Assembly (NCBI GenBank): GCA_963810275.1
Contig: CAWENF010000004.1
Coordinates: forward strand, 40,906-104,905
Source of the DNA: an uncultured archaeon
GTDB lineage: Archaea > Thermoproteota > Bathyarchaeia > Bathyarchaeales > Bathycorpusculaceae
DNA length: 64,000 nucleotides
Direction of reading: 5' to 3'
Below the pieces are notes generated by a model that did not search any database, was not told the origin of the DNA, and was given only the letters and a program-made list of their open reading frames with translations. The translations under genes and the position numbers were made by a program. Positions 1 through 64,000 of this stretch are shown one piece after another (the stretch's first letter is position 1; each line of letters begins with the position of its first letter).

Positions 1-204
1 AAGATGATAGTTTTAGCTTCAAACTGTCCAAAAGACATAAAAGAACAAGTTGAGTACTATGGAGAAATCTCCAAAGTCCCCGTTATTACATACAAAGGCA
101 CTTCAATTGACCTCGCTGAAGTCTGTAGCAAACTCTTCATCATCTCCGCTATGAGTATACGGGAAACAGGGGACTCTGAAATTCTCAAAGTAATCGATCA
201 ATAA
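1..204 (+). CDS. rpl30e: 50S ribosomal protein L30e (5' part outside window)
   Basis: KMIVLASNCP...YKGTSIDLAEVC...AMSIRETGDSEIL matches L30e. It lies directly upstream of nusA, as in the archaeal RNA polymerase operon. Confidence 0.93.
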   Translation, partial: KMIVLASNCPKDIKEQVEYYGEISKVPVITYKGTSIDLAEVCSKLFIISAMSIRETGDSEILKVIDQ

Positions 205-231
205 AAATGGTAAAGGGAGGAGAAAAGTAAA

Positions 232-669
232 CTGACATCTGGCATAAAGATTACCTGCGACGAAATGCGCTACATAGCCCTCTTTGAAAGCATAAGTGGA
301 GCCAGCGTCAAAGACTGCATAATCGACGAAGAACAGGAACGAGCCATCTTCATAGTCAACCAAGGTCAAGTCGGCGTAGCGATAGGTAAAGGTGGACGCA
401 ATATCCACACTCTTGAACGCATGACCGGCAAGAAACATGAAATCATTGAGTTCAGCGAGGACCCAGCTACATTCATGAAAAACGCTCTTAAACCTGCTGC
501 AGTCAGAGAAATCCGCGTTAGCGAACGCACCGACGGTAAAAAGATGGCCGTAATAACTGTTAACCCTAAAGACAAGGGTGTCGCGATAGGTAAGAACGGC
601 AAGAACGCCGAGCGTTTGCGCTTTTTGGCAAAAAGGTACTTTGACATTCAGAACGTAAGCATCACCTAA
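232..669 (+). CDS. nusA: Archaeal NusA (KH-domain transcription elongation factor)
   Basis: Two KH GxxG motifs (GVAIGKGGRN, GVAIGKNGKN). The frame is open from 214, and a CTG at 232 follows GGAGG. The ORF-track ATG at 265 would drop the conserved N-terminus (TSGIKITCDE). Confidence 0.93.
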   Translation: MTSGIKITCDEMRYIALFESISGASVKDCIIDEEQERAIFIVNQGQVGVAIGKGGRNIHTLERMTGKKHEIIEFSEDPATFMKNALKPAAVREIRVSERTDGKKMAVITVNPKDKGVAIGKNGKNAERLRFLAKRYFDIQNVSIT

Positions 670-1125
670 GCCTACGCCGCACTGTCGGTTTGGCTAGGCG
701 ATGAAACGTCATTGAACGCAATATCATAGTAACAAGCCTGTTTCCTAAACCGTGAATTAGCTCTCTACTGTTTTAGCACGTGCCAGGTGATGTCGCTTTT
801 TTTCATTTTACTCTTTTACATAATTAAACACATATGACGCAGTATCAAACACCTATTTTTAGCTGAAAATCTGAATTATTCGATTAATAAATATCATTAA
901 ATGTGCCATTCAAGACCAGTTTTTCACTGTAGGTTTTGGATTTACAAAGTCTCCTGAAATAATGTTTTTTTTCCATAAACGAAGCAAATATCCAGTATTG
1001 TTTCCGTCTGTTTACCTTTTGTCAGCAATGTCTTATGAAATCTATACCTGACACATTTGAAAAAGAGGAAAGTTTAATACAAAAACACCTGCTATTAACA
1101 TTAGCTTGAAAGGTCGATAATTCAA

Positions 1126-1602
1126 ATGAAAACTGCGACAGTAATTTGGATTATTTTTGCAAGTATTTTTATAGGTATTTTCATAGTAGCAGGGCTCATA
1201 TATTTTGAAGTGCCTTCCAAATTCGTGAATCCATTAAATGATGGGAATATAGTAATTAATTATCAGACAGAAAAAGTATCTCAGTATGAAGGCAGCTACA
1301 TTATAGAACCAAAAGTTGGTTATACATTTTTGAAAGTGGACCTTTTTGTAGAGAACAATGGATACAACGAATTTTATTCAGGTTGTTTGAGTGATTTGTC
1401 CTTAAATGCAGATAATGTAGAATATCATTGTTGTTCTCGGGTATCACACAATAATTACAATTTTCTTCCAACTACATTATCAAAGGGTGGTTCTTGGAAT
1501 GGAACCATTGTGTATGAAATTCCAGCATATACATTAGAGTATTATTTGTATGTTAACGATCATTTGACTGATTATAAAATTGTGTTTAACTGTTTAGATT
1601 AG
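1126..1602 (+). CDS. DUF4352-like membrane-anchored extracellular protein
   Basis: N-terminal TM helix, then YTFLKVDLFVENNG...TLSKGGSWNGTIVYEIP, typical of the DUF4352 Ig-like domain. The DNA is AT-rich. Confidence 0.65.
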   Translation: MKTATVIWIIFASIFIGIFIVAGLIYFEVPSKFVNPLNDGNIVINYQTEKVSQYEGSYIIEPKVGYTFLKVDLFVENNGYNEFYSGCLSDLSLNADNVEYHCCSRVSHNNYNFLPTTLSKGGSWNGTIVYEIPAYTLEYYLYVNDHLTDYKIVFNCLD

Positions 1603-1612
1603 AGTGTATTTT

Positions 1613-1735
1613 GTCTGCTACGAATCCTTTCAGACGACGGTCAAACGTCTTGATCGCCGTAGCGATGGCCCCTTAAGGGTACCACGCACTCCTCCTCGAC
1701 ACAACGACAACTGGTCACCGAACAATTTGACCATC
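1613..1735 (-). ncRNA. Candidate structured RNA or hairpin element (unassigned)
   Basis: A GC-rich patch in AT-rich DNA. Nested stems GATGGTCAAAT/GTTTGACCGTC, GTTGTCGT/ACGGCGAT and TGGT-CCC/GGG-GCCA need G-U pairs that are available only on the minus strand. Confidence 0.3.
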
Positions 1736-1786
1736 TATAAAAATATTAAAATAAATTCATTAAAAAAAGGAAAAAGCATCGTGCCT

Positions 1787-2176
1787 CTATACATGTAAAG
1801 TTACTTCTATGTTAGCACTTAAGGGAACATCGAAAGAGTTGCCATATAAGTAAAAGTCGGCATACGATGTAGCTACAATAATTGTAAATTCCATCGTAGA
1901 GTTCCAACTACCAGACGTAGTATCTTCATTTAGTGAAATTACAGCAGTTCCATTATCTTTTGTATTGACCCAACTAGTTTTAGCGGTAGCATCTTTCGGA
2001 TTTGTTCCCTCGTAGAGCATAACATCAGCATCTCTGACAGGGTTACCTGTTGAATCCACAACTTTGACAAATACTTGGGCTTCTCTTGGTGTCATAGCAG
2101 CAAGAACAGGTGCAACAATCGCAATCACTACTGAAATCGCCAGAAGTGCAGTAAGAGCTATTCCTATTTCTTTCAT
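1787..2176 (-). CDS. Secreted hypothetical protein with a carboxypeptidase-regulatory-like (prealbumin) fold
   Basis: Signal peptide followed by the pattern VKVVDSTGNPVRDADVML...TKDNGTA. Confidence 0.6.
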   Translation of the reverse strand: MKEIGIALTALLAISVVIAIVAPVLAAMTPREAQVFVKVVDSTGNPVRDADVMLYEGTNPKDATAKTSWVNTKDNGTAVISLNEDTTSGSWNSTMEFTIIVATSYADFYLYGNSFDVPLSANIEVTLHV

Positions 2177-2558
2177 CTATTCACCCTCTAAGACGATATT
2201 TCTCTAGTAATTGCCTATGCATTAAAGTGATATTCCAGAAATGGTAGTATATCTATTAGCTAATCTGAAATATCCTAAATCTATGCGGCAAATTCTCCTC
2301 GAGTTCGATATGCACTTAATCGCAATTTAGAAATCAACTGGTTCAGTTGAATGATTTAGGATTAGGCTGATCAGTAAAGAATTTTCTTTAAGGCAATCGC
2401 CCAATAAATTAACTTTTTCAGGCACAGTAGAAACCCCTAATTCGCAATAAAAAAGAAAGGGATAAAAATTGCGAGAGATTTCGCCATTTTTCTCCGTTTT
2501 AGTTAAATAAGAGACTAATCCACTACTATTTTCTAACAATAGAGGCAAATAATTAATC

Positions 2559-4478
2559 ATGCTTATCCAGGAACTTATTGTCGAGAACTTTATGAGTTAT
2601 GAGTACGCTCGCGTGCCATTTAAATCGGGCGTCAACATAATTGGGGGACCGAATGGTGCAGGCAAATCTAGTCTGCTACTTGCCATATCGGTGGGTTTGG
2701 GGCAGACCAGCACCGAGCGCAGCCGCAAACTTAGCGACCTAATCCGATGGGGCCAAGACCAAGCCCGCGTCACACTCATTTTAGATAATCAAAAACAGGG
2801 TGCAAGAAGACCTGAACAAAAATACAACAAAGACCATCTCTTCCTAACACGGTTTTTGCGCAGAGACGGCAAATACTGGTTTGAACTCGAAAACAAAGTC
2901 GCCAGCAAACAGGACGTGGAACGCTTGTTGGGCAAGTTCGGTGTGGACCCAAACAATATGCTAATCATAATGCACCAGAATATGGTGGAACAGTTTAGTG
3001 TGCAAAGTAACGTCACCAAACTTCACATGGTAGAAGAAGCCGTGGGTTTGGAGCCTTTCCGCGAGAACGTTGTGCAAGCAAAAACAAAACTAACTCGCAT
3101 CCTCACTCAGGAGGAATCTGTTGGGAAACTGCTTGAGCAGGCAGAGCAGACACTCAACTACTGGCGCGAGCAGTACGAGAAGTTTCAGGAGAAAAAGCAG
3201 CTTCAACTCAAACGACGTTTTCTTGACCGCGAATTATTATGGGCTGAGGTGGAACGACGAGAAACCATCGTAAAGGCGTTGCAGACTAACCATAACAAGA
3301 CGCAGGTTGCATTGGCTAAAATCGAGGACGAACGACAATCCCTAATTGGTGAGTTGGACGGGCACCAGACCCAGCAGAAGACGCTTCGCAGCCAAATGCG
3401 GGGCTTGTTTGATGAGCGGCTGGATTTGGAGAGAAGAATCGCTCAGAACCAGTCGCAGTTTTCGCTCGTGGAGCAGTTGATATCCGAAGCCGAGATGCTT
3501 GAAAAAGTCGTTGACACCAGCCTGTTTAAGCTGCTACGGGTTGATAGCCTGCGCGAAATGCTTGAGGTATCTCAAAAGCAAATAAAGACAACAACAGAAC
3601 AGATTCAGGATAACCAGTCCAAACTCCAAAAGCTGGAAACAAACACCGATAAAATTGCCGCTTACTCACTGGATAAACGGGTAACCATTGCCCTTTTAAA
3701 TTTCCGCCGCGACCGAGCAGTAAAAGACCGTGAAAACACCGAAAAACAGCTAAAAGAGGTGCAGGACAACCTTGCCGCTGCAGTTGCAAAAGCACAGGAA
3801 TCGGGCGAACGCATAGCAGTGCTAAAATCCACCTCTGAAATCCAGGAGGAAATGGGCTTAACCGATGGCCACCTTCAAGCGTTGCAGGGTGTATCGGAGG
3901 AGATTGAGCGCCAATATGAGTCATACTCCAAACTGTATTTGGAGCTTAAGGAGAAGGCGCAGTTGGTGGCTGAGAACCGCGAGAAGACTCTTGAGGAAGT
4001 GAAGACTCGGTTTGTGGCTTGGCGCAGTGTTATGGAAAACCTCATTGACCGTGTGAATGTGGAATACCAGCGCATAATGAGCCAAACCCTTGCCACAGGC
4101 GAGGTGTTACTGTCGAACCCTCAGGACATCGAAACTGCCGGGCTAGAAATCTATGTTGGCTTCAAAGGTAGCAAACCAGTCGCGTTGGACGCCTACACGC
4201 AGAGTGGCGGTGAACGTACAACCGCTACCATGGGCTTTCTACTTGCTTTACAGCAGCATGTGCGTAGTCCCTTCCGAGCAGTGGACGAATATGACATCCA
4301 CATGGACCCCAAAAACCGGGAAATGATAGCCAAAGTCCTTGTAGCAATTATTAAAGACGCTGCCTCGCAGTACGTCGTCATCACGCCCAGCCAAATAACA
4401 TTTGCCCAACGCGACGCAAACGTCATAACAGTGCAGAACTTGGAGGGCAAATCCGCAGTGCGCGAGGTGGTCAACTAA
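2559..4478 (+). CDS. SMC-family ATPase, SMC5/6-related (short, 639 aa)
   Basis: ENFMSY; Walker A GPNGAGKS; Q-loop MHQ; long coiled coil; signature QSGGER; Walker B/D-loop SPFRAVDEYDIHMD; VITP. Confidence 0.92.
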   Translation: MLIQELIVENFMSYEYARVPFKSGVNIIGGPNGAGKSSLLLAISVGLGQTSTERSRKLSDLIRWGQDQARVTLILDNQKQGARRPEQKYNKDHLFLTRFLRRDGKYWFELENKVASKQDVERLLGKFGVDPNNMLIIMHQNMVEQFSVQSNVTKLHMVEEAVGLEPFRENVVQAKTKLTRILTQEESVGKLLEQAEQTLNYWREQYEKFQEKKQLQLKRRFLDRELLWAEVERRETIVKALQTNHNKTQVALAKIEDERQSLIGELDGHQTQQKTLRSQMRGLFDERLDLERRIAQNQSQFSLVEQLISEAEMLEKVVDTSLFKLLRVDSLREMLEVSQKQIKTTTEQIQDNQSKLQKLETNTDKIAAYSLDKRVTIALLNFRRDRAVKDRENTEKQLKEVQDNLAAAVAKAQESGERIAVLKSTSEIQEEMGLTDGHLQALQGVSEEIERQYESYSKLYLELKEKAQLVAENREKTLEEVKTRFVAWRSVMENLIDRVNVEYQRIMSQTLATGEVLLSNPQDIETAGLEIYVGFKGSKPVALDAYTQSGGERTTATMGFLLALQQHVRSPFRAVDEYDIHMDPKNREMIAKVLVAIIKDAASQYVVITPSQITFAQRDANVITVQNLEGKSAVREVVN

Positions 4479-5303
4479 TGACGTCAAAAGAATCGCATGA
4501 GAAGCGTGTGGGCAAAGAGCGCCTGCAAGTTATCATCGACATGTGCACTGCGATTGAAACCCGTCAAGTTGATCCCTTCACGCTAAACGTTGACGACATC
4601 ATCGGTGTGGTGCAACAATATTTTCCTCACTGGAACCATCTTGAGGAGCTTAAACTCGACGCCGAAGCACTCCACCACCTTGCGTCTGTAGTGAAGATAC
4701 AGAGCGAATGGGTTAAGCACCGCTCTACCTCACTCTACACCGACCCTTTTCTGCTGGAAGAGAAAGATTCGCCAGACCAGCAAGCAAGGAATGCTTGACG
4801 TGTTCGCCTCCGCTTGGACACCTCTGGTGGAGTCTGAGCAGCTCACCCTAAACGCTTTGTCGCAGGGTCTGTTGTACTGGGAGGCACTGCCGCCTTTGGG
4901 CAACCGCTGGAAAGACATCAACGTCTCCGCAGTGGATGCGGGGCAAGTTAGCCGCGATGAGTTGGTTAAGCAGCGGGTGTTGGGCGAACGCGAATTCGGC
5001 GAGGAACTTGACTGCTACTGGCGCCAACTTAAAGACAAAGCGGCTGAGCACGGCGGAAAAATAGCGTATTGGGATTTTATCGGTGCTGCCACGTATGAGG
5101 AGACGGTTCAACGTGCTTTTCTCACAGCTTTCCTAGTAACATATGGGTATGCCACGCTGGAAGTTGACAGACTCGAAGAAACTATCACAATCATTCCACT
5201 GGAAACCCCCAGAACCGAAGCCCTATCTGTGCAGTCAACCTCCGTCCCAATTGCGGTCTCGGTGGAGGACTATCAGAACTGGAGAGAAGGAAAACAATCA
5301 TGA
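4478..5303 (+). CDS. Kleisin (ScpA/Nse4-like), split by a probable +1 A sequencing error near 4765
   Basis: ORFs 4478-4798 and 4791-5303 join (EEKIRQTSKQGMLDVF) if one A is removed from GAGAAAG. N-terminal kleisin helices (VDPFTLNVDDII...LDAEAL) and a C-terminal winged helix (YWDFIG...TVQRAFLTAFLVTYG). The start overlaps the smc stop (TAATG). Confidence 0.8.
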
Positions 5304-5911
5304 GTACCCGCAAAAAAGGAGTATATGCAGGCAAAATCAAAAAAGCCACTCAGATGCTGTTCTATAAGCGCCACGCTAAACCTGGCGTGAAGGGCTGGGA
5401 ACTCCACAAGGCGCTGGGCAGCGATTACCCTAAGGTGCTTGACGTCTTGGATGATTACCTAAAACCGATGGATTTGCAGGTTAAAACCGTTTTTGAGGAG
5501 GAAAAAACCCCCGAGAAGCCATCGATGGAAGAGCTAGATACAGCCCGTTTCTTTATCGCCCTACGCGACGTGGCTACAAAGGACAAGTTGATGGGCTGGC
5601 GAGTTGATGACCTCGCAGGCTTAGCAGTCACAATAAGCTACATAGTCGCTAAAAAGGGTCAGGCGCCAAGAAAAGACGTCGAGAAGCTGTTGAGTGAGAA
5701 AATCGCTAACTGGAAAGTCGGCTTAAACCTTGACCGCTACATCCGAAACGGCTACCTATCTCAAGACGACAAAGGGCAACTGTATTTGGATTGGCGCACG
5801 CGGGCTGAGGTGGACCAGAAGAAACTGATTGACATGCTGCTTTCGGCCGAAAAACAGGGTTCTGCTAACGAGGCGGATGCCGGCTCCTCTGGTTTGGGCG
5901 CTGAAGACTAA
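5300..5911 (+). CDS. KITE tandem winged-helix subunit (Nse3/MAGE- or Nse1-like)
   Basis: About 200 aa with two winged-helix-like halves, ending LDRYIRNGYL...LYLDWRTRAEV. ATGA overlap with the kleisin stop; third gene of the smc operon. Confidence 0.72.
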   Translation: MSTRKKGVYAGKIKKATQMLFYKRHAKPGVKGWELHKALGSDYPKVLDVLDDYLKPMDLQVKTVFEEEKTPEKPSMEELDTARFFIALRDVATKDKLMGWRVDDLAGLAVTISYIVAKKGQAPRKDVEKLLSEKIANWKVGLNLDRYIRNGYLSQDDKGQLYLDWRTRAEVDQKKLIDMLLSAEKQGSANEADAGSSGLGAED

Positions 5912-5913
5912 GC

Positions 5914-5936
5914 GCTTTTTTTGTTTCTTTTCTTCT
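5914..5936 (+). terminator. T-rich archaeal terminator after the smc operon
   Basis: GCTTTTTTTGTTTCTTTTCTTCT immediately after the stop codon. Confidence 0.5.
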
Positions 5937-6003
5937 CAAAAAATATAACATGATAAATTTTAAATATATTTATGAACAGCTTAGGCTTAAGCAGGCTCAC
6001 TAA

Positions 6004-6585
6004 ATGGCTAAAACTTGGACAAAAAACGACCTAATCTTAGGAGTAATCCTCCCCATAATCGTAGTCTTCGTAATCGTGCTAATCTCAAAAATCCCCTCCC
6101 TAATCGGCGGCGAACCCGGCTTAGCCATCGGGTTAACCATGGAACTCCTCGAGTTAGTCGTCATAGTTGGCGTTCCCCTATCTTTGGGGCTTTTGTGGAA
6201 CCAGTGGGCAGGTGGAGCAAGCGGTTTCCTCATGGGCACTTTCTATGCACTCTACTGGCAAAACAGCTTTCACGGCATACCAGGTTCAGGCACCGTTCTG
6301 TTAGCCTACATCTTAAGCCCCATGCTAATTGGCTACATGGCAGGCTCCCTAAACCACCGCTCCGACAACTTCAAACGCGTTTTAATCTCCAGTGTAGTTG
6401 CTTCAACCATCGGCGGATTTGTGCTCTTTGGAATTTTTCAGATGTCAACAGCAAATGTTGTTACTGGCTGGGATGGGCTGGCCTTGACTGTCTTGGCTAG
6501 AATTATCGCTGCATTGCTAACAGCTGTGGTGGTCAAAATTTTCTTCTGGTATGGGATGGGTGCTCAAAAACATCCAGTTTCTTGA
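6004..6585 (+). CDS. Integral membrane protein (possibly ECF S-component-like)
   Basis: Five to six hydrophobic helices; LGLLWNQWAGGASGFLMG resembles an S-component motif; an upstream TATA-like TTTAAATA is present. Confidence 0.55.
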   Translation: MAKTWTKNDLILGVILPIIVVFVIVLISKIPSLIGGEPGLAIGLTMELLELVVIVGVPLSLGLLWNQWAGGASGFLMGTFYALYWQNSFHGIPGSGTVLLAYILSPMLIGYMAGSLNHRSDNFKRVLISSVVASTIGGFVLFGIFQMSTANVVTGWDGLALTVLARIIAALLTAVVVKIFFWYGMGAQKHPVS

Positions 6586-6767
6586 CTTCGAGGAAAGTGG
6601 TTTGTTTGGAAAAAATATTTTGTGACAAAAAAACATGCATTAATTATAAGAATGGTTACTGTTATTTGAAAAATCCTGAAAAAGTCGGTACAGACTGCCT
6701 TGAATACAAGGATGCCTTAGATTTTCTTAGGCTAAAAGCGGATGCAGTACGAGGTACTCTTGGCTAA
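6582..6767 (+). CDS. Small Cys-rich protein (DUF1540-like)
   Basis: C-x4-C-x7-C-x11-C pattern (CDKKTCINYKNGYCYL...DCLEY). The true start may be the GTG or TTG a few codons downstream. Confidence 0.5.
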   Translation: MTSRKVVCLEKIFCDKKTCINYKNGYCYLKNPEKVGTDCLEYKDALDFLRLKADAVRGTLG

Positions 6768-6780
6768 ATGTCTTTTGCAT

Positions 6781-7266
6781 TTATTTTTGGTTTATTGTTG
6801 TGGGTTCAGCAAAATACTTTGTTATCCACGTTTTGATTTCTTCCCTTGCTTTTCGGAAAGCTGCGAGCTTTTCTTCTTCGGAGCCCTCCACCTCTGAAGG
6901 ATCAACAAAGCCGTGAACGATGTAATTTTTGGTTTTATGCAGCCTCGAAGTGATAATGGCGGGTTTTCCTACGGTCATGGGCGAGTTGCACAGGGCACAA
7001 AGTGTTTTAGCGCTGCTTTTACACACGGAGACGGCGAGATCAATTTCGGTCTCTCCGAATTCATCGATGCTTTTGGAGTACTGTTTCGAAATGTCCATGC
7101 CTATTTCTGCCATAACTGTCACGGCGAGGGGGTTGATTTGCGTGGGGCTGGTCCCAGCGCTGTACACGTTGTATTTGTCGCCAAAAACGTGGCGCAGAAG
7201 ACCTTCTGCCATTTGAGAACGGGCAGAGTTGTGAGTGCAGATGAAGAGGATTTTGGTTTTACTCAA
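6781..7266 (-). CDS. arsC: Arsenate reductase (thioredoxin-coupled LMW-PTP type)
   Basis: P-loop CTHNSARSQMAEG, YSAGT, DP motif and downstream Cys residues. Confidence 0.9.
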   Translation of the reverse strand: MSKTKILFICTHNSARSQMAEGLLRHVFGDKYNVYSAGTSPTQINPLAVTVMAEIGMDISKQYSKSIDEFGETEIDLAVSVCKSSAKTLCALCNSPMTVGKPAIITSRLHKTKNYIVHGFVDPSEVEGSEEEKLAAFRKAREEIKTWITKYFAEPTTINQK

Positions 7267-7275
7267 CGCTCATGC

Positions 7276-7557
7276 CTATGCTTTAGGCTTTAATTTGTCG
7301 ATTAATGCTTTCGTTTCTTGTTCATCGGGGTGCGTGATGGCGCCAGCGGGGCAGATGGTTTCACACCCGTGGCAGAATACTACGCAGCGGTTGGGGTTTA
7401 CTACAGTGCGTTTTTTTCCGTTTTGTTCTTCGGTTCGGAAGGCTTTGGTGTGGCAGAACTCTACGCATTTGCCGCAGGCGGTGCATTTAGCGGCGTCGAT
7501 TTGGGGGTCCCATGGGATTTGGTTGCGGGGGATTCCTTGGTAGTGTGTTTCTGTCAT
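7276..7557 (-). CDS. 2x[4Fe-4S] ferredoxin-like protein (ars-associated)
   Basis: CTACGKCVEFC and CVVFCHGCETICP motifs; lies between arsR and arsC. Confidence 0.85.
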   Translation of the reverse strand: MTETHYQGIPRNQIPWDPQIDAAKCTACGKCVEFCHTKAFRTEEQNGKKRTVVNPNRCVVFCHGCETICPAGAITHPDEQETKALIDKLKPKA

Positions 7558-7577
7558 GTGTTTTTCACACACCTACA

Positions 7578-7613
7578 ATATTCATAACAACTTTTAAATA
7601 TTGTTATAAATAT
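7578..7613. promoter_or_regulatory. Inverted repeat, probable ArsR operator over divergent promoters
   Basis: ATATTCATAACAA-N10-TTGTTATAAATAT (13-bp arms, one mismatch) with a central TTTAAATA, between divergent arsR and fdx-arsC. Confidence 0.6.
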
Positions 7614-7615
7614 AT

Positions 7616-7951
7616 GTGAAAACCATGCCGTTAACAACCCAAAACCTAAGCCGCTTCAAAGCCAACATCCACCACGCCTTGGCCGACCCTATACGTCTCG
7701 AAATTCTCGCTTACCTTCGAGACGGCGAAAAATGTGTCTGTGAAATAGTGCCACATCTGGGTCTCGTTCAGCCTCTCGTTTCGAGGCACCTAAAAATTCT
7801 CAAAGATGCTGGAGTGGTTAGCTGCCGAAAAGATGGAACAAAACGAATGTATGCCATAGTAGACCAACGAATATTCAATGCCATCGATGCATTAACTCCG
7901 GAGCTAATGAGTGGACTGACAAAAGCAAAATTAGAAAATGTAATTCGCTAA
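7616..7951 (+). CDS. arsR: ArsR/SmtB transcriptional repressor
   Basis: ALADPIRLEIL, metal/As-binding EKCVCEI, and QPLVSRHLKILK. Confidence 0.9.
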   Translation: MKTMPLTTQNLSRFKANIHHALADPIRLEILAYLRDGEKCVCEIVPHLGLVQPLVSRHLKILKDAGVVSCRKDGTKRMYAIVDQRIFNAIDALTPELMSGLTKAKLENVIR

Positions 7952-8008
7952 AATGCAGCTGTCTGAGTATTTACATAACATTAACCGTTAGAAAAGGATG
8001 TAAAAAAA

Positions 8009-9292
8009 ATGAAAAAACAAATAATAAGTATCTTATGTTTGGCTATTATTGTATCTCCAATTTTCATGCAGATTGATGCCGTATCAAGTTACTCAGTCGA
8101 TGATTGGCCTATGTTTCGAGGCAACCTCAATCACACTGGGGCTTCGTCTACGGCGCCTGCAACAACAAGCGATGTGCTTTGGCAATTAGATATGGGTATA
8201 CCATTAGGTTCATCTGTTGCAATCGTTGATAGCAAAATTTATGTCGGAACAAACGCTGGCTCTGTCTATTGTATAGATGCAGCTGATGGCACTCAAGAAT
8301 GGAAGATTAGCCTTAGTCAGTCATATCAAGCAGCTATAAGCTCCTCAATCGCGGTTGATAATAGTAAACTTTACTTTGGCTGCTATAATGGTGCAGTTTA
8401 CTGTCTTGATGCAGAAACAGGTGAACAAATATGGTACTATGGAACCGATGACAGCATTCAGTCTTCGCCCGCAGTAGCAACCGGTCGAGTTTATATTGGT
8501 TCTTGGGATGGAAAGGTATACTGTTTTGATGCAGATAACGGCTCTAAGTTATGGAATTACACTACAGGCGCCCTAGTAGACTCATCCCCCGCCGTTGTTG
8601 ACGGTAAAGTGTATGTTGGCTCAGCTGATAGTAACGTGTATTGCTTAAGTGCAGATACAGGGGAAAAAATCTGGAGTTACGCAACAGGAAGCGTTATACA
8701 ATCTTCTCCCGCAGTTGTCGACGGCAAAGTCTACATCGGTTCTCATGACAATAATGTCTATTGCTTAAACGCTATAACTGGAGAAAAAATTTGGAGTTAT
8801 CAAGAAAATGGATTGGTAGATTCTTCACCTGCTGTAGTTAATGGATATGTCTACGTCGGCTCGGGCGTGTTAGAAGATAACACTGATAAAAACGTCTACT
8901 GTTTAAACGCAGATACTGGCGAGAAAGTCTGGGAATACGAAACATATGACGGCGTTTATTCATCTCCAACTGTTGTTGGTAGTTATCTCTACGTCGGTGG
9001 CTGGGACAGTAACCTTTACTGCTTAAACGCTACAACTGGACAAAGTATATGGATATTTACAACTGGTCATAGCATAAGTGCTTCGCCATCAGTATCAAAT
9101 GGTGTTGTATACATTACTTCCTGGGACCATTATATCTATGCATTAGGAACACAAGTAAAATCAAATGCCTCTACTGAAATACCGTTTTGGGCAATAGGTC
9201 TTGGGATAGTGGTTGTTGCAGCTGTGGCTGCGGCTTTAGCCTTTAATTTTGTAATTCGCAAGAAGCCGAAAACTGAGGAACCAAAAAGGTAA
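8009..9292 (+). CDS. Surface PQQ-like beta-propeller repeat protein (BamB-like)
   Basis: Signal peptide; DWPMFRGN; about 8 repeats of SSPAVxxGxVYxGSxDxxxYCLxAxTGxxxW; C-terminal TM anchor with a basic tail. Confidence 0.9.
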   Translation: MKKQIISILCLAIIVSPIFMQIDAVSSYSVDDWPMFRGNLNHTGASSTAPATTSDVLWQLDMGIPLGSSVAIVDSKIYVGTNAGSVYCIDAADGTQEWKISLSQSYQAAISSSIAVDNSKLYFGCYNGAVYCLDAETGEQIWYYGTDDSIQSSPAVATGRVYIGSWDGKVYCFDADNGSKLWNYTTGALVDSSPAVVDGKVYVGSADSNVYCLSADTGEKIWSYATGSVIQSSPAVVDGKVYIGSHDNNVYCLNAITGEKIWSYQENGLVDSSPAVVNGYVYVGSGVLEDNTDKNVYCLNADTGEKVWEYETYDGVYSSPTVVGSYLYVGGWDSNLYCLNATTGQSIWIFTTGHSISASPSVSNGVVYITSWDHYIYALGTQVKSNASTEIPFWAIGLGIVVVAAVAAALAFNFVIRKKPKTEEPKR

Positions 9293-9374
9293 CTTCGCTA
9301 TATTCATCTTTTTTATTTTTGTTAGGCTATTCGAAAGGTAAAGAAAATCCAAAGATAAAAAGGCAGCTTAAAGC

Positions 9375-10382
9375 TTAAGCCCTTAGCGGCGCCAGATACA
9401 CAATGATTGCCAGAGCCGCCAGTAGAGTTGCCAGAAGGATTATGGAGTAGGTGGAGCGGCGTCTTGCTTCACCTTTTTTGTAGTAGCCGCTTGGCGACAC
9501 CCCCATGATGCGCAACATAAGCGTGCAGCCGAACTCAAGTCCGAAAAGGTAAACTAATGTCAAAATTAAAGCACCAAAAAATGCAATTTCGTTAAGATTT
9601 GCGAGTTCTATACCTGCGACGGTTGCGGGGGGAACCAGCGCCACGGATATGACAACGCCCAGCAGATTCTCGGGTAACGCCACGCGGAAAGCCAACCCCG
9701 CCGACACGCCGATGACTAAGGCAATGAACACATCCAGTATACTGACTTGGGAGCGTATTGCGATTTGCTCGTTGGATATCGGAACCGAAATGAACTGCTG
9801 CGCCACAAACGTCGCCAGTGCGGACAGCACAACAACCAGAACTATAAGCACTAACACGGTGAATTGGCTTGTCAGAAGCTTTTTTGGTTTGCCCAAATTC
9901 CCGTTAACAGCTATGGCGTTGACGGGTCCAAGCATGGGGGGTATGAGCATACCGCCGATAATGATAACCACATTGTTTAGCAGTAGCCCAGCTAATGCGA
10001 TAAGTGTTGCAAGCGCCGTCATAGCCACCAAATCCACGCGTAGCCGCGTATAGCGGTTAGTGCTCTCAACCAGCTTCTCAGTGGGGTTAGGCGCTGACTG
10101 AGACTTTGAGGCTTTTTCTTTGAGTCTATCCATAAAACTCGAAGTTACGCCCTCAACAGCCAGCAGACTTATCATGTTTTTCTTCTGGCGTAAATCAACA
10201 GCTGGCGTAACATGATCCAAGGTTTTTTCTGCTAATTCGTCGGGAACCAGCGCAGAGTAGCTACTGCATTCTTCCCCCTCAACGTCCACGCTTGTATGCA
10301 CGTAGAGTAAGCCAAGGTCTTTTAGGGTTTCTTCAATCAGCGGCGCCTCTTTTTGAATGACGATAACTTCGATTTTTTTCAA
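9375..10382 (-). CDS. TIGR00341/DUF389 family membrane protein
   Basis: IIIGGMLIPPMLGP and GVVISVALVPPA motifs, with an N-terminal PII-like soluble domain. Confidence 0.85.
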   Translation of the reverse strand: MKKIEVIVIQKEAPLIEETLKDLGLLYVHTSVDVEGEECSSYSALVPDELAEKTLDHVTPAVDLRQKKNMISLLAVEGVTSSFMDRLKEKASKSQSAPNPTEKLVESTNRYTRLRVDLVAMTALATLIALAGLLLNNVVIIIGGMLIPPMLGPVNAIAVNGNLGKPKKLLTSQFTVLVLIVLVVVLSALATFVAQQFISVPISNEQIAIRSQVSILDVFIALVIGVSAGLAFRVALPENLLGVVISVALVPPATVAGIELANLNEIAFFGALILTLVYLFGLEFGCTLMLRIMGVSPSGYYKKGEARRRSTYSIILLATLLAALAIIVYLAPLRA

Positions 10383-10613
10383 AAAACATCACTAAAGAAG
10401 CTGGAAGTTTAATGACCAGAAATACCAAAATAGGACTCTCAAAGTAACATATATTTTTTTTCTTATAGTAGTGACCTGGTGGCTCTGCTTCCAACATACT
10501 AACTACAATAAGTAGGGAAGGGGAAGAATGTGCAATGGACAACAGAAGGCAGGCGAAATTGCTGTTTATAATACTAAAAAGATAAAACACACCCCAAACC
10601 CATACCGTAACTG

Positions 10614-13511
10614 ATGCAACCCCAAACCCCAAACGTTTACGCATTGCTCGCCAAACCTGTGCGGGACGCAGCCGCCCAACAGGGCCTAGTAGCGCCCACG
10701 TTGCCCCAAACCAAAGCCTTCCCACATATCCTCAACGGTGAAAACGTCTTGCTGATTGCGCCAACGGGCACAGGAAAAACCGAAGCCGTAATACTCCCAA
10801 TTCTATCCAAACTGGTAGAACAGAAAGCGGAAAGCCCCCAACCCATCGGTATTCAGCTCCTTTACATCACTCCGCTGCGCGCCCTAAACCGCGACATGCT
10901 ACGGCGGCTTATGCACTGGGGACAACAACTCAGCATCGGCGTGGAGGTCAGGCATGGTGACACCGAACAAAAAATCAGGCGCCTACAAGCCAAAAAACCA
11001 CCCCAAATCCTCGTAACTACACCTGAAACCCTCCAAGCGATTCTTCCCGGACAGCAAATGCGCCGACACCTCAAAAATGTACAATGGGTGGTTGTGGACG
11101 AAGTTCACGACTTAGCTGGCAGCAAACGAGGCGCACAACTCTCGCTGGGACTGGAGCGGCTACGTATGGCAACGGCGAGTGAGTTCCAGCGCATCGGACT
11201 TTCAGCCACAATCGGCAACCCAAAAGAAATCGCCGCTTACCTTGCTGGAAGCCGCCGCAGAATCGCCGTCGTCAAAGTCTCAACAGAGAAGTGCTACCGC
11301 TACACCGTAGAGTTCCCCACGCCAACAGACGCAGACTACGATTTAGCCGCCAAACTCGATGCTTCACCCGAAGCAGCAGCACGCATACACCGCATCCTCG
11401 AACTTGTTGACTCGCACGTTTCCACATTAATTTTCGTTAACAGCCGCACGGTCGCCGAAGTACTCGGTCACAAACTGGCAACGCTGGGACGAGAGGATAT
11501 TGCAGTGCATCATGGCTCTATCTCAAAAGAGGAACGTATCCAAATCGAGGACCAATTCAAAGCTGGGCAACTAAAAGCCATCATCTGCACGAGTACGCTG
11601 GAGCTGGGTATCGACGTGGGGCAGGTGGATTTGGTGGTGCAGTACATGTCACCCCGCCAAGTTAGCAGTCTTGTTCAGCGGGTTGGACGAAGCGGACACA
11701 GTCTTGGGCGTGAGTCAGAGGGTGTAATCGTAACGGTGTATCCTGACGATATGCTTGAGGCGTTGGCGTCAGTTAAGAACGCTAAAGCGGGGCTGGTGGA
11801 ACCCATTGGGATGCATACTGGCGCGTTGGATGTTTTGGCGCATCAAATTGCTGGCACCCTGATGGATAGCGGGGACCCCCTAACCGTAGCGGAAATAGGC
11901 ACTCTCGTGCGCAGAAGCAGCCTCTACCGCCGCTTCTCCAAAACCCAGTTTTTGGACCTACTGCGCTTTTTAGACAGCCTCAACCAAATAAGATTAAACG
12001 AAGACGAGACAGTTTTGACTAAAACCAGAAAAACCCGACCCTACTACTATGAAAACCTATCAATGATACCAGATGAACGCCGCTACCCCGTCATAAACGT
12101 CATATCTGATTGCAAAATCGGCACTCTCGGAGACGAATTCATGGCTCTCCACGCCCGAATCGGATTGAGTTTTATCATGAAGGGCAAGGTTTGGCGTATT
12201 GTGCAGATCGAGGAGGAAGTGGGCATTGTTCATGTGGTGCCGTCTGAGGATCCGTTGGCGTCGGTTCCGGGTTGGGACGGCGAACTACTGCCTGTGTCTT
12301 TTGATTTGGCGCAACAAACCGGTAAGGATAGAGAAAAAATCGCTGCCACACTAAACCAGACGGGCTCAATGGAAGTAGCGTCGGAGATATTGTCTAAAGA
12401 GTTAGGTTCAGATAAAGCCAGCATGCAAAACGCCATCGCTGAAATACACGAACAAATCCAAAACAGTGCTCCTCTGCCCACACAAAACCACATTGTTTTA
12501 GAAGTCTATGACCGCTATCTCGTCGTACACGCCTGTTTTGGCGAACTTGTAAACAAAGCCTTGGGCGGAGTCTTCGACGCAGTGCTCTCTGAGCGGGAAT
12601 TGATAAGCGGTTGGTGGACAGACGGCTACCGCATCCTAATTGAAGCCCCCAAAAAACTTAACAAATACGAACTCGCCAAGCTACCCGAAACACTCTTCAA
12701 CCTATCCGACGATTTATTCGATGCCGCTTTCAACCGCTATCTTGACGCTAAATTCCCGTTTGGGTACAAAATGAAGTTTGTGGCAGAACGCTTCGGCGCC
12801 CTCCCACGGGGTAAAACGATGAGTTACCAGCGCCAAGCCGAACTCAAATCTCGTTTCGACAACACACCTATTCACCGCGAAACCATCCGCGAGGCGCTCA
12901 TGGAAAAAGTTGACCTTGAAAAAGCCAAACAAGTCCTACACGGCATATCAGCAGGTAAAATCAAAGTCTCCACCTACCTAAGCCTCGAGAAGCCCTCACC
13001 ATTAGCGTACCACATTTTGTCACGTTACAGTGAAGTCACCGAACTCAAGGCGCCCGAAAAAGTCATAGTGGACAACATTGGCAAACTTAAAATGGCTATA
13101 GACGCTCGAGAAGTCAAGCTGCTATGCATGAAGTGCGGCGAATGGACGACAACGCAGAAAATCCGTGACCTTCCCGAGGAACCCTGCTGCGGGAACTGCG
13201 GATCAGGACTTTTGGCGCCTTTGTACCGCAGCCAAGACCTCGCTCACCTGCAGGATTCTTTGAAGCGACGGCGGGACGCTAAAGAGCTAACACCCGAAGA
13301 ACTAAAAGAGCTTAGCCAAGCACGACGCAAAGCGGATTTGTTTTTAAGTTACGGCAAACAGGCGGCTCGTGCGATGCAGGTTAAGGGCGTGGGTCCAGAG
13401 ACGGCGTCGCGAATACTGGGCAAGATGCATCCCGACGAGGATACGTTCTATTTGGATTTGCTTAAGGCAAAGATTCAGTTTTTGCGAACAAGAGAATACT
13501 GGGATAAATAG
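10614..13511 (+). CDS. lhr: Lhr-family SF2 ATP-dependent helicase with C-terminal Zn ribbon
   Basis: APTGTGKT, PLRALNRD, DEVH, LSAT, LELGIDVG, QRVGRSGH; C-terminal CMKC...CGNC and an HhH-like GVGPETASRI. Confidence 0.92.
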   Translation: MQPQTPNVYALLAKPVRDAAAQQGLVAPTLPQTKAFPHILNGENVLLIAPTGTGKTEAVILPILSKLVEQKAESPQPIGIQLLYITPLRALNRDMLRRLMHWGQQLSIGVEVRHGDTEQKIRRLQAKKPPQILVTTPETLQAILPGQQMRRHLKNVQWVVVDEVHDLAGSKRGAQLSLGLERLRMATASEFQRIGLSATIGNPKEIAAYLAGSRRRIAVVKVSTEKCYRYTVEFPTPTDADYDLAAKLDASPEAAARIHRILELVDSHVSTLIFVNSRTVAEVLGHKLATLGREDIAVHHGSISKEERIQIEDQFKAGQLKAIICTSTLELGIDVGQVDLVVQYMSPRQVSSLVQRVGRSGHSLGRESEGVIVTVYPDDMLEALASVKNAKAGLVEPIGMHTGALDVLAHQIAGTLMDSGDPLTVAEIGTLVRRSSLYRRFSKTQFLDLLRFLDSLNQIRLNEDETVLTKTRKTRPYYYENLSMIPDERRYPVINVISDCKIGTLGDEFMALHARIGLSFIMKGKVWRIVQIEEEVGIVHVVPSEDPLASVPGWDGELLPVSFDLAQQTGKDREKIAATLNQTGSMEVASEILSKELGSDKASMQNAIAEIHEQIQNSAPLPTQNHIVLEVYDRYLVVHACFGELVNKALGGVFDAVLSERELISGWWTDGYRILIEAPKKLNKYELAKLPETLFNLSDDLFDAAFNRYLDAKFPFGYKMKFVAERFGALPRGKTMSYQRQAELKSRFDNTPIHRETIREALMEKVDLEKAKQVLHGISAGKIKVSTYLSLEKPSPLAYHILSRYSEVTELKAPEKVIVDNIGKLKMAIDAREVKLLCMKCGEWTTTQKIRDLPEEPCCGNCGSGLLAPLYRSQDLAHLQDSLKRRRDAKELTPEELKELSQARRKADLFLSYGKQAARAMQVKGVGPETASRILGKMHPDEDTFYLDLLKAKIQFLRTREYWDK

Positions 13512-13570
13512 CTGGGTTTGTGCGATAAGGATTTTAAGGTTTCAACCCGTTTACTGTTAAGGAACCTTTC

Positions 13571-14296
13571 ATGTCCATCAAAGTTGTCCTCTTCGACATG
13601 TTCGATACACTTATGCTTATTGAGAAAGACCACGAATTTTACCAGCCTGCTCTTCAACGCGCCCACCACTACCTACAAAACCATGGTGTGACAGTGGCTT
13701 ACGAGCGGTTCCAAGCAGTATACATAGAGGAGCGAGACAAGCTCTATGCCCAAGCGGACGCCAAACTTGAGGAACCCCACTTTAACGTCCGCTTCGCCAA
13801 AACGCTACAGAAACTCGGCTACAACTATGACGACCAAGACCCTGTTGTGGCTGCGGCGACTTGCGAGTTCGGCGATGAATTCAGCAAATACGTTAAAATA
13901 GACGAGAACGCAGCTGCCACGCTCGAGGTGCTTAGCGGCAAGTTCCGGCTGGGTTTAGTCTCAAACTTTGCCATCCCCGAAACTGTAGATAAACTCCTAA
14001 AAGTCGCCGGCATCTACCGCTACTTTGATGTCCTTGTGGTTTCGGGGGCAGTTAACAAACGCAAACCCCACCCCCGAATATTCCAAGCTGCTCTTGAACC
14101 CTTGGGTGTTGAGGCGGCAGAGGCAGTTTTTGTAGGTGACACTGTGGACGCTGACGTGGAAGGCCCTAAAGCAGTCGGCATGCACGCCATCTACATTGAA
14201 CGTCGAACCCAGAAAATAGAAAAGTCAGTCCCTGACAAAATAATCAAAACGCTTTCAGAGTTGCCTTTGGCAATTAGTAGCTTAACTGAAAATTAG
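13571..14296 (+). CDS. HAD-superfamily hydrolase
   Basis: DMFDTL, VSN, KP and GDTVDADVEG motifs. Confidence 0.9.
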   Translation: MSIKVVLFDMFDTLMLIEKDHEFYQPALQRAHHYLQNHGVTVAYERFQAVYIEERDKLYAQADAKLEEPHFNVRFAKTLQKLGYNYDDQDPVVAAATCEFGDEFSKYVKIDENAAATLEVLSGKFRLGLVSNFAIPETVDKLLKVAGIYRYFDVLVVSGAVNKRKPHPRIFQAALEPLGVEAAEAVFVGDTVDADVEGPKAVGMHAIYIERRTQKIEKSVPDKIIKTLSELPLAISSLTEN

Positions 14297-14625
14297 AATA
14301 CGCTTGATTTCTTATCTGAGTTTTTCCCTATGAGTTTTAGGAGTTCTCGATGGGTTTGGAGGTAATCCATGCCTTTTTGGGTGATTTCGTATATTTCTTT
14401 GTCGTGGATGACTATTTGGGTGATTAGTTCTTTCTTTATAAGAAAATCGAGGTAACCGTTTAGTAGGGTGTAGCTTAGGTTTGCTTGGTACATGATCTGA
14501 GTTTTGAGGGCGCCTTTTTTTGAGATTTCAAGCATTTTGGCAATTATGCTTACTTGATCTCTTCTGTGACGTTTTGTATCGAGCAAATCCTGTGTGCACC
14601 GATATATGCCAAATCGTACGGACAT
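14293..14625 (-). CDS. Winged-helix transcriptional regulator (archaeal HTH_45-like)
   Basis: RRDQVSIIAKML...KTQIMYQANLS...YEITQKG. Confidence 0.85.
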   Translation of the reverse strand: MSVRFGIYRCTQDLLDTKRHRRDQVSIIAKMLEISKKGALKTQIMYQANLSYTLLNGYLDFLIKKELITQIVIHDKEIYEITQKGMDYLQTHRELLKLIGKNSDKKSSVF

Positions 14626-14758
14626 TACTTATATATTTTTCATTAGATATAATATGGCTAAGCAAAAGCATGATCTATTTTTTAATGTGTCTATATATAA
14701 TGGATTTTCCCTGTTCATATTATGAAGAAAACCTTTAGTAATAATAAATGGTGAAAAA

Positions 14759-15256
14759 ATGTTAATTGGCACAGTATCTGACTCACACGACAACCTTCCC
14801 CTTATTGACCGAGCAGTCCAAATTCTAAACATCTACAAAACAGACTTGGTACTACACGCAGGCGACTACGTCTCACCCTTCACAATTTCCCACTTTGCCA
14901 AACTCAACTGCCCCTTAATCGGCGTGTTCGGAAACAACGATGGCGACCACGCATTTTTAAAACAACGCTTCAGCGAAACCAAAAATTGTACGCTACATGA
15001 ACGGTTCACAACCCTAAACGTAGAAGGCTACAAAATCGCTCTGCTGCACGGACACGAAACTGAACTTTTAAACACTATAATCGAAGCAGGAACTTTCAAC
15101 GCCGTCGTACATGGTCATAGCCACAACAAAGGCATTTCTCAAGTAGGAAAAACATTGACAGTGAACCCTGGCGAACTTTGTGGGTACCTCACTGGAAAAT
15201 CCACTGTTGCAGTGCTGGATACCTCTAGAAACGTAGCCCAAATTGTTGAACTTTAA
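14759..15256 (+). CDS. Metallophosphoesterase (YfcE/MJ0936 family)
   Basis: DSHD, GD, GNND, HG, GHSH and NPGE motifs. Confidence 0.92.
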   Translation: MLIGTVSDSHDNLPLIDRAVQILNIYKTDLVLHAGDYVSPFTISHFAKLNCPLIGVFGNNDGDHAFLKQRFSETKNCTLHERFTTLNVEGYKIALLHGHETELLNTIIEAGTFNAVVHGHSHNKGISQVGKTLTVNPGELCGYLTGKSTVAVLDTSRNVAQIVEL

Positions 15257-15361
15257 AGCTGTGTTTCTGTAAAGTTTCAGTCACATAGCTTTATGTAAAC
15301 AGCATACCCTTACGGACCACAGTAGCATTTGGAGAATGGCTGTTTCGGTTCGAAACCTTGA

Positions 15362-15535
15362 AAACAAAAAGGCAAAATGACTGTTGAGAAAGCTGCACAC
15401 ATGAGTGGGCATAAAGTTAATAAGCTTGTTGAAGAAGCAAATCGCACGAACAGGAATGACCCTAAGAAGGTTCTAAATGATTCATGGGTTTTCCCACGTC
15501 TCGATAAGCGCTACCACGGCTTTGGCCCTAGCTGA
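15362..15535 (+). pseudogene. Possible degenerate KGG/Em-like stress protein remnant
   Basis: Translates KQKGKMTVEKAAHMSGHKVNKLVEEAN, resembling the KGKMTVEEAG.KGG.KV..L.EEG pattern. The KGG motif is decayed and the ORF runs into the convergent gene. Confidence 0.3.
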
Positions 15536-15751
15536 GTCGCTGAAGCGGTACATATGTACGCGGCCGTACACCCGCACCTCCAGTATCCCTTCGGTTTCCA
15601 AAATTTTTAGGTGCTCCGCGGTTGCTGAGTAGTTCATATTTATTTTGCTAGCGATTTTTGAAACGTTTAGCTGTTGCAAAGTGTAGATTAACTTAAGAAT
15701 TCTCATGCGGGGCTTAGACGAGAAGACCTCTTCAATCTCCACGCCCAGCAC
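15482..15751 (-). CDS. Small ArsR-like winged-helix protein cotranscribed with cdc6
   Basis: FSSKPRMRILK...LNVSKIA...HLKILETEG; overlaps the cdc6 3' end. Confidence 0.8.
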   Translation of the reverse strand: MLGVEIEEVFSSKPRMRILKLIYTLQQLNVSKIASKINMNYSATAEHLKILETEGILEVRVYGRVHMYRFSDSARAKAVVALIETWENP

Positions 15752-16946
15752 CTTTCTCTCTTTCCAGATTCGCCGCCATTTCCCGCTCCAACTCCACAGA
15801 TGGAATCGTGGGTAAACTAATGCGGTTAGTGCGTCCTCGCGACTCCGAAGCGCCTACTTCAGTTTTTAAAACCCCGAGTTTGTCAAGATACTGTACGTAA
15901 TTCCAGATTTGCGTGTGACTTTTAGTGGACTCCTCAAATTCCTCGCAGACTACACCATAAGCTTTCTCTGCTTCGCCAATGCTGACGTAGGCTTCAGGGT
16001 TCTCTTTAAAGTACCGTGCGATTGCGAGCAGGAATAGTTTTTCGTGGAAACTCAACGAGGCGAGTTCGCTGCGACGCAGTGTGGGGACAATGGCTGAGAC
16101 TGCGTTTCGGACGCATTCAGCCGCCACCGCCGATAAGTCGGCTGCATCGGCGTATTTACCCGCTCGCCATAACAACTCGATGCCGAAGCGTGCGTTGCCC
16201 GTCTCCGAGTGTGCCAACTCAGCCACCAAATCTACCACGTCATCGTCTACTGTGCCCAACTCGAACGCTAAAGCGACGCGACAGTTTAGGATATCAATAA
16301 GCTGGGGTTTGCCATAGCGTTCCAACCGGATGATACTTCTTTGCAGTGTACTTTGGGCGCTTTCGTCAAGCTTCCTAATAGCCTCCAAGTTGCGCATGAT
16401 AAAAATGAACGAGAGGCGCTGAGGTTTGCCCTGCCGCATCTCTGACAGCCTCGTCAACTTGTAAACCGCGTCTGAGCCTTCTTTTTCGATTAGGCTGTCA
16501 AACTCGTCCAGCGCAAGAACCATCGTTGCCTCTTCCTCATCAAGCACTTGCATTAGAGTGCCCATGATTTCTTCAGCACCATATCCGCGTGCAGGGAAGT
16601 TTGGGCGAAACACAGAAACCGCTCTATGCATAATGGGCTGCAGGGCGCCGCGAAATTCGCGACAATTAACATGTACATAATTAAATTTTTGTCCTCTACG
16701 TCGAGACTGCGAAGTCAGATCTGCACCGAAATGCTGCGCCAACGCCGTTTTGCCTGTACCAACATCACCCGTCAAAATCACTCGTTGCGCCATACGGTCG
16801 GGACAATGCAATACGAACCCGAAAAACTCCATTAGAAGACGTTGTTCTTTTTCGCGGTGCGGCAGCTCTGCTGGAATGTAGTTTATGTCCAGTTTCGATT
16901 CATCTTTGAATACAGTTTGGCGCGCTGCCACTTTTATGGTCTCCAT
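15732..16946 (-). CDS. cdc6: Cdc6/Orc1 replication initiator
   Basis: YIPAELPHRE, Walker A GDVGTGKT, Walker B LDEFD, GNARFGIELL, and a C-terminal winged helix with RGRT. Confidence 0.95.
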   Translation of the reverse strand: METIKVAARQTVFKDESKLDINYIPAELPHREKEQRLLMEFFGFVLHCPDRMAQRVILTGDVGTGKTALAQHFGADLTSQSRRRGQKFNYVHVNCREFRGALQPIMHRAVSVFRPNFPARGYGAEEIMGTLMQVLDEEEATMVLALDEFDSLIEKEGSDAVYKLTRLSEMRQGKPQRLSFIFIMRNLEAIRKLDESAQSTLQRSIIRLERYGKPQLIDILNCRVALAFELGTVDDDVVDLVAELAHSETGNARFGIELLWRAGKYADAADLSAVAAECVRNAVSAIVPTLRRSELASLSFHEKLFLLAIARYFKENPEAYVSIGEAEKAYGVVCEEFEESTKSHTQIWNYVQYLDKLGVLKTEVGASESRGRTNRISLPTIPSVELEREMAANLEREKGAGRGD

Positions 16947-17300
16947 GATAGCTGTTGCAGTTTGGTTATTTTACGTTTTGGAATTCAAGAACCTTTTAGG
17001 CTTAGCAACCCCAGATTAAGGTGGGGTGTAACCTTTATAACTGCAACAGCTGAATTGATGAAGCAAACAGGCAAACCCTTTACATGTGATACGGCTATGT
17101 ATACGATGTTTGATTGGGTCCCAGAGATTTTGTCGCTTACCCTGAACAATCCAAGCTAAGGTAACGAGTAACCCGCCCCGCAACCCTAATCTACCATGTT
17201 TTGGTATCTACAAAACGTTTCTAGACCGTCAAATTTGAGTGTGATTTCTAAACAAAACACTAATAAATGAATACTGCAATCCATATTTTCCGACACAGCA

Positions 17301-17867
17301 ATGATACCGAAATATTTCTTTTTCACAAAAGGTGTTGGTAAACACAAAGAACAACTCCAATCATTCGAACTCGCACTACGCGACGCAGGCATCCAGCATT
17401 GTAACCTAGTCAGCGTGTCCAGTATCGTGCCTCCAGGCTGCAAACTTGTCACCCGCGAAAAAGGACTAGAAATGATTCACCCAGGCGAAATCACCTTTGT
17501 GGTCATTGCACGTAACGCAACTAACGAACCTCACCGTCTGGTAGCTTCCTCTATCGGCGTAGCTATTCCATCTGGCAAAAACCAGTACGGCTACCTGTCT
17601 GAGCACCACAGCTTTGGACAAACCGACGAAACAGCAGGCGACTACGCTGAAGACCTCGCAGCCACAATGTTAGCCACTACAATGGGCATTCAATTCGATC
17701 CCGAAACAGCATGGGATGAACGCAAAAAAATCTTCAAAACCACCGGTTTAATCATAAAAACCGACAACACCACCCAATCTGCTGCAGGCGACAAGAATGG
17801 ACTTTGGACCACCACAGTTGCAGCAGCGGTACTTGTTCCTCCAGAAAACGGAGAAATAAAAGATTAA
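17301..17867 (+). CDS. pdaD: Pyruvoyl-dependent arginine decarboxylase
   Basis: [22 protein letters not shown] (Ser-Ser cleavage site) and GYLSEHH. Confidence 0.93.
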
Positions 17868-18106
17868 AAAGAAAAGACAAACTAAGCAAGTCTTTGGGAC
17901 TTGCTAATTTTCTCAGCCTTTAATATATCGTTTTCTTGTAGCTGTTTATTCTTTCAAATTCCATACATAAATATGCTGGAAATTCTTTTGACCTATGAAA
18001 GGTTCCATTGCTCGATGCTTTTACACCGTCTTTTTTGTTTCCTTGGCAGTGAAGCGGGGATTAATACAATCCAAAGATGATACATACAAAATAACTGGTA
18101 TTCTTG

Positions 18107-18892
18107 TTAATTTAAATGGAAGAATGATTCCAATCTTGAGTTTTCGGCTTTCTTCAGTACTTTTGCGCATTCTTTGGGGTTTAAGGCTTTAAACTCCAGT
18201 CCCATCTGTTCTAGTATCCGTTGCACGTCTTTACCTAGCGCTGGCGCCACGAGGACTGCGCGAACCGGCTTTGTGGCTTTCGCTTTAATCGGCTCAATGT
18301 ACTTTGCCAATTGGAGGGCTGCTTCTTTAGATGCAGTTCTGCGCTTCACCTCGACGATTACAAGTTTGCCGTTCTTATCTTCGCCGTATATGTCTACGAA
18401 GCCGGGTTCCACATGCTTCTCCCAGCTAATCGGCTTAAACCCTTCCTCAAGCAGCGACGGCTTAAGCAGAATCGCCCTGTGCATGTCATCTTCACTGGCG
18501 TGCAACGTAAATTCGCCGCTGTCTTGAAGATTTAGAGCGGTTACTCCAATGATGGTTTTAAATGTGACTTTTACGCTTTCGCGGGGCTTCTGGCGAACCC
18601 CATGAACTTCAAGTGTGCCATCTTTGATTTCTACATGGAACACGCTGCCGCTGGGCTGCCAATTCACCGGTTCATACCCTACAGGGCGATGCACAAGCAG
18701 GCTGCCATCAGATTTCACAATTAGCAGCCGTTCACCATACTCTAACGTCGAGTTTGCCCGACCAGCATAAACCACTCTGCACTCGCCAGCAACCACCAGT
18801 GTTCTGCGTTGCGCAATCGTTTTTTCGATGTTTACTGCTGCTTCAGCTAACTCGGGATGTGTTAAACATGCAACTTTGTTGCTTACCGCCAA
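18107..18892 (-). CDS. nucS: Mismatch-specific endonuclease NucS/EndoMS
   Basis: YAGRANS, KSDGSLLVH, PVNW, and RecB-type D..EVK..QL..Y motifs. Start placed at TTG 18892. Confidence 0.93.
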   Translation of the reverse strand: MAVSNKVACLTHPELAEAAVNIEKTIAQRRTLVVAGECRVVYAGRANSTLEYGERLLIVKSDGSLLVHRPVGYEPVNWQPSGSVFHVEIKDGTLEVHGVRQKPRESVKVTFKTIIGVTALNLQDSGEFTLHASEDDMHRAILLKPSLLEEGFKPISWEKHVEPGFVDIYGEDKNGKLVIVEVKRRTASKEAALQLAKYIEPIKAKATKPVRAVLVAPALGKDVQRILEQMGLEFKALNPKECAKVLKKAENSRLESFFHLN

Positions 18893-18953
18893 ATTGATGC
18901 GCCACCTATTTAGGATGCATTGAGGGTACATAAGATTTCTTGAGGTAAACAAG

Positions 18954-19505
18954 TTGTCGGCTTGGATCCAGAAGCGGGGCGTAATGGAACGTTACGACGC
19001 AACATCGGAGGGTTACGATGAGCTCTACGGGGCGGAGCAGAAACGAAAATTCCAAAAAGCCTTGGAGCATGCAGATGCGAAAGGCAAGGCGGTTCTGGAC
19101 GTGGGGTGTGGCAGCGGCTTGTTCTTCAGTAACGTAGCGGGGCAAGCCCAGTTGGTGGTTGGAGTCGACGTTTCTCGTGGTCTTCTAAAAAAAGCCAAAA
19201 TGCATAGTCGTGGCTTTGGCGATGTCGAAGTGATTTTGGCGGATGCTGATCATTTGCCATTCCGAGCTGAGTTTTTCGGCGCAGTTTTTGCTTTTACTGT
19301 TTTGCAGAATATGCCTAAACCCGAAGAAACATTGAGTGAGTTCAAGCGGGTTTCCTCAGTGGGGCGCCCAGTTGTAGTGACAGGCCTGAAAAAAGCGTTC
19401 GAACTGACAAAATTCATGGACATCCTCGAAACAAGCGGTATGAAGCTTGCAGCGTTTGTAGACGAGGACGCCATTAACTGTTATATCGCAACATTAACCG
19501 CTTAA
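18954..19505 (+). CDS. Class I SAM-dependent methyltransferase
   Basis: VLDVGCGSG, GVDVS and ADADHLPF motifs. Confidence 0.9.
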   Translation: MSAWIQKRGVMERYDATSEGYDELYGAEQKRKFQKALEHADAKGKAVLDVGCGSGLFFSNVAGQAQLVVGVDVSRGLLKKAKMHSRGFGDVEVILADADHLPFRAEFFGAVFAFTVLQNMPKPEETLSEFKRVSSVGRPVVVTGLKKAFELTKFMDILETSGMKLAAFVDEDAINCYIATLTA

Positions 19506-20777
19506 CAGCTGTACATCCGCCACTTGGCCTGTATCTGCCCAAACCCCCACAGCTGCCATGTTCAATCCGCCCGTGTAGTTTGTTTCCAAATTCATCAAAA
19601 TATACCAATATGGGACAAGCGCCACCGAGTACCCTCGCGGATGCGGCAGCATCTCAACCGAAACCGTGTCTGCTGCTGTGAAGCCGCTGATTTCCGTGCC
19701 GTTAAGTATCCAAATCAAGGTTTTAAGGTGGTCTTTTGCGATTTGGACGGCTTGGTTTTGCTCGACATTTGCTTCGGTGTTGGCTACTGTGAACAGAAAG
19801 TATCCGTCAGTTACTGCCGATAAGACGCTGTCATCAAATGTCATGCGGAGGCTTTTAGAGTTGAAGTCCACATCTTCTTTGGTGTACATCCATAGGAATT
19901 CTGCAGCAGTGCCTTGCAAGGTGATTTGCAGTTTCAGGTCTCCTGCGGTTACGGTTGTGAGTTCGCCGTCGGTGGCGTTTACCGTGTTAAGGAGGCTTAG
20001 CATTTCGGATAAATATTTGTCTCTGCTGTAGGCAATGTATCTGTCAAGGGCTGCTTTAGCGGCTTCTAACGTGTCACTGGGTGGATTTTCTGTTAACTGA
20101 GGGCTGGATTGGGCTGCGACAAGCTGGTATCGGCTGAGATGGTTCTCTCTGAAACGCAAACTAACATCCAAATTGCCATATGGGCTTACAAACGAGTACC
20201 TGAGCACCTCTTCGGCTACCTCAAAGTCGCCCCTATACTCCAACGTGTTGCTGAGGAGTGAAATCTTGTACTGGTTAGTATCAAGCAGCACTACGTCACG
20301 CAGCAGGTCGGCGATTTTGCCCGCGCCGATACCCCACGAAAGCAACTGTTGGTTCTCCGCTTCGACTCGTCTCTGTTCCTCACCCATCCTTGCCATCTCA
20401 CTGTACTGGTAGAAACCAAAACTTGACAGCAACAGCACAATAATCATAAGCGCTGCAAAGGCGGCTTTCCATTTGCGTGCCAGCTTTTTAGGGCGGCGCC
20501 TTTCCAATTCAGGCGCTTCCTGCACACCCTTCATGGCCTGCACGGTGGCTCTGCCAAAACTCGACAACATGTATTGCCCAATTTCTGTTTTCGTTAACAG
20601 TTCTCCGAGACTTTCAAGGTGGTATGTTAAGTGGCTACTGGATATTCCGAGTTGCTCAACGATTTCCATAAAAGTCATGGGTTTGTCGTTTAGCATGCGT
20701 AGGATGCGGCGGCGCACTGGGTGTTTCAGGGATTTGAACATGATGGAGTAGATTTCTTCTTCGTTGCTGTTACCCAT
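19494..20777 (-). CDS. Membrane-anchored regulator: N-terminal ArsR-like wHTH, one TM helix, extracytoplasmic domain
   Basis: FKSLKHPVRRRILRML...HLTYHLESL; TM helix AAFAALMIIVLLLSSFGFY; a polar C-terminal region of about 300 aa with a PepSY-like end. Confidence 0.8.
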   Translation of the reverse strand: MGNSNEEEIYSIMFKSLKHPVRRRILRMLNDKPMTFMEIVEQLGISSSHLTYHLESLGELLTKTEIGQYMLSSFGRATVQAMKGVQEAPELERRRPKKLARKWKAAFAALMIIVLLLSSFGFYQYSEMARMGEEQRRVEAENQQLLSWGIGAGKIADLLRDVVLLDTNQYKISLLSNTLEYRGDFEVAEEVLRYSFVSPYGNLDVSLRFRENHLSRYQLVAAQSSPQLTENPPSDTLEAAKAALDRYIAYSRDKYLSEMLSLLNTVNATDGELTTVTAGDLKLQITLQGTAAEFLWMYTKEDVDFNSKSLRMTFDDSVLSAVTDGYFLFTVANTEANVEQNQAVQIAKDHLKTLIWILNGTEISGFTAADTVSVEMLPHPRGYSVALVPYWYILMNLETNYTGGLNMAAVGVWADTGQVADVQLLSG

Positions 20778-21045
20778 GGCCCGATTCCGTTTTGTAATAT
20801 GGAGTTTGGGTGTATAAAATTTGCTAAAGAAACGATGCTTCGAAATCTATGTATTCAGATCCTTCTTGAGCTTTGGGGTAGTTAATTTGAGGTATGTAAC
20901 GCTCTATTGTATGTTAGCATCCGTTTTACGGGCTTTTTGGCGCTTGCTCCCCTGTTTGTTGTCCTTATTGTATTCTGAGGTTTCTGAGGTTTTTGGGTAG
21001 GATTCTGGAAAAGTTTAATATGGGCTAAACGCGAAGGGAACATAA

Positions 21046-21086
21046 GTCAAGTCCAAGTGACCATTGTGCAATGATTCGGGCTTGAC
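21046..21086 (+). promoter_or_regulatory. 5' leader hairpin
   Basis: GTCAAGTCC...GGGCTTGAC with an inner CATTG/CAATG, between a TATA (TTTAATA at about 21014) and the RBS/ATG at 21110. Confidence 0.4.
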
Positions 21087-21109
21087 CAAGAAAATGGGAG
21101 CTGGGGAAA

Positions 21110-21433
21110 ATGAACCTAAAGCTATACGCAATCAAAAACATTAGCTGCCCTCGACTTGAGCAAATTCAGCTTGTAGTAGTTGACCTAGACAAAAGCAAAC
21201 ATTACCCTCTCAACTTCGTCTGCGTGCTGCCAAGGTACTTCCGGATCTTGGAGAAACGTAGCAGCAAATTTGCCAAGCTATTCGGAGAAAGAAGCTTGCT
21301 AACCGCCAAAAAACTATTGGTGAATGCTCAGTCTGAAGAGGCAGACCCAGAAATCCAAACAGTGATACAACGTCGAATAAAAGACATAGACGCCAAAAAT
21401 AACACTGCACCAGCGCAATGTGCAATGCAGTAA
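21110..21433 (+). CDS. Hypothetical protein
   Basis: 107-aa ORF with host-like codon use, an upstream TATA and GGGAG, and a downstream hairpin. Confidence 0.7.
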   Translation: MNLKLYAIKNISCPRLEQIQLVVVDLDKSKHYPLNFVCVLPRYFRILEKRSSKFAKLFGERSLLTAKKLLVNAQSEEADPEIQTVIQRRIKDIDAKNNTAPAQCAMQ

Positions 21434-21454
21434 CCGTTTCTGAAGGTTAGTTTG

Positions 21455-21498
21455 CCTCTAAATCTTTGGGTTTAGAGGTTACTTCTAATTTTTTGTTT
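21455..21498 (+). terminator. Hairpin plus T-tract terminator
   Basis: CCTCTAAATC-TTTG-GGTTTAGAGG followed by TTTTTTGTTT. Confidence 0.5.
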
Positions 21499-21703
21499 GA
21501 AACAAAATCAGTTAGCTTATTCTCCTGCTTGGCACACGCAACATTAGTTACCGCAAACACCCGCTCACATTAGATACACATACCCGATTCCATCTGTATG
21601 TCAAGAAACGTTGACAAGGGCTAAGTCAAGAAATCTATACAAGAACACTTTATGGCCAAACCTAACCTAAGAGAAAAATGGTCCTTAACGCTCTTAGTGT
21701 GTG

Positions 21704-22912
21704 CTATTTGATTGAAAGAAGTAGGGAAATGAGATATTTGTTTTCAACTAAGCCGTAGCTGCCTTTCTTAGCTGACATCTCATCATATTTTTCCACTCCA
21801 TCAGGCTTCAAACCGGGTGCCGAAATTGCGAAAGGCACGGGATCGCGGCTGTGCGTGCGCAATTCGATGGGCGTAGAGTGATCTGGCAGCACGGCAATTG
21901 CGTAGGGTTCAGTCATGCCATCCATGATTCTGCCTATGCAGCGACGATCAAGGTCTTCGATTGTTTTGACTTTAAGCTTGACGTCGCCAACATGCCCTGC
22001 CTCATCAGGCGCCTCCACATGCACAAAAACCAAGTCCTTGGTTTTTAGCGCTTCTATGGCGGCGTCAGCTTTGCCCTCATAGTTAGTATCAAAAAGCCCT
22101 GTAGCGCCCTCGACTGTTATGATTTCCATACCCGCGTAGGAACCAATGCCCTTAACTAAGTCAACAGCGGAAATCACAGCGGATTCTACTCCGTACTTTT
22201 CTTTAATCGTGGGCATAGATGGTTTTTTACCACCTCCCCAAAACCAAATCAGATTCCCAGGATTTTTTGCTTCCATTTCTCGTGCAATGTTGACGGGGTG
22301 CTCACGTAAAATCTCACGTGAACCAACAATCATGTCTTGGAGCATTCTGGCATCTTTTTCCGCCCGTTCCGTAGTTGCCTTTGGTAAAACATCCGAAATT
22401 GGTAGACCTCTCGCGTCATGAGGTGGCACGCACTGGATCTCTTCAGGATGAGGGAAATCTCGCAGAATAAGGAAATGGCGGTAATCTAAACCTACGTAGA
22501 ACTCGATTTTGCCTTTATGGTGGTAGACTTTTTTTATGGCTGCTATGAGTTCGGCGGCTTCCTCGGTAGAGATGTGCCCAGCGGAGTAGTCTGCAATGGC
22601 TTGTTTTTCTTCAGTGATGAGGTTGCATCTGAACGCCGAATCGTTTGGACCCAAATCTATCCCCCGTGACGGCACTTCCAAGGGCCCGCGACCAGTGTTG
22701 TATATACGTGGGTCGTAGCCTAAAACTGAGCAGATGGCTGTGTCGGAGCCAGGTGTGCACTCGTCGGGCACGTTTCTGATTAGGCCGCTTCTGCCTTTGG
22801 CTGCGATGGCGTTCATGTTGGGTTTAGATGCTGCTTGGAGAGGCGTTTTATTATCTAACTCAGCTATAGGGTAGTCGGACATGCCGTCGCCAACCACTAG
22901 TATATATTTCAC
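21704..22912 (-). CDS. apgM: Cofactor-independent phosphoglycerate mutase (ApgM family)
   Basis: GDGMSD, PGSD, HVEAPDEAGH, DHSTP and H..DPVP motifs. Confidence 0.92.
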   Translation of the reverse strand: MKYILVVGDGMSDYPIAELDNKTPLQAASKPNMNAIAAKGRSGLIRNVPDECTPGSDTAICSVLGYDPRIYNTGRGPLEVPSRGIDLGPNDSAFRCNLITEEKQAIADYSAGHISTEEAAELIAAIKKVYHHKGKIEFYVGLDYRHFLILRDFPHPEEIQCVPPHDARGLPISDVLPKATTERAEKDARMLQDMIVGSREILREHPVNIAREMEAKNPGNLIWFWGGGKKPSMPTIKEKYGVESAVISAVDLVKGIGSYAGMEIITVEGATGLFDTNYEGKADAAIEALKTKDLVFVHVEAPDEAGHVGDVKLKVKTIEDLDRRCIGRIMDGMTEPYAIAVLPDHSTPIELRTHSRDPVPFAISAPGLKPDGVEKYDEMSAKKGSYGLVENKYLISLLLSIK

Positions 22913-23138
22913 TGCAATTCACCATTCGTGTTGTCAGATTAAGGCAGTCCCGTATTTATCTGCTATCCATCGCTCATACCCTACCATAAGTTTGGGCTGA
23001 CGACTACTTATGAGACTTCAGCAGTAGGTTGAATTTTGATTTGTAATTAGTAACTCTTTTTATGCTCGGTTTATCGTGTATTGCTTAATGAGTAATACTA
23101 AACTATAGACGTGAACTTTTGAGGGGAAAAAGAGTCCA

Positions 23139-25104
23139 ATGAACGAGCCGACAGAAAACTATGCAAACGCCATAGTCATTAGCGCAACAATAAAAGAAAC
23201 CGTCGACAAAACCGCCCTAATTGGACTTCTAAAAACCTACAATATAGACACCAAACCAGTAGAGAGCCCAGAAGTCTTCAGTCGGAGATGCAATCCCCAC
23301 CCTGCGGAAAGTCAAAACCGTCCTTCCCGAAGCCTTCTACAAAGACTTAGCCACAAAACTTGGTATGTCCTACATCAGCCAACAAGAAGTCAAAGACCTC
23401 TACCAACAAGAACAAAAAAGCAAACTCGTCTCCATCCTCCCATACCCCATAATTAGCAAATACAAAGTCATACCCATAGAGATAAGCGGTTCCAAGGTGG
23501 ATTTAGCCGTCGACAACCCCCTAGACCGCCGTGTCATAGTGACGCTTCAGTATCTTTTCAGCACATACCACATCAACCTACACGTTGCATCCACCAACGC
23601 CATCGATTGGGCAATAGATAACATATATAACAAAATCCACAAAAAAACCGCTATGCTTGACCTTTTCAACCGCTCCCCCGACCAGTCAGCTCACCGCGTG
23701 CTCTATCCTATCCAGAAATACTTCCTAATAGCAACTATCGCCGCCATAACAGTTGCAGCCATAGTAAACTCAGCAGTTACTTTAATGGCGCTCTTTGCAT
23801 TCATAAGCATCGGGTATTTCCTTGTCAACCCTATAAAAATCTACATTTCTGTTCGCGGATTTAAAGGTGGTAGGGCACCAACCCGCATCAACAAAGCAGA
23901 GTTGGAGTCGACGCAGGACGAAGACTTACCTGTTTACACGATCCTCATTCCTGTTTTCCAAGAAGCTGATATGTTAGCGCAAATCATGCGAAACATGTAC
24001 AAACTCAATTATCCAAAAAGCAAAATGGACATAAAAATTCTAATGGAAGAGTTCGACGAGGAAACAATCAACGAAGCCAAAGCCATAGGCCTGTTCGGAT
24101 TTCCCACAAAAAAAGTCGACGAAATACCTGAAGAAAAATATTTCGAATTTCTGGCACTTTTTGATCCAATAATCATTCCGAGCGCAAAGATAACAACTAA
24201 ACCGCGCGCCTGTAACTATGGTTTACTGCGTGCGAAAGGCGAGTTATGTGTCATCTACGACGCCGAAGATAACCCTGACCCTGACCAGCTAAAAAAAGCC
24301 GCCATAGTTTTCATGCGTTCTCCAGACGAGGTCGTCTGCCTTCAATCAAAACTAAACTTCTACAACGCCGACGAAAAGACCCTAAGCAAATGGTTTAGTA
24401 TCGAATACGCCAACTGGTACGAATTTTACCTCCAAGGTTTAGATTTACTTGACGTACCGATCCCCCTTGGCGGAACCAGCAATCACTTCCGTAAAAAAGG
24501 TCTTGACGAATTAGGTCGATGGGACCCCTACAATGTAACCGAAGACGCCGACTTAGGCATTCGACTAGCGCGTCGAAGACTAAAAACCGAAATGATTGAC
24601 AGCACGACCCTTGAGGAAGCCACCCTAACCCCTAAAGCTTGGGTGGTTCAACGGTCTCGTTGGTATAAGGGTCATGTGCAGACTTTTCTTGTTCACTTGC
24701 GTAGTCCGCGCAAACTTTACAAAGATTTAGGCGCCAAAAAATTTGCTAAACTACTATTGACCTTTGGAGCAGGCGTTTTTATCCCACTGATTAATCCTAT
24801 TTTATGGGTTATTCTGGCGGTATCGCTTATTTTGCCTGTCTTCAGTTGGCTTATACCAAGCTACCTTATCCCTCTAAGCGTTTTTAATTTAATTATAGGT
24901 AACCTCTCATACCTAGCAATCTACGTAGTTTCCTGTGTTAAACTCAAAAAATATCGCTACATTTCCTACGCGTTGATTATGCCACTTTATTGGGTGCTTA
25001 TGAGTTTTGCTGCTTGGCGTGGATTCCTGCAGTTGTTCATTAAGCCGTTTCACTGGGATAAAACTCAGCATGGTCTCTCCAAAGTCACCCAACCAACGAA
25101 ATAA
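23139..25104 (+). CDS. Family 2 processive glycosyltransferase with an N-terminal T2SSE_N/MshEN-like domain (probable +1 C error near 23267)
   Basis: DAED, TKPRACN, PLGGTSNHF, TEDADLG and QRSRW motifs. T2SSE_N-like VIPIE...LAVDNPLD. ORF 23139-23456 joins 23365-25104 if one C is removed. Confidence 0.88.
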
Positions 25105-25164
25105 GCCTTAGACGGGTTTATTTATCCCCAAATCTTTTAAGATTAAATCTCTCTAACGGATTCT

Positions 25165-25923
25165 ATGCAAAACATTAACCCGCTCTTTATGCTTCAACCC
25201 ATACTCGTCATCGCCTTCTCAGTTGCAATCATGGCTTACTGGCACCGAAAACGCCATTTCCACGCCAATGTCTGGCTTTACACTCTAATCGCTTATGGTG
25301 CAGCCATCGCCCTCAAATATGCCATCCAAATCCCCACCATTGACGCAGTTAACGCACTTGGTAACCCCTACGTGTTGGGCGCATACTATGGAGTTCAAAC
25401 CATGATTCTAGAAGTCGGTTTGGCATACGTTATTGCTCAATACGCATTCAACAAGGGCAAAATGGACCGCAGAGATGCTGAGGCTTATGGTTCAGGCCTA
25501 GCTTTCTGGGAAAATGTCGGATTAATAAGTGCACTTAGCCTTGTCAACCTTATGGCATACTACTTCATCCTATCTGGCACAGGATCCATCGCAGATTTAA
25601 CTTACAACCAGCTAATCACCAATGCTCCTGCGCTCTTCTCGTCAAACACAACAGCTCTTGGACTGGTGGCTTTGGGTTTGCTGGAACGATTTTCATCCGC
25701 TTTAATCCATATTGCGTGGGGATACCTCTGCGTTATGGCAGTGGTGCACAAAAACAAAAAGCTATTCCTTATTGCGTTGCCGATGGGCTTTGTTGATTTC
25801 TTAGTTCCCTTTGCAATCGGCTCGCTTGTGCTCTTTGAGGCGGTGATTTTCGCACTGGCAGCCCTGTCCGTGTTTGTAGCATGGTACGCAATCAAAAAAG
25901 TTGAGCAGAAACAGGCAGGTTAA
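25165..25923 (+). CDS. YhfC/PrsW-like intramembrane glutamic protease family protein
   Basis: Multiple TM helices with LEVG, GSGLAFWE and ERFSSALIH motifs. Confidence 0.7.
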   Translation: MQNINPLFMLQPILVIAFSVAIMAYWHRKRHFHANVWLYTLIAYGAAIALKYAIQIPTIDAVNALGNPYVLGAYYGVQTMILEVGLAYVIAQYAFNKGKMDRRDAEAYGSGLAFWENVGLISALSLVNLMAYYFILSGTGSIADLTYNQLITNAPALFSSNTTALGLVALGLLERFSSALIHIAWGYLCVMAVVHKNKKLFLIALPMGFVDFLVPFAIGSLVLFEAVIFALAALSVFVAWYAIKKVEQKQAG

Positions 25924-26120
25924 ACGCTGCCATCCCCAGCCTCTCCCCCAACACCCGTTGTTTAGCTTCTCGAAAATAGTATTCACAAATTCGCGAGTTA
26001 ACTTGTCGAGAAAGTATTATGTCGCTTGAGACAGCTGGAGAAAAAACCAGATAGTGCATGAATAGGGTGGGGTTAAACGCCAAGCAGATTATCCATGAGC
26101 GAAACGTGTACGCTACTCAG

Positions 26121-26190
26121 GCGCCCTTATGTTACTATCCAGCAATGGACCCGTGAAACAGGTAGTAACTGCATTGCGGCGCAGAAAACA
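26121..26190 (+). ncRNA. Candidate structured small RNA (H/ACA-like geometry)
   Basis: Lower stem GCGCC/GGCGC, an internal loop, upper stem GTTACTA/TAGTAAC, a TCCA-GCAA-TGGA GNRA hairpin, then AGA...ACA. Confidence 0.25.
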
Positions 26191-26310
26191 GACGCCAAGA
26201 ATCTTAATGTTGTCGAACTGCGGAAGTGCCTTAGCTAACTTAATTCCCTAATATAGCTATATAAAAAATTTTATATGTTAGGCTTCGCCTTCTTGCTTAA
26301 GAGTAGTTGA

Positions 26311-27295
26311 TTGTTTATGTCTGTTAAAATAACCTCAGATTATGTAGGGATGCTAAACAAAGCTGTTGAACGCGAAATCGGTGTTTCCCTTCAATATATT
26401 TTGCAGCACGCAAAAATGGAGAAACTGATGCGTAAAACGATACCAGAAAACATACTTTTAGATAAAACCACTTACGACGCTATAGGTAAAATGTTTGAAG
26501 AAATCTCAATTGCAGAGATGAAACACGCTGCAGACATAATGGAACGCATCTACTACCTTGGAGGAGAAGCCACAACTAAATCCAGTGAAATCACCGTCGG
26601 CAGCTCGATAAGCGAATTCGCCAAACTCGGCGTCAAGGCAGAAGAAGAAGCATTAACTCTTTATCGCGAAATCATTGTACAAGCAGGAAATATAGGCGAC
26701 TGGAATACTCGTGAACTTTTCGAACGAATTTACAAAGAGGAAGAAGACCACTTATTCAAATTCCAAGAGTATACTGCATTCCAAGACGAAAAAGACGAAC
26801 AAAGCACAGTAGCAATGCCTGAGTGGCGCAAAATCTACACTGAAGAATATTTTGCTTTGCTCAACAAGGCGGTTGCAGCCGAAATAACCGGCATCGTCCA
26901 GTACACTAACCAGCATGAGAAAGCAGCAGCACTTAAGCTACGCATGAAAGATTCCGCATTAGAAGCAGTGTCTGCACAAACAAAGCTGAAGTCGTCAGCA
27001 AACTCCTGAAAAGTGTGTTCATGCAGGAGATGGACCACCTGGAGAAAATCACCGAACGTATCTACCTACTCGAAGGAGAAGCAGTTGCCAAAGCAGACCC
27101 CTTGCCAGTTGTCGGCAACACAGCACAGGAATTTATTTGCTTGACCACAAGCTTGAGAGCGACACAATTTCGCTTTACCGTAAAATCATTGCTAAAGCCG
27201 TGGAGCTTGGGGACACAACGACCAAGACTATGTTTGAAAACATCATAATGCAAGAAGAAGAGCACTTCTGGTCATTTGACGACTACGTGAAGTAA
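26311..27295 (+). CDS. Tandem two-domain bacterioferritin/ferritin-like protein (two probable indel errors near 26974 and 27137)
   Basis: Two repeats: LNKAVEREI..QY..QH...EMKH...EEDH and LNKAVAAEI..QY..QH...EMDH...EEEH. The frames join with single-base corrections. Confidence 0.82.
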
Positions 27296-27538
27296 CTGCT
27301 TCACTTCTTTTATTTTTTAGAAAATAATTCTTTTTTAGCAGATTCTTTTGTTCTTTCACGCAACCTCCGTTCCAATATATGATAAACGTTCTTCATCATC
27401 AAAAATACATTTTTTTAAAAATAACCTATAAACCAAAAATTGCTGAAACCTTTTTCCGAAACCTATAATTTGCTTCAAATCAAACCTTACATGTAACAGA
27501 GCAAACAGCTTTGTCTATCAATTTTCAAAGTGACCTTT

Positions 27539-30426
<2,888 letters not shown>

Positions 30427-30545
30427 AGTCTTGTTGATGAAGAGTGAGAAGCTTCTCCTTTCTCCTCGATTTCTCCTTAATCTTTCTTCTCAAACACTTA
30501 ATCCCGATTCAGCTTATTAATCGCTGTTTCCATTTTCGATATATG

Positions 30546-30917
30546 TCACTGCTGGTCAGGCTCCAAATCCATATAGCACTGCTCGGTGAACCTTGGAGTG
30601 CAGACGCAATAAAATACTAGATCTGTGGTGCCAGTGTTGGTAATTTTTTGTGAAATCAGAGGGGGAATAACTACTACATCGCCCACCGTAACCTCTGCTG
30701 GCTCCAAGTCGCCGACTCTAACTATGGCTTGACCTTGGGTGATTATGTAGATTTCTTGTACGCCTTGTTTTAGTTGGTGGGCTTTAGTGGTGATTCCTGG
30801 TTTTATTGTTGCACGTGCAATTGATACTGCTGGGTCGCTGTGGTTTTCAGCTATATAGCATCTCTCAGGAGTTAGGTATTCGTTTGGGGTTTGGGCTTTG
30901 ATGATTTTTGGCTTCAT
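30546..30917 (-). CDS. Cupin domain protein
   Basis: TPERCYIAE, H.L....EIYII..G, and GDVVVIPP...QKITN. Confidence 0.88.
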   Translation of the reverse strand: MKPKIIKAQTPNEYLTPERCYIAENHSDPAVSIARATIKPGITTKAHQLKQGVQEIYIITQGQAIVRVGDLEPAEVTVGDVVVIPPLISQKITNTGTTDLVFYCVCTPRFTEQCYMDLEPDQQ

Positions 30918-31160
30918 TTTCTAGGTTTTCTCCAAGCGATTTTGGCTTGGGCGCCCATTTTTTGTTGTATTTAGGGGTGTTTTGGGTTTTTTAATTATAT
31001 TGTTTGCGCAAGCCTTAACCAATGTATTTATTTACGTAGAAATCGGGTTTTTTGGCGAAAAAGAGCTGTTTTGCTTGTTTTGTTGTCGGTGTTTTTGTGT
31101 ATTTTGCTTGAAGTTGCTTAAGGGATTGATGGGGAATTTGTAGTTTATATGTAAAAATAA

Positions 31161-31217
31161 CTTATATAGGCGCTAAGGGTAGTGTATTCTTGAGCTTGTT
31201 GGCACTACGTCTAAGGA
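31161..31217 (+). promoter_or_regulatory. TATA box plus tandem NrdR boxes
   Basis: CTTATATA (31161-68), then GCGCTAAGGGTAGTGT (31170-85) and GCACTACGTCTAAGGA (31202-17), 32 bp start to start, resembling the NrdR-box palindrome. Confidence 0.6.
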
Positions 31218-31238
31218 ATAGCGAGCATGTATTAACAT

Positions 31239-31706
31239 ATGAGATGTCCATACTGCAACTCAGAAAACTCAAAAACACTTGAAACACGCGACTCCCCAGA
31301 GAACACTACACGCAGACGAAAAGAATGCGTCAACTGCGGCAAACGTTACACCACCTACGAATATCTGGAAACCGTTGAGCTCGTGGTACGTAAAAAAGAT
31401 GGCGACCTCCAACGGTTTGACGTCAACAAAATCATAGGCGGACTGCAGAAAGCCTGTGAGAAACGCCCCGTAACCATGAGCCAAATCAACGAGTTAGCAG
31501 ACAAAGTCCGCCAAGACTTGATGAATAAAGGAACTGAGGAAGTCGCATCCGCAGAAATCGGCGATTTAATAATGAAGTACCTCAAAAAAGTGGATCGGAT
31601 CGCCTACATTCGTTTCGCTTCGGTTTACAAGCAATTTGAAGAGCCTGAAGATTTCAGGCGATTAATCTCGGAAGTGAAGAAAAATGAAGTTCGTACTAAA
31701 ACGTGA
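31239..31706 (+). CDS. nrdR: Transcriptional repressor NrdR
   Basis: MRCPYC...RRRKECVNCGKRYTTYE Zn ribbon, ATP cone, and AYIRFASVY. Confidence 0.96.
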   Translation: MRCPYCNSENSKTLETRDSPENTTRRRKECVNCGKRYTTYEYLETVELVVRKKDGDLQRFDVNKIIGGLQKACEKRPVTMSQINELADKVRQDLMNKGTEEVASAEIGDLIMKYLKKVDRIAYIRFASVYKQFEEPEDFRRLISEVKKNEVRTKT

Positions 31707-33811
31707 TAGTAAATTAGAACCCTTTGACCAAGAACGCATTACAGTAGCCATTTACAAAGCTGCAAAAGCAGTCGGCGGTAAAGATAAAGAGCAGGCTAAA
31801 AAAATTAGTGACGACGTCGTAGCTGAACTTAACCGACTCTATGGCGATGACGGTGTCCCCACAGTTGAGGAAATTCAGGATCTCGTAGAAAAATGCCTCA
31901 TCGAAAACGGACACGCCCAAACAGCCAAAGCCTACATCCTCTACCGCAAACAACACAACGACATGCGCGAGTTAGCGGCACTTCTGAGCAGCTCCGACAT
32001 GGTCGACCAGTATATAGAAGTAGAAGACTGGCGCGTAAAAGAAAACAGCAACATGAGCTACTCATTGCAAGGCTTAAACAACTACCTCTCTTCAACAGTC
32101 ATCGCTAAGTACTGGATCGCCCGTATATACCCCGAAGACATCGCAGCAGCCCACTTCTCAGGTGACATTCACATCCACGACCTAGGCGTCTTGGGACCAT
32201 ACTGTGTAGGCTGGGACGTCTCAGACCTCCTCTTATCTGGATTTGGTGGAGTGCACGGCAAAATCGAGAGCAAACCCGCCAAACACTTCCGAACCGCCCT
32301 TGGACAAGTGGTGAATTTCTTTTACACCCTTCAAGGCGAAGCAGCAGGTGCGCAGGCGTTTAGCAACTTCGACTCCTACCTTGCACCTTTCATACGCTAC
32401 GACCACCTAAACCAAAGAGACGTTGAACAGGCACTGCAAGAATTCTTCTTCAACATGAACGTGCCCACCCGCGTCGGCTTCCAAACCCCATTCACAAACC
32501 TCACCTTAGACCTGAACGTACCCGAATTCATGAAAGACGACGCCGTCATATACAACGGAAAAGTCACAGGTGACACCTACGGCGACTTCTCAAAAGAAAT
32601 GGAGATGTTCAATCTCGCCTTTGCCAAAGGTATGGAGCAGGGCGACTCAAAAGGGCGCGTTTTTACCTTCCCCATCCCAACCTACAACATCACCAAGGAC
32701 TTTGACTGGGATTCGCCAACTTCACAGGCAATCTTTGAAGTAACCGCCAAGTATGGTGTGCCGTACTTTAGCAACTTTGTTAACAGCGACATGAAACCCG
32801 AAGATGTCCGTAGCATGTGTTGCCGACTACGCATCGACAATCGTGAGCTGCGCAAACGAGGCGGTGGCTTCTTTGGCGCTAATCCCCTCACAGGCAGCAT
32901 AGGCGTAGTAACGTTGAACCTGCCCCGGGTCGGCTATCTCTCAAGGGACGAGGATGATTTCTTTGAGAAACTCAGCGGGCTTATGGAAACTGCTAAAACC
33001 AGCCTCGAACTCAAACGCAAAGTACTCGAAGGCTTCACTGAGAAAGGTCTTTACCCTTACTCGCGCCGCTACCTTCGTCACGTCAAAGAAGGGCACGACC
33101 GATATTGGAAGAACCACTTCTCCACAATCGGCATAGTCGGTGTCAACGAAGCCATCCTAAACCTGCTTGGGCAAAACATCGCCTCCAAAGACGGACAAGC
33201 ATTCGCAGTAAAGATGCTAACCTATATGCGTCAACGCCTCTCAGAGTACCAGGAGGAAACAGGCGCCATCTACAACCTCGAAGCCACACCCGCCGAGGGT
33301 ACCGCCTACCGCCTTGCGCGCCTTGACCGCAAACGCTACCAGCGACATAATTTTTGCCAATCAAAGACAAATCGTGTCCGAGCATGCTGAGCCTTTCTAC
33401 ACGAACTCGTCTCAATTGCCCGTGGACTTCTCAGGCGACCTATTCGAAGCACTTGAGCATCAGGAATCTTTGCAGACACTCTACACTGGTGGAACAGTCT
33501 TCCACATCTTCCTAGGTGAACGCCTGCCCACCTGGAAATCCGCTGCGGAACTCATCAAAAAAGTTAGCTGGAACTCACGCCTACCTTACTTCACGCTGTC
33601 GCCTACGTTTAGCATTTGCCCGACACACGGATACACAGCAGGCGAACATCGAGTTTGCCCCACGTGTGGCTCAAGAAGCGAAATATACAGCCGTGTCGTC
33701 GGTTACCTGCGTCCCGTTGATCAATGGAACGACGGTAAACAAGCAGAGTTTGGCATGCGTACGACCTTTGACCGCTCAACAGTAACAAAAACAGCGCCGA
33801 TAATAGCTTAG
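31684..33811 (+). CDS. nrdD: Class III anaerobic ribonucleoside-triphosphate reductase (probable +1 C error near 33340)
   Basis: N-terminal ATP cone, SMCCRL, TPAEG, Zn site CPTH...CPTC, and glycyl-radical loop YSRVVGYLRP. Confidence 0.95.
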
Positions 33812-33825
33812 GTGAACCTTCCTAA

Positions 33826-34503
33826 ATGAAGTTCAGCGGACTGCAAAAAACCAGCTTGCTTGATTTCCCAGACCGGATCGCCTCTGTTCTTTTCACGCCA
33901 GGATGTAACCTACGGTGCCCCTACTGTCACAACTGGAAAATAGCCATCGACCCTCAACCTCCCTTTCTACAGGAAGGCGCTGCATTAAACATTCTGCTAA
34001 GCCGCAAACGTTACGTGGACTCCGTGGTTATCACAGGTGGCGAACCTTGTATGCACAAGGAGCTGCCGCGCTTTATTGCTAAGCTCAAAGAAAACGGGTT
34101 TGCAGTGAAATTGGATACTAACGGTTTTTTCCCCGAGGTTTTAAGGGAGTGTATGGATAGGGTCAGCTACATTGCGTTGGACCTTAAGACTTCACCCCAA
34201 AAGTATACACTGCTTGGCGCAGACGATACTGAAGGGTTGATGCGTTCAATCGAGCTTCTCAAATCGGGTTCGGTGCCTTTTGAGTTCCGAACCACTGTTG
34301 TGCCTGAAATCGTAGAAGCTGCCGACATCCCTATAATGGGCGAACTGTCGAAGGGAGCAAAAACTTATGCACTGCAGCAGTTTATCCCGGACAGCACACT
34401 TGATAAGCGGTGCCAAAACGTAAAGCCGTACGCACCTGAAGAAATCGCTGGCTTTGCTGAAGTGCTAAAAAAATATGTCGCCTACGTGGTTCTACGGTTT
34501 TAG
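33826..34503 (+). CDS. nrdG: Anaerobic RNR activating radical-SAM protein
   Basis: GCNLRCPYCHN, TGGEP and KLDTNG motifs; follows nrdD. Confidence 0.95.
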   Translation: MKFSGLQKTSLLDFPDRIASVLFTPGCNLRCPYCHNWKIAIDPQPPFLQEGAALNILLSRKRYVDSVVITGGEPCMHKELPRFIAKLKENGFAVKLDTNGFFPEVLRECMDRVSYIALDLKTSPQKYTLLGADDTEGLMRSIELLKSGSVPFEFRTTVVPEIVEAADIPIMGELSKGAKTYALQQFIPDSTLDKRCQNVKPYAPEEIAGFAEVLKKYVAYVVLRF

Positions 34504-34672
34504 CTCTCTGTTTTAACCCTCTTTCTATTGTTTTTGCTGCCTGAAATGTCCTTAACCAGGGGGTTTATATTTCATCCTTTACCTGGGTTCGTGGCGGCTT
34601 ATCCAGAAGATTTAAGTTCATAGTCCGTATTGAAAGACCACTAAAACCCCAAACATAATCTGCAACATATGT

Positions 34673-34751
34673 GGGGCCGTCGTCTAGCTTGGATTAGGAT
34701 ACTTGCTTGGGGTGCAAGCGATCCTGAGTTCGAATCTCAGCGGCCCCACCA
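34673..34751 (+). tRNA. tRNA-Pro(GGG), intronless, CCA encoded
   Basis: Acceptor stem GGGGCCG/CGGCCCC-A-CCA; anticodon arm CTTGC-TTGGGGT-GCAAG; T-arm CTGAG-TTCGAAT-CTCAG. Confidence 0.97.
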
Positions 34752-34938
34752 TACTAATAACACACAAAGAGTTTATCGAATAACGGTTAAGTTCACGTTA
34801 TTGTGTTATGTTAACGGTTCTTCGATGCCTATTATAATAGTCTAATGCAAGATAGTGGTAAATATTACTAAACGACGACTAAGATACCGAACATGATTGA
34901 ATCCCCAAAATTATAATTGATTTGTAAATTCACTGGTG

Positions 34939-35127
34939 TCAAATTTTGCATGATTCAAATATTTTTTTGCTTTTCTGGGTAAGGTGTGAAACACTGCTTT
35001 TTCTTTGTGGCTGAAAGGGGGGTAGCTTCGCACACTTTTCGTTTAGACTACTTTTTTGATCTGCTCTGTCCATCTGGGTTTTTGTATCGTCTTGCTTTGA
35101 TTTTTGCTTAGCTGTTGCTTTTTCCAA
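34939..35127 (-). CDS. Possible small basic hypothetical protein
   Basis: 62-aa Lys/Gln-rich ORF in an otherwise empty gap, with no recognisable motif. Confidence 0.25.
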   Translation of the reverse strand: MEKATAKQKSKQDDTKTQMDRADQKSSLNEKCAKLPPFQPQRKSSVSHLTQKSKKIFESCKI

Positions 35128-35349
35128 CGGAAGTTGGTTTAGTCACAAGCATAGTTAGCGGTTTCTGTGGGATACTTCCTTTTGTGTGCTGAAAAATTTT
35201 TCTTACTAATCTTTTGGCTTTTAACTGTTGATTCATGATTTTGGGCTGCGTGTTGTTTTGTTTTTAATTAGGAGGGAAAAACAGCTGTTAACAAAGCATT
35301 TAGTATTGATACATGTTTCCGGCGAGTCTTAAATAGCCAGCTCGACTGT

Positions 35350-35571
35350 ATGTTTACTATAGGAGACTCTAGATTGGCTGGCGAATTCGAAAAACGAGTA
35401 AAAGAGCTAAAGCTTGACCCTAAATTCGAGAAAACAATTCTTGAAATGTTCAACGAAGCCTCTAACGAAGACCCTTGCATGAAATGCGGCTCAAAAGAAG
35501 GATGCGAGAACTTTAAGTGGCACAAAAAATATCTCAACACCGATCAATGCGGCTGCGAGTTCTGTCCATAG
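35350..35571 (+). CDS. Small Cys-rich hypothetical protein
   Basis: CMKC-x5-C and a terminal CGCEFC. A TATA-like CTTAAATA lies about 20 nt upstream, suggesting a leaderless transcript. Confidence 0.6.
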   Translation: MFTIGDSRLAGEFEKRVKELKLDPKFEKTILEMFNEASNEDPCMKCGSKEGCENFKWHKKYLNTDQCGCEFCP

Positions 35572-35719
35572 ACTCTAATTTTTCAAAAGTTTTAGCGTAA
35601 TCTCAATTATTGTTTCATTTTTTGGCTTTGAGCGCTTTATCGAGGTTTATATTTTTTGGTTTTCACCGACATAAAAGCCCCAGTTTATAGAAAGCATTTA
35701 AATGCTGCTCGAGCCGTTT

Positions 35720-35838
35720 AGCAAAGAATATCTACATGCGTTTGTACCTGAATCTACAGGGTGAACTCGCAAACCAAATCTGGGGAGATATGGTTTTGCT
35801 TGTCACTGTATGCAGCTTGGGTGTATAGGCTGTATGTG
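35720..35838 (+). promoter_or_regulatory. Structured 5' leader of citrate synthase (candidate cis-regulatory RNA)
   Basis: Follows BRE/TATA GAAAGCATTTAAA. Stems AGCAAAG/TTTTGCT, ATATCT/AGATAT, TGCG/CGCA, CCTG/CAGG and CCA/TGG, then ATGCAGCTTG/TAGGCTGTAT. Confidence 0.4.
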
Positions 35839-35846
35839 GAAGTGAA

Positions 35847-36986
35847 TTGACTATGTGTGAAAACAATGAAAAAGCAGTTATCCGCGGCTTAAGAGACGTC
35901 GCTGCGGCCGAAACAAGAATTAGTTTCGTAAACCCGAATGGGTCCCTTTACTATTTAGGCTACAACATAGATGACTTTGTTGGAAATGCCAAGTACTCCG
36001 AAATAGCGTATTTGCTTATACACCGGAAGCTGCCCAACGAACAGGAACTCATTGACTTCAGCGACCAACTTTTTAAAGAAATGCATTTACCAGAGGCTAT
36101 AGTTAAAAGCATTAAGAACACGCCCAAAAATTGTCACCCCATGGACGTGTTGCGCACCGAAGTTTCACATTTAGGTGAGTACGATCCAGACAACGGCGAC
36201 TACTCACAGGCAGCAAACCTGCGCCGAGCCATACGATTAGTTGCTCAGGTGCCCACGATTGTTGCTACACTTCACCGAACACGGCAGGGACTTCCTGTTC
36301 CTGAACCAAAAAAAGAGTTTGCATTCAGCCAAAACTTCCTTTATCTATTCAAAGGCTCAGAACCCGACGAAAAAGAAGAAAGCGTCATTCACCGCTACAT
36401 GATTCTTCACGCCGACCACGGCTTCAACGCCTCCACATTTGCTGCCCGTGTAACCGCAAGTACAAACTCTGATATGTACTCAGCCATAACCTCCGCTATC
36501 GGAACGCTTAAGGGGCCACTGCACGGGGGCGCAAGCGAGAAAGTCATGGATATGCTTGACGAAATAAACATTGAAGAAGAAGTCGAAGAGTACATTCAGG
36601 GCTTGTTGGATGAGAAAAAGAAAATAATGGGCTTCGGTCACCGCGTCTACAAAACCCAAGACCCTCGCACTAAGCACCTCAGACTCATAGTGGAGGACTT
36701 TGCTCATCGTGAACGCTCTTTGGGGTTGTACAACCGCTGTATGAAAATTGAGCAGCTGGTCTACGAGAAAAAACAGATTTACCCCAACGTGGACTTCTAC
36801 GCAGCTGTCGCAATGGACGCCCTAGACGTGCCAAAAACGTTCTTCCCGCTGTTCTTTGCGTCTAGCAGAATATCTGGCTGGGTAGCTCACGTGCTTGAGC
36901 AGTACGAAGATGCGGTGCTTCTGCGTCCACAGGGTCACTACGTCGGCGACTTCGAATGTAAGTTTATCCCAATCGAAGAACGCTAA
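35847..36986 (+). CDS. gltA: Citrate (Si)-synthase / 2-methylcitrate synthase family
   Basis: HADHGFNAST, GPLHGGA, MGFGHRVYK..DPR and YPNVDF motifs. Confidence 0.93.
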   Translation: MTMCENNEKAVIRGLRDVAAAETRISFVNPNGSLYYLGYNIDDFVGNAKYSEIAYLLIHRKLPNEQELIDFSDQLFKEMHLPEAIVKSIKNTPKNCHPMDVLRTEVSHLGEYDPDNGDYSQAANLRRAIRLVAQVPTIVATLHRTRQGLPVPEPKKEFAFSQNFLYLFKGSEPDEKEESVIHRYMILHADHGFNASTFAARVTASTNSDMYSAITSAIGTLKGPLHGGASEKVMDMLDEINIEEEVEEYIQGLLDEKKKIMGFGHRVYKTQDPRTKHLRLIVEDFAHRERSLGLYNRCMKIEQLVYEKKQIYPNVDFYAAVAMDALDVPKTFFPLFFASSRISGWVAHVLEQYEDAVLLRPQGHYVGDFECKFIPIEER

Positions 36987-37050
36987 AAACCTTTCTTCTT
37001 TTTTATTTTTACATTGATTCCCTAAACAGATAAAACAGATTTTTCGCCTT

Positions 37051-38536
37051 TTAGAATACTGAAGTCAGGAAATGCATAATCACATCTGGGAATATACCGA
37101 TTAATAATGAAATCACCGCCAAGGCACAAAGTGGCGCTGTCATAACAAGCGGGGCTTCTTTGACGTTTTTCATTTCTTCTTTTAGGGGTCCGAAGAAGAT
37201 GCGTACTGTCAGGCCAGAACGTGTAAGCTGAAGTGAGGAATGTTGCAAATATGCCTACCACTGCAAGTATCAGAAGGCGGTGCCTGGTCAAGCCCTGCGT
37301 AAAGACGCCCGTGAACAGTATCCATTCTGCTTGGAAACCACTTAGCGGCGGGATAGCTGACAGGATCATGGCGCCCAATATGCATAGTGTTGCGGTTAGC
37401 GGCATTTTTTGGGCTAAGCCGCCCATTTCTTTGATGTTTCTTGTGCCTGTCTGTGTTACAAGTATGCCTGCCACTGAGAACAGGATAGCTTTGCCTATGA
37501 TGTGGCTTATGAAGTAGAATACGCCTCCTTCGACGCCTATAGCGTTCATGCTGGCTAACCCCAGAATCGAGTAGGCGGTTTGTCCAATGGTAGAGCAGGC
37601 GAAGAGGCGTTTGATATCATTTTGCCCTATAGTCAGATATGCGCCGTAGAGCATGGTGATTACTGCGAGCGCCATAAGCGGCAGACTAAACACTTGGAAT
37701 ATGCCCAGCATATTCTGGTAGAGCAGCCGCGCAATCATGTATGTGCCAAAGCCCACGATGGTAGCCAATACGGCGGCGATGGATGTTGGGTGTTCTGCGT
37801 GGACGAGCGGCAGCCATACGTGGAAGCCAAACGTAGCCATCTTAACCAATAAGCCGATGAGGATTAACCCGCATACCAGCAGTCCCAGTTCGCCGGACAA
37901 AGCCGAAAGTGAGGTTATAGCGAAGCTTCCTGTGTTGACTGCGGCGATTACTGCGCCGATTAGGAATACGACTGCTCCTATTTGTGTCCAGACAAACGAC
38001 ATCATGGCGATGCGGTGGCGGTCGTTGTAGCCAAAAACGTCCATTAAAACGTAGAATGGAATTAAGCCTGACTCTAAGAAGAGGAATAGCTCGATGGTGT
38101 TGGTTGATAGGGCTCCTCCGATTAAGCCGACTGGGAACAGTAGAAACAGTGAATAGTAGAGTGCGTAGGTACCAGGTTTTTCTTTGCCGTAGAGGTGGTC
38201 GATTCGGTGGTCCATGTAGTTTACTGAGTAGATTGCCATAGCGGCGCAGATTATACTCATAGCTAACGCGACGGGGATGCTTAAGCCGTCTGCGAGTAAC
38301 CCAAAATCAAGTTGGAACACAATTGTTCCCCAAGCATAGGACTCGGTTACTGTGCCGCCTTGGGTCCATATCTGCACCGCAACAACAGCTAAGAGGGCGA
38401 CCTGATAGAGGATTGCTGCGGCGGCTATCCAGCCAGTGTTTCTCTTAAGATGCTTACCCAACAATGCGCAGGCGACTGCTGCAATTAAAGGCACAATTAC
38501 TGCTTGTAAAAGCATTGCGGGAATTGGGATAATCAT
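37051..38536 (-). CDS. NuoM/MrpD-like antiporter subunit (probable +1 error near 37210)
   Basis: HVWLPLVHAEHP and PPLSGFQAEW motifs. The C-terminus continues in ORF 37051-37248 (KEAPLVMTAP). Confidence 0.88.
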
Positions 38537-40621
38537 CTATATGAATCCTCCCAGCCATAGTATAATCAGGATAACCACAAGAATAACCAAGAAGTACACC
38601 ATGTTGATTCTGAGTTTTCCAGTCTGAAGCTTTCTGAAAACACCGCTAAGTCCCTTAAAGCCTCCGGCTATGCCGAAGTTGATGGCTTGGTTTAGCGGGT
38701 TTTCAATGTACTTCTGAACCAAAGGCGCAAGACGAGTTGTGGGCTCCACAAAGGCTTTCATGTAGAACTCATTGATGTACCAGCGGTTCCACAAAAACTT
38801 GTAAAGACCTCTAAGCACACTGCTTTTTGCTACGATGGCATCAGGGTTAGATTTGCTGGATATGTAGAATCGGTAAGCTGGGACTGCACCTATAACAATC
38901 ATAAGCGTAGACGCTATGGCTACCACGATTTCCAAACTCAAACCGTTAAGCACCGTGTGCGTGACGGCAGTTTCGCCTGCTATGGTCAACCCAAACGAAT
39001 ATACATAGTAGTTTTGGAATGCGCCTGTCAGGTAGTCGTTTGCTATGGGTCCAATTAAGCCTATAAGAACCGTTAAAACCGCCAAAATAGCATACGGCAG
39101 CACAAGCATCCAGTGCCCCTCTTCACCGTGAACGTGGTCTGTTTGGTCAACATGGTCCTCAAATTCGTGTTCGCGATGGACGTTGCCGTCTGGAGGTCCA
39201 GTGTGGAACACCAACCCCATTATCCTGATAGAGTAAAAAGCTGTAAAGATAACTGATATCAAGGCTACGGCGAAGATTGCGTACTGCCCACTTTCAAAGC
39301 AGGCTAACAATATGCTGTCTTTACTCCAGAAGCCTGAGAGCGGGAACAGCCCCATAAGCGCCAAGGCGCCTATCCACATGAAAGTCCACGTATAACGCAT
39401 CTTTTTTGGGTTCAAGTTCATTTCGTGCAGATAAATAGAGCCGGAAGCGTGGATAACTACGCCTGCGCACAGGAAGAGTACAACTTTGAAGATGCCATGA
39501 TTTATCAAGAAGAAGATCGATGATGAGGTCCCCGCCACAAGCGTGTCAGAGCTCAAACCAGCGATGCCCAATGCGAGTATCATGTAACCGATGGTGCTCA
39601 TAGTAGAGTACGCTAATGCTTTTTTGAGTTCTTTAGCTACAATTGCTTGTGTGCCCCCCATAAACGCTGTGAAGCCACCGATGACTGCTGCTAAGATGAA
39701 GAATGTTAGTGCTTCGGGGATGGCGGGGGTTGTTACCCATGCGGCGAAGAAGAATATTGGGAGCATGCGGGCGATTAGGTAGACTCCTGCTTTGACCATG
39801 GTGGCTGCGTGGATTAGGGCGGATACGGGGGTGGGGCCTGACATTGCTTCGGGTAGCCATTCGTGGAATGGGAACTGCGCTGACTTCGCAAAGGGTCCGA
39901 GGAGCAGCAGCACGCAGGTCAACGCTAGGATGCCGGGGGTTGATGCCATCTGTGGAAGCCAGGTGCCCGCCGTCTGCATCAGCTCCAAGAAGTTGAAGGT
40001 GTGAGCATAAAGATAGAGGATAATGATTCCAGCGAGTAAGGCGGTGTCTCCAAATGTGGTAATGAGCAGCGCTTTTAGTCCGTTGCGGCTTGGCTTCTGG
40101 AACGGAAACGGAGCGGGTCCACCTATCCAGTGTTTCTTTTCATCACGGTAGTAGTAGCCGATTAAGCCGAAGCTGCAGATGCTAACCAGCTTCCACCCCA
40201 CGAACATCATGATAAAGTTGTCCGCCAAAACCAGTAGCAGCATGGATGCCATGAAGAGCTGCATGAAGAACCAGAAACGTGCGATGCCGGAGTCGTCTTC
40301 CATGTACTTGGTGGAGTAAACCATGATCAGGAAGCTTAGGAAAGCTACTATGTTGGCAATTATTATGCTCAATGTATCTACGAGTAAGCCTGCGTTGACT
40401 TGGGCGCCTGCGATGCTCACCCAGAACAGGGATTGGTCGATGGTTTGATTGCTAAACAACGTGGGGAGCATGAGTAGCGTCATAACCCAGCCCACCGCAG
40501 TCGTTGTGATTACGGTAGCGTTCATGACTTTGCGGTTAACCTTATTTAACACAAGTGCGGCTAAGGCTCCGATAACTGGGAAAATCCAGCATAGCCACGG
40601 TGCAATATCGATTATCTGCAT
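38537..40621 (-). CDS. NuoL/MrpA-like antiporter subunit
   Basis: KSAQFPFHEWLPEAMSGPTPVSALIHAATMVKAG, GFWSKD, and a C-terminal transverse helix ending LQTG. Confidence 0.92.
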   Translation of the reverse strand: MQIIDIAPWLCWIFPVIGALAALVLNKVNRKVMNATVITTTAVGWVMTLLMLPTLFSNQTIDQSLFWVSIAGAQVNAGLLVDTLSIIIANIVAFLSFLIMVYSTKYMEDDSGIARFWFFMQLFMASMLLLVLADNFIMMFVGWKLVSICSFGLIGYYYRDEKKHWIGGPAPFPFQKPSRNGLKALLITTFGDTALLAGIIILYLYAHTFNFLELMQTAGTWLPQMASTPGILALTCVLLLLGPFAKSAQFPFHEWLPEAMSGPTPVSALIHAATMVKAGVYLIARMLPIFFFAAWVTTPAIPEALTFFILAAVIGGFTAFMGGTQAIVAKELKKALAYSTMSTIGYMILALGIAGLSSDTLVAGTSSSIFFLINHGIFKVVLFLCAGVVIHASGSIYLHEMNLNPKKMRYTWTFMWIGALALMGLFPLSGFWSKDSILLACFESGQYAIFAVALISVIFTAFYSIRIMGLVFHTGPPDGNVHREHEFEDHVDQTDHVHGEEGHWMLVLPYAILAVLTVLIGLIGPIANDYLTGAFQNYYVYSFGLTIAGETAVTHTVLNGLSLEIVVAIASTLMIVIGAVPAYRFYISSKSNPDAIVAKSSVLRGLYKFLWNRWYINEFYMKAFVEPTTRLAPLVQKYIENPLNQAINFGIAGGFKGLSGVFRKLQTGKLRINMVYFLVILVVILIILWLGGFI

Positions 40622-42089
40622 TTAGGCGGCGCCTCCAAATGCTGTTAAAGCGTTGGCTGCGTTTTGGGCAAACGTAACCAGCGGGTCTGGGTAAACTCCA
40701 AGTAAAACGATGAATACTGTTAGGGCACATATGGGGATGAGCATCAGGTATGGTGCTTCTTTTGTCTGCTCAACCTTCGGCGAAGATATGGGTTGAATCA
40801 GGGTGTAGATAATGCGCAAGTAGAAGCCGCCCGAAATAATCACGTTAATCAAAAGGGCAAATCCTAGCCACGTCATATCCGCCGCCACCGTCGACGAGAA
40901 CAATGTGAGTTCGCCTGGGAAGCCGTTTAGAGGCGGCAACCCCACCAAGGCGGCAACAGAAAACGCTAAGGCAAGGGCTGTTAAAGGCATTTTGCGTCCC
41001 ACGCCCTGCATCTCGGAGAGATCATGTGTTCCAAGTCGGTAAATAATAGCTCCTGCGCAGAGAAAAGCTGCACCCTTCATTATGGCGTGGTTGAAGAACT
41101 GCAAAAAAGTCCCAGTTAAACCCATCTGGGTTCCTACAGCTAATCCGACTAGCATGTAGCCGACTTGTCCTATACTTGAGTATGCGAGCATGCGTTTCAG
41201 GTCGGTCTGCATCAGGGCGGTTACGTTGCCTACAATCATCGTTATGACTGCGAGTACAGCGAGCAAGGGTGCCCAGACCGCTTGAATGGATAGGAAAGAT
41301 GTAAAAAAGACTTTGGCTAAGGCGAAAATACCTGGACCAATTACTATACCTGCTAGTATGGCGGATATAGGTGCAGGCGCAGCGGTGTAGGCGTCGGGCA
41401 GCCAAGTATGCAGGGGGAAAACCGCTGCTTTAACACCGAAACCCAAGAAGATGAATAGTGCTGCCATATATATCCATCCGTTTGGGGCCGCACCTGCTAC
41501 TGAGGCGTTGAGTCCCTCAAAGTTAACGGTGCCAGATAACCCGTAGAGAAGGGATATTCCAAAGAGAGCTGTTGCGGAGCCTGCTGCGCTCATGATTAAG
41601 AATTTGAAGCTGGCTTCAATTTGCACGTTTTCTTCTTTGAAGAATGCGACTAGTGCGTAGGATGAGATTGACATTAGCTCCCAGAAAACGAACAAAATCA
41701 GCAGGTCGCCTGCGAAGACGATTCCGATCATGCCGCTGATTAGGGACAGGATTAGTGTGTAGTAGAAGGGTGATTCGGCTTTGTTTTTGGCGTAGGTCAC
41801 CGAGTATATGGTTGCCGCAATGCCTAAGCCCAGAAAGATAGTTGCCATAAAGATGCTTAAGGTGTCTACTCGTAGCGTTGCCCACGCCATGTCGTTGCTA
41901 GGGACATAAACCACCCTAGCACTAGTACATTTGCTTGTACAAATCGTACAAGCCGTACCCAACCGCTGACAGAGCAATTACGGTGAAGGCTCCCAAAACT
42001 TTATTTCTGTGCTGTTTGGGCGTCAACCAGCCTACTATGGGGGAAACAACAGTGAATAGTAAAAGTAAATCAAACGGTAACGTAAACAA
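40622..42089 (-). CDS. NuoN/MrpD-like antiporter subunit (probable indel near 41925)
   Basis: FWELMSI, PLHTWLPDAY and KRMLAYSSIGQ motifs. The N-terminus from TTG 42089 (MFTLPFDLLLL) is in another frame. Confidence 0.88.
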
Positions 42090-42097
42090 TCCTTTTC

Positions 42098-42415
42098 TTA
42101 CCCCCTCAACTTCCTTAACTCGTCAGAATCTAGTGTTCCATAATGCCGATAAATCAAAACAACAACCGCCAATGCCACTGCACTTAACGCACCCGCTAAA
42201 CCGATGGAGATGCTTGCAAACGAGTGCCCCATGGAATCTACAAAGCCTGGGTTGGCGTAGGCTGCAAACGTGATGAAGTTGATGTTCGCTGCATTAATCA
42301 GCATTTCAACTGCCCAATAATCAGGCGAATCAAGTTGCGTTTTGTCGCTAAACAATATATTCCGAGTATGTAAAGAGTCGAAAGAGAAGATGAGCCAGTA
42401 GGCAAGGTCAAGCAT
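42098..42415 (-). CDS. NuoK-like subunit (frameshifted)
   Basis: VEMLINAANINF...ALAVVVLIYRHYGTLD..LRKLRG. Confidence 0.8.
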   Translation of the reverse strand: MLDLAYWLIFSFDSLHTRNILFSDKTQLDSPDYWAVEMLINAANINFITFAAYANPGFVDSMGHSFASISIGLAGALSAVALAVVVLIYRHYGTLDSDELRKLRG

Positions 42416-42943
42416 GCGTTTTTCTCCTCCGTTTTTCAATAAGCCCAACGTTGCTGCTGCAGCTGCAAACAACACAAATGCTTGAGCAATCAAGGCTAAT
42501 CCGTCTTTGTTCCACATAAATCGGCTGTCTTCGGCGCCAACTTCACCGTTTACGCTAACAAAGCTGCCTGTCTGGTTTGAGGCATGGAAAACTGGGAACT
42601 CTTGCTGGAACGCCACAACTGAAAACAACGCACAGCCAAAACGGCAAATATGACTGCTACAAGAAATGCGGCATTTAGCTTCATTTTTTGCCTCCTTGCT
42701 GGTCGTCAACATTACTGCTGCCAAGAAAATGCGCGACGACTGCGCCTGCGTATATTAGGATTTGGAAAACAGCGACGTAGGGGGCGTTAAGAAGCCAGAA
42801 CAATCCGCCGATAGCTGATGCACATGCCGCAAAAACCAATTACTGCAGTGTAAGATATTTTTTGCTTCGATAGTGAAAAGTGCAAGAAGTATTGTTGCAA
42901 TCATTAGAGCAACCTGTAATACTTCATCTAGCGCTTACCCCAT
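42408..42943 (-). CDS. NuoJ-like subunit (several frameshifts; ends approximate)
   Basis: The reverse strand reads ...GLFWLLNAPYVAVFQILIYAGAV...LAAVMLT...LIAQAFVLFAAA. Confidence 0.75.
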
Positions 42944-43000
42944 CCCCTATATTACAGTTTAAAACAAAAACTTAATAGGAGGCTTTAAACTTTTTCGCAA

Positions 43001-43348
43001 ATGGGCGGCAATGATGACGAAAGTCTTGCATACATTTTGCCGCTTGTTTTCATAGTTTCGCTAATTTCTGCGCTATCATTATACATGAGTCGGCGGGAAG
43101 GTTGTCACCGAAAAATAAACCAACTCCGAGCAAACTACTCGTATAGCTGCGGCGAAATAGCTCCTGCAAAAGAGGCTAAACTGGATTTGGAACGGTTTCT
43201 AACATTTGCCGTTTACTTTCTAATCTTTGACGTTTTAGCATTCGTCACTATGACTTCTTTCTATGCTACAGACTTCATGCCTGTCGTTTACTCTTTAATT
43301 GTGTTGGTGGCAGTGGGCATGCTGATTTTTGCTGAAAAAACGCTCTAA
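43001..43348 (+). CDS. NuoA-like subunit
   Basis: YSCGE...RFLTFAVYFLIFDV with three TM segments. Confidence 0.8.
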   Translation: MGGNDDESLAYILPLVFIVSLISALSLYMSRREGCHRKINQLRANYSYSCGEIAPAKEAKLDLERFLTFAVYFLIFDVLAFVTMTSFYATDFMPVVYSLIVLVAVGMLIFAEKTL

Positions 43349-43466
43349 AAACCCTCAAATAGTTTTCCATTAAACTAGTTGAAATAATCATTTTTCCTGT
43401 TCATTCAATCGATAATATTAAAAGCTGCGAACGAGTATTCAACGATCCTGAAGGCGCTTAGGAACG

Positions 43467-44433
43467 ATTGCACTCGACATCTTAAGCATCATCGTCTTTC
43501 CAGGTGTATTATTCCTGCTTCTGCTGGCGTTTTTCTACGAGTGGATAGATAGAAAAACCTACGCTAAAATCCAAAACCGCTACGGACCGCTAAAAGCTGG
43601 TCCAGCTGGACTTCTGCAGCCCTTCGCTGACTTCGTTAAAGTTGCTATCCAAAGAAGACATAGCACCCGCAGCATGCGACAGACTTCTTGTTTACTGCAA
43701 CACCTATAATTTACCTCACCTGCCTTTAGTGGCGCTATTTCTTGGTCCCAATAGCAAGTTCCACAGCCATAGCTGCATTTGAAGGTGATTTAGTTTTTGT
43801 TATGTTCATCTTCTCACTCATGATAATCACGGTGTTTTTGGCGGCTGGAGTTCCAGAAACCGTTATAGTACAATTGGTGGTGTCCGCGCTATGTTGCAGA
43901 TGATGAGTTTTGAAATCCCCATGGCGCTCGCACTTGAGTGGACCAGCAATTGCAGCAAAAAGCCTCTCTATTAGCACGATTTCTCAGTGGCAAGATACGC
44001 AGACTTGGTTGGTTATTCTTCAGCCCATCGGATTTGTTGATTTTGGTTATTTGTTTGATGGCGGAGTTGAAACTGCCCCCTTTAATATTCCCGAGTCGGA
44101 GTCAGAAATTGTGGCGGGTTGGCGTACCGAATTCAGCGGCAGAAAATTTGCGCTGATACGCTTGGGCAAAAATCTCGAACTCGTCTTAGCCTCAGCTCTT
44201 AATCGCAGCACTATACTCTAGGCGGCATAAACGATTTATTCTTCATACCAGCCGCAATAGTCATATTTTTAATAAAAACCATCGTACTCGTGGTGCTATT
44301 GCTCTCCTTCCTAAGAGCAATATTCGCGCGGTTACGCCTTGACCAATCAATCGCAGGCATGTGGCGATACCTCTTACCACTGGCTATCCTTCAGATAATC
44401 TTAGTAGAATTCGGAATAGGCATAATGATCTAA
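43467..44433 (+). CDS. NuoH/HyfC-like subunit (multiple frameshifts)
   Basis: EWIDRKTYAKIQNRYGP...GLLQPFADFVK, PFNIPESESEIVAGWRTEFSG and ARLRLDQ motifs across frames. Confidence 0.85.
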
Positions 44434-44458
44434 AACTTGAGTTTTGCCAGGTGGTTGC

Positions 44459-44858
44459 TTAAGGATTTTGAGTTACTTCGGTGCTTACGTGTTTTCGTGG
44501 CTCAGGCTTAATTACCAAGGTGTTCTTGTTCGTAGCAGCTAACTCGAAAGACTTCGCAAGCCCAAACACCTTCCTTGGGCAAGTTTCAGCACATTGATAA
44601 CAAAAGATGCAGTGGTCAAATGGATCAGAGGTCGCTTTTTACCCGTCAACCATAACCATTTCGATGGCGTTAGTAGGACATTCTCTGGCGCACAAGGTGC
44701 AGCTAATGCACTTATCAAGATCCAAGCACTTGTTTTCCTCGGAAACACTTCGCCACAGACGCAGAGACTTCAGGATACTTTTGTGTGGCGCGTTTTTTGA
44801 ACAGATTGGCGAAGGCATCTCTTGCGAGTCTTGTGGAATAGTGTTTGCCAGTCATCAT
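44459..44858 (-). CDS. NuoI-like 2x[4Fe-4S] subunit (frameshifted)
   Basis: The reverse strand reads ATQKYP...FRGK..DLDKCISCTLCARECP...CIFCYQCAETCP. Confidence 0.85.
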
Positions 44859-44862
44859 TCAC

Positions 44863-46449
44863 TTACCTGTCGGTGCATGAGAAGCATGGGTCTAAACTTA
44901 CAAAGTTCACGGGACAATCCGCCAAGTTTTGACCAATTGCGGTTTTTAGGAATGAAGGCAGGTTTGCGTAGGTTGGTGTGCGGACTTTTACCCTGTCAGG
45001 GTTTAGGGTTCCGTTGCTTTTCACGTAGTAAAATAATTCGCCTCTGGGTGCTTCTATGGTGGCTATGGCTTCGCCTTCAGGTACCAAACGTGGAATCGTA
45101 GTTTTTATGGGTCCTTCAGGCAAGTGGTCAAGGGCATACTCGATTATGTTTATGCTCTCTTCCACTTCATCCATTCGGACATTCATTCTCGCCCATGTAT
45201 CTCCTTCTTTGTACACAATTTCGTTGAATGGAATTTCGCCATAAGCTTCGTAGGGCTCGTCTTTTCTTACGTCGATCTCTAGACCTGAACCTCTCGCAAC
45301 TGGACCAACAACGCAGTATTTTATTGCGTCTTCTTTAGAAAGCAAGCCTACACCTTCCGTTCGCAGCCTGATTGACTGATTGTTTTGGTAGGTCTCTCTA
45401 TAGCCTGGGACTTTTTTGCGTAGTTCTTCAAGGGTTTGTTTGATTTTGGGAAAGTCAGCTGGGTTTAGGTCTCTGCGTACGCCGCCCAAACATATGGTCG
45501 ATGAATATACTCGGTTGCCGCTTGTTAACTCGATGAGGTCCATGATTGGCTCGCGGTCCCGCCAGAAGTATTGGAAAAGTGTTTCGTAACCCATCTCTAG
45601 GCATGCATGCCCCAACGTAAGCAGGTGGCTATGCAGTCTGTTTAACTCTAGTGTTATGGTTCGTATGTACTTGGCTCTTTGAGGTACATCAGTATCTAAT
45701 ATTTCTTCTACTGCCGCTGCGAAGGTCCTGGCGTGAGCAGCGTTGCATATTCCACAGATGCGTTCTACAAGGTATACGTCTCTTGGATAGGTGCGGGACT
45801 CGGCCGCTTTCTCGATGCCTCTGTGAACGTAGCCTATCCGTGGGTCAACGTTAGTTACGATTTCCCCTGCAACAGTAACCGAAAGTTTTTCGGGCTCAAT
45901 TAACGCTGGATGCTGGGGACCAATGATGACTTTAAAAGTATTCTCGTCTTCCTCTTCTGGCTTTGGTGGAATAGGGTTTAGCTTCACGTTTTGTGTATTA
46001 ACGTCTTTTCTTAAGGGGTAAACTCCTTCTGGCCAGTTTTCAGCAAGCAAAAAATGCCCAGACAACTGGTTGCCTTCAAAGACTATGCCCAGAAGATCGG
46101 TTCCTTCCAATTCAGCGAATGTGGCGCCTGGAATCAAGTCGGCTATGGACGAGATTGTAGGTTTGCTTTTTGGGACTTGAATTTTAATGGTCAGGTAGCC
46201 TTTGGTTAGGCGCATGTGATAGTATGCGCCGAGTTTTTCGCCTAAGTCAAGGCCTGTGATGGTTACAAGTTGTGTTTTGGAGTCTGCGGCGAGCAGTGTT
46301 TTGATAATTTCTATTAACTGGTTTGGTTCGGCTTGGATGGCGGCCAACCCGAGTTGATTTGGCTGGATTTGTATGTTGGTTCCTTTGAATTGACTTTCAA
46401 GAAAGTCGATTATACCCGTTTTTTGGAGGTTTTGAGATTTTTGAGTCAT
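44863..46449 (-). CDS. Group 4 [NiFe]-hydrogenase large subunit with fused NuoC-like domain
   Basis: GPQHP, HRGIEK, L1 ERICGICNAAH, EAPRGE, and L2 DPCFSCTDR at the C-terminus. The N-terminal NuoC-like part ends in YPLRKD. Confidence 0.92.
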   Translation of the reverse strand: MTQKSQNLQKTGIIDFLESQFKGTNIQIQPNQLGLAAIQAEPNQLIEIIKTLLAADSKTQLVTITGLDLGEKLGAYYHMRLTKGYLTIKIQVPKSKPTISSIADLIPGATFAELEGTDLLGIVFEGNQLSGHFLLAENWPEGVYPLRKDVNTQNVKLNPIPPKPEEEDENTFKVIIGPQHPALIEPEKLSVTVAGEIVTNVDPRIGYVHRGIEKAAESRTYPRDVYLVERICGICNAAHARTFAAAVEEILDTDVPQRAKYIRTITLELNRLHSHLLTLGHACLEMGYETLFQYFWRDREPIMDLIELTSGNRVYSSTICLGGVRRDLNPADFPKIKQTLEELRKKVPGYRETYQNNQSIRLRTEGVGLLSKEDAIKYCVVGPVARGSGLEIDVRKDEPYEAYGEIPFNEIVYKEGDTWARMNVRMDEVEESINIIEYALDHLPEGPIKTTIPRLVPEGEAIATIEAPRGELFYYVKSNGTLNPDRVKVRTPTYANLPSFLKTAIGQNLADCPVNFVSLDPCFSCTDR

Positions 46450-46697
46450 CTTCTAAGCCTGATGGTACAGAAGGAACAAGCATATTTCTCAGTAACTATT
46501 GGGCTTCGCCACTGTGCAAATAACAAATGCAAATGACAGCCCAAATCCAAACGTACCTTATTCAATACGGTTCCTGTTATGTATATTCTTTGTCCTTCAG
46601 TATCGACTTTTTTAATTTAAAAGTAAAATATCAAGTTTATTAACAACTTCAATTCAAAAATGCCGTTTACCCATCGACAGTTGATTATCCTTGAACA

Positions 46698-47171
46698 TTA
46701 GTAGAAAAAACTGCCAACCCTACGCCGAATTCTTCGCGCGGAAAACAATAAATCCCGAACATCAACTGGCAAATGCACATCCTGCCAACATCTTTCCGCC
46801 TCCACCGACCCACCAACCGCCTTCACAGCCTTCAAAGCATAAAGCGCCGCCCCCAAACTGTGGTCTGCCATATGTGCTGTCGCAACCGCATGCCCCATGC
46901 TACGAGCCACAGCCTCCGAAGCCGTATCCGAAACCTCCCTTGCCAGTTTGTGGCAGTTCGCAGCGGCTTTTCGTGCTTCGCCAACCGTTGCTTTACCCTC
47001 AGCCCATGATTTGCCTACTTCGAGGGCATTTTGAAGGCGATGGTCCATAGTTTCCCCGAAGTAAGGAAATACATGTTCGGCGCAACGGCAAGCCCAAAAC
47101 ATCAACAATTGATGCTGCTGTTTTGTGAGTGGTCCTCCTCTGTGTTGTGCGATGAAGCGTTTGTCCCTCAT
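46698..47171 (-). CDS. Imm5-like putative immunity protein
   Basis: RDKRFIA.HRGG...WACRCAEHV...ARSMGHAVATAHMADHSLGAALYA...ER.WQ. Confidence 0.8.
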   Translation of the reverse strand: MRDKRFIAQHRGGPLTKQQHQLLMFWACRCAEHVFPYFGETMDHRLQNALEVGKSWAEGKATVGEARKAAANCHKLAREVSDTASEAVARSMGHAVATAHMADHSLGAALYALKAVKAVGGSVEAERCWQDVHLPVDVRDLLFSARRIRRRVGSFFY

Positions 47172-47368
47172 TTGCTTAAAACCTTTTTTATTGCAGTAGA
47201 TCAACAGGAAAATGGAATTTTAAGGATTGCCTAAAAATGAAACGGCTGATAGATCGGTAAGGGCCCGCATATAATTGTAGTGTGCAACTTTAAGGTTTTT
47301 AGGTGTCTTGTGGTGGAGGTGGCGGATTCAGAGTGATAAAACGCGTAATTTACATGGGGTTGTTATTC

Positions 47369-47923
47369 TTAATTTTGTTTTAATGTTAAAGCGTATTTGC
47401 TAGCAATTTCCATAAGCACGTTTATGTTACGTGTAGTTGCCTTCGTTTTTAATTTCACCTCAACGAAGTGGTTGGGTAGTGCTCCTTCTCCACCGCCGTG
47501 GGTGACGCTGTAAACCTCTCGCCCTAGAATCTTGACTACAAGTGCGGTTGATTTGGGGATCGTAGCGGGCAGCGGTAGCGGAAAATCTGATGCTTGCGCA
47601 AGGAAAGTAACCAAGAAGCTTGCACCCTCTTTGTTCTGCCCTTTGAATGTGTCCAATTTAAGCATTGATTTAAGTTCGTTTATGCTACGAATGAAAACAG
47701 ACACATCATATCCTAACACATCTTTGAGTGTAGCTTCAATTTTTGGAGCTAATTCCTGTGAGTTGTCTTCTGGGATTTCGAAGATTACGTTTCCGCTTTG
47801 CCTAAACGTCGCAGCACCTTCAACACCCGCTCTCTTAAACGCCTCTAGTAGCTGTTCCTTAGTAACTCGGTGTTCACCAACGTTGATTCCCCTCAAAAAA
47901 GCAACAAAACGCGACATACCCAA
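47369..47923 (-). CDS. DUF1697 family protein
   Basis: VAFLRGINVG, QSGNVIF and ATTRN motifs. Confidence 0.9.
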   Translation of the reverse strand: MGMSRFVAFLRGINVGEHRVTKEQLLEAFKRAGVEGAATFRQSGNVIFEIPEDNSQELAPKIEATLKDVLGYDVSVFIRSINELKSMLKLDTFKGQNKEGASFLVTFLAQASDFPLPLPATIPKSTALVVKILGREVYSVTHGGGEGALPNHFVEVKLKTKATTRNINVLMEIASKYALTLKQN

Positions 47924-47945
47924 AACTGTGCCGTATACCCAATTA

Positions 47946-48983
47946 TTAACTTATGTCCGATATAGACAGCCAGTTCCTTGACAAAAAAACTGTCGAGTCC
48001 CCAAACTTTAGACTCAAGCAACCTTTTTCCGGGCACATTTCAACACATCGCAAGCAAAGCAGGCACATCTGAGTGTCCACTTTTCCACCGCTACGCTCGT
48101 AGACTTCTGTAACCTGTGCAGGACATACCCTCTTGCAGATGCCGCATTTTGTGCATTTCTCTTTTTCTTTGCTTAGGCGAAGAAGAGGCATCCACTTCAA
48201 GGCTTTAAACCGATTAACTGCGGCGATGGAAACGCCTGTGGGGCAGAAACGGCACCAGAACCTGCGTACTTTGAACGAAACCGCCAACACCGTTACCACA
48301 AACACATACGAGAGCACCAATGCGGCTCCACTGTTGCCTTGAAGATAGAGAAGGATTTCACCGACATAAGGAAACGTGACATAATTGTTCCCAACCTCAA
48401 AGAGAGCTCCAAACGGCGGCTTCCACGGCAAAAGTAGCGGTTGCAATGGTTCAAGGAGGAAAGCGTAGTGCGTAAAGGGTGGGTATAGTGTAAAAAAGTT
48501 GGTGAGGTCGGCTAATGCTGATGCTCCAATAAAAAAGCTGGGCACAGCCAACAACAAAATCGCTGCTGCTACAACGTATCTCGAATTGTGCAGTATGCAA
48601 TTTAGTTTGTCTGGAAGCTGCCCGTGCCCGACATGCAAAGCCTTACGTATCACAGTGGTGATATCCATGTAGAAGCCCAGCGGGCACATCCAGCCGCAGA
48701 AAACCCGCCCGAAAAACGCCGTAGATCCCAAAACCAGAAGCAGTAGTAGCCCTTTCCAGACGGCAATTATCGAGATATAGAAGATTAAGAGCAGAAATAG
48801 CAGTTGAATGGTGAAGCGCAGGTGGCTGACCTTTCGGGTTTTGTCTCTAAATATTTTGCAAATTCCTCCTAAAACGCCACGCTTTTCTTTTGAGTTGAGG
48901 GTTGCTCTATGTTTAAGTAGGTTTCCTAGAATCGCAAAAATGGGTATGTAATTCAGCTTCGAGGATTGGGGAAGTTTACCCAT
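47946..48983 (-). CDS. Membrane-bound 4Fe-4S protein (NapH/MauN/YccM-like); start uncertain, likely downstream
   Basis: GRVFCGWMCPLG, RFWCRFCPTG and two CxxCxxCxxxCP clusters. Confidence 0.85.
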   Translation of the reverse strand: MGKLPQSSKLNYIPIFAILGNLLKHRATLNSKEKRGVLGGICKIFRDKTRKVSHLRFTIQLLFLLLIFYISIIAVWKGLLLLLVLGSTAFFGRVFCGWMCPLGFYMDITTVIRKALHVGHGQLPDKLNCILHNSRYVVAAAILLLAVPSFFIGASALADLTNFFTLYPPFTHYAFLLEPLQPLLLPWKPPFGALFEVGNNYVTFPYVGEILLYLQGNSGAALVLSYVFVVTVLAVSFKVRRFWCRFCPTGVSIAAVNRFKALKWMPLLRLSKEKEKCTKCGICKRVCPAQVTEVYERSGGKVDTQMCLLCLRCVEMCPEKGCLSLKFGDSTVFLSRNWLSISDIS

Positions 48984-49024
48984 AAAGGCTTAATGTTTCT
49001 GCATATATTTGCTATTGAGCGCTT

Positions 49025-49786
49025 ATGGAAATGCTTGAAGTTAAAGACTTATCTGTTAAAGTCGAGGATAAACTTATACTAAAAAACCTCAACTTTAACT
49101 TAAAAGACCGAGCAAGCCACATCCTGTTTGGACCCAACGGCTCAGGTAAAACAACCCTGATAAGCACCTTGATGGGTTTGCCTGGTTATGATGTTGCCTC
49201 AGGAAAAATATTTTTCAAAGGTGTTGACATAACCCATAAATCCGTTGATGAACGCGCCAAGCTCGGCATAATTGTCAGTTTCCAGAATCCACCTGAAATC
49301 ACTGGCGTGAAGTTAGGTGACCTGCTCAAGCTATGTCTTGGCAAAGCCGCCAGTGAAGACTTTAGTCTTGGAGAGAAGGAGAAAATCGAGGCGTTTCGAC
49401 TTACAAATTTCCTTAATCGCGATGTCAATATGGGTTTCAGTGGCGGTGAACGTAAACGAAGCGAAATCTTGCAGCTTATATTCCTTAAGCCTCAGTTGCT
49501 TTTGCTTGATGAACCTGACTCCGGTGTAGACGTGGAGAGTCTACGGATGATTAGCATTGAAATTGAAAAGTACATTGAAGCTTCAGGTGCTTCAGCACTT
49601 ATAATCACTCATAAGGGAGATATTTTGGAATACATCAAGGCATCCTTTGGCTGTATATTACTTAAGGGGGAGTTCCACTGTTTCAAAGACCCGATGCGGA
49701 TCTATAATGATATTAAAGAAGTTGGCTACGAGGAATGCGTGGCTTGTAGAATAAGAACAAATGAGGGATGGAAAAATGTCAAGTGA
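49025..49786 (+). CDS. sufC: Fe-S assembly ATPase SufC (SmsC)
   Basis: GPNGSGKT, GFSGGERKRSE and LLDEPDSGVD, with C-terminal Cys residues (CVAC). Confidence 0.92.
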   Translation: MEMLEVKDLSVKVEDKLILKNLNFNLKDRASHILFGPNGSGKTTLISTLMGLPGYDVASGKIFFKGVDITHKSVDERAKLGIIVSFQNPPEITGVKLGDLLKLCLGKAASEDFSLGEKEKIEAFRLTNFLNRDVNMGFSGGERKRSEILQLIFLKPQLLLLDEPDSGVDVESLRMISIEIEKYIEASGASALIITHKGDILEYIKASFGCILLKGEFHCFKDPMRIYNDIKEVGYEECVACRIRTNEGWKNVK

Positions 49787-50900
49787 AAGTGACTTAACTA
49801 AAATTCCACATGCAATCTTAGAAGAAGCTCAGAAGGCTGGGTTGGAACTTCAAGACAAGAACCGTTCAGGAACCTATATCCATGTGGATCAAGAAACCAT
49901 CACATCCAAAGTCAACGAAGCCTACGAGGGCAAACTTGAACTCATGGACATTAAAGCTGCGCTCAAAAAGTATCCGTGGCTTGAAGAATATCGCTGGAAA
50001 CTGGTGGACAAAAACAAAGATGAATACACCAAAAAAGTGGCGAAGGATTTTAGCGGTGGCTACTTTATGCGTATCAAAAAAGGTGCGGAAATCGCTTTTC
50101 CGTTGCAGAGTTGTCTCCTTATTACTAAGCGTAACCTGGAGCAGCGTGTACACAACATAATCATCGCAGAGGAAGACTCCAAAGTACACATAATCACCAG
50201 CTGCGTGCAGCACTCAACCGTGCCAAACGCTTCTCATTTGGGTGTCTCGGAAATCTATGTTAAGAATGGTGCTATGTTGAACTTTACGATGATTCACCAG
50301 TGGAGCGAGCAGACATTAGTGCGTCCAAGAAGCGCTGCAGAAGTCGAAGACAACGCCACTTTCGTCAGCAACTATGTGTGTATGCAGCCTGTCCGAGACA
50401 CGCAAATGTACCCTGTTGCGTTCTGCAAGGGCGAGAACAGCCGAGCCAGCTTTAACAGCATCCTGTATGGGCATAAAAACAGCTTCCTAGACGTAGGCTC
50501 CAAAGCAGTCCTAACAGGCAAGGAAAGCAAGGCTGAGATGGTTAGCCGTGCAATCGCCCGTGAAGGCTCAAAGATGATTGTGCGGGGCATGATTGAAGGA
50601 CATGTTCCCGACTGCAAAGGACATTTGGAATGCAAGGGCTTAATAATGGATAACTTGTCGTTTATGCAGTCTGTTCCGGAGCTTATTGCTACTAAGAATG
50701 GTGTTGAAATCACTCATGAGGCGGCGGTGGGTAAAATCAGCGAGAAAGAAATCACATATTTGATGACTCGTAGGTTGTCTCGGGAACAGGCGGTTTCACT
50801 GATTATCCGTGGCTTTATGGACGTGTCAATTTTGGGTTTGCCCGACGCTTTAAACAAGGAAATCAAGACAATCGTGGATACGTCGGCAGAAGCAGAATAG
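49776..50900 (+). CDS. sufB: SufB/SufD-family Fe-S scaffold (SmsB)
   Basis: GHLECKGL, THEAAVGKI and YLMTR...IIRGF motifs; overlaps sufC. Confidence 0.92.
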   Translation: MSSESDLTKIPHAILEEAQKAGLELQDKNRSGTYIHVDQETITSKVNEAYEGKLELMDIKAALKKYPWLEEYRWKLVDKNKDEYTKKVAKDFSGGYFMRIKKGAEIAFPLQSCLLITKRNLEQRVHNIIIAEEDSKVHIITSCVQHSTVPNASHLGVSEIYVKNGAMLNFTMIHQWSEQTLVRPRSAAEVEDNATFVSNYVCMQPVRDTQMYPVAFCKGENSRASFNSILYGHKNSFLDVGSKAVLTGKESKAEMVSRAIAREGSKMIVRGMIEGHVPDCKGHLECKGLIMDNLSFMQSVPELIATKNGVEITHEAAVGKISEKEITYLMTRRLSREQAVSLIIRGFMDVSILGLPDALNKEIKTIVDTSAEAE

Positions 50901-51181
50901 ATGCTTCTATTCTCTTCCATTTGCTGTTTTTGTATTCCTCTTCATACGGATGTGAGTTCCTGGGGCACAGCAGGACTGTAGCTGAATGCTTTTGTTTGGA
51001 TCTGAATTTTCTCTCAGTGCCTGTTATTGCGGGTAGCGGTTTTTTCTCGCACATTATGCAATGGCTACCAATGGTTATGTATATGGCGCCATTTCCCGGA
51101 GCTATACGACGATGTTTGCTTGTTTGCTGGTATGCTTTTTATTCTGCCACATCATAAATCTGTAACTACAGAGAGGAACAT

Positions 51182-52363
51182 TTGTTGAATGGGAAACCAC
51201 TGGTCAGCATCATCGGCGCTGGCATGAGCAAATTCGGAAAACAAGAAGGCCTCCTTGGAAGAGAAATTTTCGGAGAAGCAGCCGCAGAAGCGTTTAGCCG
51301 CTGCCCTAAACTAGATCCCAAAAAAGACGTTCAAGCCCTCTTTGTTGGGCACATGGGCGAGAACTACGAGCATCAAGGGCACACAGGTGCAACCATGGCA
51401 GACTGGATTGGTCTGCGGGGGGTCCCTGCAACTAGAATCGAAGCCGCCTGCGGCAGCGGTGGCGTGGCATTGCGCACGGGCATCTATGCGGTGCTATCAG
51501 GATTAGCCGATGTCGCAGTTGTGGGGGGCGTGGAGAAGATGACTCACCGAACCACCGCCGAAGTCACTGAGTACCTTGCGATGGCTGCTGATTATCCCTT
51601 TGAGCAGTTCCACGGCATCACATTCCCAGGCTTGTTTGCCATGATGGCAACCGCCCACATGCATCAATACGGCACCACCGAAGCCCAAATTGGTAAAGTC
51701 GCCGTCAAAAACCATCACCATGGCACCTTAAACCCCAAGGCACACATGCAAAAAGAGGTGCCGCTTGAAACCGTGTTGAGCTCAAAATACGTGGCGTGGC
51801 CGCTTAAACTTTACGACTGTAGCCTGATTACGGACGGCGCAAGTTGCATTGTATTAACCAAACCCGAGCTTGCTAAAAAATACACAGACCAAGCCGTGGA
51901 CATAGTTGGAAGCGGACAAGCAAGCGACGCCATAGGACTCTACGAACGCGATAGTTTGACCTCACTCAAATCCACCAAACTCGCCTCCAAAACTGCATAT
52001 GAGATGGCAGGCGTCACCCCCGAGCAGGTTAATCTCGCAGAGGTGCATGACTGCTTTACCATAGCTGAGCTTATAGCCTACGAAGACCTCGGGTTCTGCT
52101 CTGTCGGCGAAGGTGGTAAACTTGTCGAAAGCGGTGCAACCACACTTGGCGGCAAAATCCCAATTAACACTAGCGGCGGCTTAAAATCCAAAGGACACCC
52201 AGTAGGTGCAACAGGAACCGCCCAAGCATACGAAATGTACCTTCAACTCACCAGTCAAGCCAGTGCACGCCAAGTCAAAGATGCACGGGTCGGCTTAACA
52301 CATAACATCGGCGGCTCCGGTGCTACGGCGGCTGTGCACATTTACAGGAGAGACCAACAATGA
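51182..52363 (+). CDS. Thiolase (acetyl-CoA acetyltransferase, archaeal type)
   Basis: EAACGSG, EVHDCF and GHPVGATG motifs. Confidence 0.93.
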   Translation: MLNGKPLVSIIGAGMSKFGKQEGLLGREIFGEAAAEAFSRCPKLDPKKDVQALFVGHMGENYEHQGHTGATMADWIGLRGVPATRIEAACGSGGVALRTGIYAVLSGLADVAVVGGVEKMTHRTTAEVTEYLAMAADYPFEQFHGITFPGLFAMMATAHMHQYGTTEAQIGKVAVKNHHHGTLNPKAHMQKEVPLETVLSSKYVAWPLKLYDCSLITDGASCIVLTKPELAKKYTDQAVDIVGSGQASDAIGLYERDSLTSLKSTKLASKTAYEMAGVTPEQVNLAEVHDCFTIAELIAYEDLGFCSVGEGGKLVESGATTLGGKIPINTSGGLKSKGHPVGATGTAQAYEMYLQLTSQASARQVKDARVGLTHNIGGSGATAAVHIYRRDQQ

Positions 52364-52761
52364 GCACTCCAACTAAAGCGTTCACGATTGAGCAGTTTTA
52401 CAAGTACCTAAACCAAGGTAAACTGATGGCTGGCAAATGCGTGAAATGCAGCAAAATCCAATTGCCCCCCCGCCCGCTCTGCGACAACTGTTACTCGCAG
52501 GAGTTCACATGGGTTGAGGTTCAAGGTAAAGGCAAACTTCTAACTTATACTGTAATCAACATTGCGCCACAACAGTTCCAAGGCTTGGCGCCATACGCGG
52601 TTGGCATCGTCGAGTTTGAGCGTGGCTTGCGGATTCCGGGCATGATTCAGTTAGCGCAGGAGAAGCTACGAATTGGTATGGACCTTGCAATTGACTTTGG
52701 CACTTGCAGTCAGCCGCAGACTTGGCCTGCTTGGCAGCGGTACTGTTTTAAGTCTCTCTAA
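52360..52761 (+). CDS. DUF35 Zn-ribbon/OB-fold thiolase partner
   Basis: CVKC...PPRPLCDNC and PYAVGIVE; ATGA overlap with the thiolase. Confidence 0.92.
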   Translation: MSTPTKAFTIEQFYKYLNQGKLMAGKCVKCSKIQLPPRPLCDNCYSQEFTWVEVQGKGKLLTYTVINIAPQQFQGLAPYAVGIVEFERGLRIPGMIQLAQEKLRIGMDLAIDFGTCSQPQTWPAWQRYCFKSL

Positions 52762-52821
52762 TTATTTTGTTTTTCTTCTTTATTTTTTTGTTTAATTTTT
52801 TTTACTCCCTACTGAATGCAT

Positions 52822-52860
52822 AAAGTACTTTGTAATGCAAAGTTTTTGAAAAGTACTCTG
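52822..52860. promoter_or_regulatory. Palindromic operator upstream of the membrane protein/HTH pair
   Basis: ACTTTG-N5-CAAAGT (52827-43) with a repeated AAAGTACT(T/C)TG. Confidence 0.5.
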
Positions 52861-52880
52861 TGTATCTTCATTGAATAAAA

Positions 52881-53483
52881 ATGGTGCAAATAGACCTTAA
52901 AGAAATCCAACGAAAAGCATACACATCCTACCACCAAGATGGCCTAATTGATATATTAGCCAGCGCCTAAATCGTCTACTTCTCTATCGGTATTCTCCTT
53001 GATTTACTCTACGCCTTTTCAATGGGAAGCATACTGCCTGTATTTCTTATTTCCAAAGTACTCCCCCATCTGGATTGCTGCCAAACAAAAATCGCAATAC
53101 CCCGTGTAGGCTACGTCAACTTCGGCAAAAGAACCAAACCAAAAATCGAAGTTCTCTTAAGCGGCATAGCAGGTTTCGACTTTGCCATTCTGTTCGTTTT
53201 CCTTTTCTCCGCCAGAGCCTCACCATGGCTTGACCTTGCAACCCAAAACAGTATGATACTATTGGGTTTAGCTATCTTAGTCTTTGTACCTCTTGCCGGA
53301 TATGCCATGGGGCTCAAACGGTTCTACGCCTACGGTGTCTTGACGTTTATATTGAATACAGCAGGGCAACTTTTAGGCATCTTCTTTGCCTACATATTGC
53401 TCGCGATAAGCTTAACCCTGATGGAAACTGGATTCGAATTGTTGGCTCAGTTCATCAAAAAGTACCCGTTGAAAGGAGGCTAA
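52881..53483 (+). pseudogene. Membrane protein with an internal stop (TAA 52968)
   Basis: MVQIDLKEIQRKAYTSYHQDGLIDILASA* is in frame with ORF 53022-53483. Confidence 0.6.
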
Positions 53484-53487
53484 ACAC

Positions 53488-53810
53488 GTGTCTTGTAGCG
53501 AAGAAGACGGTATCCAGGACGTAGACCGCCTAATCCACGAACCCAATAGACTCCAGATAATGGCGCAGCTCTACGGGGTTCAAAGGGTGGGCTTTCTCTT
53601 TCTGCAGAACCAAACGAGGCTGACACCGGGCAACCTCTCAGTACACCTAAGCAAACTCCAAGCCGCAAACTATCTAGAGGTCCCCAAGGGGTTTATTGAC
53701 AAAAAACCGCACACGCTCTCGCTTTAACACAGAAAGGTAGCGAAGCCTTCAAAAGTTACCTAGAAAAAGTCAAACGTTTCGTAAACAAAATTCCTGAATT
53801 CAAGCGGTGA
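53488..53810 (+). CDS. MarR-like winged-helix regulator (HTH_34 type), frameshifted near 53715
   Basis: DRLIHEPNRLQIM and LTPGNLSVHLSKL; the C-terminus LTQKGSEAFKSY is in another frame. Confidence 0.75.
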
Positions 53811-54037
53811 CTTAAATGGTGAGGCACCGTACAGCTTGGATGAAGAATCCTCGTTTTCAGGAAGAACGGAAAAAACTCCAGTTGCAAATGGATACCTCGC
53901 CAGTCAGCTAACGCTTGTTTGTTCAATTAAAGTTTTTTTGGCGAAATATGCTTCGCTTAAAATCGTATCAGATCTTTTGCAGTGGCTCCAGAAAAGCCTA
54001 TTTGGTTTGTTTGTGCTTTTATTTTTGGGAAATCTCC

Positions 54038-54664
54038 TTGCCAGATGAAGACAAAATATGCGTTATATCCTGCAGTGTACTAAAAAAGGAGCTGAAAAAG
54101 CTCAAAACTGAAGGAAAAATTGAGGCTGAATTATTATTTGTATCAAAAAACTTCCACGTAGACTACAACATGATAGAGAATAATCTGCGCAAAGTTATAG
54201 AACACACCAAACAAAGATTCGATGGAAAAATCGTGTTGGTGTATGGTGACCTGTGTTTGGGTATGAATGGCGAAATGCAACGACTTGCCGACGAATACGG
54301 TGTTGCCAAGGTAGATGCGCTAAACTGCATTGATTGCCAGTTGGGCGGAGGCGGCAAATCCATTGCTGCAGACCCTGAGCAGAACTTGATGTTCATGGGA
54401 CCGGGTATGATTGAGTTTTTCGTGGACATGAGGCGTCTCTTATCGGAGCAGGGCGTGGGTGCAGAGCATTTCTCTGCAATGTATAGCGGAATTAAGGGTG
54501 CGGTGTTGCTGGACACTCTCGATGAGGCAGAAGACTGCATTGCAGCGTTTAAATCAGTTGGGTTGCCTCTTGAATTGCTTGAGGTTCGCAGAATCGGCTG
54601 CTGTAACGTGCATAAGGTGGTAAGGGAAGCCATAGAGCGCAGTCAAACTAGAAAACCCATTTAG
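54038..54664 (+). CDS. DUF1638 family protein
   Basis: ISCSVLKKE, LVYGDLC and NCIDC motifs; TTG start at 54038. Confidence 0.8.
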   Translation: MPDEDKICVISCSVLKKELKKLKTEGKIEAELLFVSKNFHVDYNMIENNLRKVIEHTKQRFDGKIVLVYGDLCLGMNGEMQRLADEYGVAKVDALNCIDCQLGGGGKSIAADPEQNLMFMGPGMIEFFVDMRRLLSEQGVGAEHFSAMYSGIKGAVLLDTLDEAEDCIAAFKSVGLPLELLEVRRIGCCNVHKVVREAIERSQTRKPI

Positions 54665-54763
54665 CCACGTAATTAGTTAATCAGCCGTTTCTGAGTTTTT
54701 ATTTTTTACACCGCAACTGTTAAAGAATCATCTGTGTAAATATCTAAGCGGAACCTCGAGGAT

Positions 54764-57700
54764 GTGCCACTTATGACCCAACAACCAGAGTTCACCCCAT
54801 CTTCCTCTCCAGCCAAACGCGTCGACGATTGGAAATCAAGGCTCATCGACTTATCCCGAAGAAATAACCTGCTCTACTTTAAAAGTACCAGACGCAGCAA
54901 CCTTACAATCACACAACCAGACTCACAGAAAATCTTTGACGGTTTAGTCACCAAGAAACACCGTCTTGAATTTTATCTTCCACCTGAATCATCTGTTTTG
55001 GAGAAGGTGAAAAGAAAATCCCCTGTTCAGGCTAACGCAAAAACAAAGGGTGTGAAAGAGAGAACTAAAGAAAACGAAGCCATATCGGAACCTAAAGTGG
55101 CGAAGGCACTTGATAAAGCCGCCACCTCTGAGGAACCAGCATCTAAACCGGGCGGCGCAAACCAACTTTTCTGCGGCGGCATTTCCACTCAGGAACTTGA
55201 ACAGGCGCTGAAATCGCTTGAGCGGCGTTCCCTTTTGGATTACCGTGAACGCGGCGTGCGCATCCTATACGCAGCGTTTGGTGTATTGAACTGGGTGGAT
55301 GCGGAAACCAATGAGAAAGTGCAGTCACCACTGGTTTTAGTGCCTCTTGAACTTAGCAAAGAGTCCATCCGTTCACCATACAGCATAGCCGTGCCCCCTG
55401 TGGAGGATGAAGCCGTTCTGAACCCTGCGTTGGTGGCAAAACTCAGAAACGACTACAAAATTGATTTGCCACCGTTGCCTGAGGAGCGGGAAGTAACTAA
55501 ACTTGCTGATTACTATGCACTTGTGGATTCGGCGGTTGCTGAGATGGGTTGGAAAACAGAATCAGTCTCCAACGTGGGTTTGTTTAGCTTCCAAAAACTC
55601 GTAATATACAAGGATCTTGAAAGCAACGCGGCGCTTGTCACTTTGCACCCCATTATTCGAGCTATTGCAGGCATCAAAGAGGATAGCCTCATCGTCAATG
55701 GGTTACCTGACGAGCGTGATGTGGACAAAATTGAGACACCATCTAAAACTTATCATGTGCTCGACGCGGATAGCAGCCAGCGGGTCGCTATTGAATACGC
55801 CCTGCGTGGGCAGAGTTTTGTTATGCGCGGACCACCCGGCACTGGGAAAAGCCAGACAATCGCAAACATCATTGCTGAATGTATAGCCAACGGTAAATCC
55901 GTTCTGTTTGTGAGCGATAAGATGGCGGCCCTTGAAGTTGTTTACAAACGTCTAAACGAGGTTGGTTTGGCACATTTTTGTCTTGAGTTGCATAGCAGCA
56001 AAGCCAACAAGCAGGAAGTGGTGGCGGAGCTTAAACGCAGTCTCGACGAAAATCTCGTTCCCCGAAAGCTGCCATCAACTCACGAGTTTGACCGCTTAAC
56101 TGAGTACCGTGACAGCTTAAACGGATATGTTGCCGCATTGCATGATAAACGTCCCTACCTATTACAAAGCGTCTACGAGGTGCTAAGTATCATCTCGAGT
56201 CTTGAGCGGGCGCCGTTTGTACCCGTCGGTCTAAACGATCTAAAAACTTTGACCCCTCAAAAGATGCGTGAACTCGAAGAACTCGTCTCCTACCTAAGCA
56301 AAGTCTGGCCCGTCATCGAAGAAGAAGACTTCCCGTGGGTAGGCTACAAGGCGGATAAGTATAATCTTGAAATCCGAAGCGAACTCTTAACCAAGCTGGA
56401 AGCAGTAATCGCCACCGTTTGCGAACTTGAATACGAATGCGATGATTTCTCAGCGCAACTCGGAGTTTTGCCGCCTGAAAATTTCCAACGCATCCAGTGG
56501 CTGCATGACGTCAGCAATATGCTCTACGAAAGCCCCCGTCCTGAAGCGTACTGGTTAACCACATCCTCGCTTGACACGCTGCTGGCAGAGGCTAAGACGT
56601 ATCTTGAAACCGCCCAATGGATTAAAGCCGCCCGCTCCGATCTTGAAACCCGTTACAGCCCAAAGCTCTATGAACTAGAGCTTTCTAAATCCGCCGAATT
56701 ACAGCAGTCACTAAACGCTGCAAACCAAATTGTCGGCAGCGTCAACCTCTCCGAATCTGACTTTCTGCAAAAACGCAACTCCCTCTACCAATACATCAAA
56801 AACCTCCAGTTAACCTTCAAAAAATGGCGGGAAATCAGCACTGCATTGACTTCCATGCTGGGCCTTGACGGCTCAGACTTAAATGTCATCCAGCTTAAGC
56901 AGCTTTCACGCATGGCGCTTTTATGCTTCTCCGAGGAAAAACCTGAGGCAGAATGGTTTGACATAAAATACCTCAAGCAAGTAAAAGAAACAGTAGAGAA
57001 GGCACGCAACCTCTACCAAGAACACGGCTTACTCAAAAGCCGCCTAAACCAAACCTACACCTCGGGCATCTACGGGTTGCCACTTGACGAGTTAATTGCC
57101 AAATACAGCGGACCCTACCAAAGCGGTATAAAATTCTTCAACAGCGAATACCGGTCAGACCAAAAAAGCATATCCCAAGTTGCAAACGACGGCAAAGTCC
57201 CCAAAGAAGTCCTCCAAGACCTAATTGACGCCCGAAAAGTCAACAAGCTAGCGAAAAAAATCGCAGACTCAGCCGACACCGTAAAAACGTTGCTTGGACA
57301 CTACTACCATAAGAGCCGAACCGACTTTAATGGCGCTGAAAAAGCCATTACGTTGGTGGAGGAAATCTGTCGCCTTAACTGGGTAACCATCGTCCCCGAG
57401 CCATTTATAAAGCTGCTTACTTCACCTACGAGTCCGTCACCGATGATTAAGAATTTGGGGCAAGAACTCAAAAAATCCATCGAGAAGTGGGAGCAACAGA
57501 CACAAGAGATGGCTGCGCTGTTGCCTGAGAAACTGGCGAAGTCTAATAGGCAAATAGCCCAAACCGCGTTGCCGCTGGTTGAGGAGTGGGCTGGCGAAGT
57601 CGAAAAACAACTCTCTGCTCTTTGTGCGTTAACCAGCGAGTTGCTTGTCGTAGCAAAAGCCGAGCCCAAAAGCTACTGCCAATTCATAAATGACCTCAAA

Positions 57701-60469
57701 AACGCCGAAACTATCCGCAAAAAGGAAGCTCAAATCGTAGGCGAGAAAGCCCAACTTCAAGAAAAATATGGTGCCCGCTTCCGCGAGTTGGAAACCGATT
57801 GGCAAGACATCGTCACCGTGCTCGAGTGGTGCCAAAAAGTTCAAACAGCATTTACCGACATCCCCGTGCCAGAGGCTTACGCTGAAATCGCTGCCAAAGG
57901 CAAAGACGCTGCACCCCCAAACGTTGAACTGCAAAAACGCCGAGATGCCACTCTAAAAGTGCTTGCCGAATTTGAAACCCGCTTCGAATCCGAGGTGCGC
58001 TACCAAGGTATAGAGATAACCGAACTGGACATTCAAGTTATCGAGAAACGCATCCAGAGCCTCCGTGACAGAGTTGATGACTTGCAAGTTTGGATTGACT
58101 ACAAAGACATCAAAAACCGCTTCGCCCTCCGAGACTTAGAGCCATTTTTTGAGCGGCTTGTTGAGGCAAAATTGCCTGCGGCGGATTTGGTTTCGGTTTT
58201 CCGCAAAAGTGTCTACCAGGAATGGATAAACAACCTCTACACTGAGGATCAGAAACTCGGACGTTTTCGCAGAGAAACCCACGAGCAGCTAATCGCTGAC
58301 TTTAAGCGGCTTGACCAAGAATTGATACACTTAACCTTCGGCATGGTTATTGATGCCGCCAATAGACGCAAACCACAAGACATCCTCATACAAGCTGCAG
58401 ACGCCGAAGCAGGCATACTTAGCAAAGAAGCCGCCAAAAAACGTAGATTGATGCCTTTGCGTATGTTGTTCCAGAAAATACCCCATCTACTCGTCAAACT
58501 TAAACCCTGCCTACTTATGAGCCCCATCTCGGTAAGCCAATTCCTTCCAGCCGACATGAAATTCGACGTGGTACTCTTTGATGAAGCATCGCAGCTTGTG
58601 CCCGAGGACGCCATAAGCGCCATATACCGCGGCAGAACAATCGTCGTGGCAGGGGACAACAAACAGCTACCACCAACATCGTTCTTCCAAAAGAACCTTC
58701 TTGACGACATGGACTGGGACGAACTAAGCGACGAAGACATCGAAGTGTTTGACAGCATTCTAGACGAGTGCTTGGGCATTGGCTTACCCGTAAAAACATT
58801 GAAGTGGCACTATCGAAGCAAACACGAAGCTCTCATAGCTTTTAGTAACCAACAGTTCTACGACGGTACAATGATAACCTTCCCCGCCGCCAAAGCCCAA
58901 ACCGACAACTTAGGCGTGAAACTCGAATACGTACCAGATGCCATCTATGACCGCGGAGGAAAACGCGATAACCCCATCGAAGCCGAAAAAGTAGCAGACC
59001 TTGTGTTTGATCACTTCAAAAACACTCCTAAAAAGACACTTGGAGTAGTGACTTTCAGCGTTGCCCAGATGGACGCAGTACAAGAAACCATCGACCGTCG
59101 TCTCCAAGCCAACTCCGATTTTGCGCCTTTCTTCAAGGAAGACCGCTTAGAGGGCTTCTTTATCAAAAACCTCGAAAATGTGCAGGGCGACGAACGCGAT
59201 GTCATATTCTTCAGCGTAGGTTACGGTTATGACCAAAACAAGCAGATAACTATGAACTTCGGACCACTCAACAAACCTGGAGGAGAACGACGCTTAAACG
59301 TCGCTGTGACCCGCGCCCGAGAAAAAGTTGTCCTAATCACATCTATTAAAGGCTCAGACATAGACCCAGAAACCCAAGCAACAGGTGTGCAAACACTTCG
59401 GACATACCTTGACTACGCAGAGCACGGCGTAGACTGGCTAAAATCCTGTAAACCTAACGCCGCTTATGAATCCCAGCTTGATGAGGATGTGGCTGAGGAA
59501 ATCAAGAAACTTGGCTACGCTGTCGTACCCGAAGTAGGTTGCAGTGGATTCAAGATCGACATAGGCGTCGTGGACCCCACCAGTAAAGGAGACTTCCTGC
59601 TTGGCGTGGAATGTGACGGCTTCACATACCAGAACAGTAGCAGTGCCCGAGACCGAGACCGCCTCCGAGAGCAGGTTCTGCGACAGCTTGGTTGGCGTAT
59701 CCATCGTATCTGGGCACCAGCCTGGGTAGCTCGCAGAGACAGTGAAATCCGCCGCCTAAAAGAGGCACTTGAGCAGGCTAGTATCCAGCAAATAGTGAAA
59801 GACAGCCAAAAAGAATCTTCAGCACCCGATACAGATCTACAAAAAAACCAATACAGCGGCATCGAAAAACTGGGTGTCCCCTACAAAGTCCACCCGCTAA
59901 AAGCCATATATGATCCCTACATTAAAGTAACCAACGGCAGAACCACTGTGAACTCGAAGCAGAAAAACGAATTCCACTTCCCCAACAACCGAGAAAACCA
60001 AACCAAACTTCTTGCAGAACTCATCGAGAACGAAAGCCCAGTACATTTTGACTATGCCGTTGAACGACTAGCCCAAGCATGGAACATAAAAACTGTGACA
60101 CCCAAAATAAGCCGTGCCACCAGAGAAGCACTAAACAACCTCCTCCGCGAGCACAAAGTCAAAATCAAAGGCAGCTTCCTCTGGTCCGTTGGACTAAAAG
60201 AAGTACCCGTCCGCGTCCCTACCGCTGGACTGCCTGAATCCAAACGCAAACCGCAGTACATTCCAACTGAAGAAGTAGAAATGGCCATGCTTAAAGTTGC
60301 TCAGTATGCTCTTGGTATAAGTGAGGATTCGCTGGTTGCGGAGACCGCACGAGTCTTTGGCGTAAACCATGGCAGAGAAGATTCAAAAATTATTTTCTCA
60401 GAAGTGCTTAAGAGGCTGCTACGGGAGCGAAAGCTGATAAGCGTTGGCGGTGTGGTCGGCGTCGCTTAA
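54764..60469 (+). CDS. DUF4011 SF1 helicase with Vsr-like nuclease and DUF3320 (Hhe-like)
   Basis: WKSRLIDLSRRNNLL, GPPGTGKSQT, DEASQ, GDNKQLPP, HYRS, ENVQGDERD, RLNVAVTRAR, then FKIDIGV...GVECDG...RDRDRLR. Confidence 0.92.
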   Translation: MPLMTQQPEFTPSSSPAKRVDDWKSRLIDLSRRNNLLYFKSTRRSNLTITQPDSQKIFDGLVTKKHRLEFYLPPESSVLEKVKRKSPVQANAKTKGVKERTKENEAISEPKVAKALDKAATSEEPASKPGGANQLFCGGISTQELEQALKSLERRSLLDYRERGVRILYAAFGVLNWVDAETNEKVQSPLVLVPLELSKESIRSPYSIAVPPVEDEAVLNPALVAKLRNDYKIDLPPLPEEREVTKLADYYALVDSAVAEMGWKTESVSNVGLFSFQKLVIYKDLESNAALVTLHPIIRAIAGIKEDSLIVNGLPDERDVDKIETPSKTYHVLDADSSQRVAIEYALRGQSFVMRGPPGTGKSQTIANIIAECIANGKSVLFVSDKMAALEVVYKRLNEVGLAHFCLELHSSKANKQEVVAELKRSLDENLVPRKLPSTHEFDRLTEYRDSLNGYVAALHDKRPYLLQSVYEVLSIISSLERAPFVPVGLNDLKTLTPQKMRELEELVSYLSKVWPVIEEEDFPWVGYKADKYNLEIRSELLTKLEAVIATVCELEYECDDFSAQLGVLPPENFQRIQWLHDVSNMLYESPRPEAYWLTTSSLDTLLAEAKTYLETAQWIKAARSDLETRYSPKLYELELSKSAELQQSLNAANQIVGSVNLSESDFLQKRNSLYQYIKNLQLTFKKWREISTALTSMLGLDGSDLNVIQLKQLSRMALLCFSEEKPEAEWFDIKYLKQVKETVEKARNLYQEHGLLKSRLNQTYTSGIYGLPLDELIAKYSGPYQSGIKFFNSEYRSDQKSISQVANDGKVPKEVLQDLIDARKVNKLAKKIADSADTVKTLLGHYYHKSRTDFNGAEKAITLVEEICRLNWVTIVPEPFIKLLTSPTSPSPMIKNLGQELKKSIEKWEQQTQEMAALLPEKLAKSNRQIAQTALPLVEEWAGEVEKQLSALCALTSELLVVAKAEPKSYCQFINDLKNAETIRKKEAQIVGEKAQLQEKYGARFRELETDWQDIVTVLEWCQKVQTAFTDIPVPEAYAEIAAKGKDAAPPNVELQKRRDATLKVLAEFETRFESEVRYQGIEITELDIQVIEKRIQSLRDRVDDLQVWIDYKDIKNRFALRDLEPFFERLVEAKLPAADLVSVFRKSVYQEWINNLYTEDQKLGRFRRETHEQLIADFKRLDQELIHLTFGMVIDAANRRKPQDILIQAADAEAGILSKEAAKKRRLMPLRMLFQKIPHLLVKLKPCLLMSPISVSQFLPADMKFDVVLFDEASQLVPEDAISAIYRGRTIVVAGDNKQLPPTSFFQKNLLDDMDWDELSDEDIEVFDSILDECLGIGLPVKTLKWHYRSKHEALIAFSNQQFYDGTMITFPAAKAQTDNLGVKLEYVPDAIYDRGGKRDNPIEAEKVADLVFDHFKNTPKKTLGVVTFSVAQMDAVQETIDRRLQANSDFAPFFKEDRLEGFFIKNLENVQGDERDVIFFSVGYGYDQNKQITMNFGPLNKPGGERRLNVAVTRAREKVVLITSIKGSDIDPETQATGVQTLRTYLDYAEHGVDWLKSCKPNAAYESQLDEDVAEEIKKLGYAVVPEVGCSGFKIDIGVVDPTSKGDFLLGVECDGFTYQNSSSARDRDRLREQVLRQLGWRIHRIWAPAWVARRDSEIRRLKEALEQASIQQIVKDSQKESSAPDTDLQKNQYSGIEKLGVPYKVHPLKAIYDPYIKVTNGRTTVNSKQKNEFHFPNNRENQTKLLAELIENESPVHFDYAVERLAQAWNIKTVTPKISRATREALNNLLREHKVKIKGSFLWSVGLKEVPVRVPTAGLPESKRKPQYIPTEEVEMAMLKVAQYALGISEDSLVAETARVFGVNHGREDSKIIFSEVLKRLLRERKLISVGGVVGVA

Positions 60470-61155
60470 TTATCGTTTTCTTTTTGTAGCTTTTTTATCA
60501 AAATTGGTAAATCGATAAGTGAGCTTATGAGGTAGTTAGCTCCATGAGCCATAAGCTGTTTTTCAGTGGAGTAGCCTGTGGGTAATGCAATTGCGATGGC
60601 TTTGAGTTCTTTGGCACTCTCCATGTCCACGGTGCTATCGCCCACAATTACGGTGTTGGCTGCATCTACACCTAATTTTTTAAGGACCATCTCGAACTGT
60701 TCAGTGTCGGGTTTGACTCGTTTAACCATGTTGCGGGGAACCACAACCTCAAAGTAATCCATGATTTTAAAGCGGTTAATAATGTAGTGGGCTGCGGCTT
60801 CACTGCTGGTCGTGCAAAGACCCAGTTTTAGATCCATTTTTTTGAGTTCTTTGAGGGCTTCAAGTGCGCCGGGCAAAAGGTTAGCAGAAGATGCTGCGTC
60901 TAATTCAAATTTCTCGGCAAGAGCCAAACTCTTTGAACGTGCAGATAAAAAAGCCTGATTGGGTTTGCCGTTGTTTTTCATGTACAATTCAACTTTCTTC
61001 ATCATCTCAAAAATCGATTCGTTCACGGTGAGTAACGATGCGGGGATGCCTACCCGCATAAGGTATTCTCTGACTTCGCCGCGCAGACCTTTGTAGTCTA
61101 GGTTAAAGCTAGATAAGGTTCCGTCTAAATCAAATATTACTGCTTCAATTGTCAT
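60466..61155 (-). CDS. HAD hydrolase (phosphoglycolate phosphatase-like)
   Basis: DLDGTL, KP and GDSTVD motifs. Confidence 0.9.
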   Translation of the reverse strand: MTIEAVIFDLDGTLSSFNLDYKGLRGEVREYLMRVGIPASLLTVNESIFEMMKKVELYMKNNGKPNQAFLSARSKSLALAEKFELDAASSANLLPGALEALKELKKMDLKLGLCTTSSEAAAHYIINRFKIMDYFEVVVPRNMVKRVKPDTEQFEMVLKKLGVDAANTVIVGDSTVDMESAKELKAIAIALPTGYSTEKQLMAHGANYLISSLIDLPILIKKLQKENDN

Positions 61156-61244
61156 TGCGTGTAGCTCCTTTTTTATGGGCAGATTTGGGGTTTACACTGT
61201 GGCTTGGGAGATATACTTTGCGGTAAAAGCCAATGTAGAACCCT

Positions 61245-62217
61245 TTAACGCTTCAAAACTACCTTAAGAGCATGCCCGGATGGGTCTTCTATAGCGGCAA
61301 AGGCATCCTCGACGTCATAAAGGCTGAAGCGGTGCGTTATCAATCCAGCCACATCCACCTTCTTCTCCGCTATTAGCTGTACCGCTTGTGGATACTCCAA
61401 CGGCGAGATGTACATAGTGAAAAACTGCGCTTCATCTGCATCTTCCAAATTCAAAAAGCCCTTCGACTCACCGATAAGCGCTACCTTCCCCGTTTTACGC
61501 ACTAAAAATGGCGTTTGCTCCACAGTTTTTTGGGTTCCGGCGGCTTCCACCACAAAATCCGAGCCATACCCTGTGAGTTTGCGCACGGTTTTGGCTACGT
61601 CGGTGGCGTCTGCGTTTATGACTTCTTCTGCGCCGTATCTTTTGGCGTACTCTAACCTGTAGTCCTTAATGTCTACCGCTATGACTCGACAACCTTTCAG
61701 AACTGCCAATTGCGTCATCAACAACCCGATGGCGCCTTGCCCCACAACGGTAACCCAATCGCCCAAGTTTGGTTGGAGGTAGTTAAGAACACGCAACGCC
61801 AGCGCTACAGGTTCCACAACAGCCGCCTCCTCATCTGACACGCCAGCAGGCACAGGAATAAGGCTTCTCTGTTGGCATCGCTTTGTGTTCCACAAAAAAG
61901 CCGTCCCGCGTTAACCCGTAGAATTTGCCATTAATGCAGTACGTTGGGTGACCTTTGAGGCAGAAGATACAGTGTCCGCAATTAACAATCGGCACCATAA
62001 CCACCCGCTCGCCTGTGTCCGTTCTAATGCCGCATGCATCATGACCTATTATCCTACTTTTTTTCATCCATCGCCAGTCGTCGCGGTAAAAGTGCATGTC
62101 GGTGCCGCAGATGTTGCCCGCCAAAAAATCTACCAATATCTGTCCAATCTTAACCTTGGGTTCAGCTACGTCTTCGATTTTGATGTTGTGTGGTCCACGG
62201 TAAACGGCTGCCTTCAA
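61245..62217 (-). CDS. Zn-dependent medium-chain dehydrogenase (probable +1 error near 61872)
   Basis: ICGTD, GHD, structural Zn CGHCIFC...C, EP and GQGAIG motifs. Confidence 0.9.
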
Positions 62218-62312
62218 AACATTCGCCCACTTTATTGCAGTTGCCGGGCGGATTTATCTTTACTGTTTTTATTCTACGTAGACCTTAATACCCAAACTAA
62301 CAGGTGCACATC

Positions 62313-62543
62313 TTGAACGTAGAAACCTACAGTAAAGAGCAGCTTTGGAAGTTTCTTGTAGATTCAGTCCATGCCAGCGTAATGTACCCAACGCATAAAG
62401 CATATATAAGAGATACAATGTTGCCCCAACAACCCGACGTATCCGCATTAGAGTTGTCTGAGAGGTTGGGTATGCCACTGGGTGAAGCATTAGTAATTTT
62501 AGATGAACTGGAGCAGAATCAAAAATCAGCAACATTACAATAG
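62313..62543 (+). CDS. Small hypothetical protein with an HTH-like C-terminus
   Basis: AGGTG RBS before TTG 62313; SALELSERLGMPLGEALVIL. Confidence 0.65.
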   Translation: MNVETYSKEQLWKFLVDSVHASVMYPTHKAYIRDTMLPQQPDVSALELSERLGMPLGEALVILDELEQNQKSATLQ

Positions 62544-62571
62544 AAAATTTTTAGAAAAGAAGAAAAAAGGT

Positions 62572-63129
62572 TTACTCGACCACGTAACGGTAAGTCACGT
62601 GCTCGCCTGCAGTTGTACTTTTACGGGTAATCTTTAGAACATCACCTGGCTGCGCGCCGATGGCTTTCACTGCTGGGTCGCCGCTGCGAATTTGAGGCAT
62701 TTGGTAGGGTTTAACCTTGAACTGGTTAAGTAACTCTTTCTTTTCTTTCTCGCTTATTATTTCGTGGAAGGGCACAAGAGCGTGCTCAAAGATATCAAAC
62801 ACTGGGAACGATTTGGGCAGCAATTCGACGTTTTTCTTTTTTGCGCCGAGTTTAACAGCGTGGGTATAGCGTCCTTCAGTGACGACTATGGCTCTTTCGA
62901 GTTCTTTTTCTTTCAACACCTTGTAGAGGGTGTTCATGGCGGCGATGCCCACGGTGGCTTCGCCAAGGATGCACCAAACAACGGCGCGTTCTTTGTCCTG
63001 TGGAATGTCAATGATGTAGGCGTATGCGCCTTCAAACTTTTCTTTTTCGACAAGCTTGTACTTTCTTAGTTTAATCAGAACTTCCGCTTTACGTTCTTCA
63101 ATTGTTAATAGTTTGTTAATAGTACTCAA
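62572..63129 (-). CDS. rpoH: RNA polymerase subunit Rpo5/RpoH with an RPB5-like N-terminal domain
   Basis: C-terminal HALVPFHEII...PQIRSGDP...GDVLKITRKSTTAG...YRYV, plus an N-terminal extension of about 110 aa. Confidence 0.93.
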   Translation of the reverse strand: MSTINKLLTIEERKAEVLIKLRKYKLVEKEKFEGAYAYIIDIPQDKERAVVWCILGEATVGIAAMNTLYKVLKEKELERAIVVTEGRYTHAVKLGAKKKNVELLPKSFPVFDIFEHALVPFHEIISEKEKKELLNQFKVKPYQMPQIRSGDPAVKAIGAQPGDVLKITRKSTTAGEHVTYRYVVE

Positions 63130-63293
63130 ACCACGTACCCTCAAGATAGAATACGGAACCTAAAACAAGTATTTACCCCTTAAACTTTTCTCTTATAAAA
63201 GAAGCTGAAAACAACAAAAATCGAGTTTTAACAGCAAAAAACATTTTACATCAGACCTGCACAGCTAAACAACCTTTTGAGGCGGCGGCTGAT

Positions 63294-63884
63294 TTATGAT
63301 TTGACTAGTTTGTATCCGATTTTGTTGCCCATGCCACATGTATATGCTAAGTTAATCAGCATATTACCCATAACTTCCAGACTCCTTGCGGTCTTGAGTG
63401 GTCCGCAATCAACTGGGTCAAACCCTATGTCACGGGTTAACTGTATAACCGTCCTTTTAGCTTTCTCGTTGTCTCCAGCTATGAAAGCGGTTAATTGTTG
63501 ATCTGCGATTTTTGCGGTGCTCTGGTTAGACGCAAATACTGTGTTGAAAGCTTTCACAACATGCGCCGACGGAAGCTTCATCTGCGTTTCCTCCGCTGTG
63601 GATGTGGTGCAACTTATATCACGCTCCATGCTGGGTCCCAGAGCGTTCATCACGTCTATAACGGTTTTTCCATCCACATAAGGTTCAATTTCAGAAAGGG
63701 CATCATCGGCATTTTCATGAGGCACCGCCAAAATCACAACTTCACCCCACTTCGCCGCCTCAGCGACGGGTTCTTTGGGATCACGGTGCCCATACTTGAT
63801 TTCATGTCCTCCTCGAGTTAAGCCTGTTCCGAGTGCGTTGCCAACGTTTCCTTTTCCAATTATTGCAATTTTCAAGTTTTTCAC
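63294..63884 (-). CDS. NADPH-dependent F420 reductase / NAD(P)-binding oxidoreductase
   Basis: IAIIGKGNVG, VILAVP, VVKAFNTVFA and GFDPVDCGPL motifs; GTG start at 63884. Confidence 0.88.
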   Translation of the reverse strand: MKNLKIAIIGKGNVGNALGTGLTRGGHEIKYGHRDPKEPVAEAAKWGEVVILAVPHENADDALSEIEPYVDGKTVIDVMNALGPSMERDISCTTSTAEETQMKLPSAHVVKAFNTVFASNQSTAKIADQQLTAFIAGDNEKAKRTVIQLTRDIGFDPVDCGPLKTARSLEVMGNMLINLAYTCGMGNKIGYKLVKS

Positions 63885-64000
63885 CAAATTACTTGGTGCT
63901 TCATGGGGGCTCTTATGCAGTTGTGACTGCATTGTGATACAACAAGAAGTTCCCAAGGAAATGCAGGGGTTATTCTTAATTATGTATTGGATTATTTTGC

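What the first reader, a model, noticed from the sequence alone, without database searches (positions are those of the whole stretch)
2559..5911. Complete archaeal Smc5/6-like operon: SMC5/6-type ATPase + Nse4-like kleisin + Nse3/MAGE-like KITE
Seen: three genes are translationally coupled (TAATG and ATGA overlaps) and end in a T-tract. The C-terminal head reads QSGGERTTATMGFLLALQQHVRSPFRAVDEYDIHMD. Knowledge: prokaryotic Smc (condensin) heads read roughly LSGGEK...P.PF..LDE..AALD. Eukaryotic SMC5 (QSGGERS...L.ALQ...PFRVVDE...MD) and SMC6 ([14 protein letters not shown]) look like this protein (motifs recalled from memory). Eukaryotic Smc5/6 is the only eukaryotic SMC complex that uses KITE subunits. 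Inference: this is a minimal one-SMC/one-kleisin/one-KITE relative of Smc5/6, possibly acting in chromosome organisation or in restricting extrachromosomal DNA. SMC5/6-related archaeal ATPases such as Sulfolobales coalescin are known from phylogenomics. I know of no functional characterisation of a three-subunit complex like this.
Basis: partly seen in the sequence, partly recalled or inferred. Interest (0 to 1): 0.9.

Follow-up and report, generated by a model that had tools for sequence, protein, structure and literature searches.

The report
Hinge-less archaeal Smc5/6-like operon
A Bathyarchaeia chromosome carries the three-gene archaeal relative of the eukaryotic Smc5/6 DNA-maintenance complex, a kind already described by comparative genomics, but its motor protein is half-sized and appears to have no hinge domain.

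Summary
Window 2559-5911 (+) holds three overlapping genes ending in a hairpin plus T-tract: a 639-aa SMC ATPase, a kleisin and a 203-aa tandem winged-helix protein. The kleisin is split into 106- and 170-aa ORFs by one extra base at 4763-4766.

- The ATPase groups with eukaryotic SMC5 and SMC6, not canonical Smc (support 97/93; AU p=0.006).
- The kleisin matches only Nse4 models, weakly.
- The third protein folds like Nse3/MAGE, Nse1 and JetB.
- The same gene order recurs in two distant archaeal contigs.

This is not new. SMC5/6-related archaeal SMCs (Yoshinaga & Inagaki 2021) and three-gene SMC5/6-related operons in TACK and Asgard archaea (van Hooff et al., bioRxiv) are in print. Coalescin (ClsN) belongs to a different, zinc-hook family.

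The predicted arm is only about 150 residues. Its apex is a ~10-residue loop with no hinge domain. The protein has no cysteine. 49 of 55 archaeal-like representatives are equally short. A fold of two distal arms supports a parallel homodimer.

The frameshift is probably an assembly error, because at least three other genes in the window are split.

No functional study was found. Interest is moderate.

The parts
2559..4478 (+). SMC5/6-related SMC-family ABC ATPase, 639 aa. Predicted layout: N-head 1-165, arm helix 165-317, apex loop 318-327, return helices 328-415, 425-441 and 449-509 (joint-like breaks), C-head 510-639. No hinge domain and no cysteine.
   Evidence: Pfam SMC_N E=1.2e-33. Walker A at 30-37, Q140, QSGGER 548-553, Walker B/D-loop/H-loop DEYDIHMD 576-583, with the key residues invariant in 65 sequences. 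AF2 model mean pLDDT 87.2. PDB profile ranking. Tree and AU test. No Cys.
4478..4798 (+). N-terminal part of the Nse4-like kleisin. Residues 1-95 match orthologues. The last 11 codons are out of frame.
   Evidence: The ORF reads in register with residues 1-95 of the 272-278-aa orthologues printed beside it. No Pfam family on its own.
4760..4766 (+). Frameshift site: one extra base in GAGAAAG (AAA at 4763-4765), moving the reading frame from 2 to 0.
   Evidence: Three-frame translation compared with orthologues reading LLEEKIRQTSK.
4791..5303 (+). C-terminal part of the kleisin (170-aa ORF; homology in this frame begins about 4767). It holds the central region and the Nse4_C winged-helix domain.
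   Evidence: Pfam Nse4_C E=1.7e-4, 22.2 bits against a cut-off of 26. 20 of 22 orthologues hit Nse4_C and nothing else. Profile against PDB: top hits are yeast Nse4 at E=0.018 and human EID3 at 0.091. Atlas eukaryotic Nse4 cluster 0.91.
5300..5911 (+). KITE subunit, 203 aa: two winged-helix domains, a basic N-terminus, an acidic tail, and no RING or cysteine.
   Evidence: AF2 model pLDDT 73.6. Foldseek PDB hits: MAGE-G1 5hvq_D 5.2e-5, 7dg2_C 1.9e-4, NSE1 5hvq_C 2.1e-4, JetB 8as8_C 3.1e-4, then MAGE-A3/A4, ScpB and MukE. Atlas MAGE clusters 0.95 and 0.92. No Cys.
5896..5927 (+). Terminator-like hairpin followed by a T-rich tract at the operon end.
   Evidence: Scan hit at 5896-5917 with tail TTTTTGTTTC. 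Sequence read. Six terminator-like sites were found in the region against 5.1 expected, so the scan alone is weak; the position is what matters.

Best explanation
This is the chromosomal operon of a Bathyarchaeia archaeon for the archaeal 'SMC5/6-related' SMC complex. It encodes one SMC ATPase, one Nse4-like kleisin and one Nse1/Nse3-like KITE.

Shown by computation:
- The head has all ATPase motifs and is closest to SMC5 and SMC6.
- The arm is a short antiparallel coiled coil of about 150 residues with a joint-like break.
- The apex is a bare loop, with no hinge domain and no zinc hook.
- The three genes are overlapping and syntenic in distant archaea.

Inferred mechanism:
- Two copies of the ATPase form a homodimer. 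Their heads sandwich two ATP.
- Their distal arms (residues about 284-326 and 371-382) pack side by side in parallel, taking over the role of a hinge.
- The kleisin N-terminal domain binds the neck of one subunit. Its C-terminal winged helix binds the cap of the other.
- A KITE dimer sits on the middle of the kleisin.
- ATP-driven head engagement then clamps DNA on top of the heads, as in Smc5/6, MukBEF and Wadjet.

With arms about half to a third the usual length, the complex is more likely a compact DNA clamp or short-step translocase for genome maintenance than a large-ring loop extruder. Its cellular role is not known.

The kleisin frameshift in this sequence is most likely an assembly error.
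For: Identity of the ATPase:
- Single sequence against PDB: the five best distinct sequences are SMC6 or SMC5 (best 2.3e-27); Smc follows at 2.2e-24.
- 65-sequence profile against PDB: the top 10 distinct sequences are all SMC6 (273.5-266.4 bits) or SMC5 (260.6-240.3). Then come a Pyrococcus Smc construct 224.4, SMC2 205.3, SMC3 186.7, SMC1 154.7, SMC4 152.8 and Rad50 65.7.
- Head-domain ML tree of 64 rows: the window, 22 short and 5 long archaeal relatives and 20 SMC5/6-like proteins form one clade of 48 rows at 97/93, apart from 14 canonical Smc. The tree is rooted on E. coli SbcC and RecN.
- The two SMC5/6-like sub-clades were labelled from one member each: SMC6 (P0356) and SMC5 (P0371).
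- AU test: holding the archaeal family together with canonical Smc is rejected, p=0.006.

Kleisin. NCBI names one orthologue 'non-structural maintenance of chromosomes element 4'.

KITE fold. Atlas.

Synteny:
- L001 and L002 have the same three genes in the same order.
- Locus tags NWE93_02025/02030/02035 cover SMC, kleisin and KITE. ACQCN6_05325/05330 cover kleisin and KITE.

No hinge:
- DSSP of the AF2 model, mean pLDDT 87.2.
- Zero cysteines.
- Inter-head spacer is 241-374 aa in 49 of 55 archaeal-like representatives, against 704-813 aa in 17 SMC5/6-like ones.

Arm dimer:
- ESMFold2 complex of two copies of residues 230-410: score 0.55 (median of three runs), best of 3 controls 0.00.
- That mark is reached by 20 of 30 proteins solved as pairs of one chain and by 1 of 23 solved as single chains.
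- The runs agree in at least 97% of contacts, and partner pLDDT is at least 84.
- The contacts are symmetric (295-295, 292-292, 303-303).

Housekeeping character:
- The best 120 listed ATPase clusters are 76-100% identical, and the best 120 KITE clusters are 78-100% identical.
- Neighbours are core genes: NusA-like KH, Lhr, Orc1/Cdc6, NucS.

Published framework: van Hooff et al. bioRxiv 10.1101/2024.01.07.573240 (sections 8 and 14 read). Yoshinaga & Inagaki 2021 (sections 10 and 18 plus passages).
Against: - The kleisin evidence is weak at sequence level. Nse4_C scores 22.2-23.9 bits, below Pfam's 26-bit cut-off. PDB profile E-values are only 0.018-0.09.
- The KITE has no sequence-level match to MAGE, Nse1, ScpB or MukE. 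That is 0 of 18 members at E<=10 in Pfam and no relevant PDB hit. Its fold matches JetB almost as well as Nse3.
- My tree lacks SMC1-4, archaeal Rad50, ASRP/ClsN and JetC. MukB was dropped because it had no C-head match. The two outgroups are very long branches that join each other.
- Synteny outside Bathyarchaeia rests on two contigs.
- The absence of a hinge and the arm dimer are predictions. Coiled coils are easily laid side by side by such models.
- The kleisin is broken in this sequence, so the complex may be non-functional in this organism.
- No experiment on any member was found.
Confidence: 0.85

Rival explanations
1. A Wadjet-like or Smc5/6-like defence module that recognises and restricts plasmids or viral DNA, rather than a chromosome-maintenance complex.
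For: The KITE fold matches JetB of Wadjet nearly as well as Nse3 (8as8_C 3.1e-4, 8dk1_F 8.3e-4). Short arms would suit sensing of small circular DNA. Eukaryotic Smc5/6 is described as a restriction factor for viral replication (PMC9458440, abstract as listed).
Against: No JetD-like nuclease gene flanks the operon. Kleisin and KITE have no PADLOC hit, and JetC scores only 20.6 bits. The genes are very conserved (76-100% identity among the best 120 listed ATPase clusters) and sit among core genes. The head tree places the family with SMC5/6, though JetC was not in that tree.
Confidence: 0.08
2. The locus is a decaying pseudogene cluster in this organism. The kleisin frameshift is real and the complex is no longer made, or it is made with a two-piece kleisin.
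For: The frameshift is in the sequence. No intact kleisin closer than 87% identity was listed, although a 100%-identical ATPase from a second contig is listed (P0001). The two kleisin ORFs overlap by 8 nt (ATGCTTGA, 4791-4798), and the second starts at a methionine conserved in orthologues. A split product is therefore conceivable.
Against: Both halves remain similar to orthologues (the C-part is 87% identical to P0391) and show no further stops. 116 of the 120 listed orthologues are intact at 272-278 aa. At least three other genes in the same 64 kb are split in the same way, namely NrdD, Zn-ADH and a TPP enzyme/POR beta, and a NuoH-like gene is present only as a fragment. That points to indel errors in the assembly. 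The flanking SMC and KITE genes are intact.
Confidence: 0.15
3. A canonical condensin-type Smc-ScpA-ScpB complex that merely looks divergent.
For: NCBIfam's best hit is SMC_prok_A (163.7 bits). Foldseek's top hit for the ATPase model is a Pyrococcus Smc head-plus-joint construct. ScpB is among the KITE fold hits.
Against: 163.7 bits is far below the 729-bit cut-off. The C-head HMM gives canonical Smc 42-62 bits against 70-103 for SMC5/6-like proteins. The tree and AU test reject grouping with canonical Smc. The kleisin hits Nse4_C and no ScpA model.
Confidence: 0.03
4. A member of the archaea-specific SMC-related proteins (ASRP: ClsN/coalescin, Sph1/2) or a Rad50/RecN-type repair ATPase. These are also about 600 aa with short coiled coils.
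For: Similar size and hinge-less coiled-coil architecture. There is a weak NCBIfam ASRP hit (57.9 bits) and Rad50 hits (74.3 bits). PADLOC LmuB scores 63.9 bits.
Against: The ASRP cut-off is 300 bits. ASRPs and Rad50 carry a zinc hook (PMC9389158 passages), while this protein has no cysteine. Rad50 scores 65.7 bits against 273.5 for SMC6 with the family profile. The ATPase is encoded with a kleisin and a KITE; from my own knowledge, not checked here, Rad50, RecN and ASRP are not known to have these partners. No Mre11 gene is adjacent.
Confidence: 0.03

Closest known systems
SMC5/6-related archaeal SMC complexes (SMC + Nse4-related kleisin + Nse1/3-like kite operons of TACK and Asgard archaea; van Hooff, Raas, Tromer & Eme, bioRxiv 10.1101/2024.01.07.573240; 'SMC5/6-related aSMC' of Yoshinaga & Inagaki 2021, GBE, PMC8665677)
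   Same: Same three components, same operon logic and the same phylogenetic affinity to SMC5/6. Ca. Bathyarchaeota is named among the source lineages. A homodimeric SMC is proposed there as well.
   Different: No difference in kind; I take this locus to be a member. The texts I read do not mention the half-length arm or the missing hinge. 'Shorter' occurs 0 times in either paper, and hinge is mentioned only in general introductions. Their supplements could not be read (bioRxiv supplements are closed).
Eukaryotic Smc5/6 core (Smc5-Smc6-Nse4-Nse1-Nse3)
   Same: Closest head sequences. Nse4_C-type kleisin. Tandem winged-helix KITE of MAGE/Nse type.
   Different: One SMC gene instead of two, and one KITE instead of Nse1 plus Nse3. 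No RING, since the KITE has no cysteine. No Nse2 or Nse5/6 gene in the operon. Inter-head spacer is about 330 aa here against 704-813 aa. No hinge.
Wadjet JetABC and MukBEF (bacterial SMC-kleisin-KITE complexes)
   Same: A homodimeric SMC with one kleisin and a KITE dimer. JetB and MukE are among the KITE fold matches.
   Different: No sequence-level relation of kleisin or KITE to JetA or JetB. No JetD gene. MukB is so distant that its C-head was not detected by the family HMM. From my own knowledge, not checked here, both have hinge domains and long arms.
RecN, Rad50 and ASRP (short-arm or hook-type SMC-like ATPases)
   Same: Overall architecture: an ABC head plus a shortish coiled coil whose tip, rather than a globular hinge, would mediate dimerisation.
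   Different: No zinc hook. Heads are far closer to SMC5/6. Kleisin and KITE partners are present.
'Hinge-less' environmental SMC homologues assigned to marine Actinobacteria (PMC12153180, passages read)
   Same: An SMC-family head and coiled coil with no hinge domain.
   Different: A bacterial lineage related to canonical Smc. That paper never uses the words kleisin or SMC5 (0 occurrences each).

Membership tests
SMC5/6-related archaeal SMC complex | ATPase head groups with eukaryotic SMC5/SMC6 to the exclusion of canonical Smc | tested here: met
   Clade of 48 rows at 97/93. AU p=0.006 against the alternative. PDB profile ranking. Limits: no SMC1-4, archaeal Rad50, ASRP or JetC in the tree.
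SMC5/6-related archaeal SMC complex | Kleisin of the Nse4 type | tested here: met
   Nse4_C is the only Pfam family hit, in 20 of 22 orthologues (best 5.3e-6), though below the gathering score. Top PDB profile hits are Nse4 and EID3. Atlas lead.
SMC5/6-related archaeal SMC complex | KITE of the Nse1/Nse3-like type | tested here: inconclusive
   The fold is a KITE with Nse3/MAGE and Nse1 as best matches, but JetB is nearly as good. There is no sequence-level match. The Atlas points to MAGE clusters.
SMC5/6-related archaeal SMC complex | The three genes form one operon | tested here: met
   Overlapping stop and start codons. Same order in L001 and L002. Consecutive locus tags.
SMC proteins in the strict sense | Walker A, Q-loop, signature, Walker B, D-loop and H-loop in a split ABC head | tested here: met
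   Motif positions. Key residues invariant in 65 sequences.
SMC proteins in the strict sense | Globular hinge dimerisation domain at the coiled-coil apex | tested here: not met
   The AF2 model shows helix 165-317, loop 318-327 and helix 328-415. The inter-head spacer of about 330 aa leaves no room for a hinge. No SMC_hinge domain in Pfam.
SMC proteins in the strict sense | Long (~50 nm) antiparallel coiled-coil arm | tested here: not met
   The outgoing helix is about 150 residues. My estimate is roughly 22 nm.
Eukaryotic Smc5/6 holo-complex | Heterodimer of two SMC paralogues and two KITE paralogues, with Nse1 carrying a RING | tested here: not met
   One SMC gene and one KITE gene in the operon. 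The KITE has no cysteine. The rest of the genome was not available.
Eukaryotic Smc5/6 holo-complex | Nse2 SUMO ligase and Nse5/6 loader subunits | not tested
   Not in the operon. The 64-kb window was not searched for them specifically, and the genome beyond it is unknown.
ASRP (ClsN/coalescin, Sph1/2) | Zinc-hook CxxC at the coiled-coil apex, and the NCBIfam ASRP model above cut-off | tested here: not met
   No cysteine. 57.9 bits against a 300-bit cut-off.
Wadjet (JetABCD) | JetA/JetB/JetC models and a JetD nuclease gene | tested here: not met
   PADLOC gives JetC 20.6 bits and no hit for kleisin or KITE. No nuclease gene is adjacent.
Rad50/SbcC | Zinc hook and an adjacent Mre11/SbcD nuclease | tested here: not met
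   No cysteine. Neighbours are a kleisin and a KITE. SbcC is a distant outgroup in the tree.

The most novel reading that the evidence does not exclude
Most archaeal relatives of Smc5/6 may be hinge-less. On this reading a kleisin- and KITE-bound SMC works with arms about 150 residues long, joined only by a parallel four-helix packing near the tip.

The apex would be an exchangeable module within one family. It is a bare loop in 49 of 55 representatives. It is a conserved mid-point CxxC, hook-like, in three long forms. It is possibly a true hinge in others.

If so, the hinge and the long arms of Smc5/6 are not needed for the core kleisin-SMC mechanism. This family would then be the smallest natural SMC-kleisin-KITE machine, a direct handle on how the ancestor of Smc5/6 worked. 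I found no description of this in print (searches; text checks).
Probability: 0.45. Interest if true: 0.7.

Novelty: new member of a known kind. Interest (0 to 1): 0.45.

Why it matters
Smc5/6 is the least understood eukaryotic SMC complex, and published phylogenies trace it to archaeal ancestors. This locus is a clean example of the archaeal counterpart: three small genes, one copy of each subunit. Such a simple version would be far easier to reconstitute than the eight-subunit eukaryotic complex.

The half-length, hinge-less, cysteine-free ATPase raises a concrete and testable question. Can a kleisin-SMC machine hold or move DNA without a hinge? As a discovery of a gene system it is not new, because the operon type is already described.

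Tried and rejected
1. Synteny survey. It returned 77 loci, of which only L001 and L002 are this family. L037 and L062 are canonical 1174-1179-aa Smc, and nearly all the rest are bacterial Smc. The TACK/Asgard-wide survey was therefore not done.

2. KITE at sequence level. An 18-sequence profile against PDB gave only chance hits. Pfam on 18 members at E<=10 gave none of MAGE, Nse1, ScpB or MukE. NCBIfam gave nothing meaningful.

3. Foldseek of the ATPase model does not discriminate. Smc, Smc6, Rad50, Smc5 and cohesin all scored between E=3.5e-22 and 1e-17.

4. Nature of the roughly 400 extra residues in the long relatives.
- Pfam finds no SMC_hinge in P0256, P0257, P0269, P0299 or P0321.
- phmmer of their central blocks against the SMC5/6-like set gave nothing.
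- The central block of P0299 against PDB gave only a chance-level hit, E=0.012, to a GGDEF/EAL-type signalling protein.
- Whether any close archaeal relative has a true hinge stays open.

5. Programmed frameshifting at 4763-4766 was considered and rejected. 116 of 120 listed orthologues are single ORFs of 272-278 aa, and the window holds other split genes.

Two were labelled through PDB searches.

7. Literature and supplements.
- The supplement of PMC8665677 came back as 126 characters, and bioRxiv supplements are closed. I could not check whether this protein or its short relatives are in the published lists.
- The search for 'SMC5 6-related/-like' returned 0 papers, probably because the slash cannot be searched.
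- The Thermofilum 3C-seq preprint mentions SMC-family ATPases only in general terms.

8. The sigma-70 promoter scan is not meaningful for an archaeon.

Full report
**1. What is in the sequence**

On the + strand of window 2559-5911 there are four ORFs:
- 2559..4478, 639 aa
- 4478..4798, 106 aa
- 4791..5303, 170 aa
- 5300..5911, 203 aa

The first stop TAA (4476-4478) shares a base with the next ATG (4478-4480). The ATG at 5300-5302 overlaps the TGA at 5301-5303. A hairpin at 5896-5917 followed by TTTTTGTTTC closes the unit.

The two middle ORFs are one gene with a frameshift.
- Orthologues read ...SLYTDPFLLEEKIRQTSKEGM...
- The window reads ...LLEEK in frame 2 and IRQTSKQGMLDVF... in frame 0.
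- Of the 120 listed orthologues, 116 are 272-278 aa and the other four are 183-239 aa.

**2. The organism and context**

The closest homologues of all three proteins that carry a name are named Candidatus Bathyarchaeota or Bathyarchaeia, with a few named otherwise.

The neighbourhood is ordinary chromosome:
- a NusA-like KH protein
- an ArsR regulator
- an Lhr-type helicase (10614-13511)
- Orc1/Cdc6 (15735-16946, - strand)
- NucS
- ribonucleotide reductase
- a complex-I-like cluster

There is no sign of a mobile element or defence island around the operon.

**3. The ATPase**

Family scans:
- Pfam gives SMC_N at 1.2e-33.
- No NCBIfam model reaches its cut-off. SMC_prok_A scores 163.7 against 729, ASRP 57.9 against 300, and Rad50 74.3 against 700.

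Comparison with solved structures:
- As a single sequence, its five best distinct PDB sequences are SMC6 or SMC5 (best 2.3e-27), ahead of archaeal Smc at 2.2e-24.
- A profile of 65 family members sharpens this. The ten best distinct PDB sequences are all SMC6 (273.5-266.4 bits) or SMC5 (260.6-240.3 bits).
- After those come a Pyrococcus Smc head construct (224.4), SMC2 (205.3), SMC3 (186.7), SMC1 (154.7), SMC4 (152.8) and Rad50 (65.7). No MukB or JetC appears among the 60 shown of 147 matched.
- An HMM of the C-terminal head alone separates the groups. The family scores 115-215 bits, SMC5/6-like proteins 70-103 and canonical Smc 42-62.

My head-domain tree:
- It has 64 rows: the window protein, 22 short and 5 long archaeal relatives, 20 SMC5/6-like proteins, 14 canonical Smc taken from fetched loci, and E. 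coli SbcC and RecN. It kept 311 of 448 columns.
- E. coli MukB was left out because the C-head HMM did not find it. Four of my 18 chosen Smc loci gave no complete ORF.
- The careful IQ-TREE search places the window protein, all archaeal relatives and the SMC5/6-like proteins in one clade of 48 rows. Support is ultrafast bootstrap 97 and SH-aLRT 93. Canonical Smc lies outside.
- The two SMC5/6-like sub-clades were labelled from one member each. P0356 is SMC6 (9.4e-105 to human SMC6). P0371 is SMC5 (4.2e-139).
- The AU test rejects the best tree that holds the archaeal family together with canonical Smc (delta lnL 27.0, p=0.006).

Limits of this tree: the outgroups are very long branches that join each other. 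SMC1-4, archaeal Rad50, ASRP and JetC are absent.

The published trees do contain those groups and reach the same placement for 'SMC5/6-related aSMC', including Ca. Bathyarchaeota sequences. I could not confirm that this very protein is in their lists.

**4.

The protein is half the size of SMC5/6. The AF2 model (mean pLDDT 87.2, pTM 0.59) has the following layout:
- N-head, residues 1-165
- one helix, 165-317
- a loop, 318-327 (pLDDT about 58)
- helices 328-415, 425-441 and 449-509, whose breaks look like the SMC 'joint'
- C-head, 510-639

There is no room for a hinge domain and none is predicted. The protein contains no cysteine, so it has no zinc hook either.

This is not peculiar to this genome. 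Of the 150 listed representatives, 72 have both heads complete, and 55 of those are archaeal-like:
- 49 have an inter-head spacer of 241-374 aa
- one has 516 aa
- five have 611-736 aa
- the 17 SMC5/6-like proteins have 704-813 aa

The list is ranked by likeness to a short query, so it is biased towards short forms.

The long forms carry their roughly 400 extra residues exactly at the apex. Three of them (P0256, P0257, P0269) have a conserved CxxC at their mid-point, which looks hook-like. For P0299 and P0321 I could not show what the insert is. On the tree the long forms need at least three changes and are scattered among short ones.

The apex is poorly conserved and variable in length across the family. 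Within Bathyarchaeia it keeps an S/N-x-[FL]-K-[LF]-L-[RH] motif (SxFKLLR in most).

**5. How two hinge-less subunits might pair**

I folded two copies of the distal arm (residues 230-410, with the 65-row alignment). The result:
- Score 0.55 (median of three runs), with the best of 3 controls at 0.00.
- That mark is reached by 20 of 30 proteins solved as pairs of one chain and by 1 of 23 solved as single chains.
- The runs agree in at least 97% of contacts, and partner pLDDT is at least 84.
- The contacts are symmetric and parallel (295 with 295, 292 with 292, 303 with 303). They cover 284-326 and 371-382.

This supports, but does not show, a parallel four-helix packing near the tip that would keep both heads at the same end. 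Coiled coils are easy to lay side by side, so I treat this as a lead.

**6. The kleisin**

- The C-part hits Pfam Nse4_C (E=1.7e-4, 22.2 bits against a cut-off of 26).
- 20 of 22 orthologues hit Nse4_C and no other family (best 5.3e-6).
- By my count, 37 of the 120 listed relatives carry PF08743 in the precomputed column. One of the 120 is named 'non-structural maintenance of chromosomes element 4' by NCBI.
- The orthologue profile finds yeast Nse4 first (E=0.018) and human EID3 (0.091) in PDB.
- The Atlas places a eukaryotic Nse4 cluster at 0.91.

Each line is weak, but together they are consistent and there is no competitor.

**7. The third protein**

It has no Pfam, NCBIfam or PDB sequence match.

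The AF2 model (pLDDT 73.6, pTM 0.47) shows two winged-helix domains. Foldseek against PDB returns only KITE proteins at the top:

| Hit | E-value |
|---|---|
| MAGE-G1 (5hvq_D) | 5.2e-5 |
| Nse1-Nse3-Nse4 complex, chain 7dg2_C | 1.9e-4 |
| NSE1 (5hvq_C) | 2.1e-4 |
| JetB (8as8_C) | 3.1e-4 |
| Nse1-Nse3-Nse4 complex, chain 7dg2_A | 3.2e-4 |
| JetB (8dk1_F) | 8.3e-4 |

MAGE-A3/A4, ScpB and MukE follow. The Atlas lists an archaeal 'putative MAGE domain-containing' cluster at 0.95 and a eukaryotic MAGE cluster at 0.92.

The KITE fold is therefore established. Assignment to the Nse1/3 branch rather than the JetB branch is likely but not proven. The protein has no cysteine and hence no RING, as van Hooff et al. 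state for archaeal kites.

**8. Synteny**

My one genome scan was largely wasted on generic patterns. Two informative contigs came out:
- A 'Thaumarchaeota UBA160' contig: 582-aa ATPase, 236-aa kleisin, 186-aa KITE.
- A Thermofilales contig: about 580-aa ATPase, 247-aa kleisin, 197-aa KITE.

Both have the same order and abutting genes. Their kleisins and KITEs align with the Bathyarchaeia ones at 26-39% identity.

NCBI locus tags give two more cases. NWE93_02025/02030/02035 cover all three genes, and ACQCN6_05325/05330 cover kleisin and KITE.

**9. The frameshift**

Three other genes in this 64-kb window are split between adjacent ORFs:
- NrdD: 31684-33390 plus 33314-33811, covering Pfam profile positions 1-431 and 436-562.
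- A zinc alcohol dehydrogenase: 61831-62217 plus 61245-61895.
- A TPP enzyme / pyruvate:ferredoxin oxidoreductase beta: 29574-29900 plus 29878-30426.

A NuoH-like gene is present only as a fragment. Together with the high identity of both kleisin halves to intact orthologues, this makes an indel-prone assembly the likeliest cause. A real recent lesion cannot be excluded without reads.

**10. What is known**

- Yoshinaga & Inagaki 2021 (PMC8665677 and bioRxiv version; sections 10 and 18 plus passages read) defined 80 'SMC5/6-related aSMC' homologues, 66 of them from TACK archaea.
- van Hooff et al. (bioRxiv 10.1101/2024.01.07.573240; sections 8 and 14 plus passages read) showed Nse4-related kleisins and Nse1/3-like kites in TACK and Asgard archaea. 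These are organised with the SMC in operons encoding all three subunits, and the authors proposed homodimeric SMCs.
- Yoshinaga et al. 2022 (PMC9389158, passages) separate ClsN and Sph as zinc-hook ASRPs from this clade.
- I found no experimental work on any archaeal SMC5/6-related complex.
- I found no statement that these proteins lack a hinge. The only 'hinge-less SMC' report found concerns marine Actinobacteria-like sequences (PMC12153180).

These are searches of an open-access library. Subscription papers and supplements were not seen.

**11. Verdict**

The locus is a member of a kind already described by phylogenomics.

What remains of interest:
- the hinge-less, short-armed, cysteine-free architecture, which seems to be the common form near this protein
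- the complete lack of functional data

Interest is 0.45. The frameshift is most likely an artefact.

Noticed in passing
window 31684-33811 (+); 61245-62217 (-); 29574-30426 (+); 43910-44221 (+); 28487-29248 (+): Several genes besides the kleisin are split or truncated. NrdD is in two ORFs (Pfam profile positions 1-431 and 436-562). A zinc alcohol dehydrogenase is in two ORFs (ADH_N and ADH_zinc_N). A TPP enzyme/POR beta is in two ORFs. A NuoH-like gene survives only as a fragment. A POR_N protein lacks the first 82 profile positions. This suggests an indel-prone assembly or a decaying genome.
   Followed up: partly
window 10614-13511 (+); L002 3951-6788 (-): An Lhr-type helicase lies 4.7 kb downstream of the operon in the window. 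Its orthologue lies immediately next to the operon, convergent, in the Thermofilales contig. The two are 38% identical over 888 aa, E=8e-180. Two cases only, so this could be chance or a repair-related link.
   Followed up: partly
proteins P0256, P0257, P0269 (relatives), residues about 520-545: Three long (1016-1047 aa) relatives of the ATPase carry a conserved C-[DE]-[KR]-C-G-S motif at the exact mid-point of the protein. This is a zinc-hook-like apex inside an SMC5/6-related head clade. They sit next to a short form on the tree.
   Followed up: partly
window 15735-16946 (-) and 18110-18952 (-): An Orc1/Cdc6 gene lies about 10 kb from the operon and a NucS endonuclease gene about 12 kb away. 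Whether a replication origin is nearby was not examined.
   Followed up: no
window 54764-60469 (+): A 1901-aa protein combines DUF4011, AAA_11/AAA_12 helicase domains, an MTES_1575 restriction-endonuclease-like domain and DUF3320. It looks like a giant helicase-nuclease of unknown role.
   Followed up: no
window 62572-63144 (-): A 190-aa protein joins an RNA polymerase Rpb5 C-terminal domain to an N-terminal restriction-endonuclease-like domain (NA-iREase1, E=2.5e-6). It is therefore a two-domain Rpb5-like subunit rather than a C-domain alone.
   Followed up: no
window 46698-47204 (-): A 168-aa protein gives a strong Imm-5-like immunity protein match (E=1.4e-40). It sits beside a complex-I/hydrogenase-like gene cluster.
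   Followed up: no
window 5300-5911 (+), protein ends: The KITE has a basic N-terminus (10 K/R in the first 35 residues) and a poorly conserved tail that is acidic in the orthologues (5 D/E in the window's last 25 residues). The tail is the least confident part of the model.
   Followed up: no

Follow-up and report, generated by a model that had tools for sequence, protein, structure and literature searches.

Bathyarchaeia DNA analysed here as a single window (the whole stretch of 64,000 nucleotides) carries a gene for a long, two-domain form of the RNA polymerase subunit Rpo5 (RpoH), the homologue of eukaryotic Rpb5. The reading that best explains the evidence as a whole, and one that we consider probable, is that the sole Rpo5 of this genome is built from the usual C-terminal assembly domain and an N-terminal domain that is a probable archaeal counterpart or homologue of the Rpb5 jaw module. 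The gene, its two domains and the elements preceding it are as follows.

62572..63129, minus strand: rpoH/rpo5 gene, long form, 185 codons plus stop (open reading frame, Pfam, NCBIfam, sole genome-wide match to PF01191)
62800..63129, minus strand: N-terminal domain, residues 1-110, inactive Mrr-type PD-(D/E)XK fold, proposed jaw or guard-rail module
62575..62799, minus strand: C-terminal assembly domain, residues 111-185, canonical RpoH/Rpb5_C (PF01191, NF007129, 8cro_H)
63138..63142, minus strand: GAGGG, Shine-Dalgarno-like, 8 nt before the TTG start, putative in function
63178..63188, minus strand: AAAGTTTAAGG, candidate BRE/TATA element of the gene's own promoter, with columns invariant in eight of eight upstream regions

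An archaeal RpoH with a jaw-like domain runs counter to published papers, which deny such a domain to archaea. In the available text of Wojtas et al. 2012, Rpb5-N is given as "absent from archaea", and Rpo13 is suggested to be a fossil that was supplanted when Rpb5-N appeared in eukaryotes. Likewise, RpoH is without an N-terminal extension in the available part of PMC3906176, and the corresponding excerpt of a PD-(D/E)XK superfamily survey gives the domain for Eukaryota only. The preliminary description of this DNA, made from the sequence, had allowed that long forms might already be reported in archaea, a surmise that found no backing, as no description of a long archaeal RpoH/Rpo5 was found in the openly accessible articles searched.

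The 185-residue reading is a single uninterrupted frame with its stop codon at 62572-62574, and two TTG codons, at 63129 (185 aa) and at 63144 (190 aa), are alternative starts. The TTG at 63129 is the better candidate because a TTG is invariant there in eight aligned upstream regions from three families, because both GAGGG and the invariant AAAGTTTAAGG precede it, and because many database homologues begin with MST... at the same point. The TGAGG block around GAGGG is largely conserved in the eight regions. The element AAAGTTTAAGG, which presumably corresponds to the archaeal TATA consensus and lies ~50 nt before the start, is likely the BRE/TATA element of the rpoH promoter, with transcription predicted to begin ~25 nt beyond it; for a second TTTTATAA at 63193-63200, conservation was not found among the eight aligned regions. 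With upstream elements of its own, the long rpoH is likely a separate transcription unit, apart from rpoB.

The C-terminal domain is that of an ordinary archaeal Rpo5. Residues 111-183 match Rpb5_C (PF01191) in Pfam with an E-value of 7.7e-30 (102.9 bits against a cut-off of 23.5), residues 111-185 match the RpoH equivalog NF007129 in NCBIfam (E 1e-30, 105.3 bits against a cut-off of 83), and a PDB sequence search matches Pyrococcus Rpo5 8cro_H at E 4.9e-24. In Foldseek, the C-terminal 75 residues are alike in the long form and in canonical archaeal RpoH/Rpo5 (8cro_H, 4qiw_H, 7ok0_H), with 54-59% identity, whereas the long form has 110 further residues at its N-terminus and its gene is not the first of an rpoH-rpoB-rpoA cluster. 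Since the solved archaeal Rpo5 chains, which are 77-84 aa long, match residues 110-185 only, these 110 N-terminal residues are extra. Two statements of the preliminary description, that a typical archaeal Rpo5 has about 75-85 aa and that the present one is a 185-aa Rpo5 with an additional N-terminal domain containing ATVGIAAMNTLYKVLKEKELERAIVVTEGRYTHAVK (residues 58-93 of this reading), are therefore upheld.

Across 21 aligned long forms, H116, D151 and R181 are invariant, and P120 and R169 are nearly so. In the portion of Zaros et al. available, the critical contacts with yeast Rpb1 are H147, P151, D182, R200 and R212, which fall on H116, P120, D151, R169 and R181 at a constant offset of 31, the correspondence being mapped by this offset rather than taken from a printed alignment. 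The C-terminal 75 residues are the usual assembly domain, which would anchor Rpo5 to Rpo1, the largest subunit. A genome-wide PF01191 search found no other Rpb5_C-encoding gene in the 2.26-Mb assembly, which is 92.6% complete, and it is from being the only such gene that the protein can be taken as the RNA polymerase subunit of this genome.

The two-domain arrangement is not due to chance: of the 151 Bathyarchaeia genomes sampled, 85 have kept the gene in this form. The length of the gene could alternatively come from two adjacent genes having been joined by mis-calling or mis-assembly, an account for which no supporting evidence was found and whose probability we regard as negligible: the frame is uninterrupted in the window, the same form recurs in those 85 genomes, including the single-contig G040, G014 and G170, and the linker joining the domains is conserved (E102, L103, P105). 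A protein search retrieved 1302 database proteins at E <= 0.001, with identities of 87-97% among the 120 matches listed.

The N-terminal domain is, as judged from sequence comparison and predicted structure, a catalytically dead Mrr-type PD-(D/E)XK fold. The predicted models are confident (pLDDT 90.3 for the whole protein, the model used for the whole-protein match to RPB5 described below, and 93.4), and they give the N-domain an alpha-beta-beta-beta-alpha-beta-alpha-beta topology. In Pfam, residues 23-104 match both Mrr_cat (PF04471; E 9.6e-6, 26.1 bits against a cut-off of 21) and, marginally, NA-iREase1 (PF22722; E 2.3e-6, 28 bits against a cut-off of 27). The catalytic (D/E/Q)xK motif expected in strand beta3 is found in none of 27 aligned homologues, the window sequence at this place being VVWCIL, and the acidic position that should precede the motif is not conserved in the 27 rows. 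Furthermore, the QAK of a genuine Mrr nuclease aligns with the W/x-C-I positions in hhalign. Compared with Mrr-type domains (PF04471; AF1548, 1y88; the C-domain of NucS/EndoMS), the archaeal N-domain thus has the same fold, yet it lacks the catalytic motif and is fused to a polymerase subunit.

Above-cut-off matching to Mrr_cat, and the occurrence of NA-iREase1 domains in immunity proteins noted in the Pfam family description, might suggest that the polymerase carries, in the N-domain, an active nuclease or a sensor used in defence. This is highly improbable given the missing catalytic residues, and no NACHT or other immunity or defence domain was found in the protein with Pfam. In addition, the protein is encoded by the only rpoH of the genome and is conserved family-wide, which fits a housekeeping role.

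Several comparisons instead connect this inactive domain with eukaryotic Rpb5. The best PDB match of the whole model is eukaryotic RPB5 8uhd_E (E 3e-15, TMq 0.78, rmsd 2.8, 206 columns), to be set against archaeal Rpo5 chains, which align with the model over 75 columns only. In a full-length phmmer search of the PDB, the alignments to eukaryotic chains likewise take in part of the N-domain, pairing query residues 47-57 to 183 with chain residues 68-209. The eukaryotic architecture proposed in the preliminary description, a restriction-endonuclease-fold domain N-terminal to Rpb5_C, is accordingly seen in the whole protein, and a structural match to RPB5-N, on which that proposal had staked itself, is present: in VIA-align, the N-domain alone aligns with human RPB5 at Z 10.1, over 101 of 106 residues (model 1-106 against chain 4-137). 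Rpb5/RPABC1, which is common to Pol I, II and III in eukaryotes (PF03871 plus PF01191; 8uhd_E, 7vba_E, 1dzf), has the same domain order, a dead PD-(D/E)XK domain followed by Rpb5_C. It differs in that the archaeal N-domain has ~105 residues as compared with ~137 in the eukaryotic module (~30 fewer), is without a match to PF03871 and scores with Mrr_cat, and serves a single polymerase, its function being putative.

At the level of sequence, a clean N-domain profile rebuilt from 27 rows (A5) retrieves RPB5 as its top seven PDB matches, all in one register and with E-values from 3.1e-5 to 0.0047 (fly 3.1e-5, human 0.0029, Arabidopsis 0.0036). RPB5 alone lies below E 0.1, the next match other than RPB5 being at E 0.15, and neither of the solved Mrr-like structures, 1y88 and MspJI, is among the A5 matches below E 0.1. 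An earlier profile (A2), in which 15 rows were RpoH N-domains and the sixteenth was a paralogue (L022 from G032), had reached RPB5 at 4.5e-4. GrYTqsAK is aligned with G(g/q)mTPSAK when the profiles are compared with RPB5, and few other parts of the N-domain are as well conserved as this block, which is paired with the TPSAK loop of eukaryotes. The TPSAK and DRGY regions of eukaryotic Rpb5 align with the archaeal G-x-x-T-x-x-A-K block and with an invariant arginine ending helix 1, respectively; this R22 is the only residue of the DRGY motif that is invariant in the 27 rows, and Y24 is replaced in several families.

Other comparisons are less selective. In structure, the true nucleases EndoMS (Z 10.5) and AF1548 (Z 10.4) tie with RPB5, and Foldseek of the N-domain places EndoMS and MspJI first. 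The two family models named in the preliminary description gave a divided answer, as Mrr_cat matched all 16 rows of A2 (best 2.8e-12), while RNA_pol_Rpb5_N (PF03871) matched none of them at E <= 1 and left the window protein unmatched as well. PF03871 is a weak detector, however, its best score among 16 viral two-domain RPB5 homologues being 4.8e-5 (one of 16), under its own cut-off. A single-sequence phmmer search of the PDB with the N-domain alone returned no RPB5 at E <= 10 and chance-level matches only (cellobiose epimerase, 0.09). With hhalign, a giant-virus-type two-domain RPB5 that is itself a weak PF03871 match aligned at 67-70% probability (E 4-5e-5), with RGY pairing with RgY in one alignment, and two of three viral comparators gave no alignment. 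The hhalign match to a genuine Mrr nuclease was stronger than that to viral RPB5 (94%, E 1e-7), and the match of A5 to a Bathyarchaeia paralogue was the strongest of all (97.5%, E 5e-12). As a lead only, a comparison by language-model features places residues 1-110 nearest, among named ESM Atlas clusters, to clusters with PF03871 (score 0.86, 176 features in common). Because the sequence profile favours RPB5 while structure ties with nucleases and PF03871 fails, we consider homology of the N-domain with the Rpb5 jaw likely rather than proven. Two-domain lengths (178-225 aa) with a C-terminal Rpb5_C are also seen in 14 of 16 RPB5 homologues of giant viruses (Nucleocytoviricota-type, IMG/VR), though these are much more diverged and viral rather than cellular.

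The paralogue represents a second protein family in which the same type of N-domain precedes an unrelated Cys-rich C-terminus. The present genome carries a member at G000:C11:25484-25786; seven or more further genomes of the order also have the family, as does a single genome from a different class. It could therefore be argued that a circulating inactive Mrr-like module was fused to RpoH independently within archaea, so that the likeness to Rpb5 reflects a common Mrr_cat stock and the eukaryotic jaw arose separately. The paralogue being the closest hhalign relative, the far better match to Mrr_cat than to PF03871 and the structural tie with true nucleases all speak for such an origin, but it would leave unexplained that domain order and spacing are identical to those of Rpb5, that both domains superpose on RPB5 at once, that RPB5 sequences alone fall under the profile threshold, and that N-domain and RPB5 have the G-x-x-T-x-x-A-K block in common. 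On balance, we find an independent fusion fairly unlikely.

The distribution of the long form bears on the same question. Among the 151 Bathyarchaeia genomes sampled, the long form occurs in 85 and the short form in 60, with a split by family, and the long form was not found in the sampled genomes of other Thermoproteota classes; this patchiness favours an independent fusion. In the tree of the C-domain, the long forms do not all group together, families f20 plus f22 and f15 being placed among short forms, and an AU test speaks against a single long-form clade (p 0.032, 75 columns). The AU result is a point on the side of independent fusion and, taken with the tree, is compatible with repeated fusion or with recombination. 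The two forms also differ in genomic setting: the short rpoH adjoins rpoB in five of five Bathyarchaeia genomes, and the long rpoH does so in none of ten genomes nor in the present one, where rpoB is 67 kb away. An 83-aa open reading frame upstream of rpoB, at the usual site of rpoH, was rejected as spurious for its odd composition and lack of a Pfam match. Likewise rejected was a 392-aa frame in G324 as a long form outside the class, this being a GC-rich open frame around a normal ~85-aa gene adjoining rpoB. Many of the 38 proteins that a representative-protein search with the N-domain gave at E <= 0.001 are fragments; P0133, P0145 and P0146 are full-size with unrelated C-termini (alignment A1) and were left out of alignment A3. 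Elsewhere, the match counted for G032 is the paralogue L022, and that for G007 is a 25-residue fragment at a contig end.

Returning to homology with the Rpb5 jaw, the split between a short form in the rpoB operon and a long form elsewhere, together with the presence of the module in a second family, provides a concrete evolutionary scenario, which we put forward tentatively. The two-part Rpb5 may have been invented in archaea when an inactive Mrr-like module joined a copy of rpoH located outside the rpoH-rpoB-rpoA operon, after which the operon copy was displaced and the eukaryotic jaw descended from the resulting protein. If the matching domain is truly the same, the origin of one more eukaryote-specific part of the polymerase moves into archaea, and the Bathyarchaeia protein would be related to the eukaryotic lower jaw while being shorter and less derived than it, and would be open to reconstitution and biochemistry.

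As to function, in the favoured reading the N-terminal 110 residues would project at the lower jaw, next to the channel for downstream DNA, and would serve there as a guard rail without catalysis or as a surface for docking. As described in the text available from Wojtas et al. 2012, Rpb5-N is a guard rail for downstream DNA, Rpo13 of Sulfolobales sits beside Rpo5 where eukaryotic Rpb5-N sits, and some filler of the Rpo5/Rpo1N void is predicted for other archaea. The N-domain may fill this void, which is taken by Rpo13 in Sulfolobus and by Rpb5-N in eukaryotes, although Rpo13 is an unrelated small helical subunit that is separately encoded. A search for Rpo13 (PF12136) gave no match in this genome, and the positive control in Sulfolobus was matched. 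The suggestion in the preliminary description that this polymerase has the lower jaw is supported as regards the fold and the RPB5-first profile, its action as a jaw being putative.

The same homology might nevertheless serve another purpose, with the N-domain mainly docking initiation or elongation factors or an assembly chaperone rather than guiding DNA. For example, the partners of eukaryotic Rpb5-N in the papers, as far as their available text goes, include TFIIB, RAP30, TIP120, HBx and Bud27/URI, and the available text of Zaros et al. reports that the DNA-facing prolines P86 and P118 of yeast are dispensable. Net charge of the N-domain ranges from -2 to +14, with values close to zero or below it in several lineages, which would also agree with docking. 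We nonetheless regard docking as the main role as unlikely, since any partner of the archaeal N-domain is hypothetical here and the block aligned with TPSAK is so well conserved, and a guard rail along the DNA would be in keeping with the N-domains of 22 of 25 long forms being basic.

The rpoH (rpo5) gene of the window encodes a two-domain protein, as the preliminary description had proposed, and its interpretation of a eukaryote-like, Rpb5-like RpoH in an archaeon was essentially right; the N-terminal string that it quoted lies at residues 58-93 of the translated open reading frame (ORF). The finding is real and represents a variant of a known subunit, in which an archaeal RpoH bears a dead nuclease fold resembling the Rpb5 jaw. 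The C-terminal domain was recognized as Rpb5_C by Pfam (residues 111-183, E 7.7e-30) and as the RpoH equivalog by NCBIfam (residues 111-185, 1e-30). Residues 23-104 matched two restriction-endonuclease-type families, NA-iREase1 (2.3e-6) and Mrr_cat (9.6e-6), and the Pfam scan gave no Rpb5_N match in the protein. Archaeal Rpo5 chains in the PDB are 77-84 aa long and match residues 110-185 only, and alignments to eukaryotic RPB5 chains begin at query residue 47-57 and run onward. An AlphaFold2 model built on a 21-row alignment was confident (pLDDT 90.3), displaying the usual C-domain and an N-domain of alpha-beta-beta-beta-alpha-beta-alpha-beta topology, and the N-domain modelled alone adopted the same fold (pLDDT 93.4).

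The minus-strand ORF ends at 62572 and has two possible starts, TTG 63144 (190 aa) and TTG 63129 (185 aa). From the sequence comparison, we take TTG 63129 as the probable start, as this TTG is invariant when eight upstream regions, taken from three families within the order, are aligned, blocks upstream of it are conserved, and many database homologues begin with MST... at this position. The two blocks in this alignment are:
63138-63142, minus strand: GAGGG, from a largely conserved TGAGG block ahead of the TTG; putative ribosome site by position and consensus.
63178-63188, minus strand: AAAGTTTAAGG, invariant, farther upstream; looks like a BRE/TATA element, with a candidate promoter role by position and consensus.

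In the PDB, the whole model matched eukaryotic RPB5 chains best, and both domains superposed at once (8uhd_E: E 3e-15, TMq 0.78, rmsd 2.8, 206 columns); archaeal Rpo5 chains gave TMq 0.39 over 75 columns. A profile of the N-domain only, made from a clean alignment of 27 long (two-domain) forms, ranked seven RPB5 sequences above all other PDB entries, including fly (3.1e-5), human (0.0029) and Arabidopsis (0.0036), with the first unrelated protein at 0.15; one register was common to all, placing profile positions 29-90 against chain positions 56-117. An earlier profile from a first, 16-row alignment had reached RPB5 at 4.5e-4, and a single-sequence search of the PDB with the N-domain found no RPB5. 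In the profile alignments, the conserved archaeal G-R-Y-T-x-x-A-K stands opposite G-x-m-T-P-S-A-K of RPB5, and a second, weak aligned segment sets human hdRGY opposite archaeal L-R-x-Y. In the accessible text of Zaros et al., the DRGY motif of helix 1 is described as invariant in Rpb5, and R26E as lethal in yeast. VIA-align placed 101 of 106 N-domain residues on residues 4-137 of human RPB5 (Z 10.1), and the ESM Atlas clusters nearest to query residues 1-110 carry PF03871 (Rpb5_N; 0.86, 176 shared features), which is a lead and not a test.

Other comparisons speak against a specific match to the Rpb5 jaw. The structural match is a tie, with EndoMS at Z 10.5 and AF1548 at Z 10.4, and Foldseek ranked EndoMS and MspJI just ahead of RPB5. 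The structural match to RPB5-N, the absence of which would have counted against the preliminary description, was obtained. Of the two families named in the preliminary description, Mrr_cat matched all 16 rows of the first alignment (15 N-domains and one paralogue from genome G032) and PF03871 none; this silence weighs little, because PF03871 is a short model of 89 positions that found 1 of 16 viral two-domain homologues, that one below cut-off. In favor of the Rpb5 link, hhalign aligned one two-domain viral RPB5, itself a weak PF03871 match, with 67-70% probability. Two of the three viral comparators tried gave no alignment, and a real Mrr nuclease (94%) and a Cys-rich paralogue (97.5%, E 5e-12) scored higher. 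In addition, the archaeal N-domain is ~30 residues shorter than eukaryotic Rpb5-N. We read it as an inactivated Mrr-type fold that occupies an intermediate place, with free Mrr domains on one side and eukaryotic Rpb5-N, which is more derived, on the other. The N-domain is likely, though not conclusively, a specific homologue of Rpb5-N, and there is a good chance that the fused form shares common descent with eukaryotic Rpb5.

Judged by its residues, the N-domain is a dead nuclease fold. Strand beta3 carries (D/E/Q)xK in none of the 27 rows of the clean alignment (VVWCIL in the window protein), and the acidic position closing beta2 is D, E, K, G or S. A genuine Mrr nuclease (Mrr_cat 1.6e-32), aligned by hhalign, has its QAK on positions of the VVWCIL strand.

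Subtracting 31 from the positions of yeast H147, P151, D182, R200 and R212, reported as Rpb1 contacts in the available part of Zaros et al., gives H116, P120, D151, R169 and R181 of the C-domain, all of which are invariant or nearly so. As these contact residues are kept, the subunit should dock on Rpo1 through its C-domain as in canonical RpoH. By analogy with Pol II, the N-domain would then stand at the place of Rpb5-N, where it may contact DNA and possibly bind a partner. This place, taken by Rpo13 in Sulfolobus, serves downstream DNA as a guard rail according to Wojtas et al. (PMC3479171, as far as its accessible text goes), who predicted analogous fillers for other archaea. No Rpo13 match was found in this genome, while the control matched in Sulfolobus. 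The N-domain is basic in 22 of 25 long forms. Its role as a jaw or guard rail is a proposal.

The 2.26-Mb assembly (28 contigs, 92.6% complete) holds a single Rpb5_C match. N-domains with 84-97% identity were found at 80 loci, mostly of Candidatus Bathyarchaeia or Bathyarchaeota and Ca. Bathycorpusculum. The N-domain query matched 35 of 41 relatives, and inspection showed both domains at 18 loci, drawn from the genus and also from further families within the order; the matches in G032 and G007 were rejected as a paralogue and a fragment at a contig end, respectively. Across 151 Bathyarchaeia genomes at least 80% complete, a full-length profile matched 147 and gave no match in four. The long form, matching over both domains, was found in 85 of the 147, comprising all 40 genomes of the window's order and members of families f15, f18, f20, f21, f22, f24 (31 of 33 genomes), f31 and f33. 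Sixty matches were short forms, covering profile positions ~100-181 only in open frames of 84-146 aa from 16 other families, one of them being cut by a contig end and two classed by E-value only; the matches in G073 and G164 were not assignable to either class.

Searching 333 Thermoproteota genomes outside the class with the N-domain profile gave matches in 11 at E <= 1e-5. Two were examined and rejected, G250 being the paralogue and G467 a true Mrr nuclease; the other nine matches fall within open frames 162-693 aa long, and a separate short rpoH is present in G250 and four of these nine genomes. A PF01191 (Rpb5_C) survey covered 161 genomes, 137 of them outside the class (135 matched). Among the 150 matches listed, frames of 180-217 aa occurred 20 times, always in the window's order, and frames outside the class measured 80-147 aa, with one exception of 392 aa, rejected as a GC-rich open frame that encloses a short gene of the normal kind next to rpoB. 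One outside-class row equals the Sulfolobus acidocaldarius chain over the shared part, so the sample reaches Thermoprotei.

In some Bathyarchaeia, complete rpoH genes of the two-domain type are present in two or three copies, as in G033 (C58:5988-6524 and C48:16413-16940) and G105 (three places). In G150 (C43:7567-8199), a single open frame of 232 aa is matched in two pieces 78 bases apart, pointing to an insertion close to the linker. The rank-2 ESM Atlas cluster (score 0.98 against the window protein) consists of "RpoH family" proteins of 195 aa, of which 100% carry Rpb5_C and 90% Mrr_cat. It is labelled 67% Viruses (Nucleocytoviricota), although just 3 members have a known phylum; either giant viruses possess a long form of archaeal type, or the contigs may be mislabelled.

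The literature searched, with subscription journals and supplements outside its scope, yielded no account of an archaeal RpoH of the long type. In their accessible portions, published accounts describe RpoH as lacking an N-terminal extension (PMC3906176), state that the Rpb5 N-terminal domain is absent from archaea (PMC3479171) and enter Rpb5-N as Eukaryota in a table (PMC3424549). The available part of a 2026 paper on archaeal small subunits deals with Rpo6 and Rpo8, and models a Bathyarchaeota Rpo5 there without remark on its length. The long Bathyarchaeia RpoH contradicts such explicit statements on archaea, as worded in the text available.

In a C-domain tree (53 rows, 75 columns), one group united 22 of the 25 long forms (support 89/85, not starred), the f20 and f22 long forms fell within a well-supported short-form clade, and f15 branched elsewhere. 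Constraining all long forms together cost 6.3 log-likelihood units (AU p 0.032, weak at 75 columns), and these sequences leave room for more than one fusion, or recombination. The module is not confined to RpoH, as the paralogue family joins a closely related N-domain to a Cys-rich C-terminal region of ~85 aa with the conserved pattern LCKxKCG...KESDCKG...FHFE.GW (frames 178-218 aa). It is found in this genome outside the window (G000:C11:25484-25786; locus L124:2982-3515), in seven other examined genomes of the order and in one of another class (further loci L125, L127-L133 and L022). Its only Pfam matches are weak ones to Mrr_cat, and no relative of solved structure was found by sequence. 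Three representative proteins (P0133, P0145 and P0146) also have a related N-domain, with C-termini not alignable with Rpb5_C; they may be frameshifted calls, chimeras or additional fusions.

On the contig, rpoB (35557-36675) and rpoH (103480-104034) are 67 kb apart, and the slot ahead of rpoB holds a methyltransferase gene and a ~400-nt gap, in which an ORF was judged spurious. Five short-form genomes have rpoH directly upstream of rpoB: the two share a strand, and the end of rpoH precedes the Rpb2_6 domain by ~2 kb. In ten long-form genomes from seven families, rpoH lies 233-950 kb from rpoB in the three single-contig genomes and on a different contig in the other seven; the contig leaves room for rpoB in the six for which this was judged, the seventh being G161. 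Possession of the long form thus goes with relocation of the gene outside the operon. Within the window, rpoH is flanked by a gene for an F420-dependent NADP oxidoreductase on one side and by unrelated genes, including a HAD hydrolase, on the other. Features nearby are:
54764-60469, plus strand: 1901-aa helicase with DUF4011, AAA_11/AAA_12, an MTES_1575 restriction-endonuclease-like domain and DUF3320.
61245-62217, minus strand: split zinc-type alcohol dehydrogenase in two overlapping ORFs (ADH_N 61831-62217, ADH_zinc_N 61245-61895), which may reflect a frameshift, a pseudogene or a sequencing error.
62304-62543, plus strand: 79-aa ORF convergent with rpoH, 29 bases from its stop, with no Pfam match.

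Finally, rpoA (Rpo1), described in the source text available as split into A' and A'' in many archaea, is here an unsplit 1278-aa ORF directly after rpoB and just before the window start (G000:C4:36971-40807; locus L175:472-4308).
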